Made by a program: the position numbers and the translations under genes
Notes under the pieces: generated by a model
Told to the model about the DNA's origin: nothing
Databases searched by the model: none
What the model saw: only the letters and a program-made list of their open reading frames with translations
Assembly: GCA_021734645.1 (NCBI GenBank)
Contig: JAIPIQ010000002.1
Coordinates: forward strand, 1 to 50,707
Reading direction: 5' to 3'
Origin: Fidelibacterota bacterium
Lineage (GTDB): Bacteria > Verrucomicrobiota > Kiritimatiellia > JAIPIQ01
Length of the DNA stretch: 50,707 nt
Shown here: piece by piece, positions 1-50,707 of the stretch
Numbering within the stretch: position 1 is the stretch's first letter
Layout of the letters: every line of letters starts with the position of its first letter

Positions 1-188
1 CCTCGATCCCTTCGGCCTGTCATCGAGGACGACGACGAGGACGAGGACGAAAATGCGTGCCGGTTCCTTTTGGGTTAGAGTGAAACCGGCCTACTTTAAC
101 CCTTTGGAGGCGTTTTCCCTAGTTCGCTAAGGATTCGGGATCCGCTTCCAGGGACACTGTGATATAGTATGTCGCAAAGGAGAATATC

Positions 189-1247
189 ATGTCCAAGAAG
201 AATGCACCCCGTATCTTGACAACAACCGTTGGTTCCTATCCCGTGCCGGACTGGCTGGTGGCGTTGCCAAGCGCGCAGGCGCTCCGCGACGCGACTCGCG
301 TGGTGGTGGATATCCAGCGCCAGGCTGGGATTGACCTGGTCACCGACGGCGAGCTCTACCGTTTTGACGTCAACCATCCGGATACCAACGGCATGATCGA
401 GTATTTCATCCGGCCGCTCGCCGGCGTGCGGTCCGTGGTGGGTCGCGAAGATACCAAGGCTTTTGCGGCCCAAGCCAACATGGCGTTTCGCGCCCGGCCC
501 GCCGGTGTTGTGGAAGGTCCACTCGGTGAGGGGGGACTCAACCTCCCGGCGGACTGTCAACGCCTGACGGCCGTGGCGGGTCGGGCGGTCAAGTTTACCC
601 TCACCAGCCCCTACATGCTCGCCCGGACTTTGCTCGACCGGCACTACGGCTCCTTCGAGACGCTTCTGATGGCCCTGGCCGACGTGCTGGCGGCGCAGGT
701 CCGCGATCTGGACGTGGCCTGTGTTCAGGTGGACGAAGCCAATCTACCAGGCAATCCGGAGCATGGCCCGCTGGCTGCGGAAGCCATCAACCGCGTTCTC
801 GATGCGATCCCGACCCGCAAAGCGGTCCATTTCTGCTTCGGCAACTACGGCGGACAAACCATCCAGCCCGGCGATTGGAAGACCCTGACCCGCTTCTTGA
901 ATGCCCTGCGTTGCGAGCATCTCGTTTTGGAACTGGCGCACCGCCCGGCCGCCGACCTGGAAGCCCTCAAGGATATCCGGCCGGATCTGACCCTCGGCAT
1001 CGGCGTCATAGACGTCAAAATCAACCACATCGAAACCGCTGACGAGATCGCAGCGCGCATCGAACGCGCCGAAAAGGTCCTGGGCGCGGGCCGCGTCGGC
1101 TGGGTTCATCCCGATTGCGGATTCTGGATGCTCAAGCGCAGCGTGGCCGACCGCAAGATCGCGGCCCTGGTCCGCGGTCGCGACCTTTATCTAGAAAGAC
1201 AGGAAACAACAACGAAACACACGAAAGGCACGAAAAGGGGGAGGTAA
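189..1247 (+). CDS. Cobalamin-independent methionine synthase family protein (MetE C-terminal-like, COG0620)
   Basis: 352-aa ORF with family motifs TTTVGSYPVPDWL and DLVTDGELYRFD, plus Zn-ligand-like HFCFGN and HPDCGF. AAGGAG lies 6 nt upstream of ATG 189. The last ~20 codons (ETTTKHTKGTKRGR) read into a dispersed repeat word. Confidence 0.8.
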   Translation: MSKKNAPRILTTTVGSYPVPDWLVALPSAQALRDATRVVVDIQRQAGIDLVTDGELYRFDVNHPDTNGMIEYFIRPLAGVRSVVGREDTKAFAAQANMAFRARPAGVVEGPLGEGGLNLPADCQRLTAVAGRAVKFTLTSPYMLARTLLDRHYGSFETLLMALADVLAAQVRDLDVACVQVDEANLPGNPEHGPLAAEAINRVLDAIPTRKAVHFCFGNYGGQTIQPGDWKTLTRFLNALRCEHLVLELAHRPAADLEALKDIRPDLTLGIGVIDVKINHIETADEIAARIERAEKVLGAGRVGWVHPDCGFWMLKRSVADRKIAALVRGRDLYLERQETTTKHTKGTKRGR

Positions 1248-1344
1248 CCACGGATAAACACGGATGCACACGGATGGGAAAAGGGGATAATGTCTCACGC
1301 AAAGACGCGAAGACGCAAAGGGGGGGGAGTAGTGATCAGTTTTC

Positions 1345-1412
1345 AGTGACCAGTGATCCGTTCATTCTGATTCTGAATTGGACGTTCGATGTTCCGATGT
1401 TTGACGTTCTCC
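1345..1412. repeat. Dispersed intergenic repeat module C (inverted copy at 28102-28163)
   Basis: CAGTGACCAGTGATCCGTTCATTCTGATTCTGAATTGGACGTTCGATGTTCCGATGTTTGACGTTCTCC. Its reverse complement aligns by eye at roughly 80% with 28102-28163. A fragment CGTCGAACATCGGAA also occurs near 8505-8525. Confidence 0.7.
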
Positions 1413-1536
1413 TTCGAGAGTATCATCCCATTCCCGACAAGGTGCGCGACAAAGATTGGGGGGGCTCCACTTCTGGGTCCCGAATACCCACACACCCTCA
1501 AACCAGAGGTGAATAACCGCAAAAAGGGGAACGCAT

Positions 1537-1611
1537 CTTTGCGATCTCTGCGTTCTCTGCGGTTACATCTCACCACCCTTTCCCTCTCCGTGTCCTCCGT
1601 GTCTCCGTGGT
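1537..1611. repeat. Dispersed intergenic repeat module B (second copy 17477-17549)
   Basis: CTTTGCGATCTCTGCGTTCTCTGC(G/T)GTTA followed by a C/T-rich CCTCTCCG.GTCCTC.GT..CTC.GTGGT tail, present in both copies in the same orientation. Confidence 0.75.
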
Positions 1612-1842
1612 AAAAAAATTTCTTGCCGTCGGTCACATTGGCGCTGGCGGTGGAAGGGCATCGCGTAAGCGTATCCGAGCAAGGGTGGCGGGTAATTGTC
1701 GGCGGTCGACGACAACGGCGACGCGAACGGACAACGAGTTGAATCTGTCCCACTCGTCCCCCCTTCGCGTCGCCGTTCGCGTAAACCGAGAGACAATTTC
1801 CTTCCATCGAACCCCGAACACGGCAGCCCGCCCACACCGAAT

Positions 1843-1943
1843 CGACAAAGCTCACGACAAGGCTCACGACAAAGATTGGGGGACTCCACTTCAGCGTCCC
1901 CAATGCCTCGAGTTCTCTTTCCCCCGAAAAATCAGATCATGCG
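1843..1943. repeat. Dispersed intergenic repeat module A (second copy 17599-17703; partial copies near 1434-1480 and 17272-17300)
   Basis: Both copies share CGACAAAGCTCA..CGACAAGGCTC.CGACAAAGATTGGGGG..CCACTTC...GTCCCCAATGCC......TTCTCT...CCC.CGAAAAATCAGATC.TGCG. Confidence 0.8.
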
Positions 1944-2053
1944 GCGGAGGCCGCACGATCTCAGGCCGGACTGATCTGAGAGCCCGGCTCATCCACCCTC
2001 GACAAGTCCGGCCAAACGTGGTACCGCCTATGGAAAATCAACTTGGGGAATGA

Positions 2054-3949
2054 ATGCAGGTATTTGACGTGATTGTGGTGGGCGGCGGGCATGCCGGCGG
2101 CGAGGCCGCCGCGGCGGCGGCCCGTCTGGGATTGACCACCGCACTGGTAACGATCCGCCGCGATACCATCGGGCGACTATCCTGCAATCCCTCGATCGGC
2201 GGCCTTGCCAAATCCCACCTCGTGGCCGAACTGGATGCCCTCGGTGGCGAAATGGGCCGCAATGCCGATTTCACGGGTCTCCAGTACCGAACCCTCAATC
2301 TGCGCAAGGGACCAGCCGTGCGCGCCACCCGCTTGCAGTGCGATAAACGCCAATACCCCCTGCGCTGGCAGGCACTCTGCGAATCCTTGCCCCGGCTCAC
2401 TGTGATCAAGGGCCGCGTCGTCGCTCTCCTGCGCCGCGGGGCGCGCCTGACCGGCGCTCGCCTGGCGTCGGGCCGGGAAATCGAGGCCAAGTCCGTCATT
2501 CTCTGCGCGGGAACCTTTCTCAACGGGGTCATTCATGTCGGCAAACAATCCACTCCAGCCGGGCGATTCGGCGAAGAACCCGCGCCGGAACTAGCCGACC
2601 AACTGCGCGACCTCGGGTTTGCCATGGGACGGCTCAAAACCGGCACCCCGCCCCGCCTCGCGCACGATAGCCTGGATTACGACCGCATGACCTGTCAGCC
2701 CGGCGATGACCCGCCGCCTCTGTTCAGTCGCACCGGACGTCAAATTGCGGAATGGTTCCACGTGGAACAACCGGCGCCCGATGCCGCGACCCTCGCCCAA
2801 TGGTTCCACGTGGAACAATACAATCCTGCGCTCCAACCCTGGGCGCCCGGTTCCCGCCAGATGCCTTGCTACTTGACTCACACGACGTCCGAGACGCACG
2901 ATATCATCGCGCGTCACCTGAAAGAAAGCGCCCTCTATGGCGGGGCCATCACGGGCACCGGCGTGCGCTATTGTCCCTCCATTGAAGACAAGATCGTCAA
3001 GTTTCCTGATCGCGCCAGCCACCACGTATTCATCGAGCCTGAGGGGTTCGATAATCCCAGCGTCTATCCCAATGGGACGTCAAATTCGCTCCCGGCGCCG
3101 GTTCAGGAAGCCATGATCCGCTCGATTCCCGGTCTCGAGCGCGCGGTTTTTCTGCGTCCGGGTTATGCGATCGAATATGATTATTGTGATCCGACGGGAC
3201 TGCAACCGACGCTCGAGAGTTCGGTCCTCGAGGGGTTGTATCTGGCCGGCCAGATTTTGGGAACGACGGGGTACGAGGAGGCGGCGGCCCTGGGTTTTCT
3301 GGCGGGGGTCAATGCGGCGCGGAAGTGCCTGGGTCAATCGCAAATGGTATTGGGACGCCAGGATGCCTATTTGGGGGTCTTGGTGGACGACTTGATCACG
3401 AAGGGGGTGGATGAGCCGTACCGGATGTTCACGTCGCGGGCAGAGTACCGGTTGCTGCTGCGGCAGGATGCGGCGCCGTATCGTCTCTTGGCCAAAGCCC
3501 GTGAGATAGGTTTGGTCCCGGCGGGGATTCTCGACGCCACGGCGGCAGAGGATGAATGCATCACGCAGGAAGAGCAGAGGTTACAACTTATTGTCCATCA
3601 AGGTGTTATTGCATCCAATTGGTTGTGCCAGGCCGGTCATGCGTATGACCAATTACCGGAAGCGCTGCGGCGTCCGCTGCCGGCGCGTCTGATCGAGGAA
3701 GTGGAAACCCGTTTGCGGTATGCAGGGTACATCCAGCGGGAGGCCCAGGCGGCGGATCGAATGCGACGCAATGAGCGGGACCTCGTTCCCCCTGACTTTG
3801 ATTATGGGGCGGTGCGGGGACTGCGGTTCGAGGCGCGCGAGAAATTGGCGCGGGTGCGGCCGCGGACTTTGGGTCAGGCGACCCGGATCACCGGCGTGAA
3901 CCCGGCGGACGTCGCGTTGCTGGCGGTTCATATCAAGCGCCGGAGGTGA
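2054..3949 (+). CDS. mnmG: tRNA uridine-5-carboxymethylaminomethyl modification enzyme MnmG (GidA)
   Basis: 631 aa. It has the N-terminal FAD fold FDVIVVGGGHAGGEAA, then GTPPRL, GVRYCPSIEDK and the C-terminal RPRTLGQATRITGVNPADV. Length and motif order are canonical apart from an insertion carrying the two parS-like sites. Confidence 0.95.
   Translation: MQVFDVIVVGGGHAGGEAAAAAARLGLTTALVTIRRDTIGRLSCNPSIGGLAKSHLVAELDALGGEMGRNADFTGLQYRTLNLRKGPAVRATRLQCDKRQYPLRWQALCESLPRLTVIKGRVVALLRRGARLTGARLASGREIEAKSVILCAGTFLNGVIHVGKQSTPAGRFGEEPAPELADQLRDLGFAMGRLKTGTPPRLAHDSLDYDRMTCQPGDDPPPLFSRTGRQIAEWFHVEQPAPDAATLAQWFHVEQYNPALQPWAPGSRQMPCYLTHTTSETHDIIARHLKESALYGGAITGTGVRYCPSIEDKIVKFPDRASHHVFIEPEGFDNPSVYPNGTSNSLPAPVQEAMIRSIPGLERAVFLRPGYAIEYDYCDPTGLQPTLESSVLEGLYLAGQILGTTGYEEAAALGFLAGVNAARKCLGQSQMVLGRQDAYLGVLVDDLITKGVDEPYRMFTSRAEYRLLLRQDAAPYRLLAKAREIGLVPAGILDATAAEDECITQEEQRLQLIVHQGVIASNWLCQAGHAYDQLPEALRRPLPARLIEEVETRLRYAGYIQREAQAADRMRRNERDLVPPDFDYGAVRGLRFEAREKLARVRPRTLGQATRITGVNPADVALLAVHIKRRR
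2754..2769. promoter_or_regulatory. parS-like ParB-binding palindrome, copy 1 (inside mnmG)
   Basis: GGTTCCACGTGGAACA matches the GC-type parS consensus TGTTCCACGTGGAACA at 15/16. The inner 14 bp GTTCCACGTGGAAC form a perfect palindrome. Confidence 0.7.
2802..2817. promoter_or_regulatory. parS-like ParB-binding palindrome, copy 2 (inside mnmG)
   Basis: Identical 16-mer. The surrounding 20-mer AATGGTTCCACGTGGAACAA is an exact repeat of 2751-2770, offset by 48 bp. Confidence 0.7.
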
Positions 3950-4047
3950 TCGGCATTGACAGGGGCGGGGGGCGGCGATAGTTTACCGGGCGCGGGGCGC
4001 GGATGCGCCCCGCGACAGAGCAATCGAAGCAGCAGAAGGAGCTGACC

Positions 4048-4977
4048 ATGAAAAGTGGAGCCATACGGTGGATGGGGATCGCGGTGGTGTTCGGCAGTCT
4101 TGGCCTGGGCTGGGCGCCGGGGGCTGAGGACGGCAATTTGCGGTACTCGATCAGCGTCAGCAAATTCCCCAACGAAGCGGGTTGGAGCGGGCGCTGGGAT
4201 ATTGGCCAGGGTTTCACGACGATCATGACGGATGCCTTGCAGCAATCGGGGCGCTTCATTGTGCTGGGCGATGCCGAAATGCGTCAGGAAGCCATGGCCG
4301 AACAGGATTTGGGCGCCACAGGCCGGACGGCTGGCGGGGCCAAAACGCCGCAAGTGGGCCGCATGACGCCGGCGCAGTTGCTGGTCCGCGGTTCCATCAC
4401 GCATGTGCAGGACGATACGGCGGGCGGCTCCGGCGGAATCGGATTCCGGGGCATCCGGCTGGGCGGATCGGGGGCCAAGGCGGAAGTGAATATTACCATC
4501 TATCTGGTGGATTCGGCTACGGGCCAGGTCAAAGCCTCGACGAAAGTCGTGGGGCGTTCCACCCAGCGGGGCCTGCGCATCGGCTATAGCGGCAGCGCCC
4601 TGGGAGGGCTGACCGGGGATATGGGCGGCTTCTTGAATGATAATGTGGGCAAAGCCTGCCAGGATGCCGTCGGCCAGGCCATCGAGTTCTTGACCGCCCA
4701 GCTCGAACAGGTGCCCTGGCAGGGCAGCGTCGTCCTGGCCCAGCCCAACCGGATTGTGATCAACCGCGGCACACGCGAGGGCGTGGCAACCGGCATGCGG
4801 TTCAAGGTGGGCCAGAGCGAGGAACTGGTGGATCCGGACACCGGCGAAGTGCTTGATGTGGATTTCACCACGGTGGGCGCCATCGAGGTCACGGAAGTCC
4901 GGGAAAAAATTGCCTATGCCCAGGCAGTGAGCGGGGGCGATCAAATCGCCAAAGGAATGACCGTCGCGCCGGAATGA
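4048..4977 (+). CDS. CsgG-family (curli-type assembly/transport component-like) secreted protein
   Basis: AAGGAG lies 7 nt before ATG 4048. A signal-like N-terminus MKSGAIRWMGIAVVFGSLGLGWAPGA is followed by the pattern FPNEAG..W.IGQGFTTIMTDALQQSGRFIVL....EQDL and a G-rich loop, typical of COG1462/CsgG-like proteins. Confidence 0.65.
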   Translation: MKSGAIRWMGIAVVFGSLGLGWAPGAEDGNLRYSISVSKFPNEAGWSGRWDIGQGFTTIMTDALQQSGRFIVLGDAEMRQEAMAEQDLGATGRTAGGAKTPQVGRMTPAQLLVRGSITHVQDDTAGGSGGIGFRGIRLGGSGAKAEVNITIYLVDSATGQVKASTKVVGRSTQRGLRIGYSGSALGGLTGDMGGFLNDNVGKACQDAVGQAIEFLTAQLEQVPWQGSVVLAQPNRIVINRGTREGVATGMRFKVGQSEELVDPDTGEVLDVDFTTVGAIEVTEVREKIAYAQAVSGGDQIAKGMTVAPE

Positions 4978-5300
4978 ACCGGTCGGCGATTCCGGTCCTG
5001 CCGTCCTGGATTATAGCCCAGGGCGACCATTGCGTCCTGCGAGTGCGGCTGACGCCGCGCGCGCGCCGCGAGCAGCTCGGCCCCGTGTACGGTGATGCGC
5101 TGAAAATCAGTGTGCTGGCGCCCCCCGTTGATGGACGGGCCAACCAAGCCCTGTTGCAGCGGCTCGCCCAATGCCTCAACATTCCACCCGGCCGCCTCGC
5201 CATCCTCAGCGGCGCCACCGGGCGTCAAAAACAAATTGCGGTCCACGGCCTGTCCGCCGCCACCGCCACCGCCCGCCTTTCACCCCTCCTGAGCGCATAG
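4974..5300 (+). CDS. DUF167 (YggU-like) family protein
   Basis: 108 aa with LRVRLTPRARREQL......LKISVLAPPVDGRANQALLQRLAQCL, typical of DUF167. The ATGA start overlaps the upstream stop. Confidence 0.75.
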   Translation: MNRSAIPVLPSWIIAQGDHCVLRVRLTPRARREQLGPVYGDALKISVLAPPVDGRANQALLQRLAQCLNIPPGRLAILSGATGRQKQIAVHGLSAATATARLSPLLSA

Positions 5301-5391
5301 CCTGCTGAAGCGGTTCCCTCCGGGTTTCAGCAGGGATTATGAACCAGCGCAATCCTCGCGCCAAGACGCAGGGGGCGCGAAGGGGGAGTGT

Positions 5392-5430
5392 TCAGTCATC
5401 AGTCATCAGTCATCAGTGATCAGTGATCAG
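5392..5430. repeat. Heptamer microsatellite (TCAGTCA)x3 (TCAGTGA)x2 TCAG
   Basis: Read directly from the sequence. Its 3' end overlaps the stop codon of the minus-strand rhaM-like gene. Related GTGATCAGT words occur at 1331-1358, 17706-17722 and 28149-28158. Confidence 0.9.
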
Positions 5431-5765
5431 ACGTGAAACACTTCCTCCATTGTGCTCCACCATTCGCCTGCCGCCCGGTTTGCCAGGGGCTGCTGGCAGG
5501 GCTGGCACTCCGCCCACCATTGCTGCGTCACGGGATCAGCCGCCATCCGCGCCATGTCCCCCTCGAAGTCGTCACCGGTATACTCGAAATAACTGAATAG
5601 ATAGAACTGGCCATCCGGCAACTGACGCAGGTAAATCGAATAATTCCGGATATGGCAGGCCGCGATCATTTTCAACACGTCCGGCCAGACGGCCGCATGT
5701 AACTTCCTGTAGTAATCCAACTTGTCTTCCTTGACCCCGATCACCATGCCATACCGTTTCATCAC
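5427..5765 (-). CDS. rhaM: L-rhamnose mutarotase
   Basis: 112 aa. The sequence RYGMVIGVKEDKLDYYRKLHAAVWPDVLKMI....IRNYSIY.......LFSYFEYTGDDFEGDM......P.TQQWW matches the RhaM/YiiL family pattern over its full length. Confidence 0.8.
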   Translation of the reverse strand: MMKRYGMVIGVKEDKLDYYRKLHAAVWPDVLKMIAACHIRNYSIYLRQLPDGQFYLFSYFEYTGDDFEGDMARMAADPVTQQWWAECQPCQQPLANRAAGEWWSTMEEVFHV

Positions 5766-5899
5766 TGCCTCCTAGATACCTGACTCGTCTCGACTCCAAT
5801 CCTGACCACCATTCGACTCTGGCGCCACCCGCCATTCTTCGTTACAGCGGCTGTAACGGCAAGCGCCGCGCGTTACAGCCGCTGTAACGCGCGCGCGCG

Positions 5900-6247
5900 T
5901 CAGGTCGGTCGTTCCTGTTCGGCCTGCGCCACCAGCCGGCCGATTTCGGCCACGCGTTCCGCCAGGCGCGGCGCCGCTTCCGTGCTCGCCGCCAGTTCGA
6001 GCGATCGCAGACGACGGGCCAGCAACCCGCCCCCGCCCAGTCCGGCGGCGCCCGCCAGTTTGTGCGCGGCACGCCCCAGCGCCTGGCGCTCGAAGGGCGC
6101 GAGCGCCGCCTGCAACTGCGCCACGGTCTCCCGCGCGGATTCGACAAAGGCCTCGCCCAAACGTCCGAATAATTCCGCGTCCCCATCCGCCGCCGCGTTC
6201 AAGCCATCCCAGTTAAAAACCTGCGTCATACCGGACTCCTCGTCCAT
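5900..6247 (-). CDS. Histidine phosphotransfer (Hpt) domain protein
   Basis: 115 aa, helical, with the phospho-His motif AAHKLAGAAGLGG (HxLxGxxxxxG). Confidence 0.7.
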   Translation of the reverse strand: MDEESGMTQVFNWDGLNAAADGDAELFGRLGEAFVESARETVAQLQAALAPFERQALGRAAHKLAGAAGLGGGGLLARRLRSLELAASTEAAPRLAERVAEIGRLVAQAEQERPT

Positions 6248-6266
6248 TCACCGCAAAATACCCGTC

Positions 6267-6944
6267 TCAGTCAAGTTGCGCCAGCAACAGGCAGGCAATC
6301 CGCGCGCATTGCGCCTCCACTTGCGGCCACTCCTGCCAGCGCGGCGCCAAGTCCTTATATTCGTCCAGTCGGCCCGCGTCCAAATCATAAGGCAACGGCT
6401 TGGCCAATTGAACCTGCAATTGCTGCAACGCGGATTGAGCGCCGGGCTGCGGATAGAGCGCATCGAAATTCCGCAACGCCGCAATGACTGCCTCCGGCCC
6501 CATGGCATCAGCCAACGCCATGAAATCCAAATAATCCCGCGTCGCATTGCGTTTCAGGATCAACACCCCTTTAATCCTCAAAATCTCCGCCATGGTCGGC
6601 ACCGTTACCGCTTTTCCGTTACATTCGACCTGGACGGTTTCCAGCGGTTGTGATCGAATGAGCTGCCGAACCCCGGTTTCGATGCCATCGAGCTGCCCCA
6701 GGATCATGACAGGCCGCCGCACCCGCGCCGTCGTCCAGCCCGCCGCGGACTCCAACTCCGCGAGTACCTCATCGAAGCGCTCCCGCAAATCGGTAAGGAC
6801 GTGATCCGCATCCTGCGAGAACCGATGTTTGACGTGCAACGCCGCCGCGGTCCCGCCCACCAGAACTGCCGCGGGCAGAAGCTGCTGCAAGCGCGCCGCC
6901 GCCGCCAGCAGCCGCTCCCAATCAGGCTGCGCTGGAGCTGACAT
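6267..6944 (-). CDS. Nucleotidyltransferase AbiEii/AbiGii-type toxin family protein
   Basis: Taking Met60 of the 284-aa ORF as start gives MSAPAQPDW.... The motif LVGGTAAALHVKHRFSQDADHVL fits the GGTAL..(x)..R.S.D.D nucleotidyltransferase signature of AbiEii. The upstream 59 codons of the ORF are R/C-rich and overlap the next gene. Confidence 0.6.
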   Translation of the reverse strand: MSAPAQPDWERLLAAAARLQQLLPAAVLVGGTAAALHVKHRFSQDADHVLTDLRERFDEVLAELESAAGWTTARVRRPVMILGQLDGIETGVRQLIRSQPLETVQVECNGKAVTVPTMAEILRIKGVLILKRNATRDYLDFMALADAMGPEAVIAALRNFDALYPQPGAQSALQQLQVQLAKPLPYDLDAGRLDEYKDLAPRWQEWPQVEAQCARIACLLLAQLD

Positions 6945-7155
6945 AATGCCTCCAAAGATGATAGCGTTGGGCATAGGGATCAGCAGCGTGCCGCGCACAG
7001 AGCCGCAGCACTTTGCGTGCGATTTCCGGATCACCCGCGACGGCCTTACGCAATGCCACCCAATCCGCGCGGTTGCCCCGCGCAATGACGTCATCAATGG
7101 CCGCCAGCGTAAAGGCCGCATGATTCAAGTGCCGATGTTCCATACGCCTCATCAT
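6922..7155 (-). CDS. Small partner protein of the AbiEii-like toxin (putative antitoxin)
   Basis: 77-aa ORF immediately upstream of the toxin gene and overlapping it by 23 bp. Composition is plausible (FTLAAIDDVIARGNRADWVALRKAV...DPYAQRYHLW). The function is inferred from position only. Confidence 0.4.
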   Translation of the reverse strand: MMRRMEHRHLNHAAFTLAAIDDVIARGNRADWVALRKAVAGDPEIARKVLRLCARHAADPYAQRYHLWRHYVSSSAA

Positions 7156-7345
7156 CCGGCAAAAAGACGGCTTGTCAATCCGTTACGCCGGTCCGGGTTC
7201 GGGGGGGGCAGGACAGGAAAGTTACCATCTGTCCCAATCGTCCACGATTGTCGAGAACCCCTACGATCACTGCGTGATCTCACGCCGGTAACTTTCGGAT
7301 CCTGCACCCGGCGGCCAGGGGGGGGTGAATGGCGTTGCCCACAGT

Positions 7346-8429
7346 TCACAGGGTTCGTCGGACGCCGATGAAGTAGACCAGGAGGACGGCGAACAGGATC
7401 CAGGACGTCCATTTGACATCGCGGGCGCGGCCGGCGAGGAGTTTGACCAGGGGGTAGCTGATGAAGCCGAGGGCCAGGCCATCGCCGATCGAGTAGGTCA
7501 GGGGGATCCCGACCAGGGCCATGAAGGCCGGCAGGGCTTCGCTGGGATCTTCCCAGGCGATGGCGGTCACATTTTTCATCGAACAGGAAGATCACCACAT
7601 AGGGCAGCATGGCGAGCGTCAGGGCCGCGCGCCAGTCGCACTGCAGCCAGAGGGGCGCCACCGACGGCGGCCGGCCCACAATCCGCCAGGTGGGCGCGAA
7701 CTGTTTCAGCAGGCGGGCCTCGGCGCCCCAGTCGGCCAGGGCCGTCCCGGCGGGCGCGAACCGCACCGCGCAGTGGGCCAGCGCGCTGAGGGCGACCCCG
7801 GCCAGGATGCCCCAGAGAATCGCGCCCCGCACCCCGCGCGCCTGCAAGCCGACGGTCACCGCCAGGCCGCCGAAGAAAACGATCAGATCCGGCGACAGGA
7901 AGTCCGCGTTGAGCTTCACCGCCGTGCCGGGATCCGTCAGAATCAGGCCGGCGTTCCGCAAGCCGATGAAGGCAATGAATACGCCAATGCCCACGGCAAT
8001 CCCGCTCTTGAGACTCGGGCTGACCGCATCCATCAGCAGGGCGCGCACACCCGTGAGCGACAGCAACAGAAACAACAACCCGGAAATCAAGACGACCCCC
8101 AGGGCCACCTGCCAGGCTGTCGTGGCGCCCGCCTGAACGGCCGCCAACTGGGCCGCCGCCGGCAGCACGCCGAACACAAAAAAGAAATTCTCGCCCATGC
8201 CGGGAGCCTGGGCGATGGGATAGCGGGCATAGAGCCCCATGATCAGGCAGGCCACCGCGGCGCTGAGGCAGGTCGCGGCCATGACTGCCTCGAAGGGCAT
8301 GCCCGTGTCAAATCCAAACATCCGGCCGGACAGCACCGCCGGTTGCACGAAAATGATGTAGCTCATGGTGAGGAACGTGGTCAGCCCGGCCAGTCCCTCG
8401 CGCCGGAGAAATCGCTGCTTTTCAATCAT
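7346..8429 (-). pseudogene. NCS2/AzgA-family purine (adenine/guanine/hypoxanthine) permease, disrupted
   Basis: The N-terminal 283 aa (LTTFLTMSYIIFVQP..., QAPGMGENFFF) read in one frame down to LPYVVIFLFD. The family C-terminus (AIAWEDPSEALPAFMALVGIPLTYSIGDGLALGFISY) lies in another frame (7346-7579). The frames switch at GATGAAAAATG (about 7570-7580), and roughly 80-110 residues normally found between these blocks are missing. Confidence 0.6.
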
Positions 8430-8688
8430 GGCCGCATCATATCATCGGCCCGATCGAGCGCAACCGCATAACCGACCGGCAGGCGCCGGGGGGGGGCAAG
8501 GAGGACGTCGAACATCGGAATGCTCAATGCCCCTGTTCCGGCGCATATTCACAATCTATTTGCGCATCTGCTTGCTTGCCGCGGCCGGGTAGTTGTCATA
8601 GGCTGCGGGGCGACGCATTTAGTGGCCGACGGGCGCGAGCCTGGGCCTGGGCACCACCTGTAGGCCCGCAGCCAAAAGGAGCAATGAA

Positions 8689-10524
8689 ATGCAAGTGCTG
8701 GACTATGTAATTGTCGGTATTTTTGGGATCCTGGTCCTGATCATTGGCATTGTTGCCACCCGGCGCGCAGGGAAGACAACCGACGAGTTTTTTTTGGCGG
8801 GCCGTCGGCTGCCGTGGTATCTTTCGGGACTCTCGATGCTGGCCACCAACTTCGCCTCGGACACGCCGCTCGCGGTTTCCGGCTTCGCGCGCAAGAACGG
8901 CATTCTGGGCGCCTGGTATTCTTTTTCCTTCTATCTGCGGGAGCTGACCATCGGGTTCTTCTTCGCCCGGCTGTGGCGCCGAAGCGGGGTCGTCACCGAT
9001 GTGGAATTTTACGAGCTGCGTCACGGCCCCATGCACGCGCGCATTCTACGCAGCGCCGTCGGCGCGTACAACAGTCTGCTCTTCGTGCCCATCAAGCTGG
9101 GGCTCTTCACCCTGGCCATGCGCAAGCTCCTGGCCGTGATTCTGCCGGTTTCGGAAACCACCCACCTCCTCGGGTTCCCGGTCTCCACCGCGCTCCTGAT
9201 TTCGGCCGGCCTCGTCTTTTTCGCCCTGCTCTACTCGGCCTCCGCCGGTTTGTGGGGCGTCGTGCTGACCGATGCCATTGAGTTTGTGTTCGCGCTGGTG
9301 GGCTCCTATGTCCTGACCTTCTACGCCATCCGGGCGGCCGGCGGGCTCGAGGCGCTGACCACCGCCCTGCCGCCGGCGCTCACGCGTTTCGCGCCGACCA
9401 CGTTACTTTCTCCCGTGCTGATCCTGCTCATCCTGCCGCACAACTGGTTGTGGGACGGCGACCTGGCGGTCGCCCAGCGCCTGATGGCCTGCCGCAACGA
9501 GAAGGAAGCGACCCTGGCGCAGCTCATGCGCACCTTCGTCAATCTGGGCGTGCGCAGTTGGCCCTGGATCATCACGGGCATGGCATCGCTGATTGTCCTC
9601 AATGCCGCGGATCTGAAGTACGACATGGACAACTACCCGATGATGATGCAGGCCGTCGCGCCGATTGGCATCCTGGGCATTGTGGTCGCCTCCTTCATCG
9701 GCGCCTATCTTTCCTCGGTGGATACCTATTTGAATCTCGGTTCCGCCTATTTTGTCAACGATCTGTACCGCCGGTTTTTCAGGCGCGGCAAAAGCGATGC
9801 GCATTACCTGCTGGTTTCCCGGCTGGCAACGGGAGGCTTTGCCCTCATCACCATCGTCATCGCCGCCTCTTCCGATTCGATTTTCGCCCTGTTCGGCTTT
9901 GTGTACATGGTGCTGGCGGGTCTGCCCATCATCCGTTCCCTGCGCTGGTTCTGGTGGCGCATCAACGGCTGGGCCGAGTTGGCGGCCTTTCTCCTTTCCG
10001 GCGTGTTCGCCTGCACCTTCGAGTTGATGCGCCGGGGCTATGAATCCGGCGCGCTGGCCCTGCGCCCCCCCGCCCGCTGGCTGATCGACACCCTGGGAAT
10101 CACCGAACCCCTCTTCCCCGATTTCCTGTACCTGACCGTTGATATCAATCTGGTGATGATCCTGACCACCGGAATCTCCATTCTCATCGCCTATCTCACG
10201 CCGCCGGATCCCACCGAAAGCCTGAGCCGCTTCTACCGGCGCGTGCGCCCCGCCGGCCCGGGGTGGCGAGCCATCCGCGCGCTGAATCCGGACATCCAGA
10301 TTGTAGACCGCCTCGGACTCGACTGCCTGGCCTGGATCCTGGGAATCGGGTTGGTCTTCGGCAGTACCTTTGCCATCGGCGCGCTTTGGTTTCACCATTG
10401 GGGCTTGGCCATTGGGCTGACGATCCTGACGGCCGCCAGCGGCGTCCTGATGAAGGTCTGCGTATTCCCGTACTATAACGAGATGAATGCCGTGGACCGG
10501 TCTGATTCCGCGCTGAGCGAATAA
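8689..10524 (+). CDS. Sodium:solute symporter (SSS) family transporter
   Basis: 611 aa and polytopic. The N-terminal signature is TTDEFFLAGRRLPWYLSGLSMLATNFASDTP. AAAGGAG lies upstream of the ATG. Confidence 0.8.
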   Translation: MQVLDYVIVGIFGILVLIIGIVATRRAGKTTDEFFLAGRRLPWYLSGLSMLATNFASDTPLAVSGFARKNGILGAWYSFSFYLRELTIGFFFARLWRRSGVVTDVEFYELRHGPMHARILRSAVGAYNSLLFVPIKLGLFTLAMRKLLAVILPVSETTHLLGFPVSTALLISAGLVFFALLYSASAGLWGVVLTDAIEFVFALVGSYVLTFYAIRAAGGLEALTTALPPALTRFAPTTLLSPVLILLILPHNWLWDGDLAVAQRLMACRNEKEATLAQLMRTFVNLGVRSWPWIITGMASLIVLNAADLKYDMDNYPMMMQAVAPIGILGIVVASFIGAYLSSVDTYLNLGSAYFVNDLYRRFFRRGKSDAHYLLVSRLATGGFALITIVIAASSDSIFALFGFVYMVLAGLPIIRSLRWFWWRINGWAELAAFLLSGVFACTFELMRRGYESGALALRPPARWLIDTLGITEPLFPDFLYLTVDINLVMILTTGISILIAYLTPPDPTESLSRFYRRVRPAGPGWRAIRALNPDIQIVDRLGLDCLAWILGIGLVFGSTFAIGALWFHHWGLAIGLTILTAASGVLMKVCVFPYYNEMNAVDRSDSALSE

Positions 10525-10532
10525 GGGAAGCT

Positions 10533-10651
10533 CTTGCAAAACCTCCAGCGGACGACACGGAGGTCGTCCCTCCATTTGAAACGCGCGGGTCTTGAACTGA
10601 TTTCTGGAGGGTCGGGCTCCGTCCCGACCGATGATCAGGAGGTTTTGCAAG
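10533..10651. repeat. MITE-like element with 14-bp perfect terminal inverted repeats
   Basis: CTTGCAAAACCTCC (10533-10546) pairs with GGAGGTTTTGCAAG (10638-10651). Internal hairpins are GGACGACacggaGGTCGTCC and GTCGGGctccgtCCCGAC. Sub-words recur at 40631-40655 and 44623-44641. Confidence 0.6.
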
Positions 10652-10707
10652 CGCCTCAAGGGAAATCGCGTATTGGTGTACCCTGCTGAAACCCGAAACC
10701 TGTGTTC

Positions 10708-12741
10708 TCAAACCAGACCGACCGGTTCCGCGGCGGGGGGGCCCGCGTGAACCGTTTTGCCGTCCACCCGGAATTCGCTGCGCCGCGGGGCCAGCCGCAG
10801 ATCCACCGTGCGTCCCCGGAAGCGGAAATTCTCCAAATGGACTTCGGCTGCCGGCAGGTGGCCCGGGAGGATGTTCAGCGCGCCGGACAGGTGGGGCCGC
10901 AGGCCGCAAAGGCCAAAGAGGATCGCCTCGCCGCCAACCGTCCCGGAGCAGATATTGGCGCGTTTGTGCGCGGCGACGGCCGGCCGGTCACAGTAGTGCT
11001 CCTGCGGGTAATAGAGCAAATGGCGCCCCATCCAGAAATGCCGTTGCAAGACGTCCCAGGCCAGCGCCGGCCGGCCTTGCTCCCAGAGCGTCAACGCCAG
11101 GATGGGGCCGTCCCCCGTGTAAGATCCGCCGCCCGACCAATCCGGATCGTTCTGCTCATAGTGCCGGCGGTCTTCGGCGGACACACTGCTGACGCCATAG
11201 GTTCCGAGAAAAGCCCCCTCGCGCACCTGGGCGCAAAGCGCCGCCTGCATCGCCTCGGTGCAACATCCCGCCCGCAGCGCGTCGAAGACCTGCACGGAAT
11301 AGACGAGCTCTGCGTGGCCATCCGGATAGAGGCAGCGAAACCATTGACGCCGGGGATCCCAGAGTCGTTGCTGGATTTGCTTTCTGATCTCGACCGCCTG
11401 CGCGCGCCATTTTCCGACGGGCGCGGCCAGGCCGTGCCGCTCACACAACGCAGCCGCGACCTCCAGGCACCAGGCGCGCTCGGCATTCGGGCTCACGGTA
11501 AAATGTTCCCAGCCCGCGCCGCGCATTTCCAGGAGATTGCACTGTTGGCCATAATCCAACAGCACGCCTTCTGATCCGGCGTTGCGTTCCTCCGCGGCCA
11601 GCAGGTCGCATCCGGTTTGAATCAGGGCGGGATCTTTCAAATAACCGAAGCACTGCAGGGAACGCAGCAGGCTGAAAAAGGAGAACGTATTATAGGCGTA
11701 GTACACGTCCCTTCCTTTGCCGGTCAGCGAAAACCGCATATGCTGATCGAGCCCGGAACGGCTCATGACGCGCGCGAAGTCCGCCATGCGTTCACCCAGC
11801 AGCATCGTATTCACGTTGGGGGCATACCCGCCGCTGTCCCACGGATAGCCGCAAAATCCCCCGCCATCCAGGCTGCACACACTCAAAAACGGCTGGCAGG
11901 CGAATGCCGGCTTGTCCCACAGGCAGAGGAGGCCGCTGAGCAGCGAGCGGCGATAGTACGCCTCCAGGCCGGGCACGCCGGAGGCGATCCGCGGCAGGTT
12001 CTCCGCGGCCGCGTCCAGCACCCTGCGCCACCGCTGGCGCGTGGCTTCAATCCAATCCGCCAAGTTCCCCGGGAGCGGCATCTCGCCCGGCTTTACCAAG
12101 GTACAGGCCAGACGCGCCGTTCGCTTTTCGCCGGGGGGAATCACCAGCGTCAGATCCTCCGCATGCAGCCGGAGTTCAACCGTCCCGTTGGTCCAGATCC
12201 CATCAGCCCGCGGGCGACAGTCCGTGCCGTCGGCCGGAATCGCGTAGCCCCAGTCGTCCAAATCGCAAAAGGCCGGGCGACCCGGTTCGATCCGGGGTTC
12301 CAGCGTCAGGGTTCGCGTGACCCGACCCCGGTTCTCCACCTCGATGCGCAGCACGAAGCCGGCCTGGCCATAGAGCGGAAACAGCTCGGAACAGACGCCA
12401 TAGGAGATCAAGGCGCCATTGCGGTACTGGTGATACGTTCCTTTGCGGCTGATGTGGTCAGGCTGCCAGGTCCCGCCCGCATACAGTATGCCGCAGTCGC
12501 CCTTGCCCGTGTTGCCGTCGTCCGGCAGCAGCCGGGTCCCGTCGCGAAAACCAAGTTCCAACCGAAACGCCTTGGCGGCGTAGGGCGGCGAGAAAAACTC
12601 GGCGACGCCGCCTACGGTGCGCGGAATGGGGCGGACCGTTGTCCAGCCGTTGGCTACCGCCAGATGGGCGTCGGGGGTCAGCGTCGCCGCCAGGTTCTGG
12701 GCCAGGTTCTCGAGTGTCAGCGGATCAATATTTGTCCGCAT
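10708..12741 (-). CDS. Putative glycoside hydrolase, (alpha/alpha)6-barrel-like
   Basis: Start chosen at ATG 12741 (MRTNIDP), which has AAGGAG 7 nt upstream. The coding composition is strong. The C-terminal half (DPDWSGGGSYTGDGPILALTLWEQGRP, HFWMG) resembles six-hairpin glycosidases, but the family is not identified. Confidence 0.5.
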   Translation of the reverse strand: MRTNIDPLTLENLAQNLAATLTPDAHLAVANGWTTVRPIPRTVGGVAEFFSPPYAAKAFRLELGFRDGTRLLPDDGNTGKGDCGILYAGGTWQPDHISRKGTYHQYRNGALISYGVCSELFPLYGQAGFVLRIEVENRGRVTRTLTLEPRIEPGRPAFCDLDDWGYAIPADGTDCRPRADGIWTNGTVELRLHAEDLTLVIPPGEKRTARLACTLVKPGEMPLPGNLADWIEATRQRWRRVLDAAAENLPRIASGVPGLEAYYRRSLLSGLLCLWDKPAFACQPFLSVCSLDGGGFCGYPWDSGGYAPNVNTMLLGERMADFARVMSRSGLDQHMRFSLTGKGRDVYYAYNTFSFFSLLRSLQCFGYLKDPALIQTGCDLLAAEERNAGSEGVLLDYGQQCNLLEMRGAGWEHFTVSPNAERAWCLEVAAALCERHGLAAPVGKWRAQAVEIRKQIQQRLWDPRRQWFRCLYPDGHAELVYSVQVFDALRAGCCTEAMQAALCAQVREGAFLGTYGVSSVSAEDRRHYEQNDPDWSGGGSYTGDGPILALTLWEQGRPALAWDVLQRHFWMGRHLLYYPQEHYCDRPAVAAHKRANICSGTVGGEAILFGLCGLRPHLSGALNILPGHLPAAEVHLENFRFRGRTVDLRLAPRRSEFRVDGKTVHAGPPAAEPVGLV

Positions 12742-12819
12742 GCGAAAGCTCCTTTTGGTTGGCAATTACCCTGTACGAATCGCATTACAAAAGTTTTTTT
12801 CGTCCGTTGTAAAGAATTA

Positions 12820-14034
12820 ATGTCAGAAAAAAGTGTAGACACGCCCGGAGCGTTGACCTTAACTCCCGGGGCGGATCGGGTTTGGCGCGGACTGGATGAG
12901 CCAGTGCCGCGGCCGCCTGCCGGAGGCAATGTGGTGAGTGAATTGACGGGCCGGGAACGCATCGCGCGGATTTTGAAACGGGAGCCGGTTGACCGCATCG
13001 GGCTCTTCGAGCATTTCTGGGGGGATACCCGGGCCTTATGGCAGGCGCAGGGTCACGTGGGCGCGGAGGAGGAGCTGGCGGACCATTTCCAGTTCGATTT
13101 GCAGAACTGCTGGCCCTGCAGCATGGTGGCGGATCTGGACTTTATCCCGGAGGTGATCGAGGAAACCGAGGAAACCATTCTGGAACGCAATGGCAATGGC
13201 GCCTTGTTGCGGCGGCACAAGCAACATAATGCCACGCCCGAGCATGTGGATTTCGCCGTCAAGAGCCGGGCGGAATGGGAAACGCTGATCAAACCGCGCC
13301 TGACTGCCGATCCGCGCCGGATCAATTTCGAGGCCTACCGCGCGGCGCGGGCGGCCGCCGCCGCCGCGGGACGGTTCTTCGTCTGGTCTGGCACGAATGT
13401 CTTCGAGTTGATGCATCCGGTTTGCGGTCATGAGTACATGCTGATCGGCATGTTGGACGATCCGGACTGGATTCGGGACATGGTGCAGACCTACGCCCGG
13501 CTGATTCTGGACTTGCAGGAGGTGCTGTTTGCCCGGGAAGGTCCACCGGATGGCATCTGGTTTTACGAAGACATGGGCTTCAAGGACCGGCCCTTCATGT
13601 CGCCGGCCCTCTATCGCGAATTGGTGCAACCGGGCCACATCCTGACCGTTCAGCGCGCCCACGACCGCGGCTTGCCCGTGATCATGCACTCCTGCGGCTT
13701 CATCGAACCCCTGCTGCCGGACATGGTCGCCGCCGGCATTGATTGCCTGCAGGTCATCGAAGTCAAGGCCGGCATGGACCTGCTGCGCATTCACCGGCAG
13801 TTCGGCGAGCGCCTCTCCCTGATGGGCGGCATGGATGTGCGCGCCCTGTACAGCAACGACCGCGCCCGGGTGGACGCGGAACTCGAAGCCAAGATCCCCC
13901 AGGTCAAGCAGGGCTTCGGCTACGTGCTCCACAGCGATCACTCGATCCCCGATACCGTCACCTACGACACCTACCGCTATTTCGTCAACCGCGGCCTGGA
14001 ACTCGGCCGCTATGCGCAGTCATCGCCTTCCTGA
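12820..14034 (+). CDS. Uroporphyrinogen decarboxylase (URO-D) family protein
   Basis: Start at ATG 12820 (MSEKSVD...). The upstream 400 codons of the listed ORF are antisense to the hydrolase gene. The C-terminal TIM-barrel pattern is VIMHSCGFIEPLLPDMVAAGIDCLQVIE...LSLMGGMD. Confidence 0.7.
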   Translation: MSEKSVDTPGALTLTPGADRVWRGLDEPVPRPPAGGNVVSELTGRERIARILKREPVDRIGLFEHFWGDTRALWQAQGHVGAEEELADHFQFDLQNCWPCSMVADLDFIPEVIEETEETILERNGNGALLRRHKQHNATPEHVDFAVKSRAEWETLIKPRLTADPRRINFEAYRAARAAAAAAGRFFVWSGTNVFELMHPVCGHEYMLIGMLDDPDWIRDMVQTYARLILDLQEVLFAREGPPDGIWFYEDMGFKDRPFMSPALYRELVQPGHILTVQRAHDRGLPVIMHSCGFIEPLLPDMVAAGIDCLQVIEVKAGMDLLRIHRQFGERLSLMGGMDVRALYSNDRARVDAELEAKIPQVKQGFGYVLHSDHSIPDTVTYDTYRYFVNRGLELGRYAQSSPS

Positions 14035-17000
14035 ACAGGACGCGGACGCGCGCTCAGGCGGACCCCGATCAGGGCATAGGGCGTGATGGCCAGGCGTCCG
14101 TCGGGCTGCCGGATTCCCGGCAGGGGGCGCCCCGAAAGATCCACGATGTCCGCCTGCCAGCCGGGCTCGAGTTCCAATTCGAGCAGGCCCCGGCGGCCGA
14201 GCGTCTCGTTGAGCCGCAGGATCCAGGCGCCCGGCCCCAGCGGTTGTGCCCAGGCGGCGGCCACGGAGGGCGCGCCGTGCAGGCCCAGCAGTCCGGCGTT
14301 GTATGCCGGTCCACGATAGGGGATCGGCGGCGTATAGAGCAGGTCGGCCAGGGCGGCGGGGGATTCCTCGCGCGGGCGCGCGCCGCCGTAGGGGGCCAAT
14401 GCGATCTCGATCCGCGCGGAACCCAGGTCCGAGTGGGTTTGGCTCAGATCGGCGGTGCGGATACCCGTCTGCAGGCGGGCATTGGTCACATACGCGCTGC
14501 GGGCCAAGCTCACGTGCAAGGCGCCCGAGCGCGCGCCGAAGCCGTACTTGGCCTCGGTGATCACCGCCAGCCCCTCGGTCTCGCCCTCATCAGCCACGGC
14601 AGCCCAGCGGCTCGCCGGCACCTCCCATTGCGCTTCGGCGAGCTCGCGGCCGGGGCTTTGATCGCGCACCACACTGCCGAAGGGCGCGCCATAGCGCGCG
14701 ATCCCGGCATACCGCGTGGGAAAGACCGCCTTAAGCAATACCTCCTGATCCCGCAAATCGAGATCGTAGCCGATGCGCAGCACACCCTCGCCCGGCTCGA
14801 GCCGGTAGCGGACCGTGATCCGGCTGGCTGCGCCAAAGGCGCGGGTGAACGCGACTTCCGCGCGGTCGGGCGCATGCACCACGTCCGGCGCGGCGGCGGC
14901 CGGGGGCACAGGCGTCCCCAGTGCCAGCGCGTCGCGGTCAATGTCCCAGGCTTCGAAGGCGTGGGGATGGTCGGCGAAGACCCACAGTTCGCCGAGGGGG
15001 TCGGCTTGGGCGACGGGGCGGCCGTCAAACATCAAGGCGCGGATGCGGCCCGCGCTGTCGAATTCGGCGCGCACGCGGTCGTTTTCGAGCGTGGTGGGCG
15101 TGGCGGCGGGCGCCTGCCTGATCGGCCAGGCCGGCGCTTCCGCGACGGGACCGGCCACGAGCGCGGGCAGGCGTACGGTCTTGTTCGCGAGGGTCACCGG
15201 CCGTTCGTAGGGCAGAGGATTGAAGATGCTTTCGGCGCCGTCCGGCACTTGCAGGGCCTGCTGGGCGGCGGCGGCGCCCTGGCGGGCCAAAGCGGCCAAC
15301 TCGGGCAGCGCTTCGGCGTACACTTCATGTATCGAGCTGCCCGGAATATAATCGTGAAACTGGGCAAAAACCAGCCGTTGCCAGGCGGCCGGCGCGATGG
15401 GGCCGGCGGCGGCGAGGCAATGGGCGGCTTCCCAGGCTTGCAGCGCGCGTTCGGCGCGGCGGAAGGCCAGTTTGAGATGCCCATGGGTCGTCTGGACCCC
15501 GCGATGATATTCGAGATACAGCTCGCCCTGGTAGGTCGGTAGGTCGCCGCGCCGCGCGTCCAGCCGGTCGAAGAAATCCTCGATGCGGTCCCAGCGGGTG
15601 CGCGGGGCGTTGGCCCAGTTGGCGAAGCGCAGGGCGCGTTCGCAATGCAACGGGGTGGGACCGCCCCCGCCGTCGCCATGGCCCGTGGGCATCAAGGCCT
15701 CGGGATGGACACCGGCCTGCCGGTGGGCGCCGGCGGCTTCGTGCAATTCCTTGAGCGTAACCTGGCCGTTGTAGCCGGTGCTCGCAAGATGGGCCAGCAC
15801 CTCGCTGCCATCGTGGCCGCGCCAGACGAAGCTGGTGAGCGGGAAGCGGTTCAACTGGCTCCAGGTCAGCTTGCTCGTGAAGAAGAACTCGACCCCGCAC
15901 TGGGTCATGATCTGGGGCAGGCAGGCGCTGTAGCCGAACACATCCGGCAGCCAGAGGCAGCGCGCGGGGGTGCCTCGCAATTCCTGGAAGTAGGCCTGAC
16001 CCACGAGGAAAGCACGGGCCAGGGCTTCGCCGCAGGCGAGTTGCGTATCCATCTCGACTTCCGTTGCGCCCGTGGCCTCCCATTGGCCCGCCGCAATCCG
16101 TTGCCGGATTTCGGCGTGCAGCTCGGGCGCGCGGTTCGCGATCATCCGGTAGGCGGCCGACTGGCTGAATCCGAACCGAAATTCGGGATACTGCTCACCC
16201 AGGCGCAGGACGGAGGCGGCGGTGTGGACGGCCTTGAAGCGGGTGGCTTTCTCCGGCCAGAGCCAAACCAGATCGAGGTGCGCGTGGCCGGTCAGGCAGG
16301 CTTGCAGGGCGTAGGGCGGGGCCGGAAACGCCTCGAAGATGCGGGCCAGCGCGGCGCGCAGGGCTTCGAACCCCTCGCGGTCATGGGCATCACAGGCGCG
16401 GGCCAGGCGCTCGACCAACTGCCGGTAGAGGGGTGTCATGTTCCAGGGCGGCGGCAGCGGCGTCATGAGCTGGGCGAATGTTTCGGGGGGGAGGGTTCGG
16501 CTGTACTCGTGGCGGAGGATTTCCTCGAACACGAGCAGATCATGCCAGGTGTGCCAGGCGGTGTCGTTGCGCCGCCGCAGGCTGGGGGCGGTAAAGAGCT
16601 GGCCCTGGGGCGTCAGGCGGGGGGAGGCGGGAAAGAGACCGAACCCGGAACACATGCTTTCGAGGTATAGCGGCTCATCGCCGCCGGCCGGAAGCGCGCA
16701 CCAGGGATGGAAGAGATCCAGGCCGATGTAGGGCACGCCCTGCCACCAGGCCGTCGTTTCGCCGTTATCTGGCCAATGCAGATACCAACCGGCCCGCTCC
16801 GCCACAGGCGGCAACTCGATCCGATACCAGCGTTGGTCGAACATCCGGCCCCAGGGCGCGTCCTGTTCGCTGACGGGCGCATAGGTCAGACAAGCCGCCT
16901 CCCGCGCAGTGCAGTGATTGGCCGCCGGCGGCGCGCCGGCCACGGCAACCGGTTGCGGCGGCCCCCAGACCTGGTCTTCGACACGCCGCCGCAGGGCAAC

Positions 17001-17045
17001 CAGGCGGTGGGGAAGGGTCTGGGCAAAAGGCGATGGGGGATACAT
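14010..17045 (-). CDS. GH38 family alpha-mannosidase
   Basis: Start at ATG 17045 (MYPPSPF), with GAGGAG upstream. GH38 blocks present are LTGHAHLDLVWLWP, WLPDVFGYSACLPQI, FFTSKLTWSQLNRFP and FVWRGHDGSEVLAH. The 3' end overlaps the convergent gene by 25 bp. Confidence 0.85.
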   Translation of the reverse strand: MYPPSPFAQTLPHRLVALRRRVEDQVWGPPQPVAVAGAPPAANHCTAREAACLTYAPVSEQDAPWGRMFDQRWYRIELPPVAERAGWYLHWPDNGETTAWWQGVPYIGLDLFHPWCALPAGGDEPLYLESMCSGFGLFPASPRLTPQGQLFTAPSLRRRNDTAWHTWHDLLVFEEILRHEYSRTLPPETFAQLMTPLPPPWNMTPLYRQLVERLARACDAHDREGFEALRAALARIFEAFPAPPYALQACLTGHAHLDLVWLWPEKATRFKAVHTAASVLRLGEQYPEFRFGFSQSAAYRMIANRAPELHAEIRQRIAAGQWEATGATEVEMDTQLACGEALARAFLVGQAYFQELRGTPARCLWLPDVFGYSACLPQIMTQCGVEFFFTSKLTWSQLNRFPLTSFVWRGHDGSEVLAHLASTGYNGQVTLKELHEAAGAHRQAGVHPEALMPTGHGDGGGGPTPLHCERALRFANWANAPRTRWDRIEDFFDRLDARRGDLPTYQGELYLEYHRGVQTTHGHLKLAFRRAERALQAWEAAHCLAAAGPIAPAAWQRLVFAQFHDYIPGSSIHEVYAEALPELAALARQGAAAAQQALQVPDGAESIFNPLPYERPVTLANKTVRLPALVAGPVAEAPAWPIRQAPAATPTTLENDRVRAEFDSAGRIRALMFDGRPVAQADPLGELWVFADHPHAFEAWDIDRDALALGTPVPPAAAAPDVVHAPDRAEVAFTRAFGAASRITVRYRLEPGEGVLRIGYDLDLRDQEVLLKAVFPTRYAGIARYGAPFGSVVRDQSPGRELAEAQWEVPASRWAAVADEGETEGLAVITEAKYGFGARSGALHVSLARSAYVTNARLQTGIRTADLSQTHSDLGSARIEIALAPYGGARPREESPAALADLLYTPPIPYRGPAYNAGLLGLHGAPSVAAAWAQPLGPGAWILRLNETLGRRGLLELELEPGWQADIVDLSGRPLPGIRQPDGRLAITPYALIGVRLSARPRPVQEGDDCA

Positions 17046-17476
17046 GGCGGGGCTCCTCAAGACCGGGACGCGACGGTGGTAGACCTCAGAACGGACAGGG
17101 TCCCCCACGCCTCTTCGATTGCCGGGAGAACGGCCCCTCCCATTGGAACGCGGATGTACACGGAACCACTCATCTTTCAGCCTCCGGAACAGATCATCTG
17201 TCGGGCCGCTAGCTTGGCGCTTGGACGGGGGGATGACAAGCAAAACTGTGCTTCCGTGAGAAGTTCATGAGATTCCCGACAAGGTGCGACAAAGATTGGC
17301 GGGACTATCAGAGTGGGGGGAGCTTCCAGCTCCCCCATCCAAGAGCGGGAGCAGGATGCTCCCGCCACCATAAGGGTTGGCCAGCGCGGCAAGCCGCCCC
17401 AGGGTGCGCAAAATATGCGTGCCATTGAATACAAGAGTAAGCGGTTAAGAGTAGACGGTTAAGACTATCCATTACC

Positions 17477-17549
17477 TTTGCGATCTCTGCGTTCTCTGCT
17501 GTTAATTCTTCCCCCCCTTTCCTCTCCGCGTCCTCTGTACCTCTGTGGT
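17477..17549. repeat. Repeat module B, second copy
   Basis: See 1537-1611. Confidence 0.75.
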
Positions 17550-17598
17550 GCAACCTGATTTTCCGGCCCACCCGCACCCCTCTTGCACAGGAGCCGAC

Positions 17599-17703
17599 CG
17601 ACAAAGCTCAACACGACAAGGCTCGCGACAAAGATTGGGGGCGTCCACTTCTGGGTCCCCAATGCCCCGACTTCTCTCACCCCGCGAAAAATCAGATCGT
17701 GCG
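17599..17703. repeat. Repeat module A, second copy
   Basis: See 1843-1943. Confidence 0.8.
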
Positions 17704-17902
17704 CCACTGATCACTGATCACTGGAAACGGATCACTCCTTCCCTGTGCCTCCGTTCTTCCCTGGGGCATGCTGATCTTCCGTCCCGGCCGCACCCTCGGT
17801 GAAGCGCCCGCGATTTTCGCTTGTCGCGCGGGGAGAGGAGCGCATATAAAGAGTGGACGGCGTACAGCGACAGCCGGCGAACGGGGACATGGTGAGCAGA
17901 CA

Positions 17903-18292
17903 GTGAGCAAGCCCAGAGCAGTGATCGTGGATGACGAGCGCTTCAACCGCCTATTCATTGGTGGTTTGCTGGGGCAATTGGGTTTCGACGTGGTGGGCGA
18001 AGGCGCGCGGGGCGACGAGGCCGTCACCCTGTACCGGCAGCACCAGCCCGATCTCCTGCTGCTGGATATCAATATGCCGGGGGAGGACGGCTTCGAAGCA
18101 CTGGGACGCCTCAAAGCGGCCTTTCCGGAGGCCCGGGTGGTTATGCTGACCAATGTCGCGGACCGCCAGGCCGTGCAGGAATGCGCGCGCCGGGGCGCCC
18201 TGGGTTATATCCTCAAGTCCAACCGCCCGGAGGATACCCGCGCCATGCTCAAGAAATACCTGCCGGATAACAAGGACCGGCCGACACCGTGA
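17903..18292 (+). CDS. Single-domain CheY-like response regulator
   Basis: GTG 17903 gives VSKPRAVIVDDE.... The receiver motifs are DLLLLDINMPGEDG and VVMLT. The ORF upstream of that point runs into the repeat tract. Confidence 0.8.
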   Translation: MSKPRAVIVDDERFNRLFIGGLLGQLGFDVVGEGARGDEAVTLYRQHQPDLLLLDINMPGEDGFEALGRLKAAFPEARVVMLTNVADRQAVQECARRGALGYILKSNRPEDTRAMLKKYLPDNKDRPTP

Positions 18293-18468
18293 AAGAAAGG
18301 TACAATCTGCGGGTGCTGTTGAAGGAAATCGAGCGGGATACCAATTTATCCCCCGAGGATCCCGTCCTGCTCGACCAAGCGGAAATCGCCGACTTCTTCC
18401 CGCCGGAACCCGCCGCGCCACCGGTCCCGCCCACGCCCCCCACCCCGCCCCCTGCCGATCATGGATGA
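18289..18468 (+). CDS. Possible 59-aa coupled small ORF (hypothetical, Pro-rich tail)
   Basis: It is below the track's length cutoff. The GTG start overlaps the regulator stop (GTGA) and the TGA stop overlaps the ATPase start (ATGGATGA). It translates to VKERYNLRVLLKEIERDTNLSPEDPVLLDQAEIADFFPPEPAAPPVPPTPPTPPPADHG. No homology is recognised. Confidence 0.3.
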   Translation: MKERYNLRVLLKEIERDTNLSPEDPVLLDQAEIADFFPPEPAAPPVPPTPPTPPPADHG

Positions 18469-20179
18469 GACCCTTCAACCGCTGCTTGACGAATTGTGCG
18501 CCGCGGGCTTCTTGCCGGCCGAAACGGCAGCCACCCGCCTCCAGTCCGTCGGCAACGACCCCCTGCACCTGCTGCAGGAACTGGCCCGCGAACGCCCCCG
18601 CGACAAGAACCAACTGGGCAAATTGTGGGGCAACCGCCTGGGCGTGGCCTATGTAGATCTGGACACGGTCGCCGTTGATGAAGAGGCCGCCCAACGCATC
18701 AGCGCGGATTTCGCCCGCGAATTCCAGGTTCTGCCCCTGCGCCAACTGGGCGAAGTGCTGACGGTGGCCACCTGCCACCCCGACGACTTGCGCATCGAGA
18801 ACGAGCTCGTCCAGCGGTTCAGTTGCTTTGCCCAGTTTGTATTCGCCTTCCCGGACGATCTGCTCGATGCCATTGATATTGCCTATCAGGGCGCCAACTC
18901 GATTGAGGCCATTGCCGGGGACATCCAGCGCCTGTGGGGCTCGGCCGGCGATCAGATCATGACCGTCGAACAACTCGATGCCCGGGACGGTGGACAGCGG
19001 ATCACCAAGCTGGTGGATGGTCTGATCCTCTTGGCCCTGCATGAACGGGCCAGCGACATCCACATCGAACCCGATGAGGATTTTGTCCGGATCCGGTTCC
19101 GCATTGATGGCGCCCTGCAAACCCGGCTGACCCTGGATCGCGTGCTCCTCCCCCCCCTGGTCAGCCGCTTGAAAATCATGTTCGGCGGCGATATCGCCGA
19201 ACGCCGCCTGCCCCAGGACGGCCGCCTGCGCTTCGCCCTGCGAGACCGGAAAATTGACGTGCGCTGCTCGTCCGTGCCGACGGTCCTCGGCGAGCGGATC
19301 GTGCTGCGCTTGCTGGGGCAATTGCGTGGCCGCGGCATTCCCCATCTTAGTGAATTGCACTTCTCCCAGACTATCCGCGCGGGAATTGACGAAATCAGCC
19401 GTGCGCCCAACGGGGTCTTTTTCGTGACCGGGCCCACGGGCTCCGGCAAGACCACCACGCTCTACGCGGTGCTCAAGAATCTCAATCGGCCCGACATCAA
19501 TATCATGACCATTGAAGATCCGGTGGAATACCGCCTGCCCGGCGCCAATCAAATCCAGGTCCAACCGGATGTGGGCCTGAGTTTCGCCCGGGCCCTGCGC
19601 GCCTTTCTGCGCCAAGATCCCGACGTGATCCTGATCGGTGAAATCCGCGATGCGGAAACCGCGCGCATCGCCGCCCAGGCCGCGCTGACCGGCCACCTGG
19701 TCTTTGCCACGATGCACACCAACAACGCGCTCCAGGCGGTAACTCGCATGATCGAAATTGGCGTCGAGCCCTTCCTGGTCGCCCCGTCCATTATCGCCGT
19801 GATGGCCCAGCGCCTCGTGCGCCGGCTGTGTCCCCATTGCCGCGAGGCATATCCGGCGCCGCCGGAGCTGGCCGACGAATGGTTCGAGCGCGAACCGGAC
19901 GAGCCCGTGACCCTGTACCGCAGTGCCGGCTGCCGCCGCTGCCGCAACCAGGGCTTCATCGGCCGCCTCGCCATTCACGAGCTGTTTGTCCTCAACCAGC
20001 AGATTCGCGCGGCGGTGGCCGCCAATGTCTCGGTCCTGGAGATCGAGCGCCAGGCGCGGGCGGCGGGCTACAAGAGCATGCGCTGGGATGGCGCCAAGAA
20101 AGCCCTGCGGGGCCTCACCACCCTGGCGGAAGTGGACCGCGTCTGCTACGCCGAACACGAACAGGAGCCCGCCCCATGA
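18461..20179 (+). CDS. GspE/PilB-family type II/IV secretion ATPase
   Basis: 572 aa with a T2SSE N-terminal domain, Walker A GPTGSGKTTT, an Asp box, Walker B DVILIGEIRD, a His box ATMHTNNA and a tetracysteine CPHC...CRRC. Confidence 0.9.
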   Translation: MDETLQPLLDELCAAGFLPAETAATRLQSVGNDPLHLLQELARERPRDKNQLGKLWGNRLGVAYVDLDTVAVDEEAAQRISADFAREFQVLPLRQLGEVLTVATCHPDDLRIENELVQRFSCFAQFVFAFPDDLLDAIDIAYQGANSIEAIAGDIQRLWGSAGDQIMTVEQLDARDGGQRITKLVDGLILLALHERASDIHIEPDEDFVRIRFRIDGALQTRLTLDRVLLPPLVSRLKIMFGGDIAERRLPQDGRLRFALRDRKIDVRCSSVPTVLGERIVLRLLGQLRGRGIPHLSELHFSQTIRAGIDEISRAPNGVFFVTGPTGSGKTTTLYAVLKNLNRPDINIMTIEDPVEYRLPGANQIQVQPDVGLSFARALRAFLRQDPDVILIGEIRDAETARIAAQAALTGHLVFATMHTNNALQAVTRMIEIGVEPFLVAPSIIAVMAQRLVRRLCPHCREAYPAPPELADEWFEREPDEPVTLYRSAGCRRCRNQGFIGRLAIHELFVLNQQIRAAVAANVSVLEIERQARAAGYKSMRWDGAKKALRGLTTLAEVDRVCYAEHEQEPAP

Positions 20180-21768
20180 ATCCGTTCGCCCCCCGTTTCC
20201 TGATCGTGGATGATCTCGAGGCCAACCGCTTGTACCTGACCCGCCTGATCCAGCATTTCTTCCCCCGCGCCAAGCTGCGGGAAGTGGACAGCGGCGAAGC
20301 CGCGCTGGCCGCCGTGGCCGAGGAAGCGCCGGATATCATCCTCCTGGACGTCATGATGCCAGGGCTGACCGGCTTCGAGGTCTGCCGCGCCATCAAGGAA
20401 AACCCGGCCACGCAAACCATCCTGGTGCTGATGATCTCCGGCCAGCGTACGGATACCCAGTCGCGCGTCTGCGGCCTCGAAGAAGGCGCCGACAGCTACC
20501 TCTGCAAACCCTTCGAACCCGCCGAGCTCGTGGCCCAGATGCGCGCCCTGTTGCGCATCCGGCAAATCGAACACCGCCTCGAAGAAAAACAGAAACTACT
20601 CGAAGTGGCACGGGACGAAGCCCAGGAAGCCGCCCACGCCAAAAGCGAATTCCTGGCCCATATGAGCCATGAAATCCGCACGCCGCTCAACGCGGTAATC
20701 GGGATGACCGAACTGTTGATGGAAACCACGCTGGACGACGAACAGCAGGAGTACGCCCAAACCGTTCATACCGCCAGCGAATCCCTGCTGCAAATCGTCA
20801 ACGACGTGCTCGATTTCTCGAAAATCGAGTCCGGCCGCATGAGCCTCGAGCAACAACCGGTGCCCATCCCGGAGATGATCGCCGAAGTGGTCCGCCTGAT
20901 GCAGGCCCAAGCCGATGCCAAAGGCCTGACCTTGGCCACCACCGTCGCGCCCGGCACCCCGGCCGTCTTGCTGGGCGACCCCCTGCGCTTGCGCCAGATC
21001 CTGATCAACCTGCTCAATAACGCGGTCAAATTCACGGAGCGGGGGAGCGTGCGGCTCGCCGTGCGCGGCAAACGGGTTGCCTCCGGGTGCCAGGTGGAAT
21101 TCACGGTGCAGGACACGGGGATCGGGATTCCGCCCGAGAAGGTGGACCGGTTATTCCGACCGTTCAGCCAGGTGGATGCCTCAACCTCACGCCGCTTTGG
21201 CGGCACAGGGCTGGGCCTGGTGATCAGCCAGCGGCTGGCAACGCTCATGGACGGCCAGATCACCGTGGAGAGTCAGCCCGGCGCAGGGACCACCTTCCGC
21301 CTCGAGGTGCAGCTCGCCAATCCCGAGGCGATCGCCGCAGCCCCCGTGCCGTCGGCAGCCAAGCGTCAGGCCGCGCGGGATCTGCGCATTTTGGTGGCCG
21401 AGGATAACCCGGTCAATCGGCAGGTGGTCGGCTTGCTCCTCGAACGCCTCGGGCACGGCTGTTCCTTTGTCGAAAACGGCCAGCAGGCCGTTGAGGCGGT
21501 CCGTCAGACTCCCTATGATGTCGTCCTGATGGATCTGCAAATGCCCGTTATGGATGGCCTGACCGCCCTGCAGGTGATTCGCCGTGAAATGCCACCGGAC
21601 CAACAACCCTGGATTATCGCCCTGACGGCCCATGCCATTCACGGCGCGCGGGAAGAGTACTTATCCGCCGGCATGAATGATTATTTAAGCAAACCCTTAC
21701 GGCGCAGCGCCCTGGAAGAAGCCCTCGGGCGCGTGCCCCTCCAACCCGGATCTTCGAGCCTATCATGA
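20176..21768 (+). CDS. Hybrid sensor histidine kinase (REC-HisKA-HATPase_c-REC)
   Basis: ATG 20176 overlaps the upstream stop (ATGA). It has an N-terminal receiver ([10 protein letters not shown]...LLDVMMPG), H-box [10 protein letters not shown]-boxes DTGIGI and GGTGLGL, and a C-terminal receiver ([10 protein letters not shown]...[11 protein letters not shown]). Confidence 0.9.
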
Positions 21769-22154
21769 AATACCGCGTACTGATCATTGACGACGAACCC
21801 GATTTGCGGCGCCTGCTGGCGCGGGCCGTGGCCAGTTTCGGCTATGACGTACAGTGCGCGGATGACGGCCGCGCCGGCGCGGCCATTTGCCAAACGTGGG
21901 CCCCCCACCTGGTGCTGACGGATATTTTCATGCCCGAACAGGACGGGCTCGAAACCATTCGCTGGCTCCGAAAAGCCGCGCCGGACATCAAGGTGGTGGT
22001 CATGTCCGGCGGGGGCGGCGTGGGCGACCTGAGTATGTTGCGCGCCGCGCGCGCGCTGGGCGCGTTGCAGGTCCTGGCCAAGCCCTTCGATCTGGCCGAC
22101 TTGAAGACCACCCTGGCGGCGCATCTGCCGCCACCGGACGCCGCGGGCGCCTGA
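21765..22154 (+). CDS. Single-domain CheY-like response regulator
   Basis: 129 aa with VLIIDDEPD, VLTDIFMPEQDG and KPF. The start overlaps the kinase stop. Confidence 0.85.
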   Translation: MKYRVLIIDDEPDLRRLLARAVASFGYDVQCADDGRAGAAICQTWAPHLVLTDIFMPEQDGLETIRWLRKAAPDIKVVVMSGGGGVGDLSMLRAARALGALQVLAKPFDLADLKTTLAAHLPPPDAAGA

Positions 22155-22177
22155 GTCCCCCCCAGGGAACCGCGGGT

Positions 22178-23815
22178 ATGCGGCGGCAAGAATCCTGGGT
22201 GCAGCGCGTAGGGCTGGGGCTGGCTGTTGCCGCGCTGTTTTTCGCGGCGGCCGAGGGCCTGCTGCGCTTGAACGGATTCCGCTATGCGCCGCCGGTGAAG
22301 GTGCTCGAAGTGCCGACCGTCGCCGATTACATCGGCACCTATGAGCATTACTGGCCCACCCACCTGACGCCACCCGGCTATGTCTGGCGGACGGAACCCA
22401 ATACGAAAATCACCGATGCCCATGGTTTCCGGCGGCCGGGGGTGGCCGACCGGAAGGATCCGGCCAAAATGCGGATTGCCTTTCTGGGCGGCTCGACCAC
22501 CCAGGGCGGGTACCCCGCCTATCCCGAGCGCACGATCCGCCTGCTGAACGAGGCCGCCGGTCGCCAACGGTTCGAGCACTTGAACGCCGCCTGTTCCAGT
22601 TACTCGACCCACCAGAGCCTGCTCGCCCTGCAGCGCTGGGTGCTGCCGCTCAAACCGGATGTACTCCTGGTCTATCATGGCTGGAACGACGGCTATCTGC
22701 AAAGCGACGGCTACAGCGACCGCGAGAAAGATCCGCTGGCCGGGGATGCCGCCCTGGCCGCCTCCTCGGCCTTGACCTGGCTGCGGCAATGGCGCCTCAC
22801 CCAGGCCCTGGGATGGCTCGTCCGCCGTCTGGATCGCACCTGGCCCCGCCCACGGGTCGGCGAACGCGCCTTCGCCGAAAACCTCCGCCACATCGCCGAA
22901 ATCTGCCGCCGGGAAGGCGTTCCCCTCGTTCTACTGACCCGCCCGGCCACCCGCCTGCGCCCCCTGCCCGCCCTGGATGAAATGTCCCTCACGGCTTATG
23001 AACGCCTGCTGGGCACGCGTGATCGCGCTGCCATCTATACCCGCCTCCATGCCCGCCAGAATGCCGTCATCCGGCGGATCGCCGCGGCCTATGAACATGT
23101 TTCCCTCGCCGATGCCTCCGCCTTTCTGGACGACATTCAGGCCCGACAACGCAAGGGCGCATACGGCGACCACATCACCATCTTCCAGCGGGATGCCTGC
23201 CACCTGGGAGATTTTGCCAATCAACTGCTGGCTGAGTTTCTGGCCCGGGAACTGAGCGCGCGCTTCGCGCCCGAACTCGAAGCCGGGATTTCCGCCCGGA
23301 TCAACAGTCCCACCTACGCGCTGGCGCTGGCCGCTGAGTTCAATGCCGCCCTGCGGCCCTGGGAAGCGCTGTACCAGGCCCGTAAGGCCCAAACACGCAG
23401 CACCGACCCGGAGATCCAGGCCCGCGGCGCCGCCCTGGCCGAAGAGGCGGCCGCCAATATGGAATTCGCCACGCTTTTCTATGAAGGCCGCTGGGGCGGC
23501 AGCGCCCCGGACTTCGAAAGCAAGATCGAGAAATTGCGCCGCTGCCAGCAGTTGCGGCCTACCGACCTGGGCGTCTGCCTGCAAATCTTCCGGGTGTGCC
23601 TCTACGTGGATCAACTGCCCGTCGCCGCCGCCGCCATGAATCTGTTTCAGCCCAATACGCTGGCGGCGCGCTACGAGTGGCTCGAGTTCGTCTTGCTCTC
23701 ACACATGGCTGGCGAGCGCCACCAGGCCGCCGCCCGCGCCGCCGCCGAACTGCTGCGCCTGAACCCGGAGCATCAGGGCGCCCGGGACATCCTGGATCGC
23801 GTGCGCCCCTACTGA
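22178..23815 (+). CDS. SGNH/GDSL-like hydrolase domain protein with helical C-terminal half
   Basis: ATG 22178 gives MRRQESW with an N-terminal TM segment. Block I-like IAFLGGSTTQG and block III-like LLVYHGWND are present. The C-terminal ~200 aa are alpha-helical and TPR-like. Confidence 0.5.
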   Translation: MRRQESWVQRVGLGLAVAALFFAAAEGLLRLNGFRYAPPVKVLEVPTVADYIGTYEHYWPTHLTPPGYVWRTEPNTKITDAHGFRRPGVADRKDPAKMRIAFLGGSTTQGGYPAYPERTIRLLNEAAGRQRFEHLNAACSSYSTHQSLLALQRWVLPLKPDVLLVYHGWNDGYLQSDGYSDREKDPLAGDAALAASSALTWLRQWRLTQALGWLVRRLDRTWPRPRVGERAFAENLRHIAEICRREGVPLVLLTRPATRLRPLPALDEMSLTAYERLLGTRDRAAIYTRLHARQNAVIRRIAAAYEHVSLADASAFLDDIQARQRKGAYGDHITIFQRDACHLGDFANQLLAEFLARELSARFAPELEAGISARINSPTYALALAAEFNAALRPWEALYQARKAQTRSTDPEIQARGAALAEEAAANMEFATLFYEGRWGGSAPDFESKIEKLRRCQQLRPTDLGVCLQIFRVCLYVDQLPVAAAAMNLFQPNTLAARYEWLEFVLLSHMAGERHQAAARAAAELLRLNPEHQGARDILDRVRPY

Positions 23816-24921
23816 TTCATGCGCATGGGCATCAGCACGTACAGAAACGGCACGTCGGCTTTCATCAGGCCGGGACTCAGATCGTCGGTCAACTCGAGAT
23901 ACACCTCATCGCCATGCAGGCGCCGCAGGGGATCCATCACGAATTCCGGATTGAAGGCCACCATCAAATCCTTGCCGCCGTACTTGATGGGCAGCACCTC
24001 GCGGGACTCGCCGACTTCCGGCACCTCCACAGACAACTCGACCTGGTTCTTGGTGAAGACCATGCGCAGGAGCCGGGTGTTATCCGCCCCGGCAATGATC
24101 GAAACCCGCTTGACGGCGTCCAGCAAAGCCTCCCGCTCGAAAGCCACCCGCTCTTCGCAATGGGTCGGAATTACCTGGCGGAAGTTCGGGTACTTTTCTT
24201 CGAGCAGCCGCGAGACCATGAACGTACTGCCATAATCAAAAGAAATCTGACTGCCCGCGGCTTGAATCCGCACGGGCGTCTCCGCGTCGTCCGAGAGCGT
24301 CCGCAGCAATTCGCCCACGGTCTTGAGCGGCAACAGATAATCCGCTTCCGCCTCGGCCGGAAACTCGACCTCCTGCTCGACCAACGCCAGACGCCGGCCG
24401 TCGGTGCCCACCGCCGCCGCTTGATCCCCCTTGAAACTCAACAGCACACCGTTCAAATTCCGCCGGCTGTCTTCGTTCGACGCCGCATAGTGGGTCTTCT
24501 CGAGCATGTCTCGCAGGACGCTTTGAGGCAATTGATAACTGAATCCGCCCTCGAAGCGGGGCAGCGGCGGAAAATCATCTTCCGAAATCCCATGCAGCTT
24601 GGAAAAGGCCGGCCGGGCGGTAATGCTGGCAATGTCGCTGGCATCCACCGCGAATTCAATCTCCCGCCCGGGCAACTCACGACAGATGTTCATCAGTTGC
24701 TTGGCGGGCAGGGTCGTCCCCCCGGATTTGCCCACCTCGGCAGTCACATGAATGCGCAAGCCCAATTCCAGGTCGGAAGCGGACAAGGTCAGATGTTCGC
24801 CCTCCGCCACCAGCAGGACATTGGCCAGCACGGGCAAAGTGGGCCGATTGTTGATGATCGCACAGACTTTCTGCAATCCTGCCACCAGCTCGTCTTTTTT
24901 GACTTTGAACTTCATGATCAC
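23809..24921 (-). CDS. dnaN: DNA polymerase III beta sliding clamp
   Basis: 370 aa. The N-terminus is MKFKVKKDELVAGLQKV..II..RPTLPVLANVLL. Length is canonical and it lies immediately downstream of dnaA. Confidence 0.95.
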   Translation of the reverse strand: MIMKFKVKKDELVAGLQKVCAIINNRPTLPVLANVLLVAEGEHLTLSASDLELGLRIHVTAEVGKSGGTTLPAKQLMNICRELPGREIEFAVDASDIASITARPAFSKLHGISEDDFPPLPRFEGGFSYQLPQSVLRDMLEKTHYAASNEDSRRNLNGVLLSFKGDQAAAVGTDGRRLALVEQEVEFPAEAEADYLLPLKTVGELLRTLSDDAETPVRIQAAGSQISFDYGSTFMVSRLLEEKYPNFRQVIPTHCEERVAFEREALLDAVKRVSIIAGADNTRLLRMVFTKNQVELSVEVPEVGESREVLPIKYGGKDLMVAFNPEFVMDPLRRLHGDEVYLELTDDLSPGLMKADVPFLYVLMPMRMNQ

Positions 24922-24991
24922 TCCTTTTCCTCCCCGGCCAGGGTACGGAGAAGACTAAATATGTATTTACCCTATTCTTATTACTATACCC

Positions 24992-25177
24992 TGTGGATAA
25001 GCGCAATACCTTCCTGTCCGGCCTTTGGGCACATGGTTTTTTCCGGGGGCGCAGCCTGTGGACAAGCAGGTGGGCAACCGGCAATAACCTGGCGCGCTTG
25101 TGGACAGCTTGGCCAGCCTGTGCATAAAGCCGGGCTTGCCCACAGTCTGTCCAGTGGTTATCCCCGACTTATGCACA
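24992..25177. promoter_or_regulatory. DnaA-box cluster in the dnaA-dnaN intergenic region
   Basis: TGTGGATAA 24992-25000 is a perfect complement of TTATCCACA. Near-matches are TGTGGACAA 25057-25065, TGTGGACAG 25099-25107, TGTGCATAA 25119-25127, TTGCCCACA 25136-25144, TTATCCCCG 25158-25166 and TTATGCACA 25169-25177. Confidence 0.7.
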
Positions 25178-25235
25178 GACAATTGACAGGTGGGCGCGGC
25201 GTGCGTACAGCGTGCGGAACTCGCCCGGCGGGGGC

Positions 25236-26597
25236 TCACGGTCGGCCCTGCAGTTGGTAGGCCAACTGGTTGACCCGGCGCCGCATGGATTCATCCCGCC
25301 CGAGGGTCGCGGTGACCTGGCGGCAGGCGTGCAGGACCGTGGCATGATTGCGGCCGAAGGCCGCCCCGATGGCCGGGAATGACTCCTGGGTCAGCTCGCG
25401 GGACAAGTACATGGCCACCTGGCGCGGCCAGGCAATGTTCTTCGGGCGGCGGTTGCCGTTCAGATCCGCCAGCCGGATGTCAAAATGCTCCGCCACCGCC
25501 CGCTGGATGCACTCGATCCCTAAACGCGGCGTCTCTTCCTGGTCCATCATGTCGCGCAGTAAACGATCCAGCCGCTCGCGGGGCAGGTCGGCCTGGCCGT
25601 TCAAAGCCGCAAACGCCGCCACCCGCACCAGGGCGCCCTCGAGCCGCCGGATGTTCGCGCGAATGCGCTCGGCCAAATACGTCAACACCGCGTCCGGTAC
25701 TTGCAGGCGCTGCTCCGTCCGCTTGGCCCGCAAAATCGCAATCCGCGTTTCCAGATCCGGCCGCTCAAGCTCCGAGGCCAGGCCCCAGTCAAAACGCGTC
25801 ACCAAGCGATTCTCGAGCTTCGGAATCTCCCCGGCCGGCCGGTCCGAGGTGAGCACAATCTGTTTTTGATTCTCGAAAAGAGCATTGAATGTATGGAAAA
25901 ATTCTTCCTGCATGCCGTTTTTATCAGCCAGAAAATGAACATCATCAATGAGCAGCAGGTCCACGCTCCGGTAGCGCTTGCGGAAGGCGATCAGCTCGCG
26001 GGTCTGAATGGCGTGGATATATTCGTTGGTAAAAGCCTCGCAGGTGCGGTAACAGATTTGCATGTGCGGATCGCGGGCCACGGAGGCGCCGATGGCATGC
26101 ATCAAGTGGGTCTTGCCGAGCCCGGAACTCCCGTATATGAAGAGCGGGTTATAGGCGCGGGCCAACGCTTGGGTCACGGCCAGGGCGGCCGCATGCGCGA
26201 AGCTGTTCGAGGGGCCGACGATGAACTGGTCGAACGTGTAGCGCGGATTCAGTTGCGGGGGTTCCGCGAGGACCGGCGCGGTGCGGGCGCGCTTGCGGGG
26301 CGGCGGGGCCTTGCGGGTCAGCACCGGAGGAGGCGGCTGGTCGGAAACCGCGAACTGAATGCGCAGCGGCCGGCCCGTCGTCTTGGCGAGCGTTTCGTGA
26401 ATGAGGGAGAGATAATGTTCTTCGAGCCAGGTTTGATAAAAGTCGTTGGCGACAATCAAGGTCAGCGTGTCGTCCGTGAGGGTTCCCGCTTGAATGTGGG
26501 CAATCCAACGCTCGTAGACGTCCGGCGACAGGAGCGCGGAGAGGTCACGACACACCGCCTCCCATGTCGCCCGCGCCTCCATACTCATGCCCGTCAT
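25236..26597 (-). CDS. dnaA: Chromosomal replication initiator DnaA
   Basis: 453 aa. It has Walker A GSSGLGKTHLMHA, box VII LLIDDVHFL and the C-terminal DNA-binding block VAMYLSRELT..SFPAIGAAFGRNHATVLHA. Confidence 0.97.
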   Translation of the reverse strand: MTGMSMEARATWEAVCRDLSALLSPDVYERWIAHIQAGTLTDDTLTLIVANDFYQTWLEEHYLSLIHETLAKTTGRPLRIQFAVSDQPPPPVLTRKAPPPRKRARTAPVLAEPPQLNPRYTFDQFIVGPSNSFAHAAALAVTQALARAYNPLFIYGSSGLGKTHLMHAIGASVARDPHMQICYRTCEAFTNEYIHAIQTRELIAFRKRYRSVDLLLIDDVHFLADKNGMQEEFFHTFNALFENQKQIVLTSDRPAGEIPKLENRLVTRFDWGLASELERPDLETRIAILRAKRTEQRLQVPDAVLTYLAERIRANIRRLEGALVRVAAFAALNGQADLPRERLDRLLRDMMDQEETPRLGIECIQRAVAEHFDIRLADLNGNRRPKNIAWPRQVAMYLSRELTQESFPAIGAAFGRNHATVLHACRQVTATLGRDESMRRRVNQLAYQLQGRP

Positions 26598-26877
26598 CTC
26601 CCTAAAAAACTGAAAAAACCAACTTTATCCGGCACTTATCAACAAGTTATTCACAAGCCGTGCCAGGATGCCCTGACCTGTCACAGGCGACAGTATGCGG
26701 CCTGTCAACCCCCCTCAAGCGAAAAAAACGGGAAAGCGCTCAAAAAAAAGGATACCACAAGCAATGGTGGTGTGTCATCTTGACTAATACTAAATGCATA
26801 GGGCTGGCAACGGAAACTTTGGAACTCGTTTAGATGTCGTTAGTTATGTGTTTTGATTCAAGAAACCCAAGGAATCA
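26598..26877. promoter_or_regulatory. dnaA upstream region: three tandem DnaA-box-like sites plus an A/T-rich stretch (oriC/DUE candidate and dnaA promoter)
   Basis: TTATCCGGC 26625-26633, TTATCAACA 26636-26644 and TTATTCACA 26647-26655 are all in the same orientation. Positions 26700-26877 are the most A/T-rich non-coding DNA in the core part (A-runs, TAATACTAAATGCATAG, TTAGTTATGTGTTTTGATTC). Confidence 0.55.
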
Positions 26878-28041
26878 ATGGGTAGGAAGCTGAGGCGCGC
26901 GATGCAGTCGGAAAAGGCAAAGTCATCAACAGGCTGGATGTTGCGGGTGGCCCAGGACGCGCAACGCGCGGATATTCTGTATCTTACACGGTTTCAAGCC
27001 CCCGATCCGTTCCTGTTGCTGACGCATCCCCGGCAGGGGCGCATCCTGTTGGTGAGCGAGCTGGAATACGGGCGGGCACGCCGCTGCGCGCCGGTGACGG
27101 AAGTCTTGACGCCGCAGGATCTGGGCGCGGCCCGGCGCGCGCCGGGGCTGGCGGGCGAAGCCTGCGCCCTGCTGCGCGTGAAAGGCATTCGCCACGTGAC
27201 GGTGCCGGACGATTCTCCTGTGGGCTTGGTCGAGACGCTGCGCCGGGCGCACATCCGCGTCGCTTTGGCCCCCGCGCCGACGCTCCCCGAGCGCGCCGTC
27301 AAGTCTGCGCAGGAAATGCGCTGGATGCGATTGGCCCAACGCGCGGCCGTGGCGGCCATGCGCGCGTCGTTCGATGTAATCCATGCGGCTTCCGTCACCC
27401 CCGATGGCCGCTTGCGCCACCGCCGCGAAATCCTGACCAGCGAAGGCGTGCAGCGCGTGATCGAAGATACGCTCCGGGCACACAATTGCTCGGCCGAAGA
27501 AACCATCGTGGCCTGCGGTCCCGCCGCCGCTGATCCCCATGAACGCGGCGCCGGACCCCTCCAGGCCCACCGGCCAATTGTAATTGACATCTTCCCCCGC
27601 CAACGCCGCCATGGCTACTGGGGAGATCTGACGCGTACCGTCGTCAAGGGCCAGCCCGCCGCGCGCGCAGCCGCAGCCTATGCCGCCGTCCGCGCCGCGC
27701 ACCGCGCCGCCCTGGCCGCCCTGCGGCCCCGGCGCACCGGACGCGCCATTGATGCGCTGGCCCGCCGGGAAATCGCCGCCGCCGGTTTCGCCGTGCGCCG
27801 GGGCGACGGCCCCCCCCGCGGCTTCATCCATAGCCTCGGGCATGGCGTCGGCCTGGCCATTCATGAGGCCCCCCGGCTCAGCCCCCTGAGCCATGACCGC
27901 CTGCGCACCGGCCATGTGGTGACCGTCGAACCCGGCATCTACGAACCCGAATGGGGCGGCGTCCGCCTCGAAGATACCGTCGAAATCACCCCCACCGGCT
28001 ACCGCCTCCTCTGCCCCTGCCCCGATCCATTCCTGCTCTGA
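26878..28041 (+). CDS. M24-family Xaa-Pro aminopeptidase/dipeptidase
   Basis: C-terminal pita-bread motifs are DIFPRQRRHGYWGDLTRT, HSLGHGVGLAIHE, VVTVEPGIY and VRLEDTV. Confidence 0.85.
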   Translation: MGRKLRRAMQSEKAKSSTGWMLRVAQDAQRADILYLTRFQAPDPFLLLTHPRQGRILLVSELEYGRARRCAPVTEVLTPQDLGAARRAPGLAGEACALLRVKGIRHVTVPDDSPVGLVETLRRAHIRVALAPAPTLPERAVKSAQEMRWMRLAQRAAVAAMRASFDVIHAASVTPDGRLRHRREILTSEGVQRVIEDTLRAHNCSAEETIVACGPAAADPHERGAGPLQAHRPIVIDIFPRQRRHGYWGDLTRTVVKGQPAARAAAAYAAVRAAHRAALAALRPRRTGRAIDALARREIAAAGFAVRRGDGPPRGFIHSLGHGVGLAIHEAPRLSPLSHDRLRTGHVVTVEPGIYEPEWGGVRLEDTVEITPTGYRLLCPCPDPFLL

Positions 28042-28101
28042 ACCCGGACGAAACCACGAACAACAGGATAGGGACGCGGAGAAAAAGTGGCCGGTAACGG
28101 A

Positions 28102-28163
28102 GGAGAACGTCGAACATCGGAACGCCTAACGTCGAATTCAGAATGAACTGATCACTGGCCACT
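28102..28163. repeat. Repeat module C, inverted copy at the core/island junction
   Basis: GGAGAACGTCGAACATCGGAACGCCTAACGTCGAATTCAGAATGAACTGATCACTGGCCACTC aligns with the reverse complement of 1345-1412. Confidence 0.7.
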
Positions 28164-28295
28164 CCGTCCCCCTGCTGAAACGGTGAGGGACACTTGAAGG
28201 GAAAGAAAACAACCGCCAAGAGCGAAAAAGATTTTTTCGATGCAATTCACGGAAACGCGTGATATGGTTAGCCTACATTTTTACGAGAGGTGAAT

Positions 28296-29264
28296 ATGGC
28301 GACAGCCGAACAACTTAAGTCCTTGATAAGAGCGCATTTCAGCGATGATGCGGAGCGCTTCTACTCCGTTTCGTTACAGGTGGCCGCAGGGGAGGCCCGG
28401 CAGGGACATGCCGGCTTGGCGCATGATCTACGCGAAATCATCGACACCGAACGCAAGAAGGACGGGCCGCGACTGCTCAGCTTTCCGAGGGATCTCAAAG
28501 GCCTGGTATTGACCGAGGAGCCTTCAACGCCGCTTTCTGCTATGGTCTTGCCGACAGCGATCAGAACTCGGCTTCATCGAATCGTACATGAATATCGGCA
28601 GCAGAATAAGCTGAAGCAATATGGCTTGGTTCATCGACGCAAGATTCTGCTCATCGGACCGCCCGGAACAGGCAAGACTATGACAGCAGAGGTTTTGGCC
28701 AAGGAATTGGACCTTACGCTGAACACCATACAGGTGGATCGACTCGTCACCAAATTTATGGGTGAGACGGGCGCCAAACTAAGGCAGATATTCGATCTAA
28801 TGCAACAGGCTCATGGCGTCTATCTCTTTGATGAGTTCGATGCCATTGGCGGGGATCGATCACACGACAACGATGTCGGTGAGATTCGGAGGGTTCTCAA
28901 TGCCTTTCTTCAATTTATTGAGCAGGATACATCGGACAGCCTGATCATCGCGGCCACAAATAATCCCGGCTTGCTCGACCATGCCCTGTTCCGTCGTTTT
29001 GACGATGTATTGCATTACGATAGGCCCTCGATTGATCAGGTGAAGTCATTGATTGAAAACGTGTTGAGTACATTCATTGCGCCCAGGTTTATTTGGAAAC
29101 GTATTGTTCAAGCGTGTGACGGATTAAGTCATGCCGAGATTGACCATGCCTGCCGGGATGCGATTAAGACCGTGATTCTCAAGGATGCCAAACAGGTTCG
29201 GGCATCCGATCTTATGACGGCCATTATGGACCGCCAGAATGCACGCAGCGGGAGGAATGGGTAA
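28296..29264 (+). CDS. ietA: AAA+ ATPase, IetA-like
   Basis: ATG 28296 follows AGAGGTG. Walker A is LLIGPPGTGKTM, Walker B is VYLFDEFDA, and sensor/arginine blocks are IIAATNNPGLLDHALFRRF. It is co-directional with an S8 peptidase gene, with a 5-bp gap. The symbol is assigned from the two-gene architecture, not from measured identity. Confidence 0.6.
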   Translation: MATAEQLKSLIRAHFSDDAERFYSVSLQVAAGEARQGHAGLAHDLREIIDTERKKDGPRLLSFPRDLKGLVLTEEPSTPLSAMVLPTAIRTRLHRIVHEYRQQNKLKQYGLVHRRKILLIGPPGTGKTMTAEVLAKELDLTLNTIQVDRLVTKFMGETGAKLRQIFDLMQQAHGVYLFDEFDAIGGDRSHDNDVGEIRRVLNAFLQFIEQDTSDSLIIAATNNPGLLDHALFRRFDDVLHYDRPSIDQVKSLIENVLSTFIAPRFIWKRIVQACDGLSHAEIDHACRDAIKTVILKDAKQVRASDLMTAIMDRQNARSGRNG

Positions 29265-29269
29265 TTGCA

Positions 29270-31198
29270 ATGGAAACACAACTACCCCACCTCATCATTA
29301 ATAACTTTGACAGCACCAGGTTCACAACAGGCAAGAAAGGTGGTGATCCGCCACGGAGACCTCCGCGTGATCGAGTAGCGCATAGTGAAATACTGAAGCA
29401 GCAACTTGAGGCCATTAGCCGTGAATCCGATGATATTGCTGAGTATCGCCGCGCCAAGGAGACGGCGGCATTCTGGCTGGATCTTCCCAACAAGGAACAG
29501 GCCGAATGGGTTGCTTCTGTTCTCAACAGACTGAATATCGCCTCTAACCCCGGCACGGCGATTTGTATTCTGGATACCGGCGTTAACCGAGGACATCCGC
29601 TGCTTTCGCCCTTGCTGTCAGAGGCTGATTGCACGAGCTTTGATCCCCTTTGGGGGGCACACGACCATGACAAACATGGCACCTTAATGGCTGGTATTGG
29701 TGCGTACAACAATTTGCAGGAGTTGCTGGCGCACAATGACGATGTCGTCCTGCGACACTGCCTGGAATCAGTTAAAATCCTCCCGCCGCATGCGGCGAAC
29801 GATCCCAACTTATGGGGACATATTACCGCACAATCGCTTTACAAAGCAGAGATACAGGCGCCGAATCGCAAGCGGATCGCTTGCATGGCGGTCACATCGG
29901 CTGACACCCGTGATCGAGGTCGGCCTTCATCTTGGTCCGGGGTTTTGGATCAATTGTGTTCAGGGGCCGATGATGACAATCGGCGGTTTTTCGTCGTGAG
30001 CGCCGGGAACTCGGCCGAAGATTCACGTGCGGTTTACCCCGAAGCACAGGAGACGGATTCCGTTCATGACCCGGCACAGTCTTGGAATGCGCTCACCATT
30101 GGTGCTTACACAAAGCTCAACGACATCCGCGATCCGACGATGTCCGGCTATGAGCCCGTTGCGCCGCGCAATGGACTCTCGCCATTCAGCACGACTTCCA
30201 ATGAATGGGAAGACCGCTGGCCGATAAAGCCCGAACTGGTATTGGAAGGCGGAAATCTAGCGAAGGACGCAAACGGTTTTCAGACCGTTTCCGATGATTT
30301 GTCCCTGTTGTCAACCTATTACGATCCGCAGAGAGCGCACTTCTATCCGTTCTGCATGACAAGCGCCGCCACGGCACAGGCGGCCTGGATGGCGGCTCAG
30401 ATTCATGTCCGGTATCCCGAGTTCTGGCCGGAGACCGTGCGCGGGTTGATGGTACACTCAGCCAATTGGACGGACACGCTCAAGGCACAGTTCTGCGATA
30501 GCGAGAACAAGGCGTCGTACAAGCATTTACTGCGGACATGTGGTTACGGAGTTCCAAGTCTGGAAAAGGCGCTCTTTTCGGCCAGCAACCGTCTGACCAT
30601 GATATCCCAGGCTGAGATTCAGCCATTCGACAAAAAGGATGGTGGAGGATATCGAACTCTCGACATGCACCTCTATGAATTGCCCTGGCCGAAGGACGTT
30701 CTGCAGGCAATGCCCCCCCATGCTGATGTGAAAATAAGAGTCACGTTGTCTTACTTCATTGAACCAAGCCCAGGAGAGGTTGGTTGGAAGGACCGTTACC
30801 GGTACGCGTCCCACGGTTTACGGTTCGACTTGAATTCCCCCACGGAAACCAGAGACCAGTTCAAGCGCCGAATCAATCAGGCAGCCAGAGATGAGGAGAA
30901 CGGGCATCCGGGTACAAACAGCCCATCAGGCCATTGGGTTTTGGGGCAGGCGCGTGACAAGGGGTCCATTCATTCGGATATCTGGAAGGGCTCAGCGGCG
31001 GAATTGGCGGAATCCAACCTGATTGCAATATCTCCTCTAGTTGGTTGGTGGCGGGAACGGCCGCACAAGGGAAAATGGAACCGGAAAACCCGGTATGCCT
31101 TGATTATCTCGATCGAGACGCCGGAAACGGAAGTGGACATCTACACGCCGGTCAGCGTCCAGCTTCAGGCGCCGGTGTCCATAGGCATTTCTATATAG
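29270..31198 (+). CDS. ietS: S8 (subtilisin-like) serine peptidase, IetS-like
   Basis: 642 aa. Triad contexts are CILDTGVNRGHP (Asp), HDKHGTLMAG (His) and CMTSAATAQAA (Ser). There is no signal peptide. It is paired with the upstream AAA+ gene. Confidence 0.6.
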   Translation: METQLPHLIINNFDSTRFTTGKKGGDPPRRPPRDRVAHSEILKQQLEAISRESDDIAEYRRAKETAAFWLDLPNKEQAEWVASVLNRLNIASNPGTAICILDTGVNRGHPLLSPLLSEADCTSFDPLWGAHDHDKHGTLMAGIGAYNNLQELLAHNDDVVLRHCLESVKILPPHAANDPNLWGHITAQSLYKAEIQAPNRKRIACMAVTSADTRDRGRPSSWSGVLDQLCSGADDDNRRFFVVSAGNSAEDSRAVYPEAQETDSVHDPAQSWNALTIGAYTKLNDIRDPTMSGYEPVAPRNGLSPFSTTSNEWEDRWPIKPELVLEGGNLAKDANGFQTVSDDLSLLSTYYDPQRAHFYPFCMTSAATAQAAWMAAQIHVRYPEFWPETVRGLMVHSANWTDTLKAQFCDSENKASYKHLLRTCGYGVPSLEKALFSASNRLTMISQAEIQPFDKKDGGGYRTLDMHLYELPWPKDVLQAMPPHADVKIRVTLSYFIEPSPGEVGWKDRYRYASHGLRFDLNSPTETRDQFKRRINQAARDEENGHPGTNSPSGHWVLGQARDKGSIHSDIWKGSAAELAESNLIAISPLVGWWRERPHKGKWNRKTRYALIISIETPETEVDIYTPVSVQLQAPVSIGISI

Positions 31199-31239
31199 GA
31201 CTGAGTTCCGCGCCTCGGTGTGACAACGAAGGATTTGAT

Positions 31240-31347
31240 ATGGCAAAGAGCAACACCCGTCTGGAACTGACCTGGATCGGCAAGGAGAACCGGCCCAAGC
31301 TGGAGCCGCGTATCCTGATCGAAGACCCGGAGAAGTCCTATCACGCG
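31240..31347 (+). pseudogene. N-terminal remnant of a type III-like DNA methyltransferase (Mod)
   Basis: MAKSNTRLELTWIGKENRPKLEPRILIEDPEKSYHA is the characteristic N-terminus of site-specific DNA methyltransferases of type III R-M systems. Similarity stops after ~36 codons, where the repeat word CACACGAAGGCACGAAGG begins. Confidence 0.6.
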
Positions 31348-31475
31348 ACGTTTCGGCGGGGAAGAGAAGAAAATAGCTCACACGAAGGCACGAAGGAGGG
31401 CGAAAAGAGGCCGGTGCGGCGGTTTGGGAAGGCGAAGGACGAGGGGCCGACGCTGTTCGATTATGGGGGGCTGAA

Positions 31476-32633
31476 ATGATGAAGAAGGGCATTGCCTCAC
31501 ACGAAGCCACGAAGGCACGACGACCGTGGGTGCCGGTTTACGGCATTACGCCGAAGGCTGCGAAGGATTTGATGCGGATCGAGGCCATCCGGACGGAGAT
31601 TGCCCATATTCCCCTTCCGCCGCCCGTCGAAGCCGAGTTGCGCCGTCAGGCGCGGGTGCGTTCCACGCACTTTTCAACGCGGATCGAGGGGAACAGGCTG
31701 ACCTTGGACGAGGCCGAACGGGTTATTCGTGATGACAGGGCGGTCTTTCAAGGGCGTGAACGCGATGTCTCGGAGGTGCGGAACTATTGGAATGCGCGTT
31801 TGCGTGTGGAGGAGTGGGCGGAAAAGGGCCGCCCGGTGACGGAAGACCTGATCAGGCGTTTGCACGCGCTGGTCGAGAAAGGGCCGCGCGCTCGTGCGAC
31901 GCCTTATCGCGACGGGCAGAATGCCATTCGGGACGCGGCGAGCGGGGCGCTCGTTTATCTGCCCCCCGAAGCCAAGGATGTGCCTGAATTGATGTCGGGG
32001 CTGGCGGCTTGGATAGAATCGGCTCTGCGCCTGGATGTTCCCGCCCCCATGGTTGCCGGTCTTGCCCACTACCAGTTTGTCACGATTCATCCCTATTACG
32101 ACGGCAACGGACGGACCGCGCGCCTGCTGGCAACATTTATCCTGCATCGGTCCGGATACGGGTTGAACGGGTTCCTTTCCGTCGAGGAGTTCCATGCGCG
32201 CGATTTGGCCGGATACTACGCGGCCCTCGCCGTACATCCACACCACAACTATTACATGGGACGAGCTGAAGCGGATTTGAGCGGCTGGACGGAGTACTTC
32301 ACCGGAATCTTGACGCAGACCTATGAAGCGGTTGCGGTGGAAGCGCGTCGGCTTGTGGATGCCGGGATCCAGACGGAACCGGTCTTCCTGCGATCTCTCG
32401 ACCGGCGGGCACGTACCGCGCTCGCCCTTTTCGCGAAGACGGAGCGGATCGGCGCACGTGACATTGCCGAGGCGCTGGCCCTCTCGGAGCGGATGGCCCG
32501 CGTGCTGCTGAAAGAGTGGGTTGAGACGGGCTGGATAGAAGTGGCGGACCCCTCGCGCAAGGCCCGCGCCTACATCTTATCGGCACAATATCGGCAATAT
32601 ATGGACGGTTTATCGGCAACGATTGGCGGTTAA
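31476..32633 (+). CDS. Fic/DOC family protein (AMPylator-type) with N-terminal inhibitory motif and C-terminal wHTH-like tail
   Basis: The Fic motif is HPYYDGNGRTARLL. The upstream STRIEGN fits the (S/T)xxxE(G/N) autoinhibition helix. The first ~15 codons (MMKKGIASHEATKARRP) are encoded by a repeat word, so the start is uncertain. Confidence 0.85.
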   Translation: MMKKGIASHEATKARRPWVPVYGITPKAAKDLMRIEAIRTEIAHIPLPPPVEAELRRQARVRSTHFSTRIEGNRLTLDEAERVIRDDRAVFQGRERDVSEVRNYWNARLRVEEWAEKGRPVTEDLIRRLHALVEKGPRARATPYRDGQNAIRDAASGALVYLPPEAKDVPELMSGLAAWIESALRLDVPAPMVAGLAHYQFVTIHPYYDGNGRTARLLATFILHRSGYGLNGFLSVEEFHARDLAGYYAALAVHPHHNYYMGRAEADLSGWTEYFTGILTQTYEAVAVEARRLVDAGIQTEPVFLRSLDRRARTALALFAKTERIGARDIAEALALSERMARVLLKEWVETGWIEVADPSRKARAYILSAQYRQYMDGLSATIGG

Positions 32634-32634
32634 G

Positions 32635-32982
32635 CGGCAAGTTCCCGTGCCAATCTCCTTCGTGCTGAATTGGTTCAAGCCCGCCAAGGGCGACTTGCAG
32701 ATTCATTACCGCCACGATGAGTCCTACGAACCGGACTTCGTCGTTGAGGCGAAGACCGAAAAGTTCCTCTGCGAACCCAAGCGGGCCACGGAAATGACCG
32801 ATGAAACCGTTCAAGCCAAAGCGGCCGCCGCGGTTGCCTGGTGCCAGCATGCCACGGCCCATGCCAACGAAAACGGCGGCAAACCTTGGCGTTACCTGCT
32901 GATTCCGCATGACCATATCCGGGACCAGATGACCCTTGACGGCCTCGCCGCCAGCCACGATCTGACCCTATCCGCCCCGTGA
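32635..32982 (+). pseudogene. C-terminal remnant of a type III restriction enzyme Res subunit
   Basis: The pattern YEPDFVVEAKTEKFLCEPKRATEMTDETVQAKAAAAVAWCQHAT....GKPWRYLLIPHD is the conserved C-terminal nuclease-like module of Res/DEAD-helicase restriction subunits. No helicase domain or credible start precedes it. Confidence 0.55.
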
Positions 32983-33048
32983 ATCTTGGCCGACGGCGAA
33001 GCGCTCGAAAAAGCTAGTCGGCACAACTTCTGTGTCCCCGATGCAACC

Positions 33049-33741
33049 TTACAGAACGACGTCATCCCAGGACATGTGCTCCGCCACATAAGGCGGCAGG
33101 CATTGATCGAGTCGCATGCCAAACCACTTTTTCGAACTATCGAAGAGGGTGACTATGCCAATGATCTTCATGTCTTCCGTGATGAGCGGTCCCCCGGCCG
33201 CGCCGGGTTGCCAGGCGTCCGTTTTGAAACGAATGAACGGTTGGTCCTTCCAGACCTGGAATTCGACTGCGCGCACAGTCTTGCCATCGGGTTGAAAGTG
33301 GTACCCTTTGAGCACGGCCGATTTCGCGCCGGACTCGAACCGGATTCGGGCAGGTTTCAAGGGCTCATAGAGTTCCTCGTAGTAAGCGGCGAACGAAAAG
33401 CCACCGGTCACACCGGTGTCATCCGTATCTGAGTACAAGGTTTGCCCGCTCAAAACCATCACGTCCATGGAGGTGGACACAAGGCAAGTGACGTCGGTCT
33501 CGCGGGTGGGTTCAGCCGCGTATCGGACTGAGTAGAGGTGCAGATCGGGGGGGTAAATCGGAAAGGTCGGGCATAAATGGGCACAGGTGAAGATATGCTG
33601 TTGGCAGAGAATGCCGAGATTGAGGAATTGTTCTTCCTCGCCCTCATCCGGGACGGGGACCCGCCCGACGCACCCGAATCTCTCCGGAATCCGGGGCGCG
33701 GCAATTTGTACGATGGCATCGAGTATCTGCTGAGTCATCAT
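33049..33741 (-). CDS. Chymotrypsin-fold (trypsin-like) peptidase homolog lacking the Ser nucleophile
   Basis: AGGAGA lies 7 nt upstream of ATG 33741 (MMTQQ...). His context is FTCAHL (H55), Asp context is SMDVMVL (D93), and QPGAAGGPL (180-185) aligns with GDSGGP with Ala at the Ser position. The spacing fits H57/D102/S195. The longer 443-aa ORF in the track is rejected. Confidence 0.5.
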   Translation of the reverse strand: MMTQQILDAIVQIAAPRIPERFGCVGRVPVPDEGEEEQFLNLGILCQQHIFTCAHLCPTFPIYPPDLHLYSVRYAAEPTRETDVTCLVSTSMDVMVLSGQTLYSDTDDTGVTGGFSFAAYYEELYEPLKPARIRFESGAKSAVLKGYHFQPDGKTVRAVEFQVWKDQPFIRFKTDAWQPGAAGGPLITEDMKIIGIVTLFDSSKKWFGMRLDQCLPPYVAEHMSWDDVVL

Positions 33742-33829
33742 GCGTTTTCTCCTGTTTTGGGGCTGCACTGCGGTTTCAACTCCAATCATACGCGCCCCAA
33801 CGACAAAGGGTGTCGTGGGGTGGAAACGT

Positions 33830-34453
33830 TTAGCGGGGCGTCTCATACGAACCGAGTCCCAGTTCGGTGGCAAAGGCGGTCTGGATGTCGCAATAAGGGC
33901 GTGTGGCGGGCAGGAAGTCGGCCATTTCGAAGAAGAACGGCGGCTCGCCGGGTTCCGCGGCCCGGCCGACCCGCAGCCGGTAAAGCGTGAACGCCACCGG
34001 CGCGCTGTCCCCATACGATGCGCCGGTTTTCCGCTGCCCGACCACAACCAGGGCCGCCGAATCCGGCACGGATTCGGGCGGCCGCAAAACCCGGATGTCG
34101 CGCAAATCGCAGTCCGCCCCCGAGACCGTGCCCAGCGCATACTTTTCGGGATGGCCATCCAAACCGGGAAACGGCACCGCGTGCCAGGTGCCCCCGGCAA
34201 AGACAAAGAACAGGAAGATGTTGTGGCTATGGGCATTATAATTTTCCCGGCGGGCCATGAAGACCAGATCGGCCGCGCCATCCCCGTCCAGATCCACTTC
34301 GTTGGGGCCATTTCCCAGCGGAACAACCCGCCACGCTGCCAGCAGCGCCCGCCCCCGCTGCGCCACCGCCGGCGGCCCACTGCCCGCCCAACCCAGCCAA
34401 AGCCCCCCGACCAGCAACCCGCCCGTCAAAAGTAACATATTTACGGATTTCAC
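33830..34453 (-). CDS. Secreted hypothetical protein with FG-GAP/VCBS-like Ca-binding loop
   Basis: It has a signal-like N-terminus (MLLLTGGLLVGGLWLGWAGSG), DLDGDGAADLV and normal amino-acid composition. It overlaps, in another frame, the R/W-rich head of the 443-aa ORF. Confidence 0.55.
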   Translation of the reverse strand: MKSVNMLLLTGGLLVGGLWLGWAGSGPPAVAQRGRALLAAWRVVPLGNGPNEVDLDGDGAADLVFMARRENYNAHSHNIFLFFVFAGGTWHAVPFPGLDGHPEKYALGTVSGADCDLRDIRVLRPPESVPDSAALVVVGQRKTGASYGDSAPVAFTLYRLRVGRAAEPGEPPFFFEMADFLPATRPYCDIQTAFATELGLGSYETPR

Positions 34454-34492
34454 GAGCCCTCTATTCCTTGGATGAATTCAATGCTGGTCGGA

Positions 34493-34852
34493 TCAAGCAA
34501 TTTGTCGGTACTCTAAATCCACCTCAGCCGACCGTAATTCCGACAGCAGTTCCCGACGTTCCGTCGGGGTCAAGCGTTGAATCACCCGAATGATCTGATC
34601 CAAACGAATTGCGCGACCCAACGACAACTCCGCGACCGCAGGCGGATTCCAGTGTTCACTGTAGTAATAGCCACGCCGTTCCGGATGAAACACCAACGGC
34701 GCACCCAGCATATCTCTCATATATTCCACATCCCGGGCAACAGTCCGGGGAGAAACCTCATACAAACGGGCGAAACTGTTGCAATTGGGAAATGCCCGCT
34801 CCCGAATCCGCTCATCAAATGCCGCCAACCGCGCCAACTGGCTCTTCTTCAT
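34493..34852 (-). CDS. Small HTH transcriptional regulator (HTH_11/DeoR-type, like the N-terminal module of WYL regulators, no WYL domain)
   Basis: 119 aa. The pattern FPNCNSFARLYEVSPRTVARDVEYMRDMLGAPLVFHPERRGYYY is the typical HTH plus first strand of WYL-type regulators. GGAG lies upstream of the ATG. Confidence 0.6.
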   Translation of the reverse strand: MKKSQLARLAAFDERIRERAFPNCNSFARLYEVSPRTVARDVEYMRDMLGAPLVFHPERRGYYYSEHWNPPAVAELSLGRAIRLDQIIRVIQRLTPTERRELLSELRSAEVDLEYRQIA

Positions 34853-35098
34853 CCCTGACTCCTTTTGATTGGTTGAATCACGAACAAAAACAGCTTGAAA
34901 AGAAAATATTGCGACTGAAAAATTCTACAGATGAGAAAACCTGAATTTCTCCTTTATTTCGGCGCTATCTTATCAGGCTGACCGAAAAAATCAAGCAAAT
35001 TCTGCGGCGGGGGGGCGGAAAGCGCCTCGCATTATTGATAATTGCAGGTCAGCAGGACGGAGTGGCTCACGGGCGCCGCCCATAGTTATAAAAATTGC

Positions 35099-35148
35099 CA
35101 AGTTAACAAACTGAGGTGGTAAATTGTTAACTTGTCGAATTTGTTAAG
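35099..35148. promoter_or_regulatory. Operator-like inverted repeat CAAGTTAACAA-N14-TTGTTAACTTG plus a third half-site
   Basis: The perfect 11-bp arms lie at 35099-35109 and 35124-35134. A further AATTTGTTAAG lies at 35138-35148. All sit in the 420-bp A/T-richer gap upstream of the HTH gene and downstream of the ClpX-like gene. Confidence 0.45.
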
Positions 35149-35272
35149 AACGCGGTAGTCCTGTGCGGGGAGGTTGGTAATGCGTCGTTTCGCGGGTGTC
35201 TGCCAGGGCGGGCGGGGCAGAATGCCTTTGCGAGCAGTGGCGCAGCGACCTGTTGGACACGTAGTCCCGCCC

Positions 35273-37057
35273 TCAGTACTGCATCTCGCGGGCGCGTTCG
35301 GGCTCTGGGAGTGGCGGGGGAAGCTGGATATCGAGGTCCCATTGGATGCCCTGGTTGTCGGTGTACAGGCGGATGGATTTGACCTTGCGGGGGGCTGAGT
35401 AAGCGGCGAAGCAGGCGGCATTGATGTGTTCCGCGAGGTGGGCGGTGAGTCCGCGGGCGCCGGTCTTGCGGGCCATGGCCTGCTCGATCATGAGGCGCTT
35501 GACGGGGGGTGCGATATCGAGGGTCATGCCACTCAGGCGCAATTCGTGTTCGAAACGGCGGATGACATTACGTTCCAGGATTTGCGTCATTTCCTCGAAG
35601 GAAAGCGGGTTGAAGCGGGCGATGAGGGCGATGCGGCCGAGAATCTCGCTCATCAGGCCGTATTTGCGGAGCGCCTCGAGGTCGTCGTCGGCCGTGGCAG
35701 GCCGGGGCGCGCTGTTGAAGCCGATGGCTGCCGCCGAGGTTTGCCGGGTGGCTTCCCAGCCGCTGAAGGTTCCGCAGCAGAGGAACAAGACATTGGCGGT
35801 GCGCAGGTGTTTGCGGGTTCCCCGGCGCGAGCCTTCATGGGGCCCATGGAAGAAGTCCAGCACGGCGTCCTCTTCCATGACCTTGAGCAGGCTCCGCTGG
35901 GCCCCGAAGCGCGCGGCCTCATGGCGGGGTGATAGGCTGTTCCGGGTCTCGGTCGAGGCGGCCAGTTTATCGAACTCGTCAATGATACAGACGCCGCACT
36001 CGGCCCAGGGCAGGTTGCCCCTGGTGGCCGCAAACAACTGGGTACCAATCAGGGCGGAGTCTTCCCCCACGTAGCCGGTTTCCGTGAGGGTGGTGGCGTC
36101 TATCAGGGCCAGGGGCAGCCCGAGGATTTCTCGGAACAGGGTCTGGGCCAGGCACGTCTTGCCGGTACCGGTGGGGCCAATGAACAGGCAGTTGTCACGC
36201 GGCGGAATGTCGCGCGGATTGACGTCCTCCAAAAAAATGCGCTTGAGACGCTGAATATGCCGGAAGGCAGCCAGACAAATCATCTGGCGGGCCGAATCCT
36301 GACCGACATACCCCCGGCGGGCGACTTCATCATACAGCTCCCGCGGAGTGGTTTGCGGCAGCGCGGCCAGAAACTCCCGGACCGGCGGATGTTCACATTT
36401 TTCCTTGCGCGCAGGGGGGGGGGCTTCCTCGTGGACGTCGTCGTCGGAGTCTTCAGAGGGCGAGTCGTCGTGAATCGCAGGCAGCGCGGGACGCGACCAG
36501 CGCTGAAGCGATTGGCCCAGGACCAGGTTGTCTGGCGTCAGTTCCAGCGCCCCGATTCTGAGCAGTTGGGCGATGATCCGGCGGGCCATGAGTACACCCT
36601 CGAGCGCCCGCTCGGAGAAATGGCAACTGGCCATGCGCGCGATATGGTCGGGCGACGTGCCGCTGTGCTTCAGCAAGCCGTCGCAGAAACCCACGAGCGC
36701 CAGCACCGCCAGATGCCCCGGAAGCGGACGACGCCCCCCCGCGCGCTTGATTACGCGGCGCAACGGACCGCAGTGGGCGTCGGATGGCACCATCTGCAGC
36801 ACCCGTTTCATCTGCCGGTCCACCTCTTCAATCGGGTCGCCCGGCAGATCCTGCCAAGCCTCAACATAGTGTGAATCCTTGCACCGCACGCGGTACAACC
36901 GGAACATCGCTTCCCCCAGCGCCAGAAACTGCATCACGCACGCATCCTGGGCCGTCATGACACCCGCGCCCGCCCCCACATCCCGCGCCCCCCCGCGCCG
37001 CACCGTCACGCCACGCCCCACCACCGCCCCCATTTCATCCTGCGCCTCTGTATCCAT
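35273..37057 (-). CDS. ClpX-family AAA+ unfoldase paralog with a non-canonical ~225-aa N-terminal region (no zinc-binding domain)
   Basis: Start at ATG 37057 (MDTEAQ), with AAGGAG upstream. The AAA+ module includes LPQTTPRELYDEV..YVGQDSA, Walker A GPTGTGKT, pore loop TGYVGED, Walker B CIIDEFDK, AAIGFNS at the IGF-loop position, LGRIALIARFNPLSFEEMTQIL and AMARKTGARGL. Confidence 0.85.
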   Translation of the reverse strand: MDTEAQDEMGAVVGRGVTVRRGGARDVGAGAGVMTAQDACVMQFLALGEAMFRLYRVRCKDSHYVEAWQDLPGDPIEEVDRQMKRVLQMVPSDAHCGPLRRVIKRAGGRRPLPGHLAVLALVGFCDGLLKHSGTSPDHIARMASCHFSERALEGVLMARRIIAQLLRIGALELTPDNLVLGQSLQRWSRPALPAIHDDSPSEDSDDDVHEEAPPPARKEKCEHPPVREFLAALPQTTPRELYDEVARRGYVGQDSARQMICLAAFRHIQRLKRIFLEDVNPRDIPPRDNCLFIGPTGTGKTCLAQTLFREILGLPLALIDATTLTETGYVGEDSALIGTQLFAATRGNLPWAECGVCIIDEFDKLAASTETRNSLSPRHEAARFGAQRSLLKVMEEDAVLDFFHGPHEGSRRGTRKHLRTANVLFLCCGTFSGWEATRQTSAAAIGFNSAPRPATADDDLEALRKYGLMSEILGRIALIARFNPLSFEEMTQILERNVIRRFEHELRLSGMTLDIAPPVKRLMIEQAMARKTGARGLTAHLAEHINAACFAAYSAPRKVKSIRLYTDNQGIQWDLDIQLPPPLPEPERAREMQY

Positions 37058-37197
37058 AACGACTCCACTCCTTTTCCCGCACAGTCTACTACACCACCCT
37101 GTCACCTGATGTCCTACGGCAAATCTCCCAGCCACCCGCGCCAAAGCCTGCAACCGGACGGTTCGTCGCCAGATCACACTACATCTTGGCGCGAGCC

Positions 37198-37725
37198 CTA
37201 TTCGTCTTTGTCATCCCACCAATCAGCTTCCCAAAGAGTGGCCGTCCGATAGCCCTCAGCCCGCGCGCGCGCCTCGATTCTTCCGAGAATTTCCTGCATC
37301 TGATCCCGGGTTTCGATCTGCTTGAACCCAACCGGCGCATCAACGCCAACCGCTCTCATCACTTTCCCGTCTATCGGAGGAAACAACGGCATCTTCCCGG
37401 GCTGTCCCATCAGCCACAGGTACTTGAGGTAGAGACTGACGCATTTCTGGGCCACCCCCAGCGTGATCATCCCCGGGTTGAGAATCTGGGAGTGGGTTTT
37501 GTTGATGGCGTCACGCAGACGCTCAATCTCGCCGTAGTAGCTGTCTGCATCGTATACCCAATGAATATAGCGACGCCCCAGGGCGGAAAGCCAAACCTTC
37601 AGGTCGCTTTTCAGCTCATTCCGCAGCGCAATATCCACGTCGCGACGATATACCGGCGTTCCCCGCTGCAACGCTGCATTCACGGAGTTTCTTAACGCCA
37701 TGTTTTCAATAAACGGGTGCAACAT
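37198..37725 (-). CDS. Hypothetical protein, paralog of 42455-43012 (possible HhH/OGG-like fold)
   Basis: 175 aa. AAAGGAG lies 9 nt upstream. Blocks shared with the paralog are YRR, I..LRD..N, AQK.(V/I)S..LK.LW.M, P.D and a W-containing tail. It lies directly upstream of, and co-oriented with, the ClpX-like gene. Confidence 0.6.
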   Translation of the reverse strand: MLHPFIENMALRNSVNAALQRGTPVYRRDVDIALRNELKSDLKVWLSALGRRYIHWVYDADSYYGEIERLRDAINKTHSQILNPGMITLGVAQKCVSLYLKYLWLMGQPGKMPLFPPIDGKVMRAVGVDAPVGFKQIETRDQMQEILGRIEARARAEGYRTATLWEADWWDDKDE

Positions 37726-37938
37726 AAGCTCATGCTCCTTTCCCTTTTCTTACAGCATGAACCTTCGCTATGACAGGCGGTGTCCTGGCGGCTTTCTTAA
37801 ACTATAAGCCTCCGGCGCCCAAAGACTTTTTCTTCCCCCGCTGACACGCCTTGTCAGGGTGGTGGATTAGGCTGGTTTCGGATTGCGCGGGTCGGCGTCC
37901 GCGGGTAACGTGGCGGTATTGAAGATCAGGAGTGTAAG

Positions 37939-40599
37939 ATGCCCTATAGATGGCCCCAGAAGGTGGAACGGTATCGCATCGTTTGTCCTTTTCAGCGGTT
38001 CCTGGTGGCGAAATACGAAGCGGTGATTCAGTGGCATGAGGGGCAGATCGAGTCGCCCGAGGCGCTGGATGCGCACATTCGCGAGGTCATGCTGCCGAAA
38101 CTCCAGCGCTGTATCACGCCGGGGGATAATAAGAGCCATTATTGCCGGTCCATCAATCTCGAGCACATGCTGGCGAATCCCGCGCCACACATCGAGGAGG
38201 CTCGGCAGCTCAAGGCCCGGCAGGGGGAGGATGCCGCCCGGCAGTTCCTGATCCGGCATATCAACGGGCAGAAGCGGGAGATATTCGATGGATGGTGGCG
38301 GTATGTGACGGAGGGGAACCCAGTCTATGCCGAGGCGCCCGCGTTTCAATATCTGGTCCTGCGGCCCGTGCTTGAGACCTCCAACGCAAAGTGCACGCGT
38401 TCGCCGGTGCCGGTGGACGCCGAAGCGCTGGCGGCGCTGTATGACGGCATCCGGGACGAAGAAATCACGCCGAACGACAGCCTTGTGCGCAAGTTGTGCG
38501 AGTTTATGGCTTTCGAGCGCCAGGCGGCGGGCTCCGCACCTGCTTTCGGCACCGCCTGCGGGTGGGTCACCATCACCCGAGACCAAGCGAAAGCGGCCGA
38601 ACGTGTCGCGGCCCTCTCCCAGGGTAGCGGCTGGTGCGTGGCTTCAAGCAACATGGCCGCGTCCTACTTGCGTTCATCCGACTTCCACCTGCTGGTGGAA
38701 GGCGGGCGGGCCAAGGCCGCTATCCGGATATCGGGGAATAGCGCCGTGGAAATCCAAGGCCCCGGCAACCGCGATCCGGGACTCTGGTGGCCGCGCATCC
38801 AGCTCTATCTCAATGCCCGGGCCGTGAAGATGATTAGCCATCGATGCCGCGAAGCCCTCGCGGGAGGCAACAGGTACCGAAATCAACTGGCCGCCATCCA
38901 GACGCTCAGGGCGCTTGCCGACCACCTGAAGATGCATCCCGCCCAGGTGCAGTTCCTGCCCGAGGACGTCAACCACGATGAAGCCTACCGCCCCATCATC
39001 GAAACCGCCTGGCGCGCCTGCATCTTGGCCGACCCCGTCTGTCTCGCCCTGGCGCCTGCCTGGATGCCGCGCGATGAACAACTTATGGCCCAGGTGCTGG
39101 CCGGCTGGCGCAATCTGCTTAACCTCGACCCGCCGGCTATCCTGCGCATGCCGGCCGACCTGCAGCAGCGCCCTGACTTTCAGGCCGCCCGCCTGCAGGG
39201 GTGGATGGAGCTGATCGGGCGGGATCCCGAGCATTTCCGCCAATGCCCGGCGGAACTGAGAAACGATCCCGAAATCCTCGCCGCCCACAAGCAGGGGTTG
39301 ATGGTTCTAATCAAGCGTAATCCTGAGAAGTTCGATCAGTGTCCGGCGGAACTGAGAAACGATCCCGAAATCATCGTCGCCCGCAAGCAGGGGTGGATGG
39401 ATCTGCTCATACGTGAGCCGGCAATGTATGCTAAATGCCCGGATGATGTAAGGCTGGATTCGGATGTGGAGAGGGCGCTCAAGACACACTGGACAAAACA
39501 GCTCAAGGCGGATGCTTCCCGCGTTTTGTTCACAGGCTATCCCGAAAGAATAACTCGCCATGTGCTAGAGGAACTTTATCCAGCGGCCTCGTACCGTGAC
39601 TGCTGCGCCAGAAGAATCAAAGAGAACCCGAAAATCATCTATCGTATTCCCAAATGGGTTAAATCCCTGCCGGGTATTTTAGAGCTGATTGAACAGGGCC
39701 GGCAGTTATGGCCTGCTGCCTGGGCCAAGCAGAAAAAGGGGATCGGCTCTGATAAGACCATTCGCTTCTATAACAGGCTTCCCGCCGGCGTCAGGAACAC
39801 CCCGGAAATCCAACGCCAATACCGAGAAAACTGGCTGGCTCGTCTGCGCCGCTTTCCCGGCTCGATACCCGCCAGATGCCCGCCAGAGTTTCTGCAGGAT
39901 CCGGATTTCATAAAACAACTGCAGGATTGTATCACCGAGTATCTTCGTTCTCCGCAAGGGAGAAGAGTTCGCCTTCCGCGCTTACGTAAAGAGTGGCAAG
40001 CCAGTGAGGGGGATGTCCGGATTCCGCTGCTAATGCAGTTGCTTGATGATATTGAGGCAGGCCGCATGCCGTGTACAGGGGCGGTAGATCTTGCTTCCAT
40101 AGACTGGAATGCGGCCTCGGCGGAAGAGAAGGCCGCAGTGCGCGAGGTACTGAACAGGGATCCGGCGCGCATGGAAGGAGCATCGGCATCAGTGCAGGGC
40201 GACCCAGAAATGCGTGCCGTGGTTTTCAAGGCTTGGCTGGCCAAGGCCAAGCTTATGGCAGACGCGGATGGAATTCCCAGCAAGATCTTGCGTGAGCCCG
40301 CATTTCGGGACAAGCTCGTAAAGCATTGGAAGACATCCAGGGATTTGTCCTGGGAAGACTGGATGAAGTGCCCGGACTTTGTGAGGGCCGATTCCGAGGT
40401 GGCGTGGCGCGCGGTGGTACCGCTGACCAAGGCGTTGCGGACGAATCCTCGGGTCTGGGGACAGGTCCAATCGCCCTGGCGCGAGATGGAGACGCTGCGG
40501 CGCGAGGCCGCGGAGAACTGGGTTGCCACGCCGTCCTGCGACGGGCAGCCGCCGCCGGAGGACATTGCGGGGCTGGTTGCCGAGCTGCTGGCGGAGTGA
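37939..40599 (+). CDS. Large PcfJ-like domain protein with C-terminal array of ~32-aa CP..L(R/K)..PE(I/F)..A...GW repeats (DUF4116-like)
   Basis: 886 aa, with AGGAG upstream. The central block GWCVASSNMAASYLRSSDFHLLVEGGRAKAAIRISGNSAVEIQGPGNRDPGLWWPRIQLYLNA is conserved in the two paralogs at 45377 and 47780 and resembles the PcfJ signature (C....Y......(x)..EI.G..N). At least 6 tandem repeats follow. The PcfJ and DUF4116 labels come from memory of family patterns. Confidence 0.6.
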   Translation: MPYRWPQKVERYRIVCPFQRFLVAKYEAVIQWHEGQIESPEALDAHIREVMLPKLQRCITPGDNKSHYCRSINLEHMLANPAPHIEEARQLKARQGEDAARQFLIRHINGQKREIFDGWWRYVTEGNPVYAEAPAFQYLVLRPVLETSNAKCTRSPVPVDAEALAALYDGIRDEEITPNDSLVRKLCEFMAFERQAAGSAPAFGTACGWVTITRDQAKAAERVAALSQGSGWCVASSNMAASYLRSSDFHLLVEGGRAKAAIRISGNSAVEIQGPGNRDPGLWWPRIQLYLNARAVKMISHRCREALAGGNRYRNQLAAIQTLRALADHLKMHPAQVQFLPEDVNHDEAYRPIIETAWRACILADPVCLALAPAWMPRDEQLMAQVLAGWRNLLNLDPPAILRMPADLQQRPDFQAARLQGWMELIGRDPEHFRQCPAELRNDPEILAAHKQGLMVLIKRNPEKFDQCPAELRNDPEIIVARKQGWMDLLIREPAMYAKCPDDVRLDSDVERALKTHWTKQLKADASRVLFTGYPERITRHVLEELYPAASYRDCCARRIKENPKIIYRIPKWVKSLPGILELIEQGRQLWPAAWAKQKKGIGSDKTIRFYNRLPAGVRNTPEIQRQYRENWLARLRRFPGSIPARCPPEFLQDPDFIKQLQDCITEYLRSPQGRRVRLPRLRKEWQASEGDVRIPLLMQLLDDIEAGRMPCTGAVDLASIDWNAASAEEKAAVREVLNRDPARMEGASASVQGDPEMRAVVFKAWLAKAKLMADADGIPSKILREPAFRDKLVKHWKTSRDLSWEDWMKCPDFVRADSEVAWRAVVPLTKALRTNPRVWGQVQSPWREMETLRREAAENWVATPSCDGQPPPEDIAGLVAELLAE
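39244..39400 (+). repeat. Near-identical 96-bp-period internal duplication within the repeat array
   Basis: 39244-39304 versus 39340-39400 show 5 differences in 61 nt by manual alignment. They encode CPAELRNDPEILAAHKQGLM and CPAELRNDPEIIVARKQGWM. Confidence 0.85.
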
Positions 40600-40779
40600 G
40601 CGGGTGCGGCATGGTCCTTTTCCCGCTGTCGGACGACACGGAGGCCGTCCCTCCAAATAGCCAGACACCATGACATCCATTGGCAGCGCCCCGCAGTAAA
40701 CTTCAGAAAAATACTGACCGACCCCCTCGCGACGGGTTATCGTTGAGCCGAAGATAGGTCCACAATTGGAGGATGAAGC

Positions 40780-41472
40780 ATGTGCATGCCCGACATACTG
40801 CAAGAGGAAGCAACGCGCATCAGGGGACTCGACGTTGACCACCAAGAAATACTGTTTGATCGCAATAGCTGGAGAAAACATATCCCCGATCTTGACGACC
40901 TGCTTGCCGGAATCCCCGGTGATCTCATTTCCCGTCACACAATGTACGGCATTGCCCCAAACGACCCGCCGCTGCCGGCACCTTGTACGCCAGCCCGGCA
41001 GGCGGATCTCCGCCGGTTCTTCATCCTGGTCATGATCTGGGGTTACGGGAATGTGGGCACAGGCCCTTGGAGAGTGAGCCAGATGATCGCCTCTCCCCGT
41101 TTCCCAGAAATCCTCTGCCGTGTAAGTGAAGAATGCTTTTGCGGCTTCTTCCTGAAGGCGTACGACACGTTGATCTCCAACATCAAATGGCTCGGCCCAG
41201 CTTTCGCATCCAAGTACCTGTACTATTTCTGCCGGAAAGTTCCAGCCCATGTCAAGCCCCTGATCTGTGACCGCGTCGTTCTTCGCGCCATGCGCACCTT
41301 CGACTGGCCAGCGTGGTGTGTGAACTACATTGCTGATGGGAACACACCGCGCCGTCAAGCTCACGCATATGGCCAGTACCTCATCCTCATGCATAACTGG
41401 GCGCATGCACTGGGTTGCCGTCCAGACCAGCTCGAGTACTTCCTTTGGAGAAGAGGAACAGAAGCAATCTGA
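40780..41472 (+). CDS. OGG-fold (8-oxoguanine DNA glycosylase-like fold) family protein
   Basis: 230 aa, with GGAGGA 7 nt upstream. The pattern VMIWGYGNVGTGPWRV.....L.GPAFASKYLYYFC......PLICDRVV is what I recognise as the '8-oxoguanine DNA glycosylase OGG fold protein' family. No catalytic assignment is possible. Confidence 0.5.
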   Translation: MCMPDILQEEATRIRGLDVDHQEILFDRNSWRKHIPDLDDLLAGIPGDLISRHTMYGIAPNDPPLPAPCTPARQADLRRFFILVMIWGYGNVGTGPWRVSQMIASPRFPEILCRVSEECFCGFFLKAYDTLISNIKWLGPAFASKYLYYFCRKVPAHVKPLICDRVVLRAMRTFDWPAWCVNYIADGNTPRRQAHAYGQYLILMHNWAHALGCRPDQLEYFLWRRGTEAI

Positions 41473-41490
41473 GCCGAAAAGAGGTCCACA

Positions 41491-42399
41491 ATGACAATTG
41501 AACAACTGCTGGCGCTGTTTCCCGATTTGCGCGAATATCTCTTGATAGACGGAAGTCCTGTTGCACTGCCGCATGATCATGACAGGCCGAATCCAAAGTA
41601 TTCCGCGGAGATGTTTCGTTTGCAATCACCGCTTAGAACCTGCTGGTACGGCTCCGCTGGGATGGACATAGCGCCCTGCGCGTTCTTCGGCAGCTATCTT
41701 ATGGAATGCATCCTCCCACAAGAAGGGGACAACCGCGTGTTTCGTATTGCTCAACCATTCGATAGAAGGAAGATCGAGGGGCTGGTGGGTGGCGAAGTGA
41801 ACGTCTTCTTCTACACGGATGCCCAGTATGTTATTGGGAGAAGAAGCTGTAAATGGTGCGGCCATAATTTCACAGCAGATGACGATTGGCCGGTTCTCCA
41901 AGTTGACTTTCAGTGCCTTAAATTCAAACCACATCGTGATTGGCCGTGTGCCCAAATAGACATTCAGGGAAAATGCGAAGCCCTCATTTATGGCCTTTGC
42001 GCACCCGAGGCGATCATAGTCTTCATCAAAACCACAGATGAGGACTTTGAACAGACACTCGTCGAAAAAGGCATGACCATTGATATAGCCTGCCATGCCG
42101 GCGGTATGGCCGGTCCTGGCCCTCGAAGACTCCAGAATCTTGGCTGTCGGTTCGCCTTGGGTCAGACGCCTTTGGCTTTTGTGCATGGGCGTGGCTATCT
42201 TTCCCCCGCCGGGCATTACGATAACCACGAAGATGCATCCATCATCCCGTTTACCACGGAGCCAATTCATCGTCTAAATTGGGGATTCTGCGGATATGGC
42301 GGATGTGATTTGCAACGCGTGAACAACGCAGCAGCATATTCACCGTCGAAACTGAGGAAATTGTTGGAGTCCTTGAAAGACGGTGCGATCCGACGATGA
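41491..42399 (+). CDS. Hypothetical protein
   Basis: 302 aa, with AGAGG upstream and normal composition. It starts 18 bp after the previous gene. No family is recognised (motifs CWYGSAGMDIAP and FFYTDAQY). Confidence 0.6.
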   Translation: MTIEQLLALFPDLREYLLIDGSPVALPHDHDRPNPKYSAEMFRLQSPLRTCWYGSAGMDIAPCAFFGSYLMECILPQEGDNRVFRIAQPFDRRKIEGLVGGEVNVFFYTDAQYVIGRRSCKWCGHNFTADDDWPVLQVDFQCLKFKPHRDWPCAQIDIQGKCEALIYGLCAPEAIIVFIKTTDEDFEQTLVEKGMTIDIACHAGGMAGPGPRRLQNLGCRFALGQTPLAFVHGRGYLSPAGHYDNHEDASIIPFTTEPIHRLNWGFCGYGGCDLQRVNNAAAYSPSKLRKLLESLKDGAIRR

Positions 42400-42454
42400 G
42401 AAGACCCTCATGCCAAGACCATAGATTGAAGCACTTCCTTTTCCGGATAGCACG

Positions 42455-43012
42455 CTATATCCTAAACTTATCTAATTCCCATTCAGCAAGTGCTTTCCTG
42501 TCGTCCCCCTTAGCTCTGATCAGGTGAGCAATCTTTTCGCGATGGTCAGCGAGCGAGTTGACGTAACCCCACTTGGTGTCTGGATAGCGCTTGCCGGCGG
42601 CCTTAAGAATTCTACTATCTACTGGACATTGAGGTGGAGTTGCCACGTCGTTCATGCACCAAAGGTGCTTGAGGAAGACCGAAATGCTCTTCTGCGCATG
42701 CGAAATGCGAAATCCTGGGTCAGTATGGTATCTCTCGTGCGGCTGTGAATAGAAAGCATCTGAAAACTCGCGATTCATGTTATCTCGGAGCGTTTGGATG
42801 TCGTTTTCATAAGTATCGACAGCCTGGGGAATTCTGTAACGCTTCGCTATCTCCACAAGGCATTCTTTCCATGCCGCTATTACATCAGCCTTGCGCGCCG
42901 TGGAAAGTCCCCGCCTATAAAGCGAGTTGTGCTGCACTGCCGCCATAATCGCACTCGATAGGGCTTTGTCGCGGGTCCTCATGGGGTTGTATTTGTTGAG
43001 AAATTCAATCAT
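42455..43012 (-). CDS. Hypothetical protein, paralog of 37198-37725
   Basis: Start moved to ATG 43012 (MIEFLNKY), which has AGAGGGA upstream. The ATG at 43063 lies only ~9 nt from the predicted -10. It shares the AQKSISVFLKHLWCM...CPVD block with the 175-aa paralog. Confidence 0.6.
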   Translation of the reverse strand: MIEFLNKYNPMRTRDKALSSAIMAAVQHNSLYRRGLSTARKADVIAAWKECLVEIAKRYRIPQAVDTYENDIQTLRDNMNREFSDAFYSQPHERYHTDPGFRISHAQKSISVFLKHLWCMNDVATPPQCPVDSRILKAAGKRYPDTKWGYVNSLADHREKIAHLIRAKGDDRKALAEWELDKFRI

Positions 43013-43071
43013 TGTTCCCTCTCTGTGCGAAATAGCTAGTGCTTTATTGGATTGTTTTATCATTAAGGAAG

Positions 43072-43100
43072 AATCTAGGACAACTCGGAGAAAATGTCAA
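43072..43100 (-). promoter_or_regulatory. Sigma70-like promoter for 42455-43012
   Basis: On the minus strand, TTGACA (43100-43095), a 17-nt spacer and TAGATT (43077-43072). Confidence 0.5.
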
Positions 43101-43110
43101 GAATATTAGC

Positions 43111-43155
43111 AACTACCCAGGTGCCCGCCCGCTGCGGGCGGGCACCTGAGTAGTT
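43111..43155 (-). terminator. Strong hairpin downstream of the ankyrin gene (intrinsic terminator candidate)
   Basis: AACTACcCAGGTGCCCGCCCGctgCGGGCGGGCACCTGaGTAGTT has a 14-bp perfect GC-rich stem extended by 6 bp. On the minus strand it is followed by an A/T-rich tract (GCTAATATTCTT). Confidence 0.6.
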
Positions 43156-43244
43156 ACACGCCATCAAAAAGACCAGAAGCCCCTGAGGAAAAATGGCCCG
43201 AAATAGCCCGCCAGATTTTTGATCGCATGCACCAGATGCACGAC

Positions 43245-44552
43245 CTAATCTCGCCTATTTTCATCTGATTCAGGCGCCGCCGGTCGGCGGTCCATGTTCG
43301 TCTGCTCCTGCAAGAGCTGAACAAGGGCATGATAGTTCCTGCTCTCAGCAAGGTCCAACGCGGTCAGTCCGTCATTATTGTGCGCGCTCAGATTTGCGCC
43401 ACATTCGATCAAATACTTTACGCCACCTTCATAATTATGAACGACCGCCTCCATAAGAGCAGTGATCTCGTCTTTGCTAGGTTTGTCCACCTACGCGCCC
43501 GCCTGGATCAAGGCGCGCATGATCGGGATGGGCCTGCAAGCGGCACAAACTCCCATCAGGACGGTTCGGCCTTTGCCATCAGCCGCATTCACATCAGCGC
43601 CCGCCGCGATCAGAGCGTTGATGACGTCAAGATTGTTTTCCTCGCACGCAAACATCAGCGCAGTCACCCCTGATACATCGGTCGCATTCACCTGGGCGCC
43701 TGCTGCAATCAATGTGTCAATGATTTGTGAGTTAGGGTTGCGGGTGGCCGCGCTCATCAGCGGCGTGAATCCACAAATGCTGTGTTCGTTGGGATCAAAG
43801 CCGGACTCGACAAGCCTTTGGATACATTCGGGGTCACTCACTCTCGGCAGGTAGTCTTGCAGGAGCTCGTCCAAGTCAAGGCGGGTTTCCGCCTCGTCTC
43901 CGGCCGAAGCATTGGCGTCCCAAAAGACTTCATCGTCAGTCAGGCGCACATCGCTTCTGCCCGGGGTGAGGGAGCCATCCGTTGAGACGCGTGTCCAGGG
44001 GAGCTCAATGTCGCCGTCGAACGGCGATCCGAGAAAGGGTAATCCATAGAGCAGGCTGGTATCTTCGATGACCATATCGCCATGAAAGTCAGTCCAGGCC
44101 TCAGCGGACTCGAATGCCGAAATGCATTTCTCGAGACCCTCTGACAGCATGGCGCTGTCCTTCTCGCGGGGCAGCGCCCAAAAGGCGTAAAGGTCAATTT
44201 CGAGGAATCGGGCGCCGCAATTCTCGACCGCCTTTAGGAACAGGTCCACATACGGCCACAATTGCGGATGAACGTGCGGCCGGATGACGGGGAGGCGCTG
44301 CTGGAAGTATTGGCGGGCCGCTTCCAGGGGCGTGTGCATCGCGGGGATCGGGACCTTGGGGGTGTCCTCCTCCCAGCTGTCGGAGGGGACAAGCACTTCC
44401 TTGATGTGTTCCTTGCCAAAAAGTGCCATCCAAAGGATGGGAATTGGGTCGGAATCCACCTCAAATCCCATTCCAAGTTGATAGGGCGCCTCCGCCAGCC
44501 AGCCGATTGGCTGCGGCTCGTTGTGCGCTTTCAAGAAACTCCGGTCACCCAT
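43245..44552 (-). pseudogene. Ankyrin-repeat protein with unknown ~240-aa N-terminal domain, interrupted by one in-frame TAG
   Basis: ORFs 43491-44552 and 43245-43490 are in the same frame and separated only by TAG (plus-strand CTA, 43491-43493). The join reads ...MRALIQAGA*VDKPSKDEITALMEAVVHNYEGGVKYLIECGANL, which falls exactly inside an ANK repeat. Confidence 0.6.
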
Positions 44553-44638
44553 GATGCGTTCCCTTTAATCCAGCTACACCTGCAACGGCTATTTTGTCTC
44601 CCCACGGGCAGGGCCGCACAAGGGGTTTTGCAAGCGCC

Positions 44639-45187
44639 TCATACGTTGAGCGGAACATCTGGATCGTGAAGTTGAAGTTTATTGGCGATAGTATGCCATA
44701 CTCCATCATTCAAGACGCCTCTCCTCCTCCACAGCTTCAGGTCAGTCAGGCCATCATACGATGAAAGTAGGGCGATCTGAAGAACTATGAATGCGGTGCT
44801 TTCAGGATCAATGCCCTCAAATATCTGTTGTCGGATTTCTTCCGGTAGTCGCCGGGCGTTTCCTCCAATGGCGTCATGCAGTCTTTTCTCATTAGCTCTC
44901 GCGTCGTCCTTGCTTTCGCAAGGTATGATGTAGCGTTCAAACGTGTGATTTCCGAAGAGATGAAAGGCGCGAACAAGGAGCGCTTTTACGTGACAGGTCG
45001 TTCTCTGGCCTGCGTCATCGAAAATGACTTTGGCTCGGTTGGCCTTTCCGTGACCAACAACAATAGCCTCATCATCGCAGGCAAGGATGTAGACCATGTA
45101 TCCATCATGGGGAATATCGTTGACCTGCGCGGGAACAGAAAATCGCCCTTGATACAATCTTTCTAGAGTTTCTCGTGTCATCGTCAC
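44639..45187 (-). CDS. Hypothetical protein, possibly GIY-YIG-like
   Basis: 182 aa. GYMVYILACDDEAIVVGHGKANRAKV followed by ..ARANEKRLHDAIGG loosely fits the GIY-(x10)-YIG..R..E pattern. The call is weak. Confidence 0.45.
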   Translation of the reverse strand: MTMTRETLERLYQGRFSVPAQVNDIPHDGYMVYILACDDEAIVVGHGKANRAKVIFDDAGQRTTCHVKALLVRAFHLFGNHTFERYIIPCESKDDARANEKRLHDAIGGNARRLPEEIRQQIFEGIDPESTAFIVLQIALLSSYDGLTDLKLWRRRGVLNDGVWHTIANKLQLHDPDVPLNV

Positions 45188-45376
45188 CCTTTCATTATTT
45201 TACACGCCAGTTTAGCCTGCGGCGTTGACATTCGATGTCATAGTTGCGCTTGTATTTACACCTTTAGTTTAAAAACTTTAAGCTAAAGAGCCCCAGCATT
45301 CAAGATTATTTTCGCCCACGCTCGCGATGACAGCGCTTGTCAGGTTCAGGGTTATGCTGGGGGTACGCACGAGGCA

Positions 45377-45835
45377 ATGCATTTCGGGAAGGCCAGCGGG
45401 GCGGGCTGGCGTTGGGTGGTGGTATCAGGCGGGGGGTGTCGGGCGGTGCGGCGTTTGGCGGCTTGGTCGGCGGGGCGCGGTTGGTGTACGGCGTGGCGGG
45501 AAAAGGCGAAGTATTATCTAAAGCAGGCGGATTTCCATTTGCTGGTGGCGGGAGGGCAGGCGCGGGTGGCGCTCCGGGTGGCGGGGAAGCTGATTCTGGA
45601 GGTTGAGGGTTGCGCCAACCGGGACCCGGGAGCGTGGTGGCCGCGGATTCTGCTCTATGCGAATGCCCGCGCGCTCACGATCATTCACCGGGAGGCGGCT
45701 TGCCGCCAGGCCATGGGTATGATGGGTCGGCAACTGGCGGGTCATACGTCGCCCCAGGGATGTAACCGTTCACACTCAGGAAGGGGCGGGGTCGCCGCCC
45801 CCGCCTACAGTCCGGAAAACGTCGGTATTCTGTAG
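45377..45835 (+). CDS. Truncated PcfJ-like paralog (core domain only)
   Basis: 152 aa, nearly identical to residues ~33-150 of the 47780 protein. Similarity ends at ...GHTSPQG, and the last 26 codons plus the stop lie inside a 29-bp-stem hairpin. Confidence 0.45.
   Translation: MHFGKASGAGWRWVVVSGGGCRAVRRLAAWSAGRGWCTAWREKAKYYLKQADFHLLVAGGQARVALRVAGKLILEVEGCANRDPGAWWPRILLYANARALTIIHREAACRQAMGMMGRQLAGHTSPQGCNRSHSGRGGVAAPAYSPENVGIL
45404..45761. repeat. 358-bp direct repeat, copy 1
   Basis: It aligns without gaps to 47876-48233. My manual alignment finds about 22 mismatches (~94%), with only 2 in the last ~150 nt. Weaker similarity with indels extends upstream to about 45338 and 47779. Confidence 0.85.
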
Positions 45836-45858
45836 CCGGGGGCGGCGACCCCGCCCCT
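45782..45858. repeat. Long GC-rich hairpin (REP-like or terminator) at the truncation point of repeat copy 1
   Basis: Arm AGGGGCGGGGTCGCCGCCCCCGCCTACAG (45782-45810) pairs with arm CTGTAGCCGGGGGCGGCGACCCCGCCCCT (45830-45858). That is 29 bp with one mismatch and a 19-nt loop. Confidence 0.8.
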
Positions 45859-46059
45859 CATGACGTTGGCCTGCGCCTACGAGCACTGGATCTCAATGAC
45901 GCTGCCCCCCAAAAAACGCACCCCGTGAACGGCTACGATCTGGGAAGGCGATCCGTTCCTCGATATTGACCTCCATACGGCCCTCAGATAGCTTACCCAC
46001 CATGACATGCAATGTCCTCCCCATCTGGTAGGTTGCGTGGATAAACCAAAGGAGCAAGC

Positions 46060-46863
46060 GTGAGCATTCGCATCTACGGGAAGATTCGCAAGACTATCAA
46101 GGGGAATAAGCCCAATCCGTTCTATTGCGATTGGCGACCGGACGAGAGGTGGCGGATGGTGAACATCACAACCGCCAGTCCGGAATGGGGGCGGGCGCTG
46201 TCGCCGATGTTCGTGGGGCCGGTGGAGATTCCGGGTGTGGATCCTGCGGCGACGGCGGTCAACATCGAGAGCGCATGGCAATATTCGAAGGCCTATGGGT
46301 GGGTGCAGAACCAGCAGGGGCAATGGGAGCGGCACGTGGGCGCGGATTTGAACCCCACGCCCGAATGGTGGGCGTTTGCCCGGGCGGGATGGGCGCAGAC
46401 TCGGTTCGACGTGAACCATCCGGACTTCAAGGCGTGGAAAGGCGTGTTGCGTCGGCCCGTGGTGAGGTTGCCGAAGGCCAAGGAAAAGCCGCAGCCGACC
46501 TTTGCGTGGTGGAACGGACGGCGGATCACCTATATCGAGGGCCGCCAGGCGGTCTATGGCCAGCTCTATTGCGACTTGATCGTCAAAACGGAGGCTTTTG
46601 GTCGCCTGAAGGCGATGCACGACCGGGGCGACGACATCGCGCTGTTCGACTTCGACGGCACCGACCATATCGGCCTGGGCCGGAGTTACGAGGATCTGCT
46701 GAACGATCCCGGCCGGCCGTTTGGACACGGGTTGCTGCTTTCCATGCTGCTGGAGGAGGTGAAACTCGCCGACCTTAAGATCCGGGAGGAGCACACCTTT
46801 GAGTATCAGCGGCAACACAATCTCCTTCGGCTCGACAGGGGGATGGCGGCCCGGCCGCAATAG
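46060..46863 (+). CDS. Hypothetical protein, possible NADAR/YbiA-like fold
   Basis: GTG start preceded by AAAGGAG. It is 267 aa. ALSPMFVGPVEIPG....NIESAWQYSKAY and the C-terminal GRPFGHGLLLSMLLEE loosely parallel the NADAR blocks (FSNF...P....SxEhyfQa.K ... G.N.LG..LM). The family call has low confidence. Confidence 0.5.
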   Translation: MSIRIYGKIRKTIKGNKPNPFYCDWRPDERWRMVNITTASPEWGRALSPMFVGPVEIPGVDPAATAVNIESAWQYSKAYGWVQNQQGQWERHVGADLNPTPEWWAFARAGWAQTRFDVNHPDFKAWKGVLRRPVVRLPKAKEKPQPTFAWWNGRRITYIEGRQAVYGQLYCDLIVKTEAFGRLKAMHDRGDDIALFDFDGTDHIGLGRSYEDLLNDPGRPFGHGLLLSMLLEEVKLADLKIREEHTFEYQRQHNLLRLDRGMAARPQ

Positions 46864-46893
46864 CCGGACCGCCGCCACTGGGAATGTCTGGGG

Positions 46894-47607
46894 TTATGGA
46901 GATAATGCGTTCTGGGCATCAATCAGCAGGCTTTGAACCTCGAAATGCTTGTAAACGGTGGCCATGAACAGGGCGTCAAAGCCATCATCATTGGTCATTT
47001 TGATGTTGGCTCCCGCCCTGAGCAGCATCTCCACGATCGGCGCGTTACCCGCTTCAGCCGCAAGACCCAGAGCGAATGCCCCGCTGCAATCCCGGGCATT
47101 TACGTCTGCGCCAGCCTTGATCAGCAACTCGACCACCTCGGGATGCTGCAGATAGGCGGCGCCGTGGAGGGGGGTGACGTCGTTGTCGTCTGTGATCCTG
47201 GGCTGGGCCCCCGCCTTGAGGAGCGCATCCACAATGTCATGATATCCCCGAACAGAAGCCAGATACAGGGCGGAGAGACCCTCATCGGCCTGGGCATTCA
47301 CATCCACACCGGCTATGATCAGCAACTCCACGATTTCCCGATACCCGCATTCGGCGGCGTATATCAGCGCGGTGCGCTCCGGGTATCCAGAGACCTCGTT
47401 GATATCTACCCTGGAAGCGATCAAAACCCGGCAAGATTCGAGATCCTCTTTGCGAACAGCTTCCAGCAGCGCAGTTGCAGGCTTCTCTGCGGGTTCGAAA
47501 TCCACAGATTCAATCTCCACTCCATCCTTCTCAGGGTGCTCGTTCCCATCGTTGGCTTCTTCCATTTCCATCTCCTTTTGGTTGTTCATGTCCAAGGGTC
47601 TTCTCAA
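46894..47607 (-). CDS. Ankyrin-repeat protein
   Basis: 237 aa with an acidic N-terminus and then about 5 ANK repeats (TALIYAAECGYREIVELLIIAGVDVNA, SALYLASVRGYHDIVDALLKAGA, TPLHGAAYLQHPEVVELLIKAGADVNA ...). Confidence 0.85.
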   Translation of the reverse strand: MRRPLDMNNQKEMEMEEANDGNEHPEKDGVEIESVDFEPAEKPATALLEAVRKEDLESCRVLIASRVDINEVSGYPERTALIYAAECGYREIVELLIIAGVDVNAQADEGLSALYLASVRGYHDIVDALLKAGAQPRITDDNDVTPLHGAAYLQHPEVVELLIKAGADVNARDCSGAFALGLAAEAGNAPIVEMLLRAGANIKMTNDDGFDALFMATVYKHFEVQSLLIDAQNALSP

Positions 47608-47779
47608 GATTTCAGATTCGAGCAGGTTGGCGCGGGCAAAGCGGGCGCCGGGGGTACCAGCGTGAACGATGACCCAGTTCTAGCATGCGTCGCTGACAAA
47701 GAGTGTCCTACCCCCCCGATTGCTGTGCCGGGCTGCGACTCTGTGAGATGCCGCGGGTTCTGATTCGCCGCGACATTGG

Positions 47780-48919
47780 TTGTCAATGGTCAGGGTTATG
47801 CTGGGCGGTATGAATGCAGCCATGGGTATTGCGGATGCGGGTGGTGGTGGGGTTGGCGGGGCAGATGGGGCCGGGGGCTGGCGTAGGGTGGTGGAATCGG
47901 GCGGGGGGTGTCGGGCGGTGCGGCGTTTGGCGGCGTGGTCGGCGGGGCGCGGTTGGTGTACGGCGTGGCGGGGAAAGGCGAAGTATTATCTGGAGCAGGC
48001 GGATTTTCATTTGCTGTTGGTGGAGGGGCAGGCGCAGGTGGCACTGCGGGTGGTGGGGAAGCTGATTGTCGAGGTTGAGGGTTGCGCCAACCGGGACCCG
48101 GGTGAGTGGTGGCCGCGGATTCTGCTCTATGCGAATGCCCGCGCGCTCACGATCATTCACCGGGAGGCGGCTTGCCGCCAGGCCATGGGTATGATGGGCC
48201 AGCAACTGGCGGGTCATACGTCGCCCCAGGGATTGGATGCGGCGCTGCGCCGGGACCCGGCGTTGGTGCAATATGTGGCGGACGGGATGGCGGGGAGCCC
48301 GTTGCTGCGTCCGGTGGTGTTGGCGGCCTGGCGGCGTTGCATTGCGGCGGATGCGGCCTGCGTCGGGCTGGCGGCGGCGGTGTTTCCGGGCGTGTTCCGG
48401 GGGACGCAGGCCTGGCGGCCGGGTTGGGAGGCGGCGCTGCAACTGGAGCCGACCACGATTGCCCAGCTTCCGCTGGACCGCCAGGCTGAGCTTGAGGACC
48501 CGGTGCTGGCGTGGTCGTATGCAATCGAGATGGAACCGTTGCTGTATGTCGGCTGCCCCGCGGGGTGGCGCGAGCAGGCGGTTGTGCGGGCGGCGCGTAT
48601 CGCCGGCTGGGTCGTATGCCTGAAGCGGAATCCGACGGCCTACCAGCGGTGCCCGCGGAATCTGAAATCGCTGCCGGAAATGGTGCAGGCGCATCGCGAG
48701 GGGTGGGTGCTCCGGCTGCGGAATTTTCCCCAGGACTATGTGCACTGCTCCCGTGTGTTGCAAAGGAATCCGGAGATCCGGGCCGCTTGGCGACAGGGGT
48801 GGTTGGGGCGGCTCTCGCTTGCGCTTGTGGGAGTAGCCTGGCGCAAGCAGGGGATTGCCGCGCAGCCGGACCCGATTTTCTGGAAGGGCAGGACAGCGTT
48901 TGTCAGTGTGATCTGTTAA
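47780..48919 (+). CDS. PcfJ-like core plus 32-aa-repeat protein (short paralog of 37939-40599)
   Basis: 379 aa with an uncertain start. It has the core GWCTAWRGKAKYYLEQADFHLLLVEGQAQVALRVVGKLIVEVEGCANRDPGEWWPRILLYANA. C-terminal repeats are CPRNLKSLPEMVQAHREGW and CSRVLQRNPEIRAAWRQGW. Confidence 0.6.
   Translation: MSMVRVMLGGMNAAMGIADAGGGGVGGADGAGGWRRVVESGGGCRAVRRLAAWSAGRGWCTAWRGKAKYYLEQADFHLLLVEGQAQVALRVVGKLIVEVEGCANRDPGEWWPRILLYANARALTIIHREAACRQAMGMMGQQLAGHTSPQGLDAALRRDPALVQYVADGMAGSPLLRPVVLAAWRRCIAADAACVGLAAAVFPGVFRGTQAWRPGWEAALQLEPTTIAQLPLDRQAELEDPVLAWSYAIEMEPLLYVGCPAGWREQAVVRAARIAGWVVCLKRNPTAYQRCPRNLKSLPEMVQAHREGWVLRLRNFPQDYVHCSRVLQRNPEIRAAWRQGWLGRLSLALVGVAWRKQGIAAQPDPIFWKGRTAFVSVIC
47876..48233. 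repeat. 358-bp direct repeat, copy 2
   Basis: See 45404-45761. Confidence 0.85.
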
Positions 48920-48946
48920 TATGGGCCGAAACATAAGGAGCTGGTT

Positions 48947-50077
48947 ATGGAGAGAATTCTGGCGGATGGACAATATCACTATGCGTTTCATGTGGTTGCG
49001 GCAGCGGGGCGGGCCAAGGATGTTGCTCAGACCCTGAAGGGTTGGAAGGCGAATATCCGGGCGGCGGCGGGGTTCGGGGTGGATTCTGTTGAGGCCCTGG
49101 CTGCGCGGGTTCAAATGATTCCGGGAGTCGCGCGGGTGATTCCGACGGGTCCCCGGTCGGCCTTGCCGCTGGCCTTGCGGATGGCCTGCGGCTTGACGGA
49201 TCGCAAAGGGGACTTTGTGTGTCACAAGGGAACCGGGTTTTTTGCGGAGCGGATTGTCGAGGAATTACGGGCCTGGAACATTGCCTTTCATCCGGCCCGC
49301 GATCTGAAGGGCGACATGCCTTTGGCGTTCATTGTCTTGGACCCCGCCAATCCCCGTGATCAGCAAAGCGCGGAGCTCTTTCCGCTCCCCCGAACCAGCT
49401 ACCAGCACCGGAGCCGCCATGCGGAAGAAATGATCGAGGGCGCCATGGCCGTGCTGCTGAACCGGGTGAATGATGGGATTCTGGAAACATCCCGTAAAAT
49501 GATGGACGCCCGAAAATTGGTTTCCCTGCGGATTCATGGATACTCCCGGCATGTGAAGTTCGAAGATTACCGGCCACTCTTGCCTCTGATCCACCACCTC
49601 ATCCTGGATTCCGGACATGGGTCCCTGCGTGAGACGGCTCGCGCCCTGAACATGGACCCCCCGAAGGGGTGGCCTGATGGGGGCGGCTTCCGGACCGAGT
49701 TTCTGGAAGAGATGGCGAAAAAACTTAATGAGATTGCCGGGAAATCCCTGCTCTACCTCTTCATTGTGAAGGGCCGGGACTCCCTATATGCGGTCGGGCG
49801 CGCGGGTTCGACGTACGTCCGGTTGTGTCCGGCTTTGCCCCCGGGGAGTGTGGCTGATCTTTCGGTCACGGCCCGCTCCCACGGTGCTTCAGTTGCGGCC
49901 GCGCTGGACCCGAAGCCGGCCTTCGAACTCGAGCCCCAAACCTTCCAGCCGGGCACCCAGGCGGGCTTGCAGGCGTTCGCCAACTGGGTGTACCGGGCGG
50001 CTTATCACGGGCTGTTGAACATTCCCTGGACCTGGCCCGAGCGCCCGTTTGACGTTCCGCGCCCCGCAGGGGGCTGA
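48947..50077 (+). CDS. Hypothetical protein
   Basis: 376 aa. AAGGAG lies 7 nt upstream. It starts 27 bp after the previous gene. Composition is normal and no family is recognised. Confidence 0.6.
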   Translation: MERILADGQYHYAFHVVAAAGRAKDVAQTLKGWKANIRAAAGFGVDSVEALAARVQMIPGVARVIPTGPRSALPLALRMACGLTDRKGDFVCHKGTGFFAERIVEELRAWNIAFHPARDLKGDMPLAFIVLDPANPRDQQSAELFPLPRTSYQHRSRHAEEMIEGAMAVLLNRVNDGILETSRKMMDARKLVSLRIHGYSRHVKFEDYRPLLPLIHHLILDSGHGSLRETARALNMDPPKGWPDGGGFRTEFLEEMAKKLNEIAGKSLLYLFIVKGRDSLYAVGRAGSTYVRLCPALPPGSVADLSVTARSHGASVAAALDPKPAFELEPQTFQPGTQAGLQAFANWVYRAAYHGLLNIPWTWPERPFDVPRPAGG

Positions 50078-50163
50078 TCATCGAGTGAGTGTCACCGGCG
50101 CGGGGATGAATGGGCTGCATTTCCGCTCCGGTTCAATAAGCAGCCCGCGTTAGGAGTAATGGG

Positions 50164-50331
50164 ATGGGATTCTGGAAAGTCTGTTTGCGCCCGAAAGTCG
50201 GCGCGCTTTTCTATGTTGTGATTCAGGCGCATACGGCCAAGGAAGCCGTGGACTATGCACTCGGCCGGTATGCCGGTTGCGTGCGATGGGGTTCGCCATC
50301 GCCGGCGCAAGGGCCGGAGCGCAGAATATGA
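50164..50331 (+). CDS. Possible 55-aa small protein
   Basis: It is below the track cutoff. AGGAG (50152-50156) lies 7 nt before the ATG. It translates to MGFWKVCLRPKVGALFYVVIQAHTAKEAVDYALGRYAGCVRWGSPSPAQGPERRI. Confidence 0.35.
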   Translation: MGFWKVCLRPKVGALFYVVIQAHTAKEAVDYALGRYAGCVRWGSPSPAQGPERRI

Positions 50332-50353
50332 ACTTCACCAAGGAGTATCTGGC

Positions 50354-50593
50354 ATGACTGGCAAGAGAATTCGGATCGTGATTGGCGTAGTTTTCATTCT
50401 GGCGGCCGTTCTGATATTTGCTGCCATGGCATTCGAGGGCCCGAGCGAAGTGATGATCCTGGCTGGGCTGGGCTCGCTGAGTGCCGGCATTCTGACCGCG
50501 GGCGGCAAAAAGGGCCTGCGCATTATCAAGAAGATACTCAACGTGCTGGTTGATATGGGGAGCGGGAATCCCCGCACCCGCATGAATCATTAA
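50354..50593 (+). CDS. Small membrane protein (two predicted TM segments)
   Basis: An internal ATG of the 112-aa ORF is preceded by AAGGAG (50340-50345). It reads MTGKRIRIVIGVVFILAAVLIFAAMAF...MILAGLGSLSAGILTAGG. A hairpin follows. Confidence 0.5.
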   Translation: MTGKRIRIVIGVVFILAAVLIFAAMAFEGPSEVMILAGLGSLSAGILTAGGKKGLRIIKKILNVLVDMGSGNPRTRMNH

Positions 50594-50606
50594 GCCGCGC
50601 AGCAGG

Positions 50607-50637
50607 CTCCGGCAGCCGCGCCAGGCGGCTGCCGGAG
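50607..50637 (+). terminator. Hairpin between convergent genes (intrinsic terminator candidate)
   Basis: CTCCGGCAGCCG (50607-50618) pairs with CGGCTGCCGGAG (50626-50637), a 12-bp perfect stem with a 7-nt loop, followed by TCCTTTCGTC. Confidence 0.55.
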
Positions 50638-50645
50638 TCCTTTCG

Positions 50646-50707
50646 TCAATCCGTGCGCAGGGTGTTCATATGGCGGCGGAGGATATCGCGGTAGCTGCTG
50701 AAGTGGG
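50646..50707 (-). CDS. 3' end of an unidentified minus-strand gene running off the window
   Basis: The open frame reads ...HFSSYRDILRRHMNTLRTD* with stop TGA (plus-strand TCA, 50646-50648). It is too short to classify. Confidence 0.25.
   Translation of the reverse strand, partial: HFSSYRDILRRHMNTLRTD

What the first reader, a model, noticed from the sequence alone, without database searches (positions are those of the whole stretch)
35273..37725. Stand-alone ClpX paralog with a novel N-terminal region, operonic with a small unknown protein: candidate new defence or regulatory module
The C-terminal ~365 aa are unmistakably ClpX. They carry LP..TP.ELYDEV..YVGQD, GPTGTGKT, the GYVG pore loop, IIDEFDK, LGRIALIARFNPLSFEEMTQIL and AMARKTGARGL. 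An IGF tripeptide (AAIGFNS) sits where ClpX docks onto ClpP, implying it could still deliver substrates to ClpP. The ~60-aa C4 zinc-binding adaptor/substrate domain is replaced by ~225 aa of unrelated sequence. That region has no CxxC pairs and ends in an acidic linker (SPSEDSDDDVHEE). The gene is not next to clpP, tig or lon. It sits in the accessory island, co-oriented 140 bp downstream of a 175-aa protein that has a paralog elsewhere in the island (42455-43012), and upstream of the HTH regulator. A substrate-recognition domain swap on an unfoldase in a defence context suggests triggered proteolysis of a phage or host target. I do not recognise this pairing as any named system.
Basis: partly seen in the sequence, partly recalled or inferred. 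Interest (0 to 1): 0.75.

Follow-up and report, generated by a model that had tools for sequence, protein, structure and literature searches.

The report
Accessory ClpX-like unfoldase, swapped N-domain
This is an intact gene for a rare, unstudied relative of the protein-unfolding motor ClpX, with a different front-end domain; it sits beside known anti-phage genes, but its proposed partnership with the small upstream gene is not seen in any relative.

Summary
Window 35273-37057 (-) encodes a 594-aa protein. Residues ~233-560 are a ClpX-type AAA+ module with Walker A/B, the GYVG pore loop, the IGF loop, the arginine finger and sensor-2. The zinc finger is replaced by ~230 aa without CxxC.

This N-region is not an orphan. 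It is a conserved helical domain, possibly winged-helix-like. Five database proteins and three further genes read from fetched loci share the same architecture. Together they form a clade separate from housekeeping ClpX.

In all 8 relatives' loci with upstream sequence, the upstream gene is a different small basic protein. Recombinase genes, and in three loci RuvB-like genes, lie close by. The window has no homolog of that protein.

Homologs of the 175-aa protein were never found next to a ClpX-like gene. One lead remains. The closest 175-aa homolog lies in a three-gene cluster with a homolog of the window's HTH gene, around a different middle gene.

An IetAS plus SoFic defence island lies 2.6 kb away. 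No ClpP is present. The most likely function is a dedicated ClpP-docking unfoldase for a specific target. A defence role is untested.

The parts
35273..37057 (-). ClpX-like AAA+ unfoldase gene (594 aa, P0001). The ORF stays open upstream to a GTG at 37177, but the ATG at 37057 has the RBS.
   Evidence: ORF. RBS and start. ClpX profile E 8e-53. PDB ClpX E 5e-40. Coding periodicity.
36959..37057 (-). Residues 1-33: a Gly/Arg/Val-rich N-terminal extension with no counterpart in relatives.
   Evidence: Alignment A2 shows it as a gap in the relatives. An alternative internal start at Met34 cannot be excluded.
36488..36958 (-). Residues 34-190: conserved family-specific N-domain that replaces the ClpX zinc finger. 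Helical bundle followed by a helix-helix-helix-beta-hairpin (winged-helix-like). Motifs: LxLG (44-49), PLRR (97-101), LALVGF (119-124), PDHIA (136-140), GVLMAR (154-159).
   Evidence: Full HMMER search found 5 proteins of the same architecture. Alignments. AF2 model has block pLDDT mostly 81-95 over its first 150 residues (dips to 54-71 at 21-40 and 91-100). No significant PDB fold or sequence match. Motif coordinates.
36362..36487 (-). Residues 191-232: acidic and Pro-rich linker (SPSEDSDDDVHEE...), predicted disordered.
   Evidence: pLDDT below 50 for model residues 160-195. Poorly conserved in A2 and A4.
35276..36361 (-). Residues 233-594: ClpX-type AAA+ large and small domains plus a C-terminal tail. 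Walker A at 36155-36178; pore-1 GYVG at 36065-36076; Walker B at 35966-35986; basic TRKH loop at 35807-35818; IGF loop at 35711-35731; Arg finger at 35624-35644; sensor-2 GARGL at 35447-35464.
   Evidence: Residue-level alignment to E. coli ClpX. Invariant columns in the family alignment. Coordinates.
37198..37725 (-). 175-aa all-helical protein of a small uncharacterised family. Co-oriented, 140 nt upstream of the ClpX-like start. Association with the ClpX-like gene is not conserved.
   Evidence: 22 homologs plus the window's own protein, all unnamed or 'hypothetical protein'. Alignment A1. AF2 pLDDT 93.5. No fold match in PDB or BFVD. Neighbourhoods.
34493..34852 (-). 119-aa HTH protein resembling the N-terminal HTH of WYL-type regulators, with no WYL domain. 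Lies 420 nt downstream of the ClpX-like stop and has its own RBS. A 47%-identical homolog lies two genes from the closest 175-aa homolog in L003.
   Evidence: HTH_11 E 0.0019. PADLOC WYL model, N-terminal 63 positions, E 2.5e-6. tblastn E 8e-27 to L003:6742-7083.
35086..35147 (.). Imperfect inverted repeat (24-nt arms, 79% complementary) holding two exact TTGTTAAC octamers. Lies in the AT-rich gap between the ClpX-like stop and the HTH start. Candidate operator only.
   Evidence: Inverted repeat I3. The octamer occurs only here in the window, twice, against 0.33 expected by chance. Sequence.
42455..43063 (-). Paralog of the 175-aa protein (185-202 aa depending on start). Lies downstream of an ankyrin-repeat gene.
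   Evidence: BLASTP 26% identity, E 2e-14. Aligns with family A1.
28290..32633 (+). Context: known defence genes IetA (28290-29264), IetS (29270-31198) and SoFic (31476-32633), at the start of the lower-GC island.
   Evidence: PADLOC IetA 241 bits, IetS 120 bits, SoFic 165 bits. Pfam AAA, Peptidase_S8 and Fic. GC profile.

Best explanation
**What it is.** The gene encodes a functional accessory member of the ClpX family. It should form a hexameric AAA+ unfoldase that threads substrates through GYVG pore loops. Because the [I/L/V]GF docking loop is kept across the whole clade, it most likely hands substrates to the host's ClpP.

**How it selects substrates.** The zinc-finger adaptor and substrate domain is replaced by a clade-specific helical, possibly winged-helix-like, N-domain on a flexible acidic linker. 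I infer that this domain gives the enzyme a narrow, dedicated client.

**What relatives suggest.** In relatives, the obvious candidate client or adaptor is the small lysine-rich protein always encoded immediately upstream. Recombinase genes lie just downstream in four of those loci, and RuvB-like genes in three. That would make a mobile-element control switch that remodels or degrades a DNA-binding protein.

**The window's copy.** It has lost that partner. It sits as a solo gene in an accessory and defence island, between an unrelated 175-aa helical protein and a short HTH regulator. These may have become its new regulatory context.

**Shown versus inferred.**
- Shown: family membership of the AAA+ module, integrity of the motifs, conservation of the N-domain, and the neighbourhood patterns.
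- Inferred: ClpP docking, dedicated substrate selection, and any link to the neighbours or to defence.
For: **AAA+ module and motifs.**
- ClpX-type module with all catalytic and pore motifs, and IGF aligned to the E. coli IGF.
- [I/L/V]GF, Walker A/B, GY[VC]G and the sensor-2 Arg are kept in all six aligned family members.
- The N-region shows coding periodicity.

**N-domain.**
- N-domain homology to five proteins of 539-584 aa with the same architecture, E 9e-6 to 3e-4 against 1.84 billion proteins.
- Three further members were read from loci.
- In the model, confident helices are followed by an H-H-H-beta-hairpin, and the linker is disordered.

**Separate clade.**
- In an NJ tree of the AAA+ modules, the window protein groups with P0144, P0146 and P0147 at 99% bootstrap, and with L017 and L019 at 82%.
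- The seven canonical-type ClpX sequences form a separate clade at 100%.

**Conserved partner in relatives.**
- A small basic protein lies upstream in 8 of 8 loci, with gaps of 2-281 nt.
- Integrase, resolvase or RuvB-like genes lie within about 1.3 kb downstream in L014, L016, L021 and L022; the integrase in L019 lies about 4.6 kb downstream.

**Precedent.** Myxococcus xanthus ClpX3 lacks the N-domain, is isolated in the genome, appears horizontally acquired, and gives a heat-stress phenotype when deleted (PMC11423568).
Against: - No ClpP is present in the window or in any fetched locus, so docking is inferred only from the IGF loop.
- The window lacks the clade's conserved partner, so the proposed client is missing here and the gene could be functionally orphaned.
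- The N-domain has no significant structural relative. The best Foldseek E is 0.18, so 'winged-helix-like' rests on topology and weak hits only.
- The RKH-like basic loop is not conserved across the clade.
- The family is known from only nine genes, most on short contigs.
- No expression or functional data exist.
Confidence: 0.55

Rival explanations
1. **The first reader's model.** The 175-aa protein and the ClpX-like ATPase form a new two-gene anti-phage or regulatory module. On a trigger, it directs ClpP-dependent proteolysis of a phage or host target.
For: - The two genes are co-oriented with a 140-nt gap, and no terminator-like site lies between them.
- They lie 2.6 kb from SoFic and IetAS.
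- Neither protein has an annotated function.
- The 175-aa protein folds confidently into a compact helical domain.
Against: - Eleven loci with 175-aa homologs (three distinct neighbourhoods) have no ClpX-like gene within up to 8 kb of flank.
- None of the relatives of the ClpX-like gene has a 175-aa homolog nearby.
- Those relatives carry a different upstream partner that shows no profile-level similarity to the 175-aa family (hhalign probability 0.2%).
- PADLOC gives only generic P-loop hits of 25 bits or less.
Confidence: 0.08
2. **Three-gene cassette with a swappable middle gene.** The short HTH regulator and the 175-aa helical protein are the conserved frame. The ClpX-like ATPase is the cargo or effector in this locus, and an unrelated 277-aa protein fills that slot elsewhere.
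For: - In L003, L004 and L005 the order is HTH (113 aa, 47% identical to the window's HTH), then a 277-aa unknown, then the 179-aa homolog (61% identical). The gaps are 21 and 62 nt.
- These two genes are the only ones shared between L003 and the window.
- The window's order on the minus strand is 175 aa, ClpX-like, HTH.
- The HTH resembles the N-terminus of WYL-type regulators that control defence operons (PADLOC WYL model).
Against: - Only two independent loci support this.
- The gene order is permuted.
- The window's HTH is separated by 420 nt and has its own RBS.
- The more distant 175-aa homologs in L006-L011 have no such HTH. Instead they overlap a 681-aa FG-GAP protein by 4 nt.
- The 277-aa protein has no recognisable domain.
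Confidence: 0.15
3. **Housekeeping ClpX.** This is the organism's only ClpX, merely divergent and with a lineage-specific N-terminus.
For: - All motifs needed for ClpXP function are intact.
- The contig is only 50.7 kb, so a second clpX cannot be shown.
Against: - It scores about half the curated ClpX cut-offs: 180 against 359 bits, and 173.5 against 370.75 bits.
- It falls in a clade separate from the clade of canonical-type ClpX, which has 100% bootstrap.
- There is no zinc finger, and no clpP in the window; no tig or lon was found among the window ORFs scanned against Pfam.
- It lies in an accessory island that starts right after the core genes, where GC drops.
- Its relatives sit beside integrases, on contigs ranging from 41% to 54% GC.
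Confidence: 0.04
4. **Decaying remnant.** This is a leftover of a mobile-element module that lost its partner, RuvB-like and recombinase genes. The ORF is intact but no longer does anything useful.
For: - The partner gene, conserved in 8 of 8 relatives' loci, is absent.
- No recombinase was found in the island ORFs that were scanned.
- The protein is a singleton at 90% identity.
Against: - The 594-codon ORF is uninterrupted, and every catalytic residue and N-domain motif is preserved.
- Codon-position GC periodicity is strong, and GC3 of 0.78 is close to the core genes at 0.79-0.82. This is not what is expected of a drifting pseudogene.
Confidence: 0.15

Closest known systems
Canonical bacterial ClpX (E. 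coli ClpX; NCBIfam NF003745 and TIGR00382; PDB 8e91, 6wr2, 3hws)
   Same: - Same AAA+ large and small domains.
- About 35% identity over about 325 residues.
- Walker A/B, GYVG pore-1 loop, IGF ClpP-docking loop, arginine finger and sensor-2 GARGL are all present.
   Different: - No C4 zinc-binding N-domain; a roughly 230-aa unrelated N-region takes its place.
- Scores about half the equivalog cut-offs.
- Forms a separate clade.
- Not linked to clpP, tig or lon.
- The pore-2 and RKH regions are diverged.
Myxococcus xanthus ClpX3 (MXAN_2743), and the 380-406-aa zinc-finger-less ClpX-like proteins found here (P0002-P0006, P0149, P0150)
   Same: - Extra ClpX paralogs without the zinc-finger domain.
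- Isolated from clpP.
- ClpX3 is thought to be horizontally acquired and dispensable, with a condition-specific heat-stress role (PMC11423568).
- The short proteins are the nearest neighbours of the window's clade in the AAA+ tree, and they share the LAAYRH-type box.
   Different: - Those proteins simply lack an N-domain; the window protein has a conserved new one.
- The short forms sit in housekeeping-like neighbourhoods.
- MXAN_2743 itself was not compared here.
Unnamed clade of N-domain ClpX-like proteins (P0144-P0148; genes in L017, L018, L019)
   Same: - Same two-part architecture, same N-domain motifs and same AAA+ clade.
   Different: - Every other member with visible upstream DNA has a small lysine-rich partner gene upstream.
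- Most have RuvB-like, integrase or resolvase genes downstream.
- The window has none of these.
- N-domain identity to the window protein is only 15-26%.
ClpX as a remodeller of recombination and regulatory complexes in phage Mu biology (MuA transpososome disassembly, Mu repressor degradation). From my own knowledge; not tested here.
   Same: A ClpX-type unfoldase acts on a specific DNA-bound protein of a mobile element. This is the working analogy for the partner and recombinase neighbourhoods of the clade.
   Different: In Mu it is the host's canonical ClpX that recognises C-terminal tags. Here the element would encode its own ClpX variant with a new recognition domain. No experimental link exists.
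IetAS (AAA+ ATPase plus subtilase defence / toxin-antitoxin pair), present in the same island
   Same: An AAA+ ATPase coupled to proteolysis in a defence setting (PMC13069673).
   Different: - IetA is a classic-clade AAA protein, not Clp-type.
- The window's ClpX-like protein matches the IetA models only over the P-loop, at 24.6 bits.
- No protease gene is adjacent to it.

Membership tests
ClpX (housekeeping, NCBIfam equivalogs NF003745 / TIGR00382) | Whole-protein score at or above the curated cut-off | tested here: not met
   179.7 bits against a cut-off of 359, and 173.5 bits against 370.75.
ClpX (housekeeping, NCBIfam equivalogs NF003745 / TIGR00382) | N-terminal C4 zinc-binding domain (Pfam PF06689) | tested here: not met
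   No PF06689 hit. No CxxC in residues 1-235. Canonical hits all carry PF06689.
ClpX (housekeeping, NCBIfam equivalogs NF003745 / TIGR00382) | AAA+ module with Walker A/B, GYVG pore-1 loop, Arg finger and sensor-2 | tested here: met
   Residue-level alignment to E. coli ClpX. Motif positions.
ClpX (housekeeping, NCBIfam equivalogs NF003745 / TIGR00382) | IGF loop for ClpP docking | tested here: met
   AAIGFNS (residues 443-449) aligns with GSGIGFGA of E. coli ClpX. G446 and F447 are invariant in the clade. Actual ClpP binding was not testable.
ClpX (housekeeping, NCBIfam equivalogs NF003745 / TIGR00382) | Groups with canonical ClpX in a phylogeny | tested here: not met
   In the NJ tree of 336 columns, the canonical-type ClpX sequences form their own clade at 100% bootstrap. 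The window protein lies in another clade at 99% and 82%.
ClpX (housekeeping, NCBIfam equivalogs NF003745 / TIGR00382) | Genomic linkage to clpP, tig or lon | tested here: not met
   No ClpP homolog in the window (tblastn). The annotated neighbours are accessory genes. The rest of the genome was not available.
N-domain ClpX-like clade (unnamed; P0144-P0148, L017-L019) | Homologous N-terminal domain of about 160 aa ahead of the AAA+ module | tested here: met
   phmmer with the N-region alone gives E 9e-6 to 3e-4 to five proteins of 539-584 aa, all matching at their N-termini. Shared motifs.
N-domain ClpX-like clade (unnamed; P0144-P0148, L017-L019) | AAA+ module clusters with the clade | tested here: met
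   99% bootstrap with P0144, P0146 and P0147; 82% with L017 and L019 added. P0145 and P0148 are long branches placed elsewhere.
N-domain ClpX-like clade (unnamed; P0144-P0148, L017-L019) | Small lysine-rich 'NPYR...HRS...YYVE' protein encoded immediately upstream | tested here: not met
   Present in 8 of 8 relatives' loci with upstream DNA. Absent from all six frames of the window (hmmsearch --max best E 1.3; tblastn).
Known anti-phage defence systems (PADLOC-DB v2) | Match to a defence-system protein model beyond a generic P-loop | tested here: not met
   The ClpX-like protein's best hit is IetA at 24.6 bits over 83 residues around Walker A. The 175-aa protein has no hit. The HTH matches only the N-terminal HTH of the WYL model.
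HslU | Score at or above the curated cut-off, and an I-domain insertion | tested here: not met
   57.4 bits against a cut-off of 362; only the first roughly 100 residues of the AAA+ module match.

The most novel reading that the evidence does not exclude
The clade is a previously unrecognised kind of ClpX-based switch. It would be an element-encoded unfoldase whose new N-domain captures one cognate DNA-binding protein, so as to remodel it or feed it to host ClpP. In this window the motor would have been rewired into a three-gene cassette: a 175-aa helical protein, the unfoldase, and a short HTH regulator. That cassette would act as a new defence or regulatory system with a swappable effector slot.
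Probability: 0.12. Interest if true: 0.75.

Novelty: new variant of a known kind. Interest (0 to 1): 0.45.

Why it matters
ClpX is one of the best-studied AAA+ unfoldases, and its substrate choice is normally explained by the zinc-finger domain plus adaptors.

A clade that keeps the motor and the ClpP-docking loop but swaps in a different, conserved recognition domain would be a natural experiment in retargeting a protease motor. This is especially so because in relatives it is always paired with one small basic protein, and in most of them a recombinase gene lies nearby.

If the client is a DNA-binding regulator of a mobile element, or a phage protein, the system could reveal a new way that mobile elements or defence islands use host ClpP.

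For this particular window the value is more modest. The result documents the clade, removes the proposed pairing with the 175-aa gene, and leaves one testable lead: the HTH and 175-aa genes framing a variable middle gene.

Tried and rejected
**Looking for the 175-aa / ClpX-like pairing.**
1. Neighbourhoods of the nearest ClpX-like hits (P0003, P0005, P0006) are housekeeping-like and share nothing.
2. Neighbourhoods of 175-aa homologs contain no ClpX-like gene.

**Looking for remote homology.**
3. Profile-profile comparisons found none between the 175-aa family, the clade's upstream partner and the N-domain. hhalign probabilities were 0.2% or less.
4. The 175-aa protein and its paralog show no similarity to the nearby OGG-like protein.

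**Fold and sequence searches.**
5. A very confident 175-aa model found nothing in PDB or BFVD (best E 0.96 and 0.066).
6. The N-domain model gave only weak, non-significant winged-helix-type hits.
7. Profile searches against PDB sequences found nothing.

**Searches that added little.**
8. The second and third word-indexed homolog searches were swamped by canonical ClpX. They did not even return the true family members.
9. The genome and metagenome scans with the N-region alignment were driven by the junction motif and yielded only four loci.

**Other collections.**
10. There are no relatives in viral contigs or in plasmids. One viral scan could not run because the partner alignment was too variable.
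11. Rfam and tRNA scans of the window found nothing.

**Literature.**
12. Searches for ClpX-like defence components or a ClpX-RuvB-integrase module found nothing relevant apart from M. xanthus ClpX3.

14. No shared operator was found between the window's HTH upstream region and that of L003.


Full report
**1. What is in the sequence**

The window is a complete 50,707-bp contig held in NCBI.
- Its left half is chromosomal core. It carries mnmG at 2054-3949, a type II secretion ATPase, a hybrid kinase, dnaA at 25236-26597 and an M24 peptidase at 26878-28041.
- From about 28.2 kb the GC content drops and an accessory island begins. In order it holds:
  - IetA and IetS at 28290-31198, and SoFic at 31476-32633. 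The PADLOC scores are 241, 120 and 165 bits.
  - A CarG-like / trypsin-like region.
  - A short HTH gene at 34493-34852 (-).
  - The ClpX-like gene.
  - The 175-aa gene at 37198-37725 (-).
  - A divergent 886-aa DUF4116 protein, an OGG-like protein, a paralog of the 175-aa protein at 42455-43063 (-), and ankyrin-repeat proteins.

*The ClpX-like ORF.*
- It is open from 37177, but the ATG at 37057 has an AGGAG 10 nt upstream. The codons before that ATG lack coding periodicity. The gene is therefore 35273-37057, 594 aa.
- ClpX profiles match residues ~233-560 with E 8e-53, and E. coli ClpX structures match with E 5e-40. IGF aligns to IGF and GYVGED to GYVGED.
- The N-terminal ~230 residues are truly coding: GC3 is 0.74-0.84 and GC2 is low.

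**2. The N-terminal region is a conserved domain of a rare clade**

- Word-indexed searches returned only the AAA+ half. They suggested an orphan N-terminus.
- A full HMMER scan of 1.84 billion representatives with residues 1-240 alone found five proteins, P0144-P0148, of 539-584 aa. All match at their own N-termini (E 9e-6 to 3e-4), and all carry a ClpX-like module behind the match.
- Three more divergent members were read from fetched loci: L017 (582 aa), L018 (partial) and L019 (544 aa).
- The alignment shows shared N-domain motifs: LxLG, PL[RK], LALVAF, DS[IV]A and GxLxAR. It also shows invariant Walker A/B residues, a GY[VC]G pore loop, an [I/L/V]GF loop and the sensor-2 arginine.
- In a neighbour-joining tree of the AAA+ modules:
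  - the window protein groups with P0144, P0146 and P0147 at 99% bootstrap;
  - adding L017 and L019 gives 82%;
  - the nearest neighbours are zinc-finger-less ClpX-like proteins of about 380-406 aa, though their own grouping has weak bootstrap support (3-30%);
  - the seven canonical-type ClpX sequences form a separate clade at 100%.
- An AlphaFold model of the N-domain, built from six rows, is mostly confident over about 150 residues. It is helical and ends in a helix-helix-helix-beta-hairpin arrangement. The acidic linker is disordered.
- Foldseek found no significant relative (best E 0.18). The weak hits include several winged-helix proteins. 'Winged-helix-like' is therefore a hint, not a result.

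**3. Gene neighbourhoods do not support the proposed pair**

*175-aa family.*
- It has 22 homologs plus the window's own protein, all unnamed or 'hypothetical protein'.
- Its model is a very confident all-helical fold with pLDDT 93.5. It matches nothing in PDB or BFVD, and it has no Pfam match.
- In eleven loci that fall into three distinct neighbourhoods, no ClpX-like gene is present.
- The 36-39%-identical homologs overlap a downstream 681-aa FG-GAP protein by 4 nt.

*ClpX-like clade.*
- In all 8 loci where upstream DNA is visible (L014-L019, L021, L022), the preceding co-oriented gene encodes a small protein. It has a lysine-rich N-terminal tail and a conserved C-terminal 'NPYR...SGK...YD.AVI.SP..G..HRS..YYVE' domain. 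The gaps are 2-281 nt.
- This partner has no Pfam, PHROG or PADLOC match.
- It shows no profile similarity to the 175-aa family.
- It has no homolog in any frame of the window.
- Downstream of the clade's genes lie:
  - a RuvB-like AAA+ gene in L014, L016 and L021;
  - small tyrosine recombinases in L016, L019 and L021;
  - a resolvase in L022;
  - in L019, an RHS toxin and a 1204-aa Lon_C protein.
- None of these neighbours is a known defence system.
- The clade is absent from the viral-contig and plasmid collections searched.
- No ClpP homolog is present in the window or in any locus.

**4. One unexpected link**

- The closest 175-aa homolog (P0122, 61% identity) lies in a tight three-gene row in L003, L004 and L005. 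The order is a 113-aa HTH protein, a 277-aa unknown, then the 179-aa protein.
- That HTH is 47% identical (E 8e-27) to the window's HTH gene, which sits just downstream of the ClpX-like gene.
- These two genes are the only ones shared between L003 and the window.
- HTH and 175-aa genes therefore bracket a different middle gene in two otherwise unrelated loci, although the order is permuted.
- In the window, the 420-nt AT-rich gap upstream of the HTH gene holds an imperfect inverted repeat with two TTGTTAAC octamers. They occur nowhere else in the window.
- This is a lead for a cassette with a swappable middle gene. It rests on two loci.

**5. Most likely mechanism**

*Shown.*
- The gene encodes an intact ClpX-type motor with a clade-specific N-domain.
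- It belongs to an accessory clade, not to the housekeeping one.

*Inferred.*
- It hexamerises.
- It docks on the host's ClpP through the conserved IGF loop.
- It uses the N-domain, tethered by a flexible acidic linker, to select a narrow client.
- In relatives, the always-adjacent basic protein is the best candidate client or adaptor. The recombinase and RuvB-like context suggests control of a mobile element. This is analogous to host ClpX acting on Mu transposase and repressor (my own knowledge, not tested here).

*The window copy.*
- It has lost that partner and sits between the 175-aa gene and the HTH gene, near IetAS and SoFic.
- Whether it now serves defence, regulation or nothing cannot be decided from sequence.

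*Rival readings and my confidence in each.*
- The three-gene cassette: 0.15.
- A remnant that no longer functions: 0.15. The intact motifs and host-like codon composition argue against it.
- Housekeeping ClpX: 0.04.

**6. Comparison with what is known**

- The closest characterised relative is canonical ClpX, but the gene fails four membership tests: the score cut-offs, the zinc finger, the phylogenetic clade and clpP linkage.
- The closest published precedent for such paralogs is M. xanthus ClpX3. It lacks the N-domain, is isolated in the genome, is probably horizontally acquired, and gives a heat-stress phenotype when deleted (PMC11423568).
- No paper in the searched library describes a ClpX variant with this N-domain, or its partner.

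**7. Verdict**

- It is a real, intact and unusual ClpX-family gene. I rate it a new variant of a known kind.
- The specific 'ClpX plus 175-aa' module is not supported.
- The defence reading rests only on proximity to defence genes.
- Interest is moderate (0.45). It comes mainly from the clade with its conserved partner, and from the HTH/175-aa lead.

Noticed in passing
window 28290-32633 (+): A complete IetAS pair sits at the island's left edge, right after the core genes dnaA and M24 peptidase. IetA is at 28290-29264 and IetS (a subtilase) at 29270-31198. A SoFic-type Fic protein follows at 31476-32633. All give strong PADLOC hits.
   Followed up: yes
L003:6742-8540 (also L004, L005) compared with window 34493-37725: Homologs of the window's HTH gene (47% identity) and 175-aa gene (61% identity) bracket an unrelated 277-aa protein of unknown function in another, otherwise non-syntenic locus. 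The gene order is permuted relative to the window. This may be a cassette with a variable middle gene.
   Followed up: partly
L014:28-3609, L016:2-3888, L021:1513-5961, L017:55-2378, L018:783-2666, L019:6804-9023, L022:1746-5035: Relatives of the ClpX-like gene sit in a recurring cluster. The order is a small lysine-rich protein with a conserved 'NPYR...HRS...YYVE' domain, then the N-domain ClpX-like gene, then sometimes an 87-96-aa hydrophobic (possibly membrane) protein, then a divergent RuvB-like AAA+ gene with no RuvA gene called in the sequence shown, then a short tyrosine recombinase (or a resolvase in L022). This looks like the backbone of an undescribed mobile element.
   Followed up: partly
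window 35086-35147: An imperfect inverted repeat with two exact TTGTTAAC octamers, found nowhere else in the window. It lies in the 420-nt AT-rich gap between the ClpX-like stop codon and the HTH gene. It may be an operator.
   Followed up: partly
window 37939-40599 (+), repeats at 39184-39470: The 886-aa protein divergent from the 175-aa gene has only a weak DUF4116 match. It contains three tandem 96-nt (32-aa) repeats. A 73-nt stretch of it at 38763-38835 is 75% identical to 45613-45685, inside a 152-aa ORF. This indicates paralogous fragments within the island.
   Followed up: no
window 45403-45528 and 47875-48000; ankyrin genes at 43491-44552 (-) and 46894-47607 (-): A 126-nt direct repeat at 94% identity lies 2.5 kb apart, and there are two ankyrin-repeat genes. 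The right part of the island therefore seems to contain a segmental duplication. Several ORFs there (45877-46878, 47783-49225, 48947-50077) have no family match.
   Followed up: no
window 40744-40766 and 41470-41492: A 23-nt direct repeat (91% identity) lies just upstream of the start codons of two consecutive genes: the OGG-like glycosylase at 40780-41472 and the unknown 302-aa protein at 41491-42399. It may be a shared leader or regulatory element.
   Followed up: no
window 33049-34453 (-): Two long ORFs overlap in different frames. One is 443 aa with a weak Trypsin_2 match at its C-terminus (33049-34380). The other is 207 aa with a CarG-like match (33830-34453). The true gene structure here is unresolved.
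   Followed up: no
window 6267-7121 (-): An AbiEii-type nucleotidyltransferase toxin domain (Pfam E 5e-8) lies in the core part of the contig, far from the island. It has no PADLOC hit.
   Followed up: no
L006:8001-10585, L009 and L011 equivalents: More distant 175-aa homologs (36-39% identity) overlap the start of a 681-aa FG-GAP repeat protein by 4 nt. This arrangement is conserved across several samples. In that lineage the family is probably translationally coupled to a quite different partner.
   Followed up: partly

Follow-up and report, generated by a model that had tools for sequence, protein, structure and literature searches.

The region described here is best explained as an accessory segment, shuffled by recombination, of an island that derives from a mobile element and lies in a chromosome that is probably verrucomicrobial. 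On this reading gene A is intact, genes J and G are derivatives, and the neighbours are independent genes of a shared pool. We give this reading as a whole about an even chance of being right. A is an intact gene of a fairly widespread family that has no name in any library, and the genes around it are members of the pool in their own right, not the cargo of a head-plus-cargo system. By the window we mean the whole stretch of DNA that was analyzed (50,707 nucleotides); the features of the region are collected in Table 1. The proteins are uncharacterized, as an earlier note on this DNA had it, and the island is indeed of the conflict type: IetA/IetS, SoFic and Type III R-M remnants lie directly to the left of the region, with the R-M fragments surrounding SoFic, and the region adjoins dnaA/dnaN.

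Table 1. Features of the region, with their positions in the window.
Feature	Positions	Strand	Description
L	37198-37725	-	175 aa; divergent from A; paralogue of D
A	37939-40599	+	886-aa ORF; sole full-length family member in the window; helical N-domain (~1-200), PcfJ-like alpha/beta core (~205-300), then DUF4116-type 32-aa repeats
B	40780-41472	+	230 aa; OGG-fold, putative DNA glycosylase-like (PF21790, E 3.7e-35)
C	41491-42399	+	302 aa
D	42455-43063	-	202 aa; paralogue of L; last in the minus-strand run F-E-D
E	43245-44552	-	ankyrin-repeat gene; 353 aa + 81 aa around an in-frame TAG (43491-43493)
F	44639-45187	-	182 aa; GIY-YIG resemblance at motif level only
G	45377-45835	+	152-aa ORF, core alone; in a duplicate of the start region of J
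Hairpin	45782-45858		29-nt arms, 97% complementary; unique in the window; covers the stop codon of G
H-I block	46000-47620		common to other genomes; sharp borders
H	46060-46863	+	267 aa
I	46894-47607	-	237-aa ankyrin protein (Pfam ankyrin matches)
J	47780-48919	+	379 aa; no N-domain; core plus three 32-aa repeats
K	48947-50077	+	376 aa; member of the shared gene pool

The architecture of the family is a helical N-domain, followed by a PcfJ-like alpha/beta core, in which one Cys is invariant, and then by a variable DUF4116-type solenoid. Residues 1-344 of A have a pLDDT of 88.9 in an AF2 model, and the start of the gene at 37939 is backed by an MPxYxWPxK N-terminus that is conserved among homologues. 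There are 30 homologues of A at E ≤ 1e-138, and a search with the N-terminal module (~340 residues) collects 665 cluster representatives at E ≤ 1e-3 (128 at ≤ 1e-30); in nearly all of the best 150 of the 665, the module comes first in a protein of 500-1800 aa. Cultured plasmid and phage records gave no match to the N-module of A, cultured phage records gave none to a distant full-length family member, and scans of IMG/VR found nothing.

The C-terminal repeats had been likened to DUF4116, rightly so. The repeat period is 32 aa in both A and J, with CP motifs at 436/468/500 in A and 259/291/323 in J, and DUF4116 (PF13475) matches A at 28.1 bits for a cut-off of 24.9. Thus A shares with DUF4116 proteins a set of 32-residue helical repeats above the gathering threshold. 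Unlike in those proteins, DUF4116 makes up just the variable tail in this family (matched in 16 of 31 close homologues and in 4 of 57 distant members), and it is the N-terminal module, which lies outside every Pfam family, that defines the family.

The label PcfJ-like, also given to the core from the start, stands for fold and motif and fails for the Pfam domain. Using Foldseek against BFVD, viral entries named "PcfJ-like protein" appear at E 1.6e-4 and weaker, and the core motif is in register with PcfJ of pCF10, as [H/W]-C-V-[G/A]-S ... Y ... hydrophobic strand ... (I/E)-I-Q-G-x-x-N-R. In none of the members scanned does the PcfJ domain PF14284 match the N-module, and Pfam at E ≤ 0.1 does not find this domain among the proteins of the region; a profile-profile comparison of the family with PcfJ reaches an hhalign E of only 0.05-0.1. 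Together this supports a remote structural relationship of the core to PcfJ, the link at the level of sequence being weak. As in PcfJ (Enterococcus faecalis pCF10 / PF14284), a helical N-terminal region precedes a small alpha/beta core, and both occur, in mobile elements or phages, next to genes of the anti-defence type (the pCF10 pcfJ gene adjoins one annotated as AcrIIA9-family). In contrast to PcfJ, the family has W instead of H before the Cys, a long DUF4116-type solenoid, and a distinct and strongly conserved N-domain; moreover, protein P0059 has this module plus a separate C-terminal canonical PF14284 domain, the two cores coexisting as separate domains. The literature searched barely mentions the term, and shows no function for any PcfJ-like protein.

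The earlier note had seen in A, G and J three paralogous forms, the longest of them with an extra N-terminal domain. The ORFs have the coordinates given there, and the common core of these plus-strand genes is real. By BLASTP, A matches J with E 1e-54 (36% identity) and G with E 8e-30, and all three have the invariant columns GWC...A..YL...F..L...A...E..G..N. What does not stand is the relationship proposed between the three. J lacks an N-domain that is present in most of the 150 best relatives, so the helical N-domain of A is the ancestral state and not an addition. And G, by nucleotide comparison, is a partial duplicate of the 5′ end of J, not an independent paralogue: positions 45329-45761 duplicate 47772-48232 (~430-450 nt), the start region of J included, with 22 differences in 357 aligned bases, indels at the 5′ end, and a sharp 3′ breakpoint at 45761 directly before the hairpin. 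J itself, instead of being a remnant, may function as a short form, because it starts cleanly at the domain boundary of the core, keeps all the invariant core residues together with intact repeats, and shows tight coupling to K, with 27 nt in between.

It had also been proposed that each core gene heads a unit, made of a conserved head, a variable cargo, and a divergent ankyrin or small neighbour. The divergent minus-strand genes are where they were said to be (L facing A, F and E facing G, I facing J), and both E and I are ankyrin proteins, but the unit dissolves on comparison with other genomes. The H-I block has 85-86% nucleotide identity to locus L005 and to loci L012/L013, and the H protein is 95% identical in L005, 91% in L012, 73% in L014 and 69% in L016. 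The order H-I-K is retained in L005 and in L012/L013, and in the latter there is no PcfJ-like gene nearby. In L005 and L012 no gene separates the divergent pair I and K, while in the window J sits between them, which makes the I-K gap 1339 nt as opposed to 92-152 nt in L005 and L012/L013. Homologues of K (48-53% identical) adjoin I or H in L005, L012 and L014; K has no Pfam or PDB match. H had been called NADAR-like, and NADAR is undetected in it by Pfam at E ≤ 0.1.

Recurrent linkage across genomes, which the earlier note expected of a real system, does exist, since other genomes also bring several of the families together; it takes the form of an island-level pool of variable order and orientation, and not of an operon. 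In an approximate hand count over ~19 loci, NADAR is found less than 5 kb from family members in 6, DUF5131 in 5, SNF2 helicase in 3, and H in 4 (the window, L005, L014 and L016). Ankyrin genes, OGG, K, X and N-type HTH also belong to the pool.

The window shows no integrase, conjugation gene, oriT or relaxase, and the contig ends at 50707; thus, its mobile-element status rests on the other loci. L003 has an integrase, L002 has a TrwB/DUF87-like gene, and L012 has DUF932, PDDEXK and HTH_17. Contigs of distant members look phage-like, with many small ORFs, a weak T4_Y16D match and two ADP-ribosylglycohydrolase genes, although no phage hallmark gene was identified in them. The neighbouring ClpX-like gene matches phrog_4339 (8.6e-39). 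Orphan NADAR or ADP-ribosylglycohydrolase genes adjoin family members in 7 loci. One study describes orphan NADARs as antitoxin mimics and as phage counter-defence against DarTG1 (PMC11257639). These neighbours, and a pool of small to medium genes in variable order on mobile elements, are what the loci have in common with the anti-defence clusters of conjugative elements and phages. Unlike such clusters, the window has no demonstrated anti-defence gene and no NADAR that Pfam can detect.

Could the region be instead a new anti-phage defence module, with A as a solenoid sensor, the OGG-fold protein B (with C) as the effector, and J-K and G-H as diversified variants? We consider this unlikely. 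The location is equally compatible with a defence role because of the bona fide defence systems on the left flank; in addition, WYL-type regulators or HTH genes lie nearby in several loci, there is a resemblance between the ankyrin genes and PDC-M72A, a PADLOC candidate, and DNA glycosylases can be antiviral effectors, e.g. Brig1. The OGG fold of B was called correctly. But the linkage of A and B is not conserved: the sole other OGG homologue, in L014/L015, is 66% identical yet lies ~17 kb from the A-homologue. C has no homologue in any fetched locus. No PADLOC model matched A, B, C, H, J or K, nor did toxin, trafficking or known defence models match among the genes of the region. The phage-like contigs of distant members, commonest neighbours that are enzymes of the counter-defence type, and an H-I-K order that exists without the supposed sensor all speak against a defence module.

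Among the small minus-strand genes, L has no Pfam, NCBIfam, PADLOC or PHROG match. L and D are paralogues (BLASTP E 7e-13), a relationship absent from the first account of the region. Aligned jointly to OGG, they reach an hhalign E of only 0.1, on a SKYL...P.D motif, which is no more than suggestive of an HhH/OGG-like motif in L. Upstream of D are a promoter-like site (43100-43072) and a hairpin with 22-nt arms (43111-43155). F, formerly described as GIY-YIG-like, has no Pfam match at E ≤ 0.1, GIY-YIG included, and no PDB sequence match.

The stretch is partly decayed. The TAG in E, a K-like remnant with an internal deletion in L014, and the R-M fragments are scars of decay. Because of the in-frame stop, E is probably a pseudogene; its ankyrin repeats run on past the TAG to 43245, and its N-terminal 215 aa share 43% identity with the gene that immediately precedes H in L012. 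One could go further, and take everything except A (perhaps B) as decaying duplicated DNA without a present role, which seems to us rather improbable. G is a fragment, J lacks the N-domain, and the dN/dS between them is ~0.4, a value that comes from 22 differences only. On the other hand, H, I and K show good conservation outside the window; in H, identity across 15 clusters is 58-91%, and many columns do not vary. The invariant core residues and the repeats of J are intact, and J, H and K have a gene-like GC3 pattern.

That the region is a polymorphic toxin/immunity or orphan cassette array, as had been suggested, in which the head is conserved, the toxic part varies, and ankyrin or downstream genes confer immunity, is very improbable: it looks superficially like Rhs/CDI/LXG arrays in its layout (a full-length gene, then truncated copies sharing a homologous segment that bears signs of recombination) and in having ankyrin proteins, but there is no signal, PAAR, RHS, LXG or TPS trafficking domain and no toxin domain or tip in 31 + 57 members, what varies is a solenoid of helical repeats, the truncated copies retain the internal core of the head and not a new C-terminal tip, and in place of small cognate immunity genes there are autonomous genes of 230-376 aa that are found independently of the family (L012/L013).

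We return to the shuffled segment of a mobile-element-derived island. There the family would serve the mobile element in host-element conflict, by analogy with canonical PcfJ on conjugative plasmids and with phage PcfJ-like proteins. Its most likely role would be that of a counter-defence or establishment factor, in which the variable solenoid would bind a target, and the conserved head would then act on it.

ORF calling recovers all of the open reading frames that the earlier note had placed in this region, at the coordinates it gave; they are listed in the table under the letters A to L. Three of them, A, J and G, belong to what we call the family, that is, proteins with the N-terminal module of A or its core.

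Open reading frames of the region, with position, strand, length and assigned domain
ORF	Position	Strand	Length	Assignment
L	37198-37725	-	175 aa	
A	37939-40599	+	886 aa	
B	40780-41472	+	230 aa	putative OGG-fold
C	41491-42399	+	302 aa	
D	42455-43063	-	202 aa	
E	43245-44552	-	353 + 81 aa	ankyrin
F	44639-45187	-	182 aa	
G	45377-45835	+	152 aa	
H	46060-46863	+	267 aa	
I	46894-47607	-	237 aa	ankyrin
J	47780-48919	+	379 aa	
K	48947-50077	+	376 aa	

The core is indeed common to the three (BLASTP E-values of 1e-54 for A and J, and 8e-30 for A and G), and its invariant columns are, in A numbering, G231, W232, C233, A240, Y243, L244, F249, L252, A261, E271, G274 and N277. The three genes are not equivalent: one is an intact family gene, and the other two are derivatives. 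The start of A at 37939 is confirmed because its MPxYxWPxK terminus is conserved in homologues. Using a profile of A's first 344 residues (the N-module, a helical N-domain plus the core, ahead of the repeats) against 1.84 billion cluster representatives, we found 665 proteins at E <= 1e-3, 128 of them at E <= 1e-30. The whole module is N-terminal in a protein of 500-1800 aa in nearly all of the best 150 of the 665, and thus the N-domain of A is ancestral. J starts just ahead of the first strand of the core and does not have this domain. G is a copy of the 5′ end of J, such that 45329-45761 aligns with 47772-48232, J start region included, with 27-nt and 1-nt indels near the 5′ end and a homology that stops abruptly at 45761; 22 of the 357 aligned bases differ, with a dN/dS of 0.4. 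Directly past this breakpoint there is a near-perfect hairpin (45782-45858, 29-nt arms) that is unique in the window.

Behind the N-module come repeats with a period of 32 residues in A and J (96 nt at the DNA level), which had been likened to DUF4116. That assignment holds for A (PF13475, 28.1 bits vs. a cut-off of 24.9) and is found again in 16 of 31 homologues; J by itself stays below the threshold. Two other matches appeared in the family. PF05315 (ICEA, IceA/NlaIII-like) weakly matches 9 of the 31 close A homologues (alignment A2), with a best E-value of 0.011. DarT is matched by a single one of the 57 distant members scanned and, at E = 0.0074, no better than chance would give.

The earlier note had described these genes as units, each with a conserved head, a variable cargo and an ankyrin neighbour. 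Such units are not kept across loci: the genes downstream (B/C, H and K) are found elsewhere in other positions or without a family member (comparison loci L012/L013 and L014). As an example, the H-I segment (46000-47620) has 85-86% nucleotide identity, with sharp borders, to two other assemblies (L005; L012/L013), in which I and K are divergent direct neighbours separated by 92 and 152 nt. The same gap in the window measures 1339 nt and has J inside. L012/L013 keep the order H-I-K with no family member within 10 kb, and carry an E-like gene at the position held by G in the window. A full-length family gene and H are divergent in L005, the order in L016 is DUF5131, family gene, NADAR and H, and in L014 it is K that is divergent from H. 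Right after the H homologue of L014, a 139-aa ORF (10820-11239) matches the N- and C-terminal ends of K only; it is what an internal deletion has left of one K copy, and a full K lies beside it.

Over about 19 independent loci (a hand count, not an exact tally), NADAR is found within 5 kb of a family gene in six (L001, L002, L010, L011, L016 and L021), DUF5131 in five, H in four (the window, L005, L014 and L016), and an SNF2 helicase with two unknown partner genes in three. Ankyrin, OGG, K, X and WYL-type HTH genes also recur, and none of the fetched loci has a counterpart of C, D, F or L. Order and orientation of this shared pool differ between loci, and H-I-K exists without a family gene; therefore the linkage is at the level of the island, not of the operon. 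About 4 kb upstream of A, an ORF at 33049-33801 (minus strand), which overlaps competing ORFs, has 28-30% identity (E = 1e-26 to 1e-28) to a gene that in L003/L004 sits directly downstream of the family gene. The region is a mosaic: accessory genes from one pool have been recombined and duplicated, and what looked like a "system" of three units came about by rearrangement and is not a designed array. The earlier observation is partly confirmed, and its interpretation partly supported.

Is the head a PcfJ? By fold it is PcfJ-like, as had been proposed, and by Pfam it is not. PF14284 is absent from A, G and J at E <= 0.1, and from the N-module of 31 close members (E <= 1) and 57 distant ones (E <= 0.01); the control works, in that pCF10 PcfJ relatives carry PF14284. 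One family protein, P0059 (L019, 8001-11996), has both, N-module residues 20-315 and a canonical PF14284 at 891-966 (E = 2.9e-9), the latter as a separate C-terminal domain. Upstream of it, on a phage-like contig, are genes for two ADP-ribosylglycohydrolases, a cold-shock protein and ribosomal protein S21.

Alignments of family profiles with pCF10 PcfJ or a small PcfJ alignment (hhalign) reach E-values of 0.05-0.11 over 19-58 columns, and always set GWC(V)A(S)...Y...EIQG..N against RHCVGS...Y...IQIQGKCNR of PcfJ. A search with the pCF10 PcfJ protein returned close Enterococcus relatives only, too shallow a set to sharpen the comparison. The AF2 model of A residues 1-344 (pLDDT 88.9) has a helical domain and then a small alpha/beta core. 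Its top match in BFVD is an uncharacterised 1494-aa Caudovirales protein (E = 3.4e-8), and entries named "PcfJ-like protein" appear at 1.6e-4 (probability 1.0), 0.012, 0.017, 0.027 and weaker, with only two matches at E <= 1e-3 and high RMSDs of 12-22 Å. Against the PDB, Foldseek gives GNAT-type noise only (E >= 0.56). By Pfam's criterion, then, the head falls outside PcfJ, and we regard it as a distant relative of PcfJ in structure.

A Cys-His catalytic dyad in the core is unlikely because H250 is not invariant, being S or Y in the family protein P0004 and in L010/L011. We infer C233, Y243, E271 and N277 as candidate functional residues. To our knowledge, no PcfJ-like protein has a known function, and the literature searched mentions such proteins once, in passing.

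Among the neighbouring genes, B matches PF21790 over its full length (profile positions 2-201 of 201, E = 3.7e-35, 121.9 bits), and from this HMM match it is a putative 8-oxoguanine glycosylase-fold protein, as had been suggested. The ankyrin assignments of E and I are also borne out by Pfam. E is split into its two ORFs by an in-frame TAG at 43491-43493, with ankyrin repeats running across the stop, and a near-perfect hairpin with 22-nt arms (43111-43155) lies between E and D. The GIY-YIG likeness proposed for F is at the level of a motif, by eye only; no Pfam, NCBIfam, PADLOC or PHROG family matches it at E <= 0.1, and no PDB sequence. The NADAR likeness proposed for H fares no better, with no Pfam match at E <= 0.1 and PF08719 in none of 15 homologues. 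Compared with five genuine NADARs of related loci, H aligns over a C-terminal stretch only (hhalign E = 0.048), and its AF2 model (pLDDT 82) has as top PDB match the Geobacter NADAR 8bat (E = 0.48, TM 0.31-0.36), which we may take as a hint, not a result. In L016, H adjoins a separate, genuine NADAR gene. On BLASTP we rejected H both as a NADAR and as the "265-aa gene" found downstream in L003/L004.

L and D are paralogues (BLASTP E = 7e-13), and their alignment with OGG on the expected motif (hhalign E = 0.1) is suggestive only. For F, G, H, J, K and L there is no Pfam match at E <= 0.1, and for C and D only sub-threshold matches at chance level. Sequence searches of the PDB found no match for the family profile or for C, D, F, H and K, and neither these nor Pfam (for K) detected relatives of known function for K and C. 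NCBIfam, PADLOC and PHROGs, run on ten proteins of the region, matched the ClpX-like neighbour alone. tRNA and Rfam searches found no elements, and a promoter and terminator scan performed no better than on shuffled sequence.

That neighbour is a 634-aa ClpX-like AAA+ protein (35273-37177, minus strand) with an unknown N-terminus of ~260 aa; it matches the phage family phrog_4339 best (8.6e-39), scores far under the ClpX equivalog cut-off, and has a 28%-identical homologue beside the family gene of L008. It lies in a lower-G+C island, as G+C drops from ~28 kb onward. Immediately to the left are dnaN and dnaA (23809-26597), and because they adjoin it the island sits beside a probable replication origin region. 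The lower-G+C segment also holds a WYL-type HTH gene, a complete anti-phage IetA-IetS pair at 28290-31198 by PADLOC (AAA, 324 aa, 5e-72; subtilase, 642 aa, 2.1e-35), and a SoFic-type Fic gene (31476-32633) between two fragments (31045-32982): on one side, at 31045-31479, the N-terminal end of a Type III methyltransferase (profile positions 3-39 of 575), and on the other, at 32623-32982, the C-terminal end of a Type III restriction enzyme (positions 765-866 of 871). The R-M system around SoFic appears gutted or replaced. Far outside this region, an AbiEii-type nucleotidyltransferase toxin gene is found at 6267-7121 (minus strand; PF08843, 5.3e-8).

Close homologues of the family come from Verrucomicrobiota, Victivallales and Chthoniobacteraceae MAGs. 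At 30% identity, homologues occur in a near-identical island of MAGs assigned to Competibacteraceae and Bacteroidetes, with 90-95% protein identity between the two, which points to recent transfer or mis-binning. The order there (L010 1600-8900, L011 6300-12200) is NADAR, metallophosphoesterase, a 323-aa gene, a 264-aa gene and the family gene. Among related loci, L003 has an integrase, L002 a TrwB/DUF87-like gene, and L012 DUF932, PDDEXK and HTH_17 genes. Three distant members are in phage-like contigs with many small ORFs, one of which has two ADP-ribosylglycohydrolase genes and a weak T4_Y16D match; no phage hallmark genes were identified in the three. With tblastn, the N-module matches none of 72,556 plasmids and 50,697 phages, and the distant member P0056 none of the phages; IMG/VR scans gave no match, and a metagenome scan five short loci only.

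What could these genes be for? Conjugative plasmids, integrative elements and phages commonly encode PcfJ-like proteins. The pool would belong to mobile elements and serve conflict between host and element. We favour a role in counter-defence or establishment, because in pCF10 pcfJ adjoins a gene of the AcrIIA9 family and the same plasmid has an ArdC-like gene a few kb off; because PcfJ-like proteins are common in phages, from the BFVD matches; because orphan NADARs are the most recurrent neighbours and ADP-ribosylglycohydrolases also occur; and because neither the family nor its partners match any defence model. Orphan NADARs are described in a published paper (PMC11257639) as a phage counter-measure to DarTG1.

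A defence role for the region draws on the genuine defence systems of the same island, and we consider it unlikely: PADLOC-DB 2.0 has zero matches for A, B, C, D, F, H, J, K and L, and E and I match ankyrin-containing models through their ankyrin repeats only, next to the matches of IetA/IetS and SoFic. That the region is pure debris is more doubtful still: the conservation of H, I and K contradicts it, and so does the intact core of J. The polymorphic-toxin array to which the earlier note had likened the units is hardly credible, given the domain content and the autonomy of the "cargo" genes: A, G, J and 88 relatives have no trafficking, secretion or toxin Pfam domain, the C-terminus is a repeat solenoid instead of a variable toxin domain, and no immunity gene is strictly linked to each tip, since B/C, H and K occur elsewhere, also without a family member.

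Going back to the role in host-element conflict, the variable solenoid may bind a target on which the conserved head acts. In its fullest form, the proteins with N-module and solenoid (665 clusters at 50% identity, with no Pfam family covering them) would be an undescribed, widespread class of conflict factors on mobile elements and phages. The PcfJ-like head with its Cys, Glu and Asn would be an enzyme or effector, the fast-evolving DUF4116 solenoid would set target specificity, and the family would work alongside ADP-ribose-removing enzymes (NADAR, ARH). The short form of J would be a functional head-less or decoy variant, made and moved via recombination at the conserved core. With all its parts taken jointly, we hold this reading only tentatively.

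The family is a new, unannotated PcfJ-like branch with a DUF4116 tail, residing in a reshuffled accessory island. In the window, the only sensible candidate units are A(-B-C), the J-K pair and the H-I block. More generally, a large sister family of PcfJ-like proteins that no library annotates is now defined, in which the N-terminal module is well predicted and the solenoid tail varies. It is a sizeable and uncharacterised family, plausibly related to conflict, with a mechanism that we infer. Its repeated proximity to orphan NADAR and ADP-ribosylglycohydrolase genes and to other mobile-element genes gives concrete candidates for counter-defence and defence screens.
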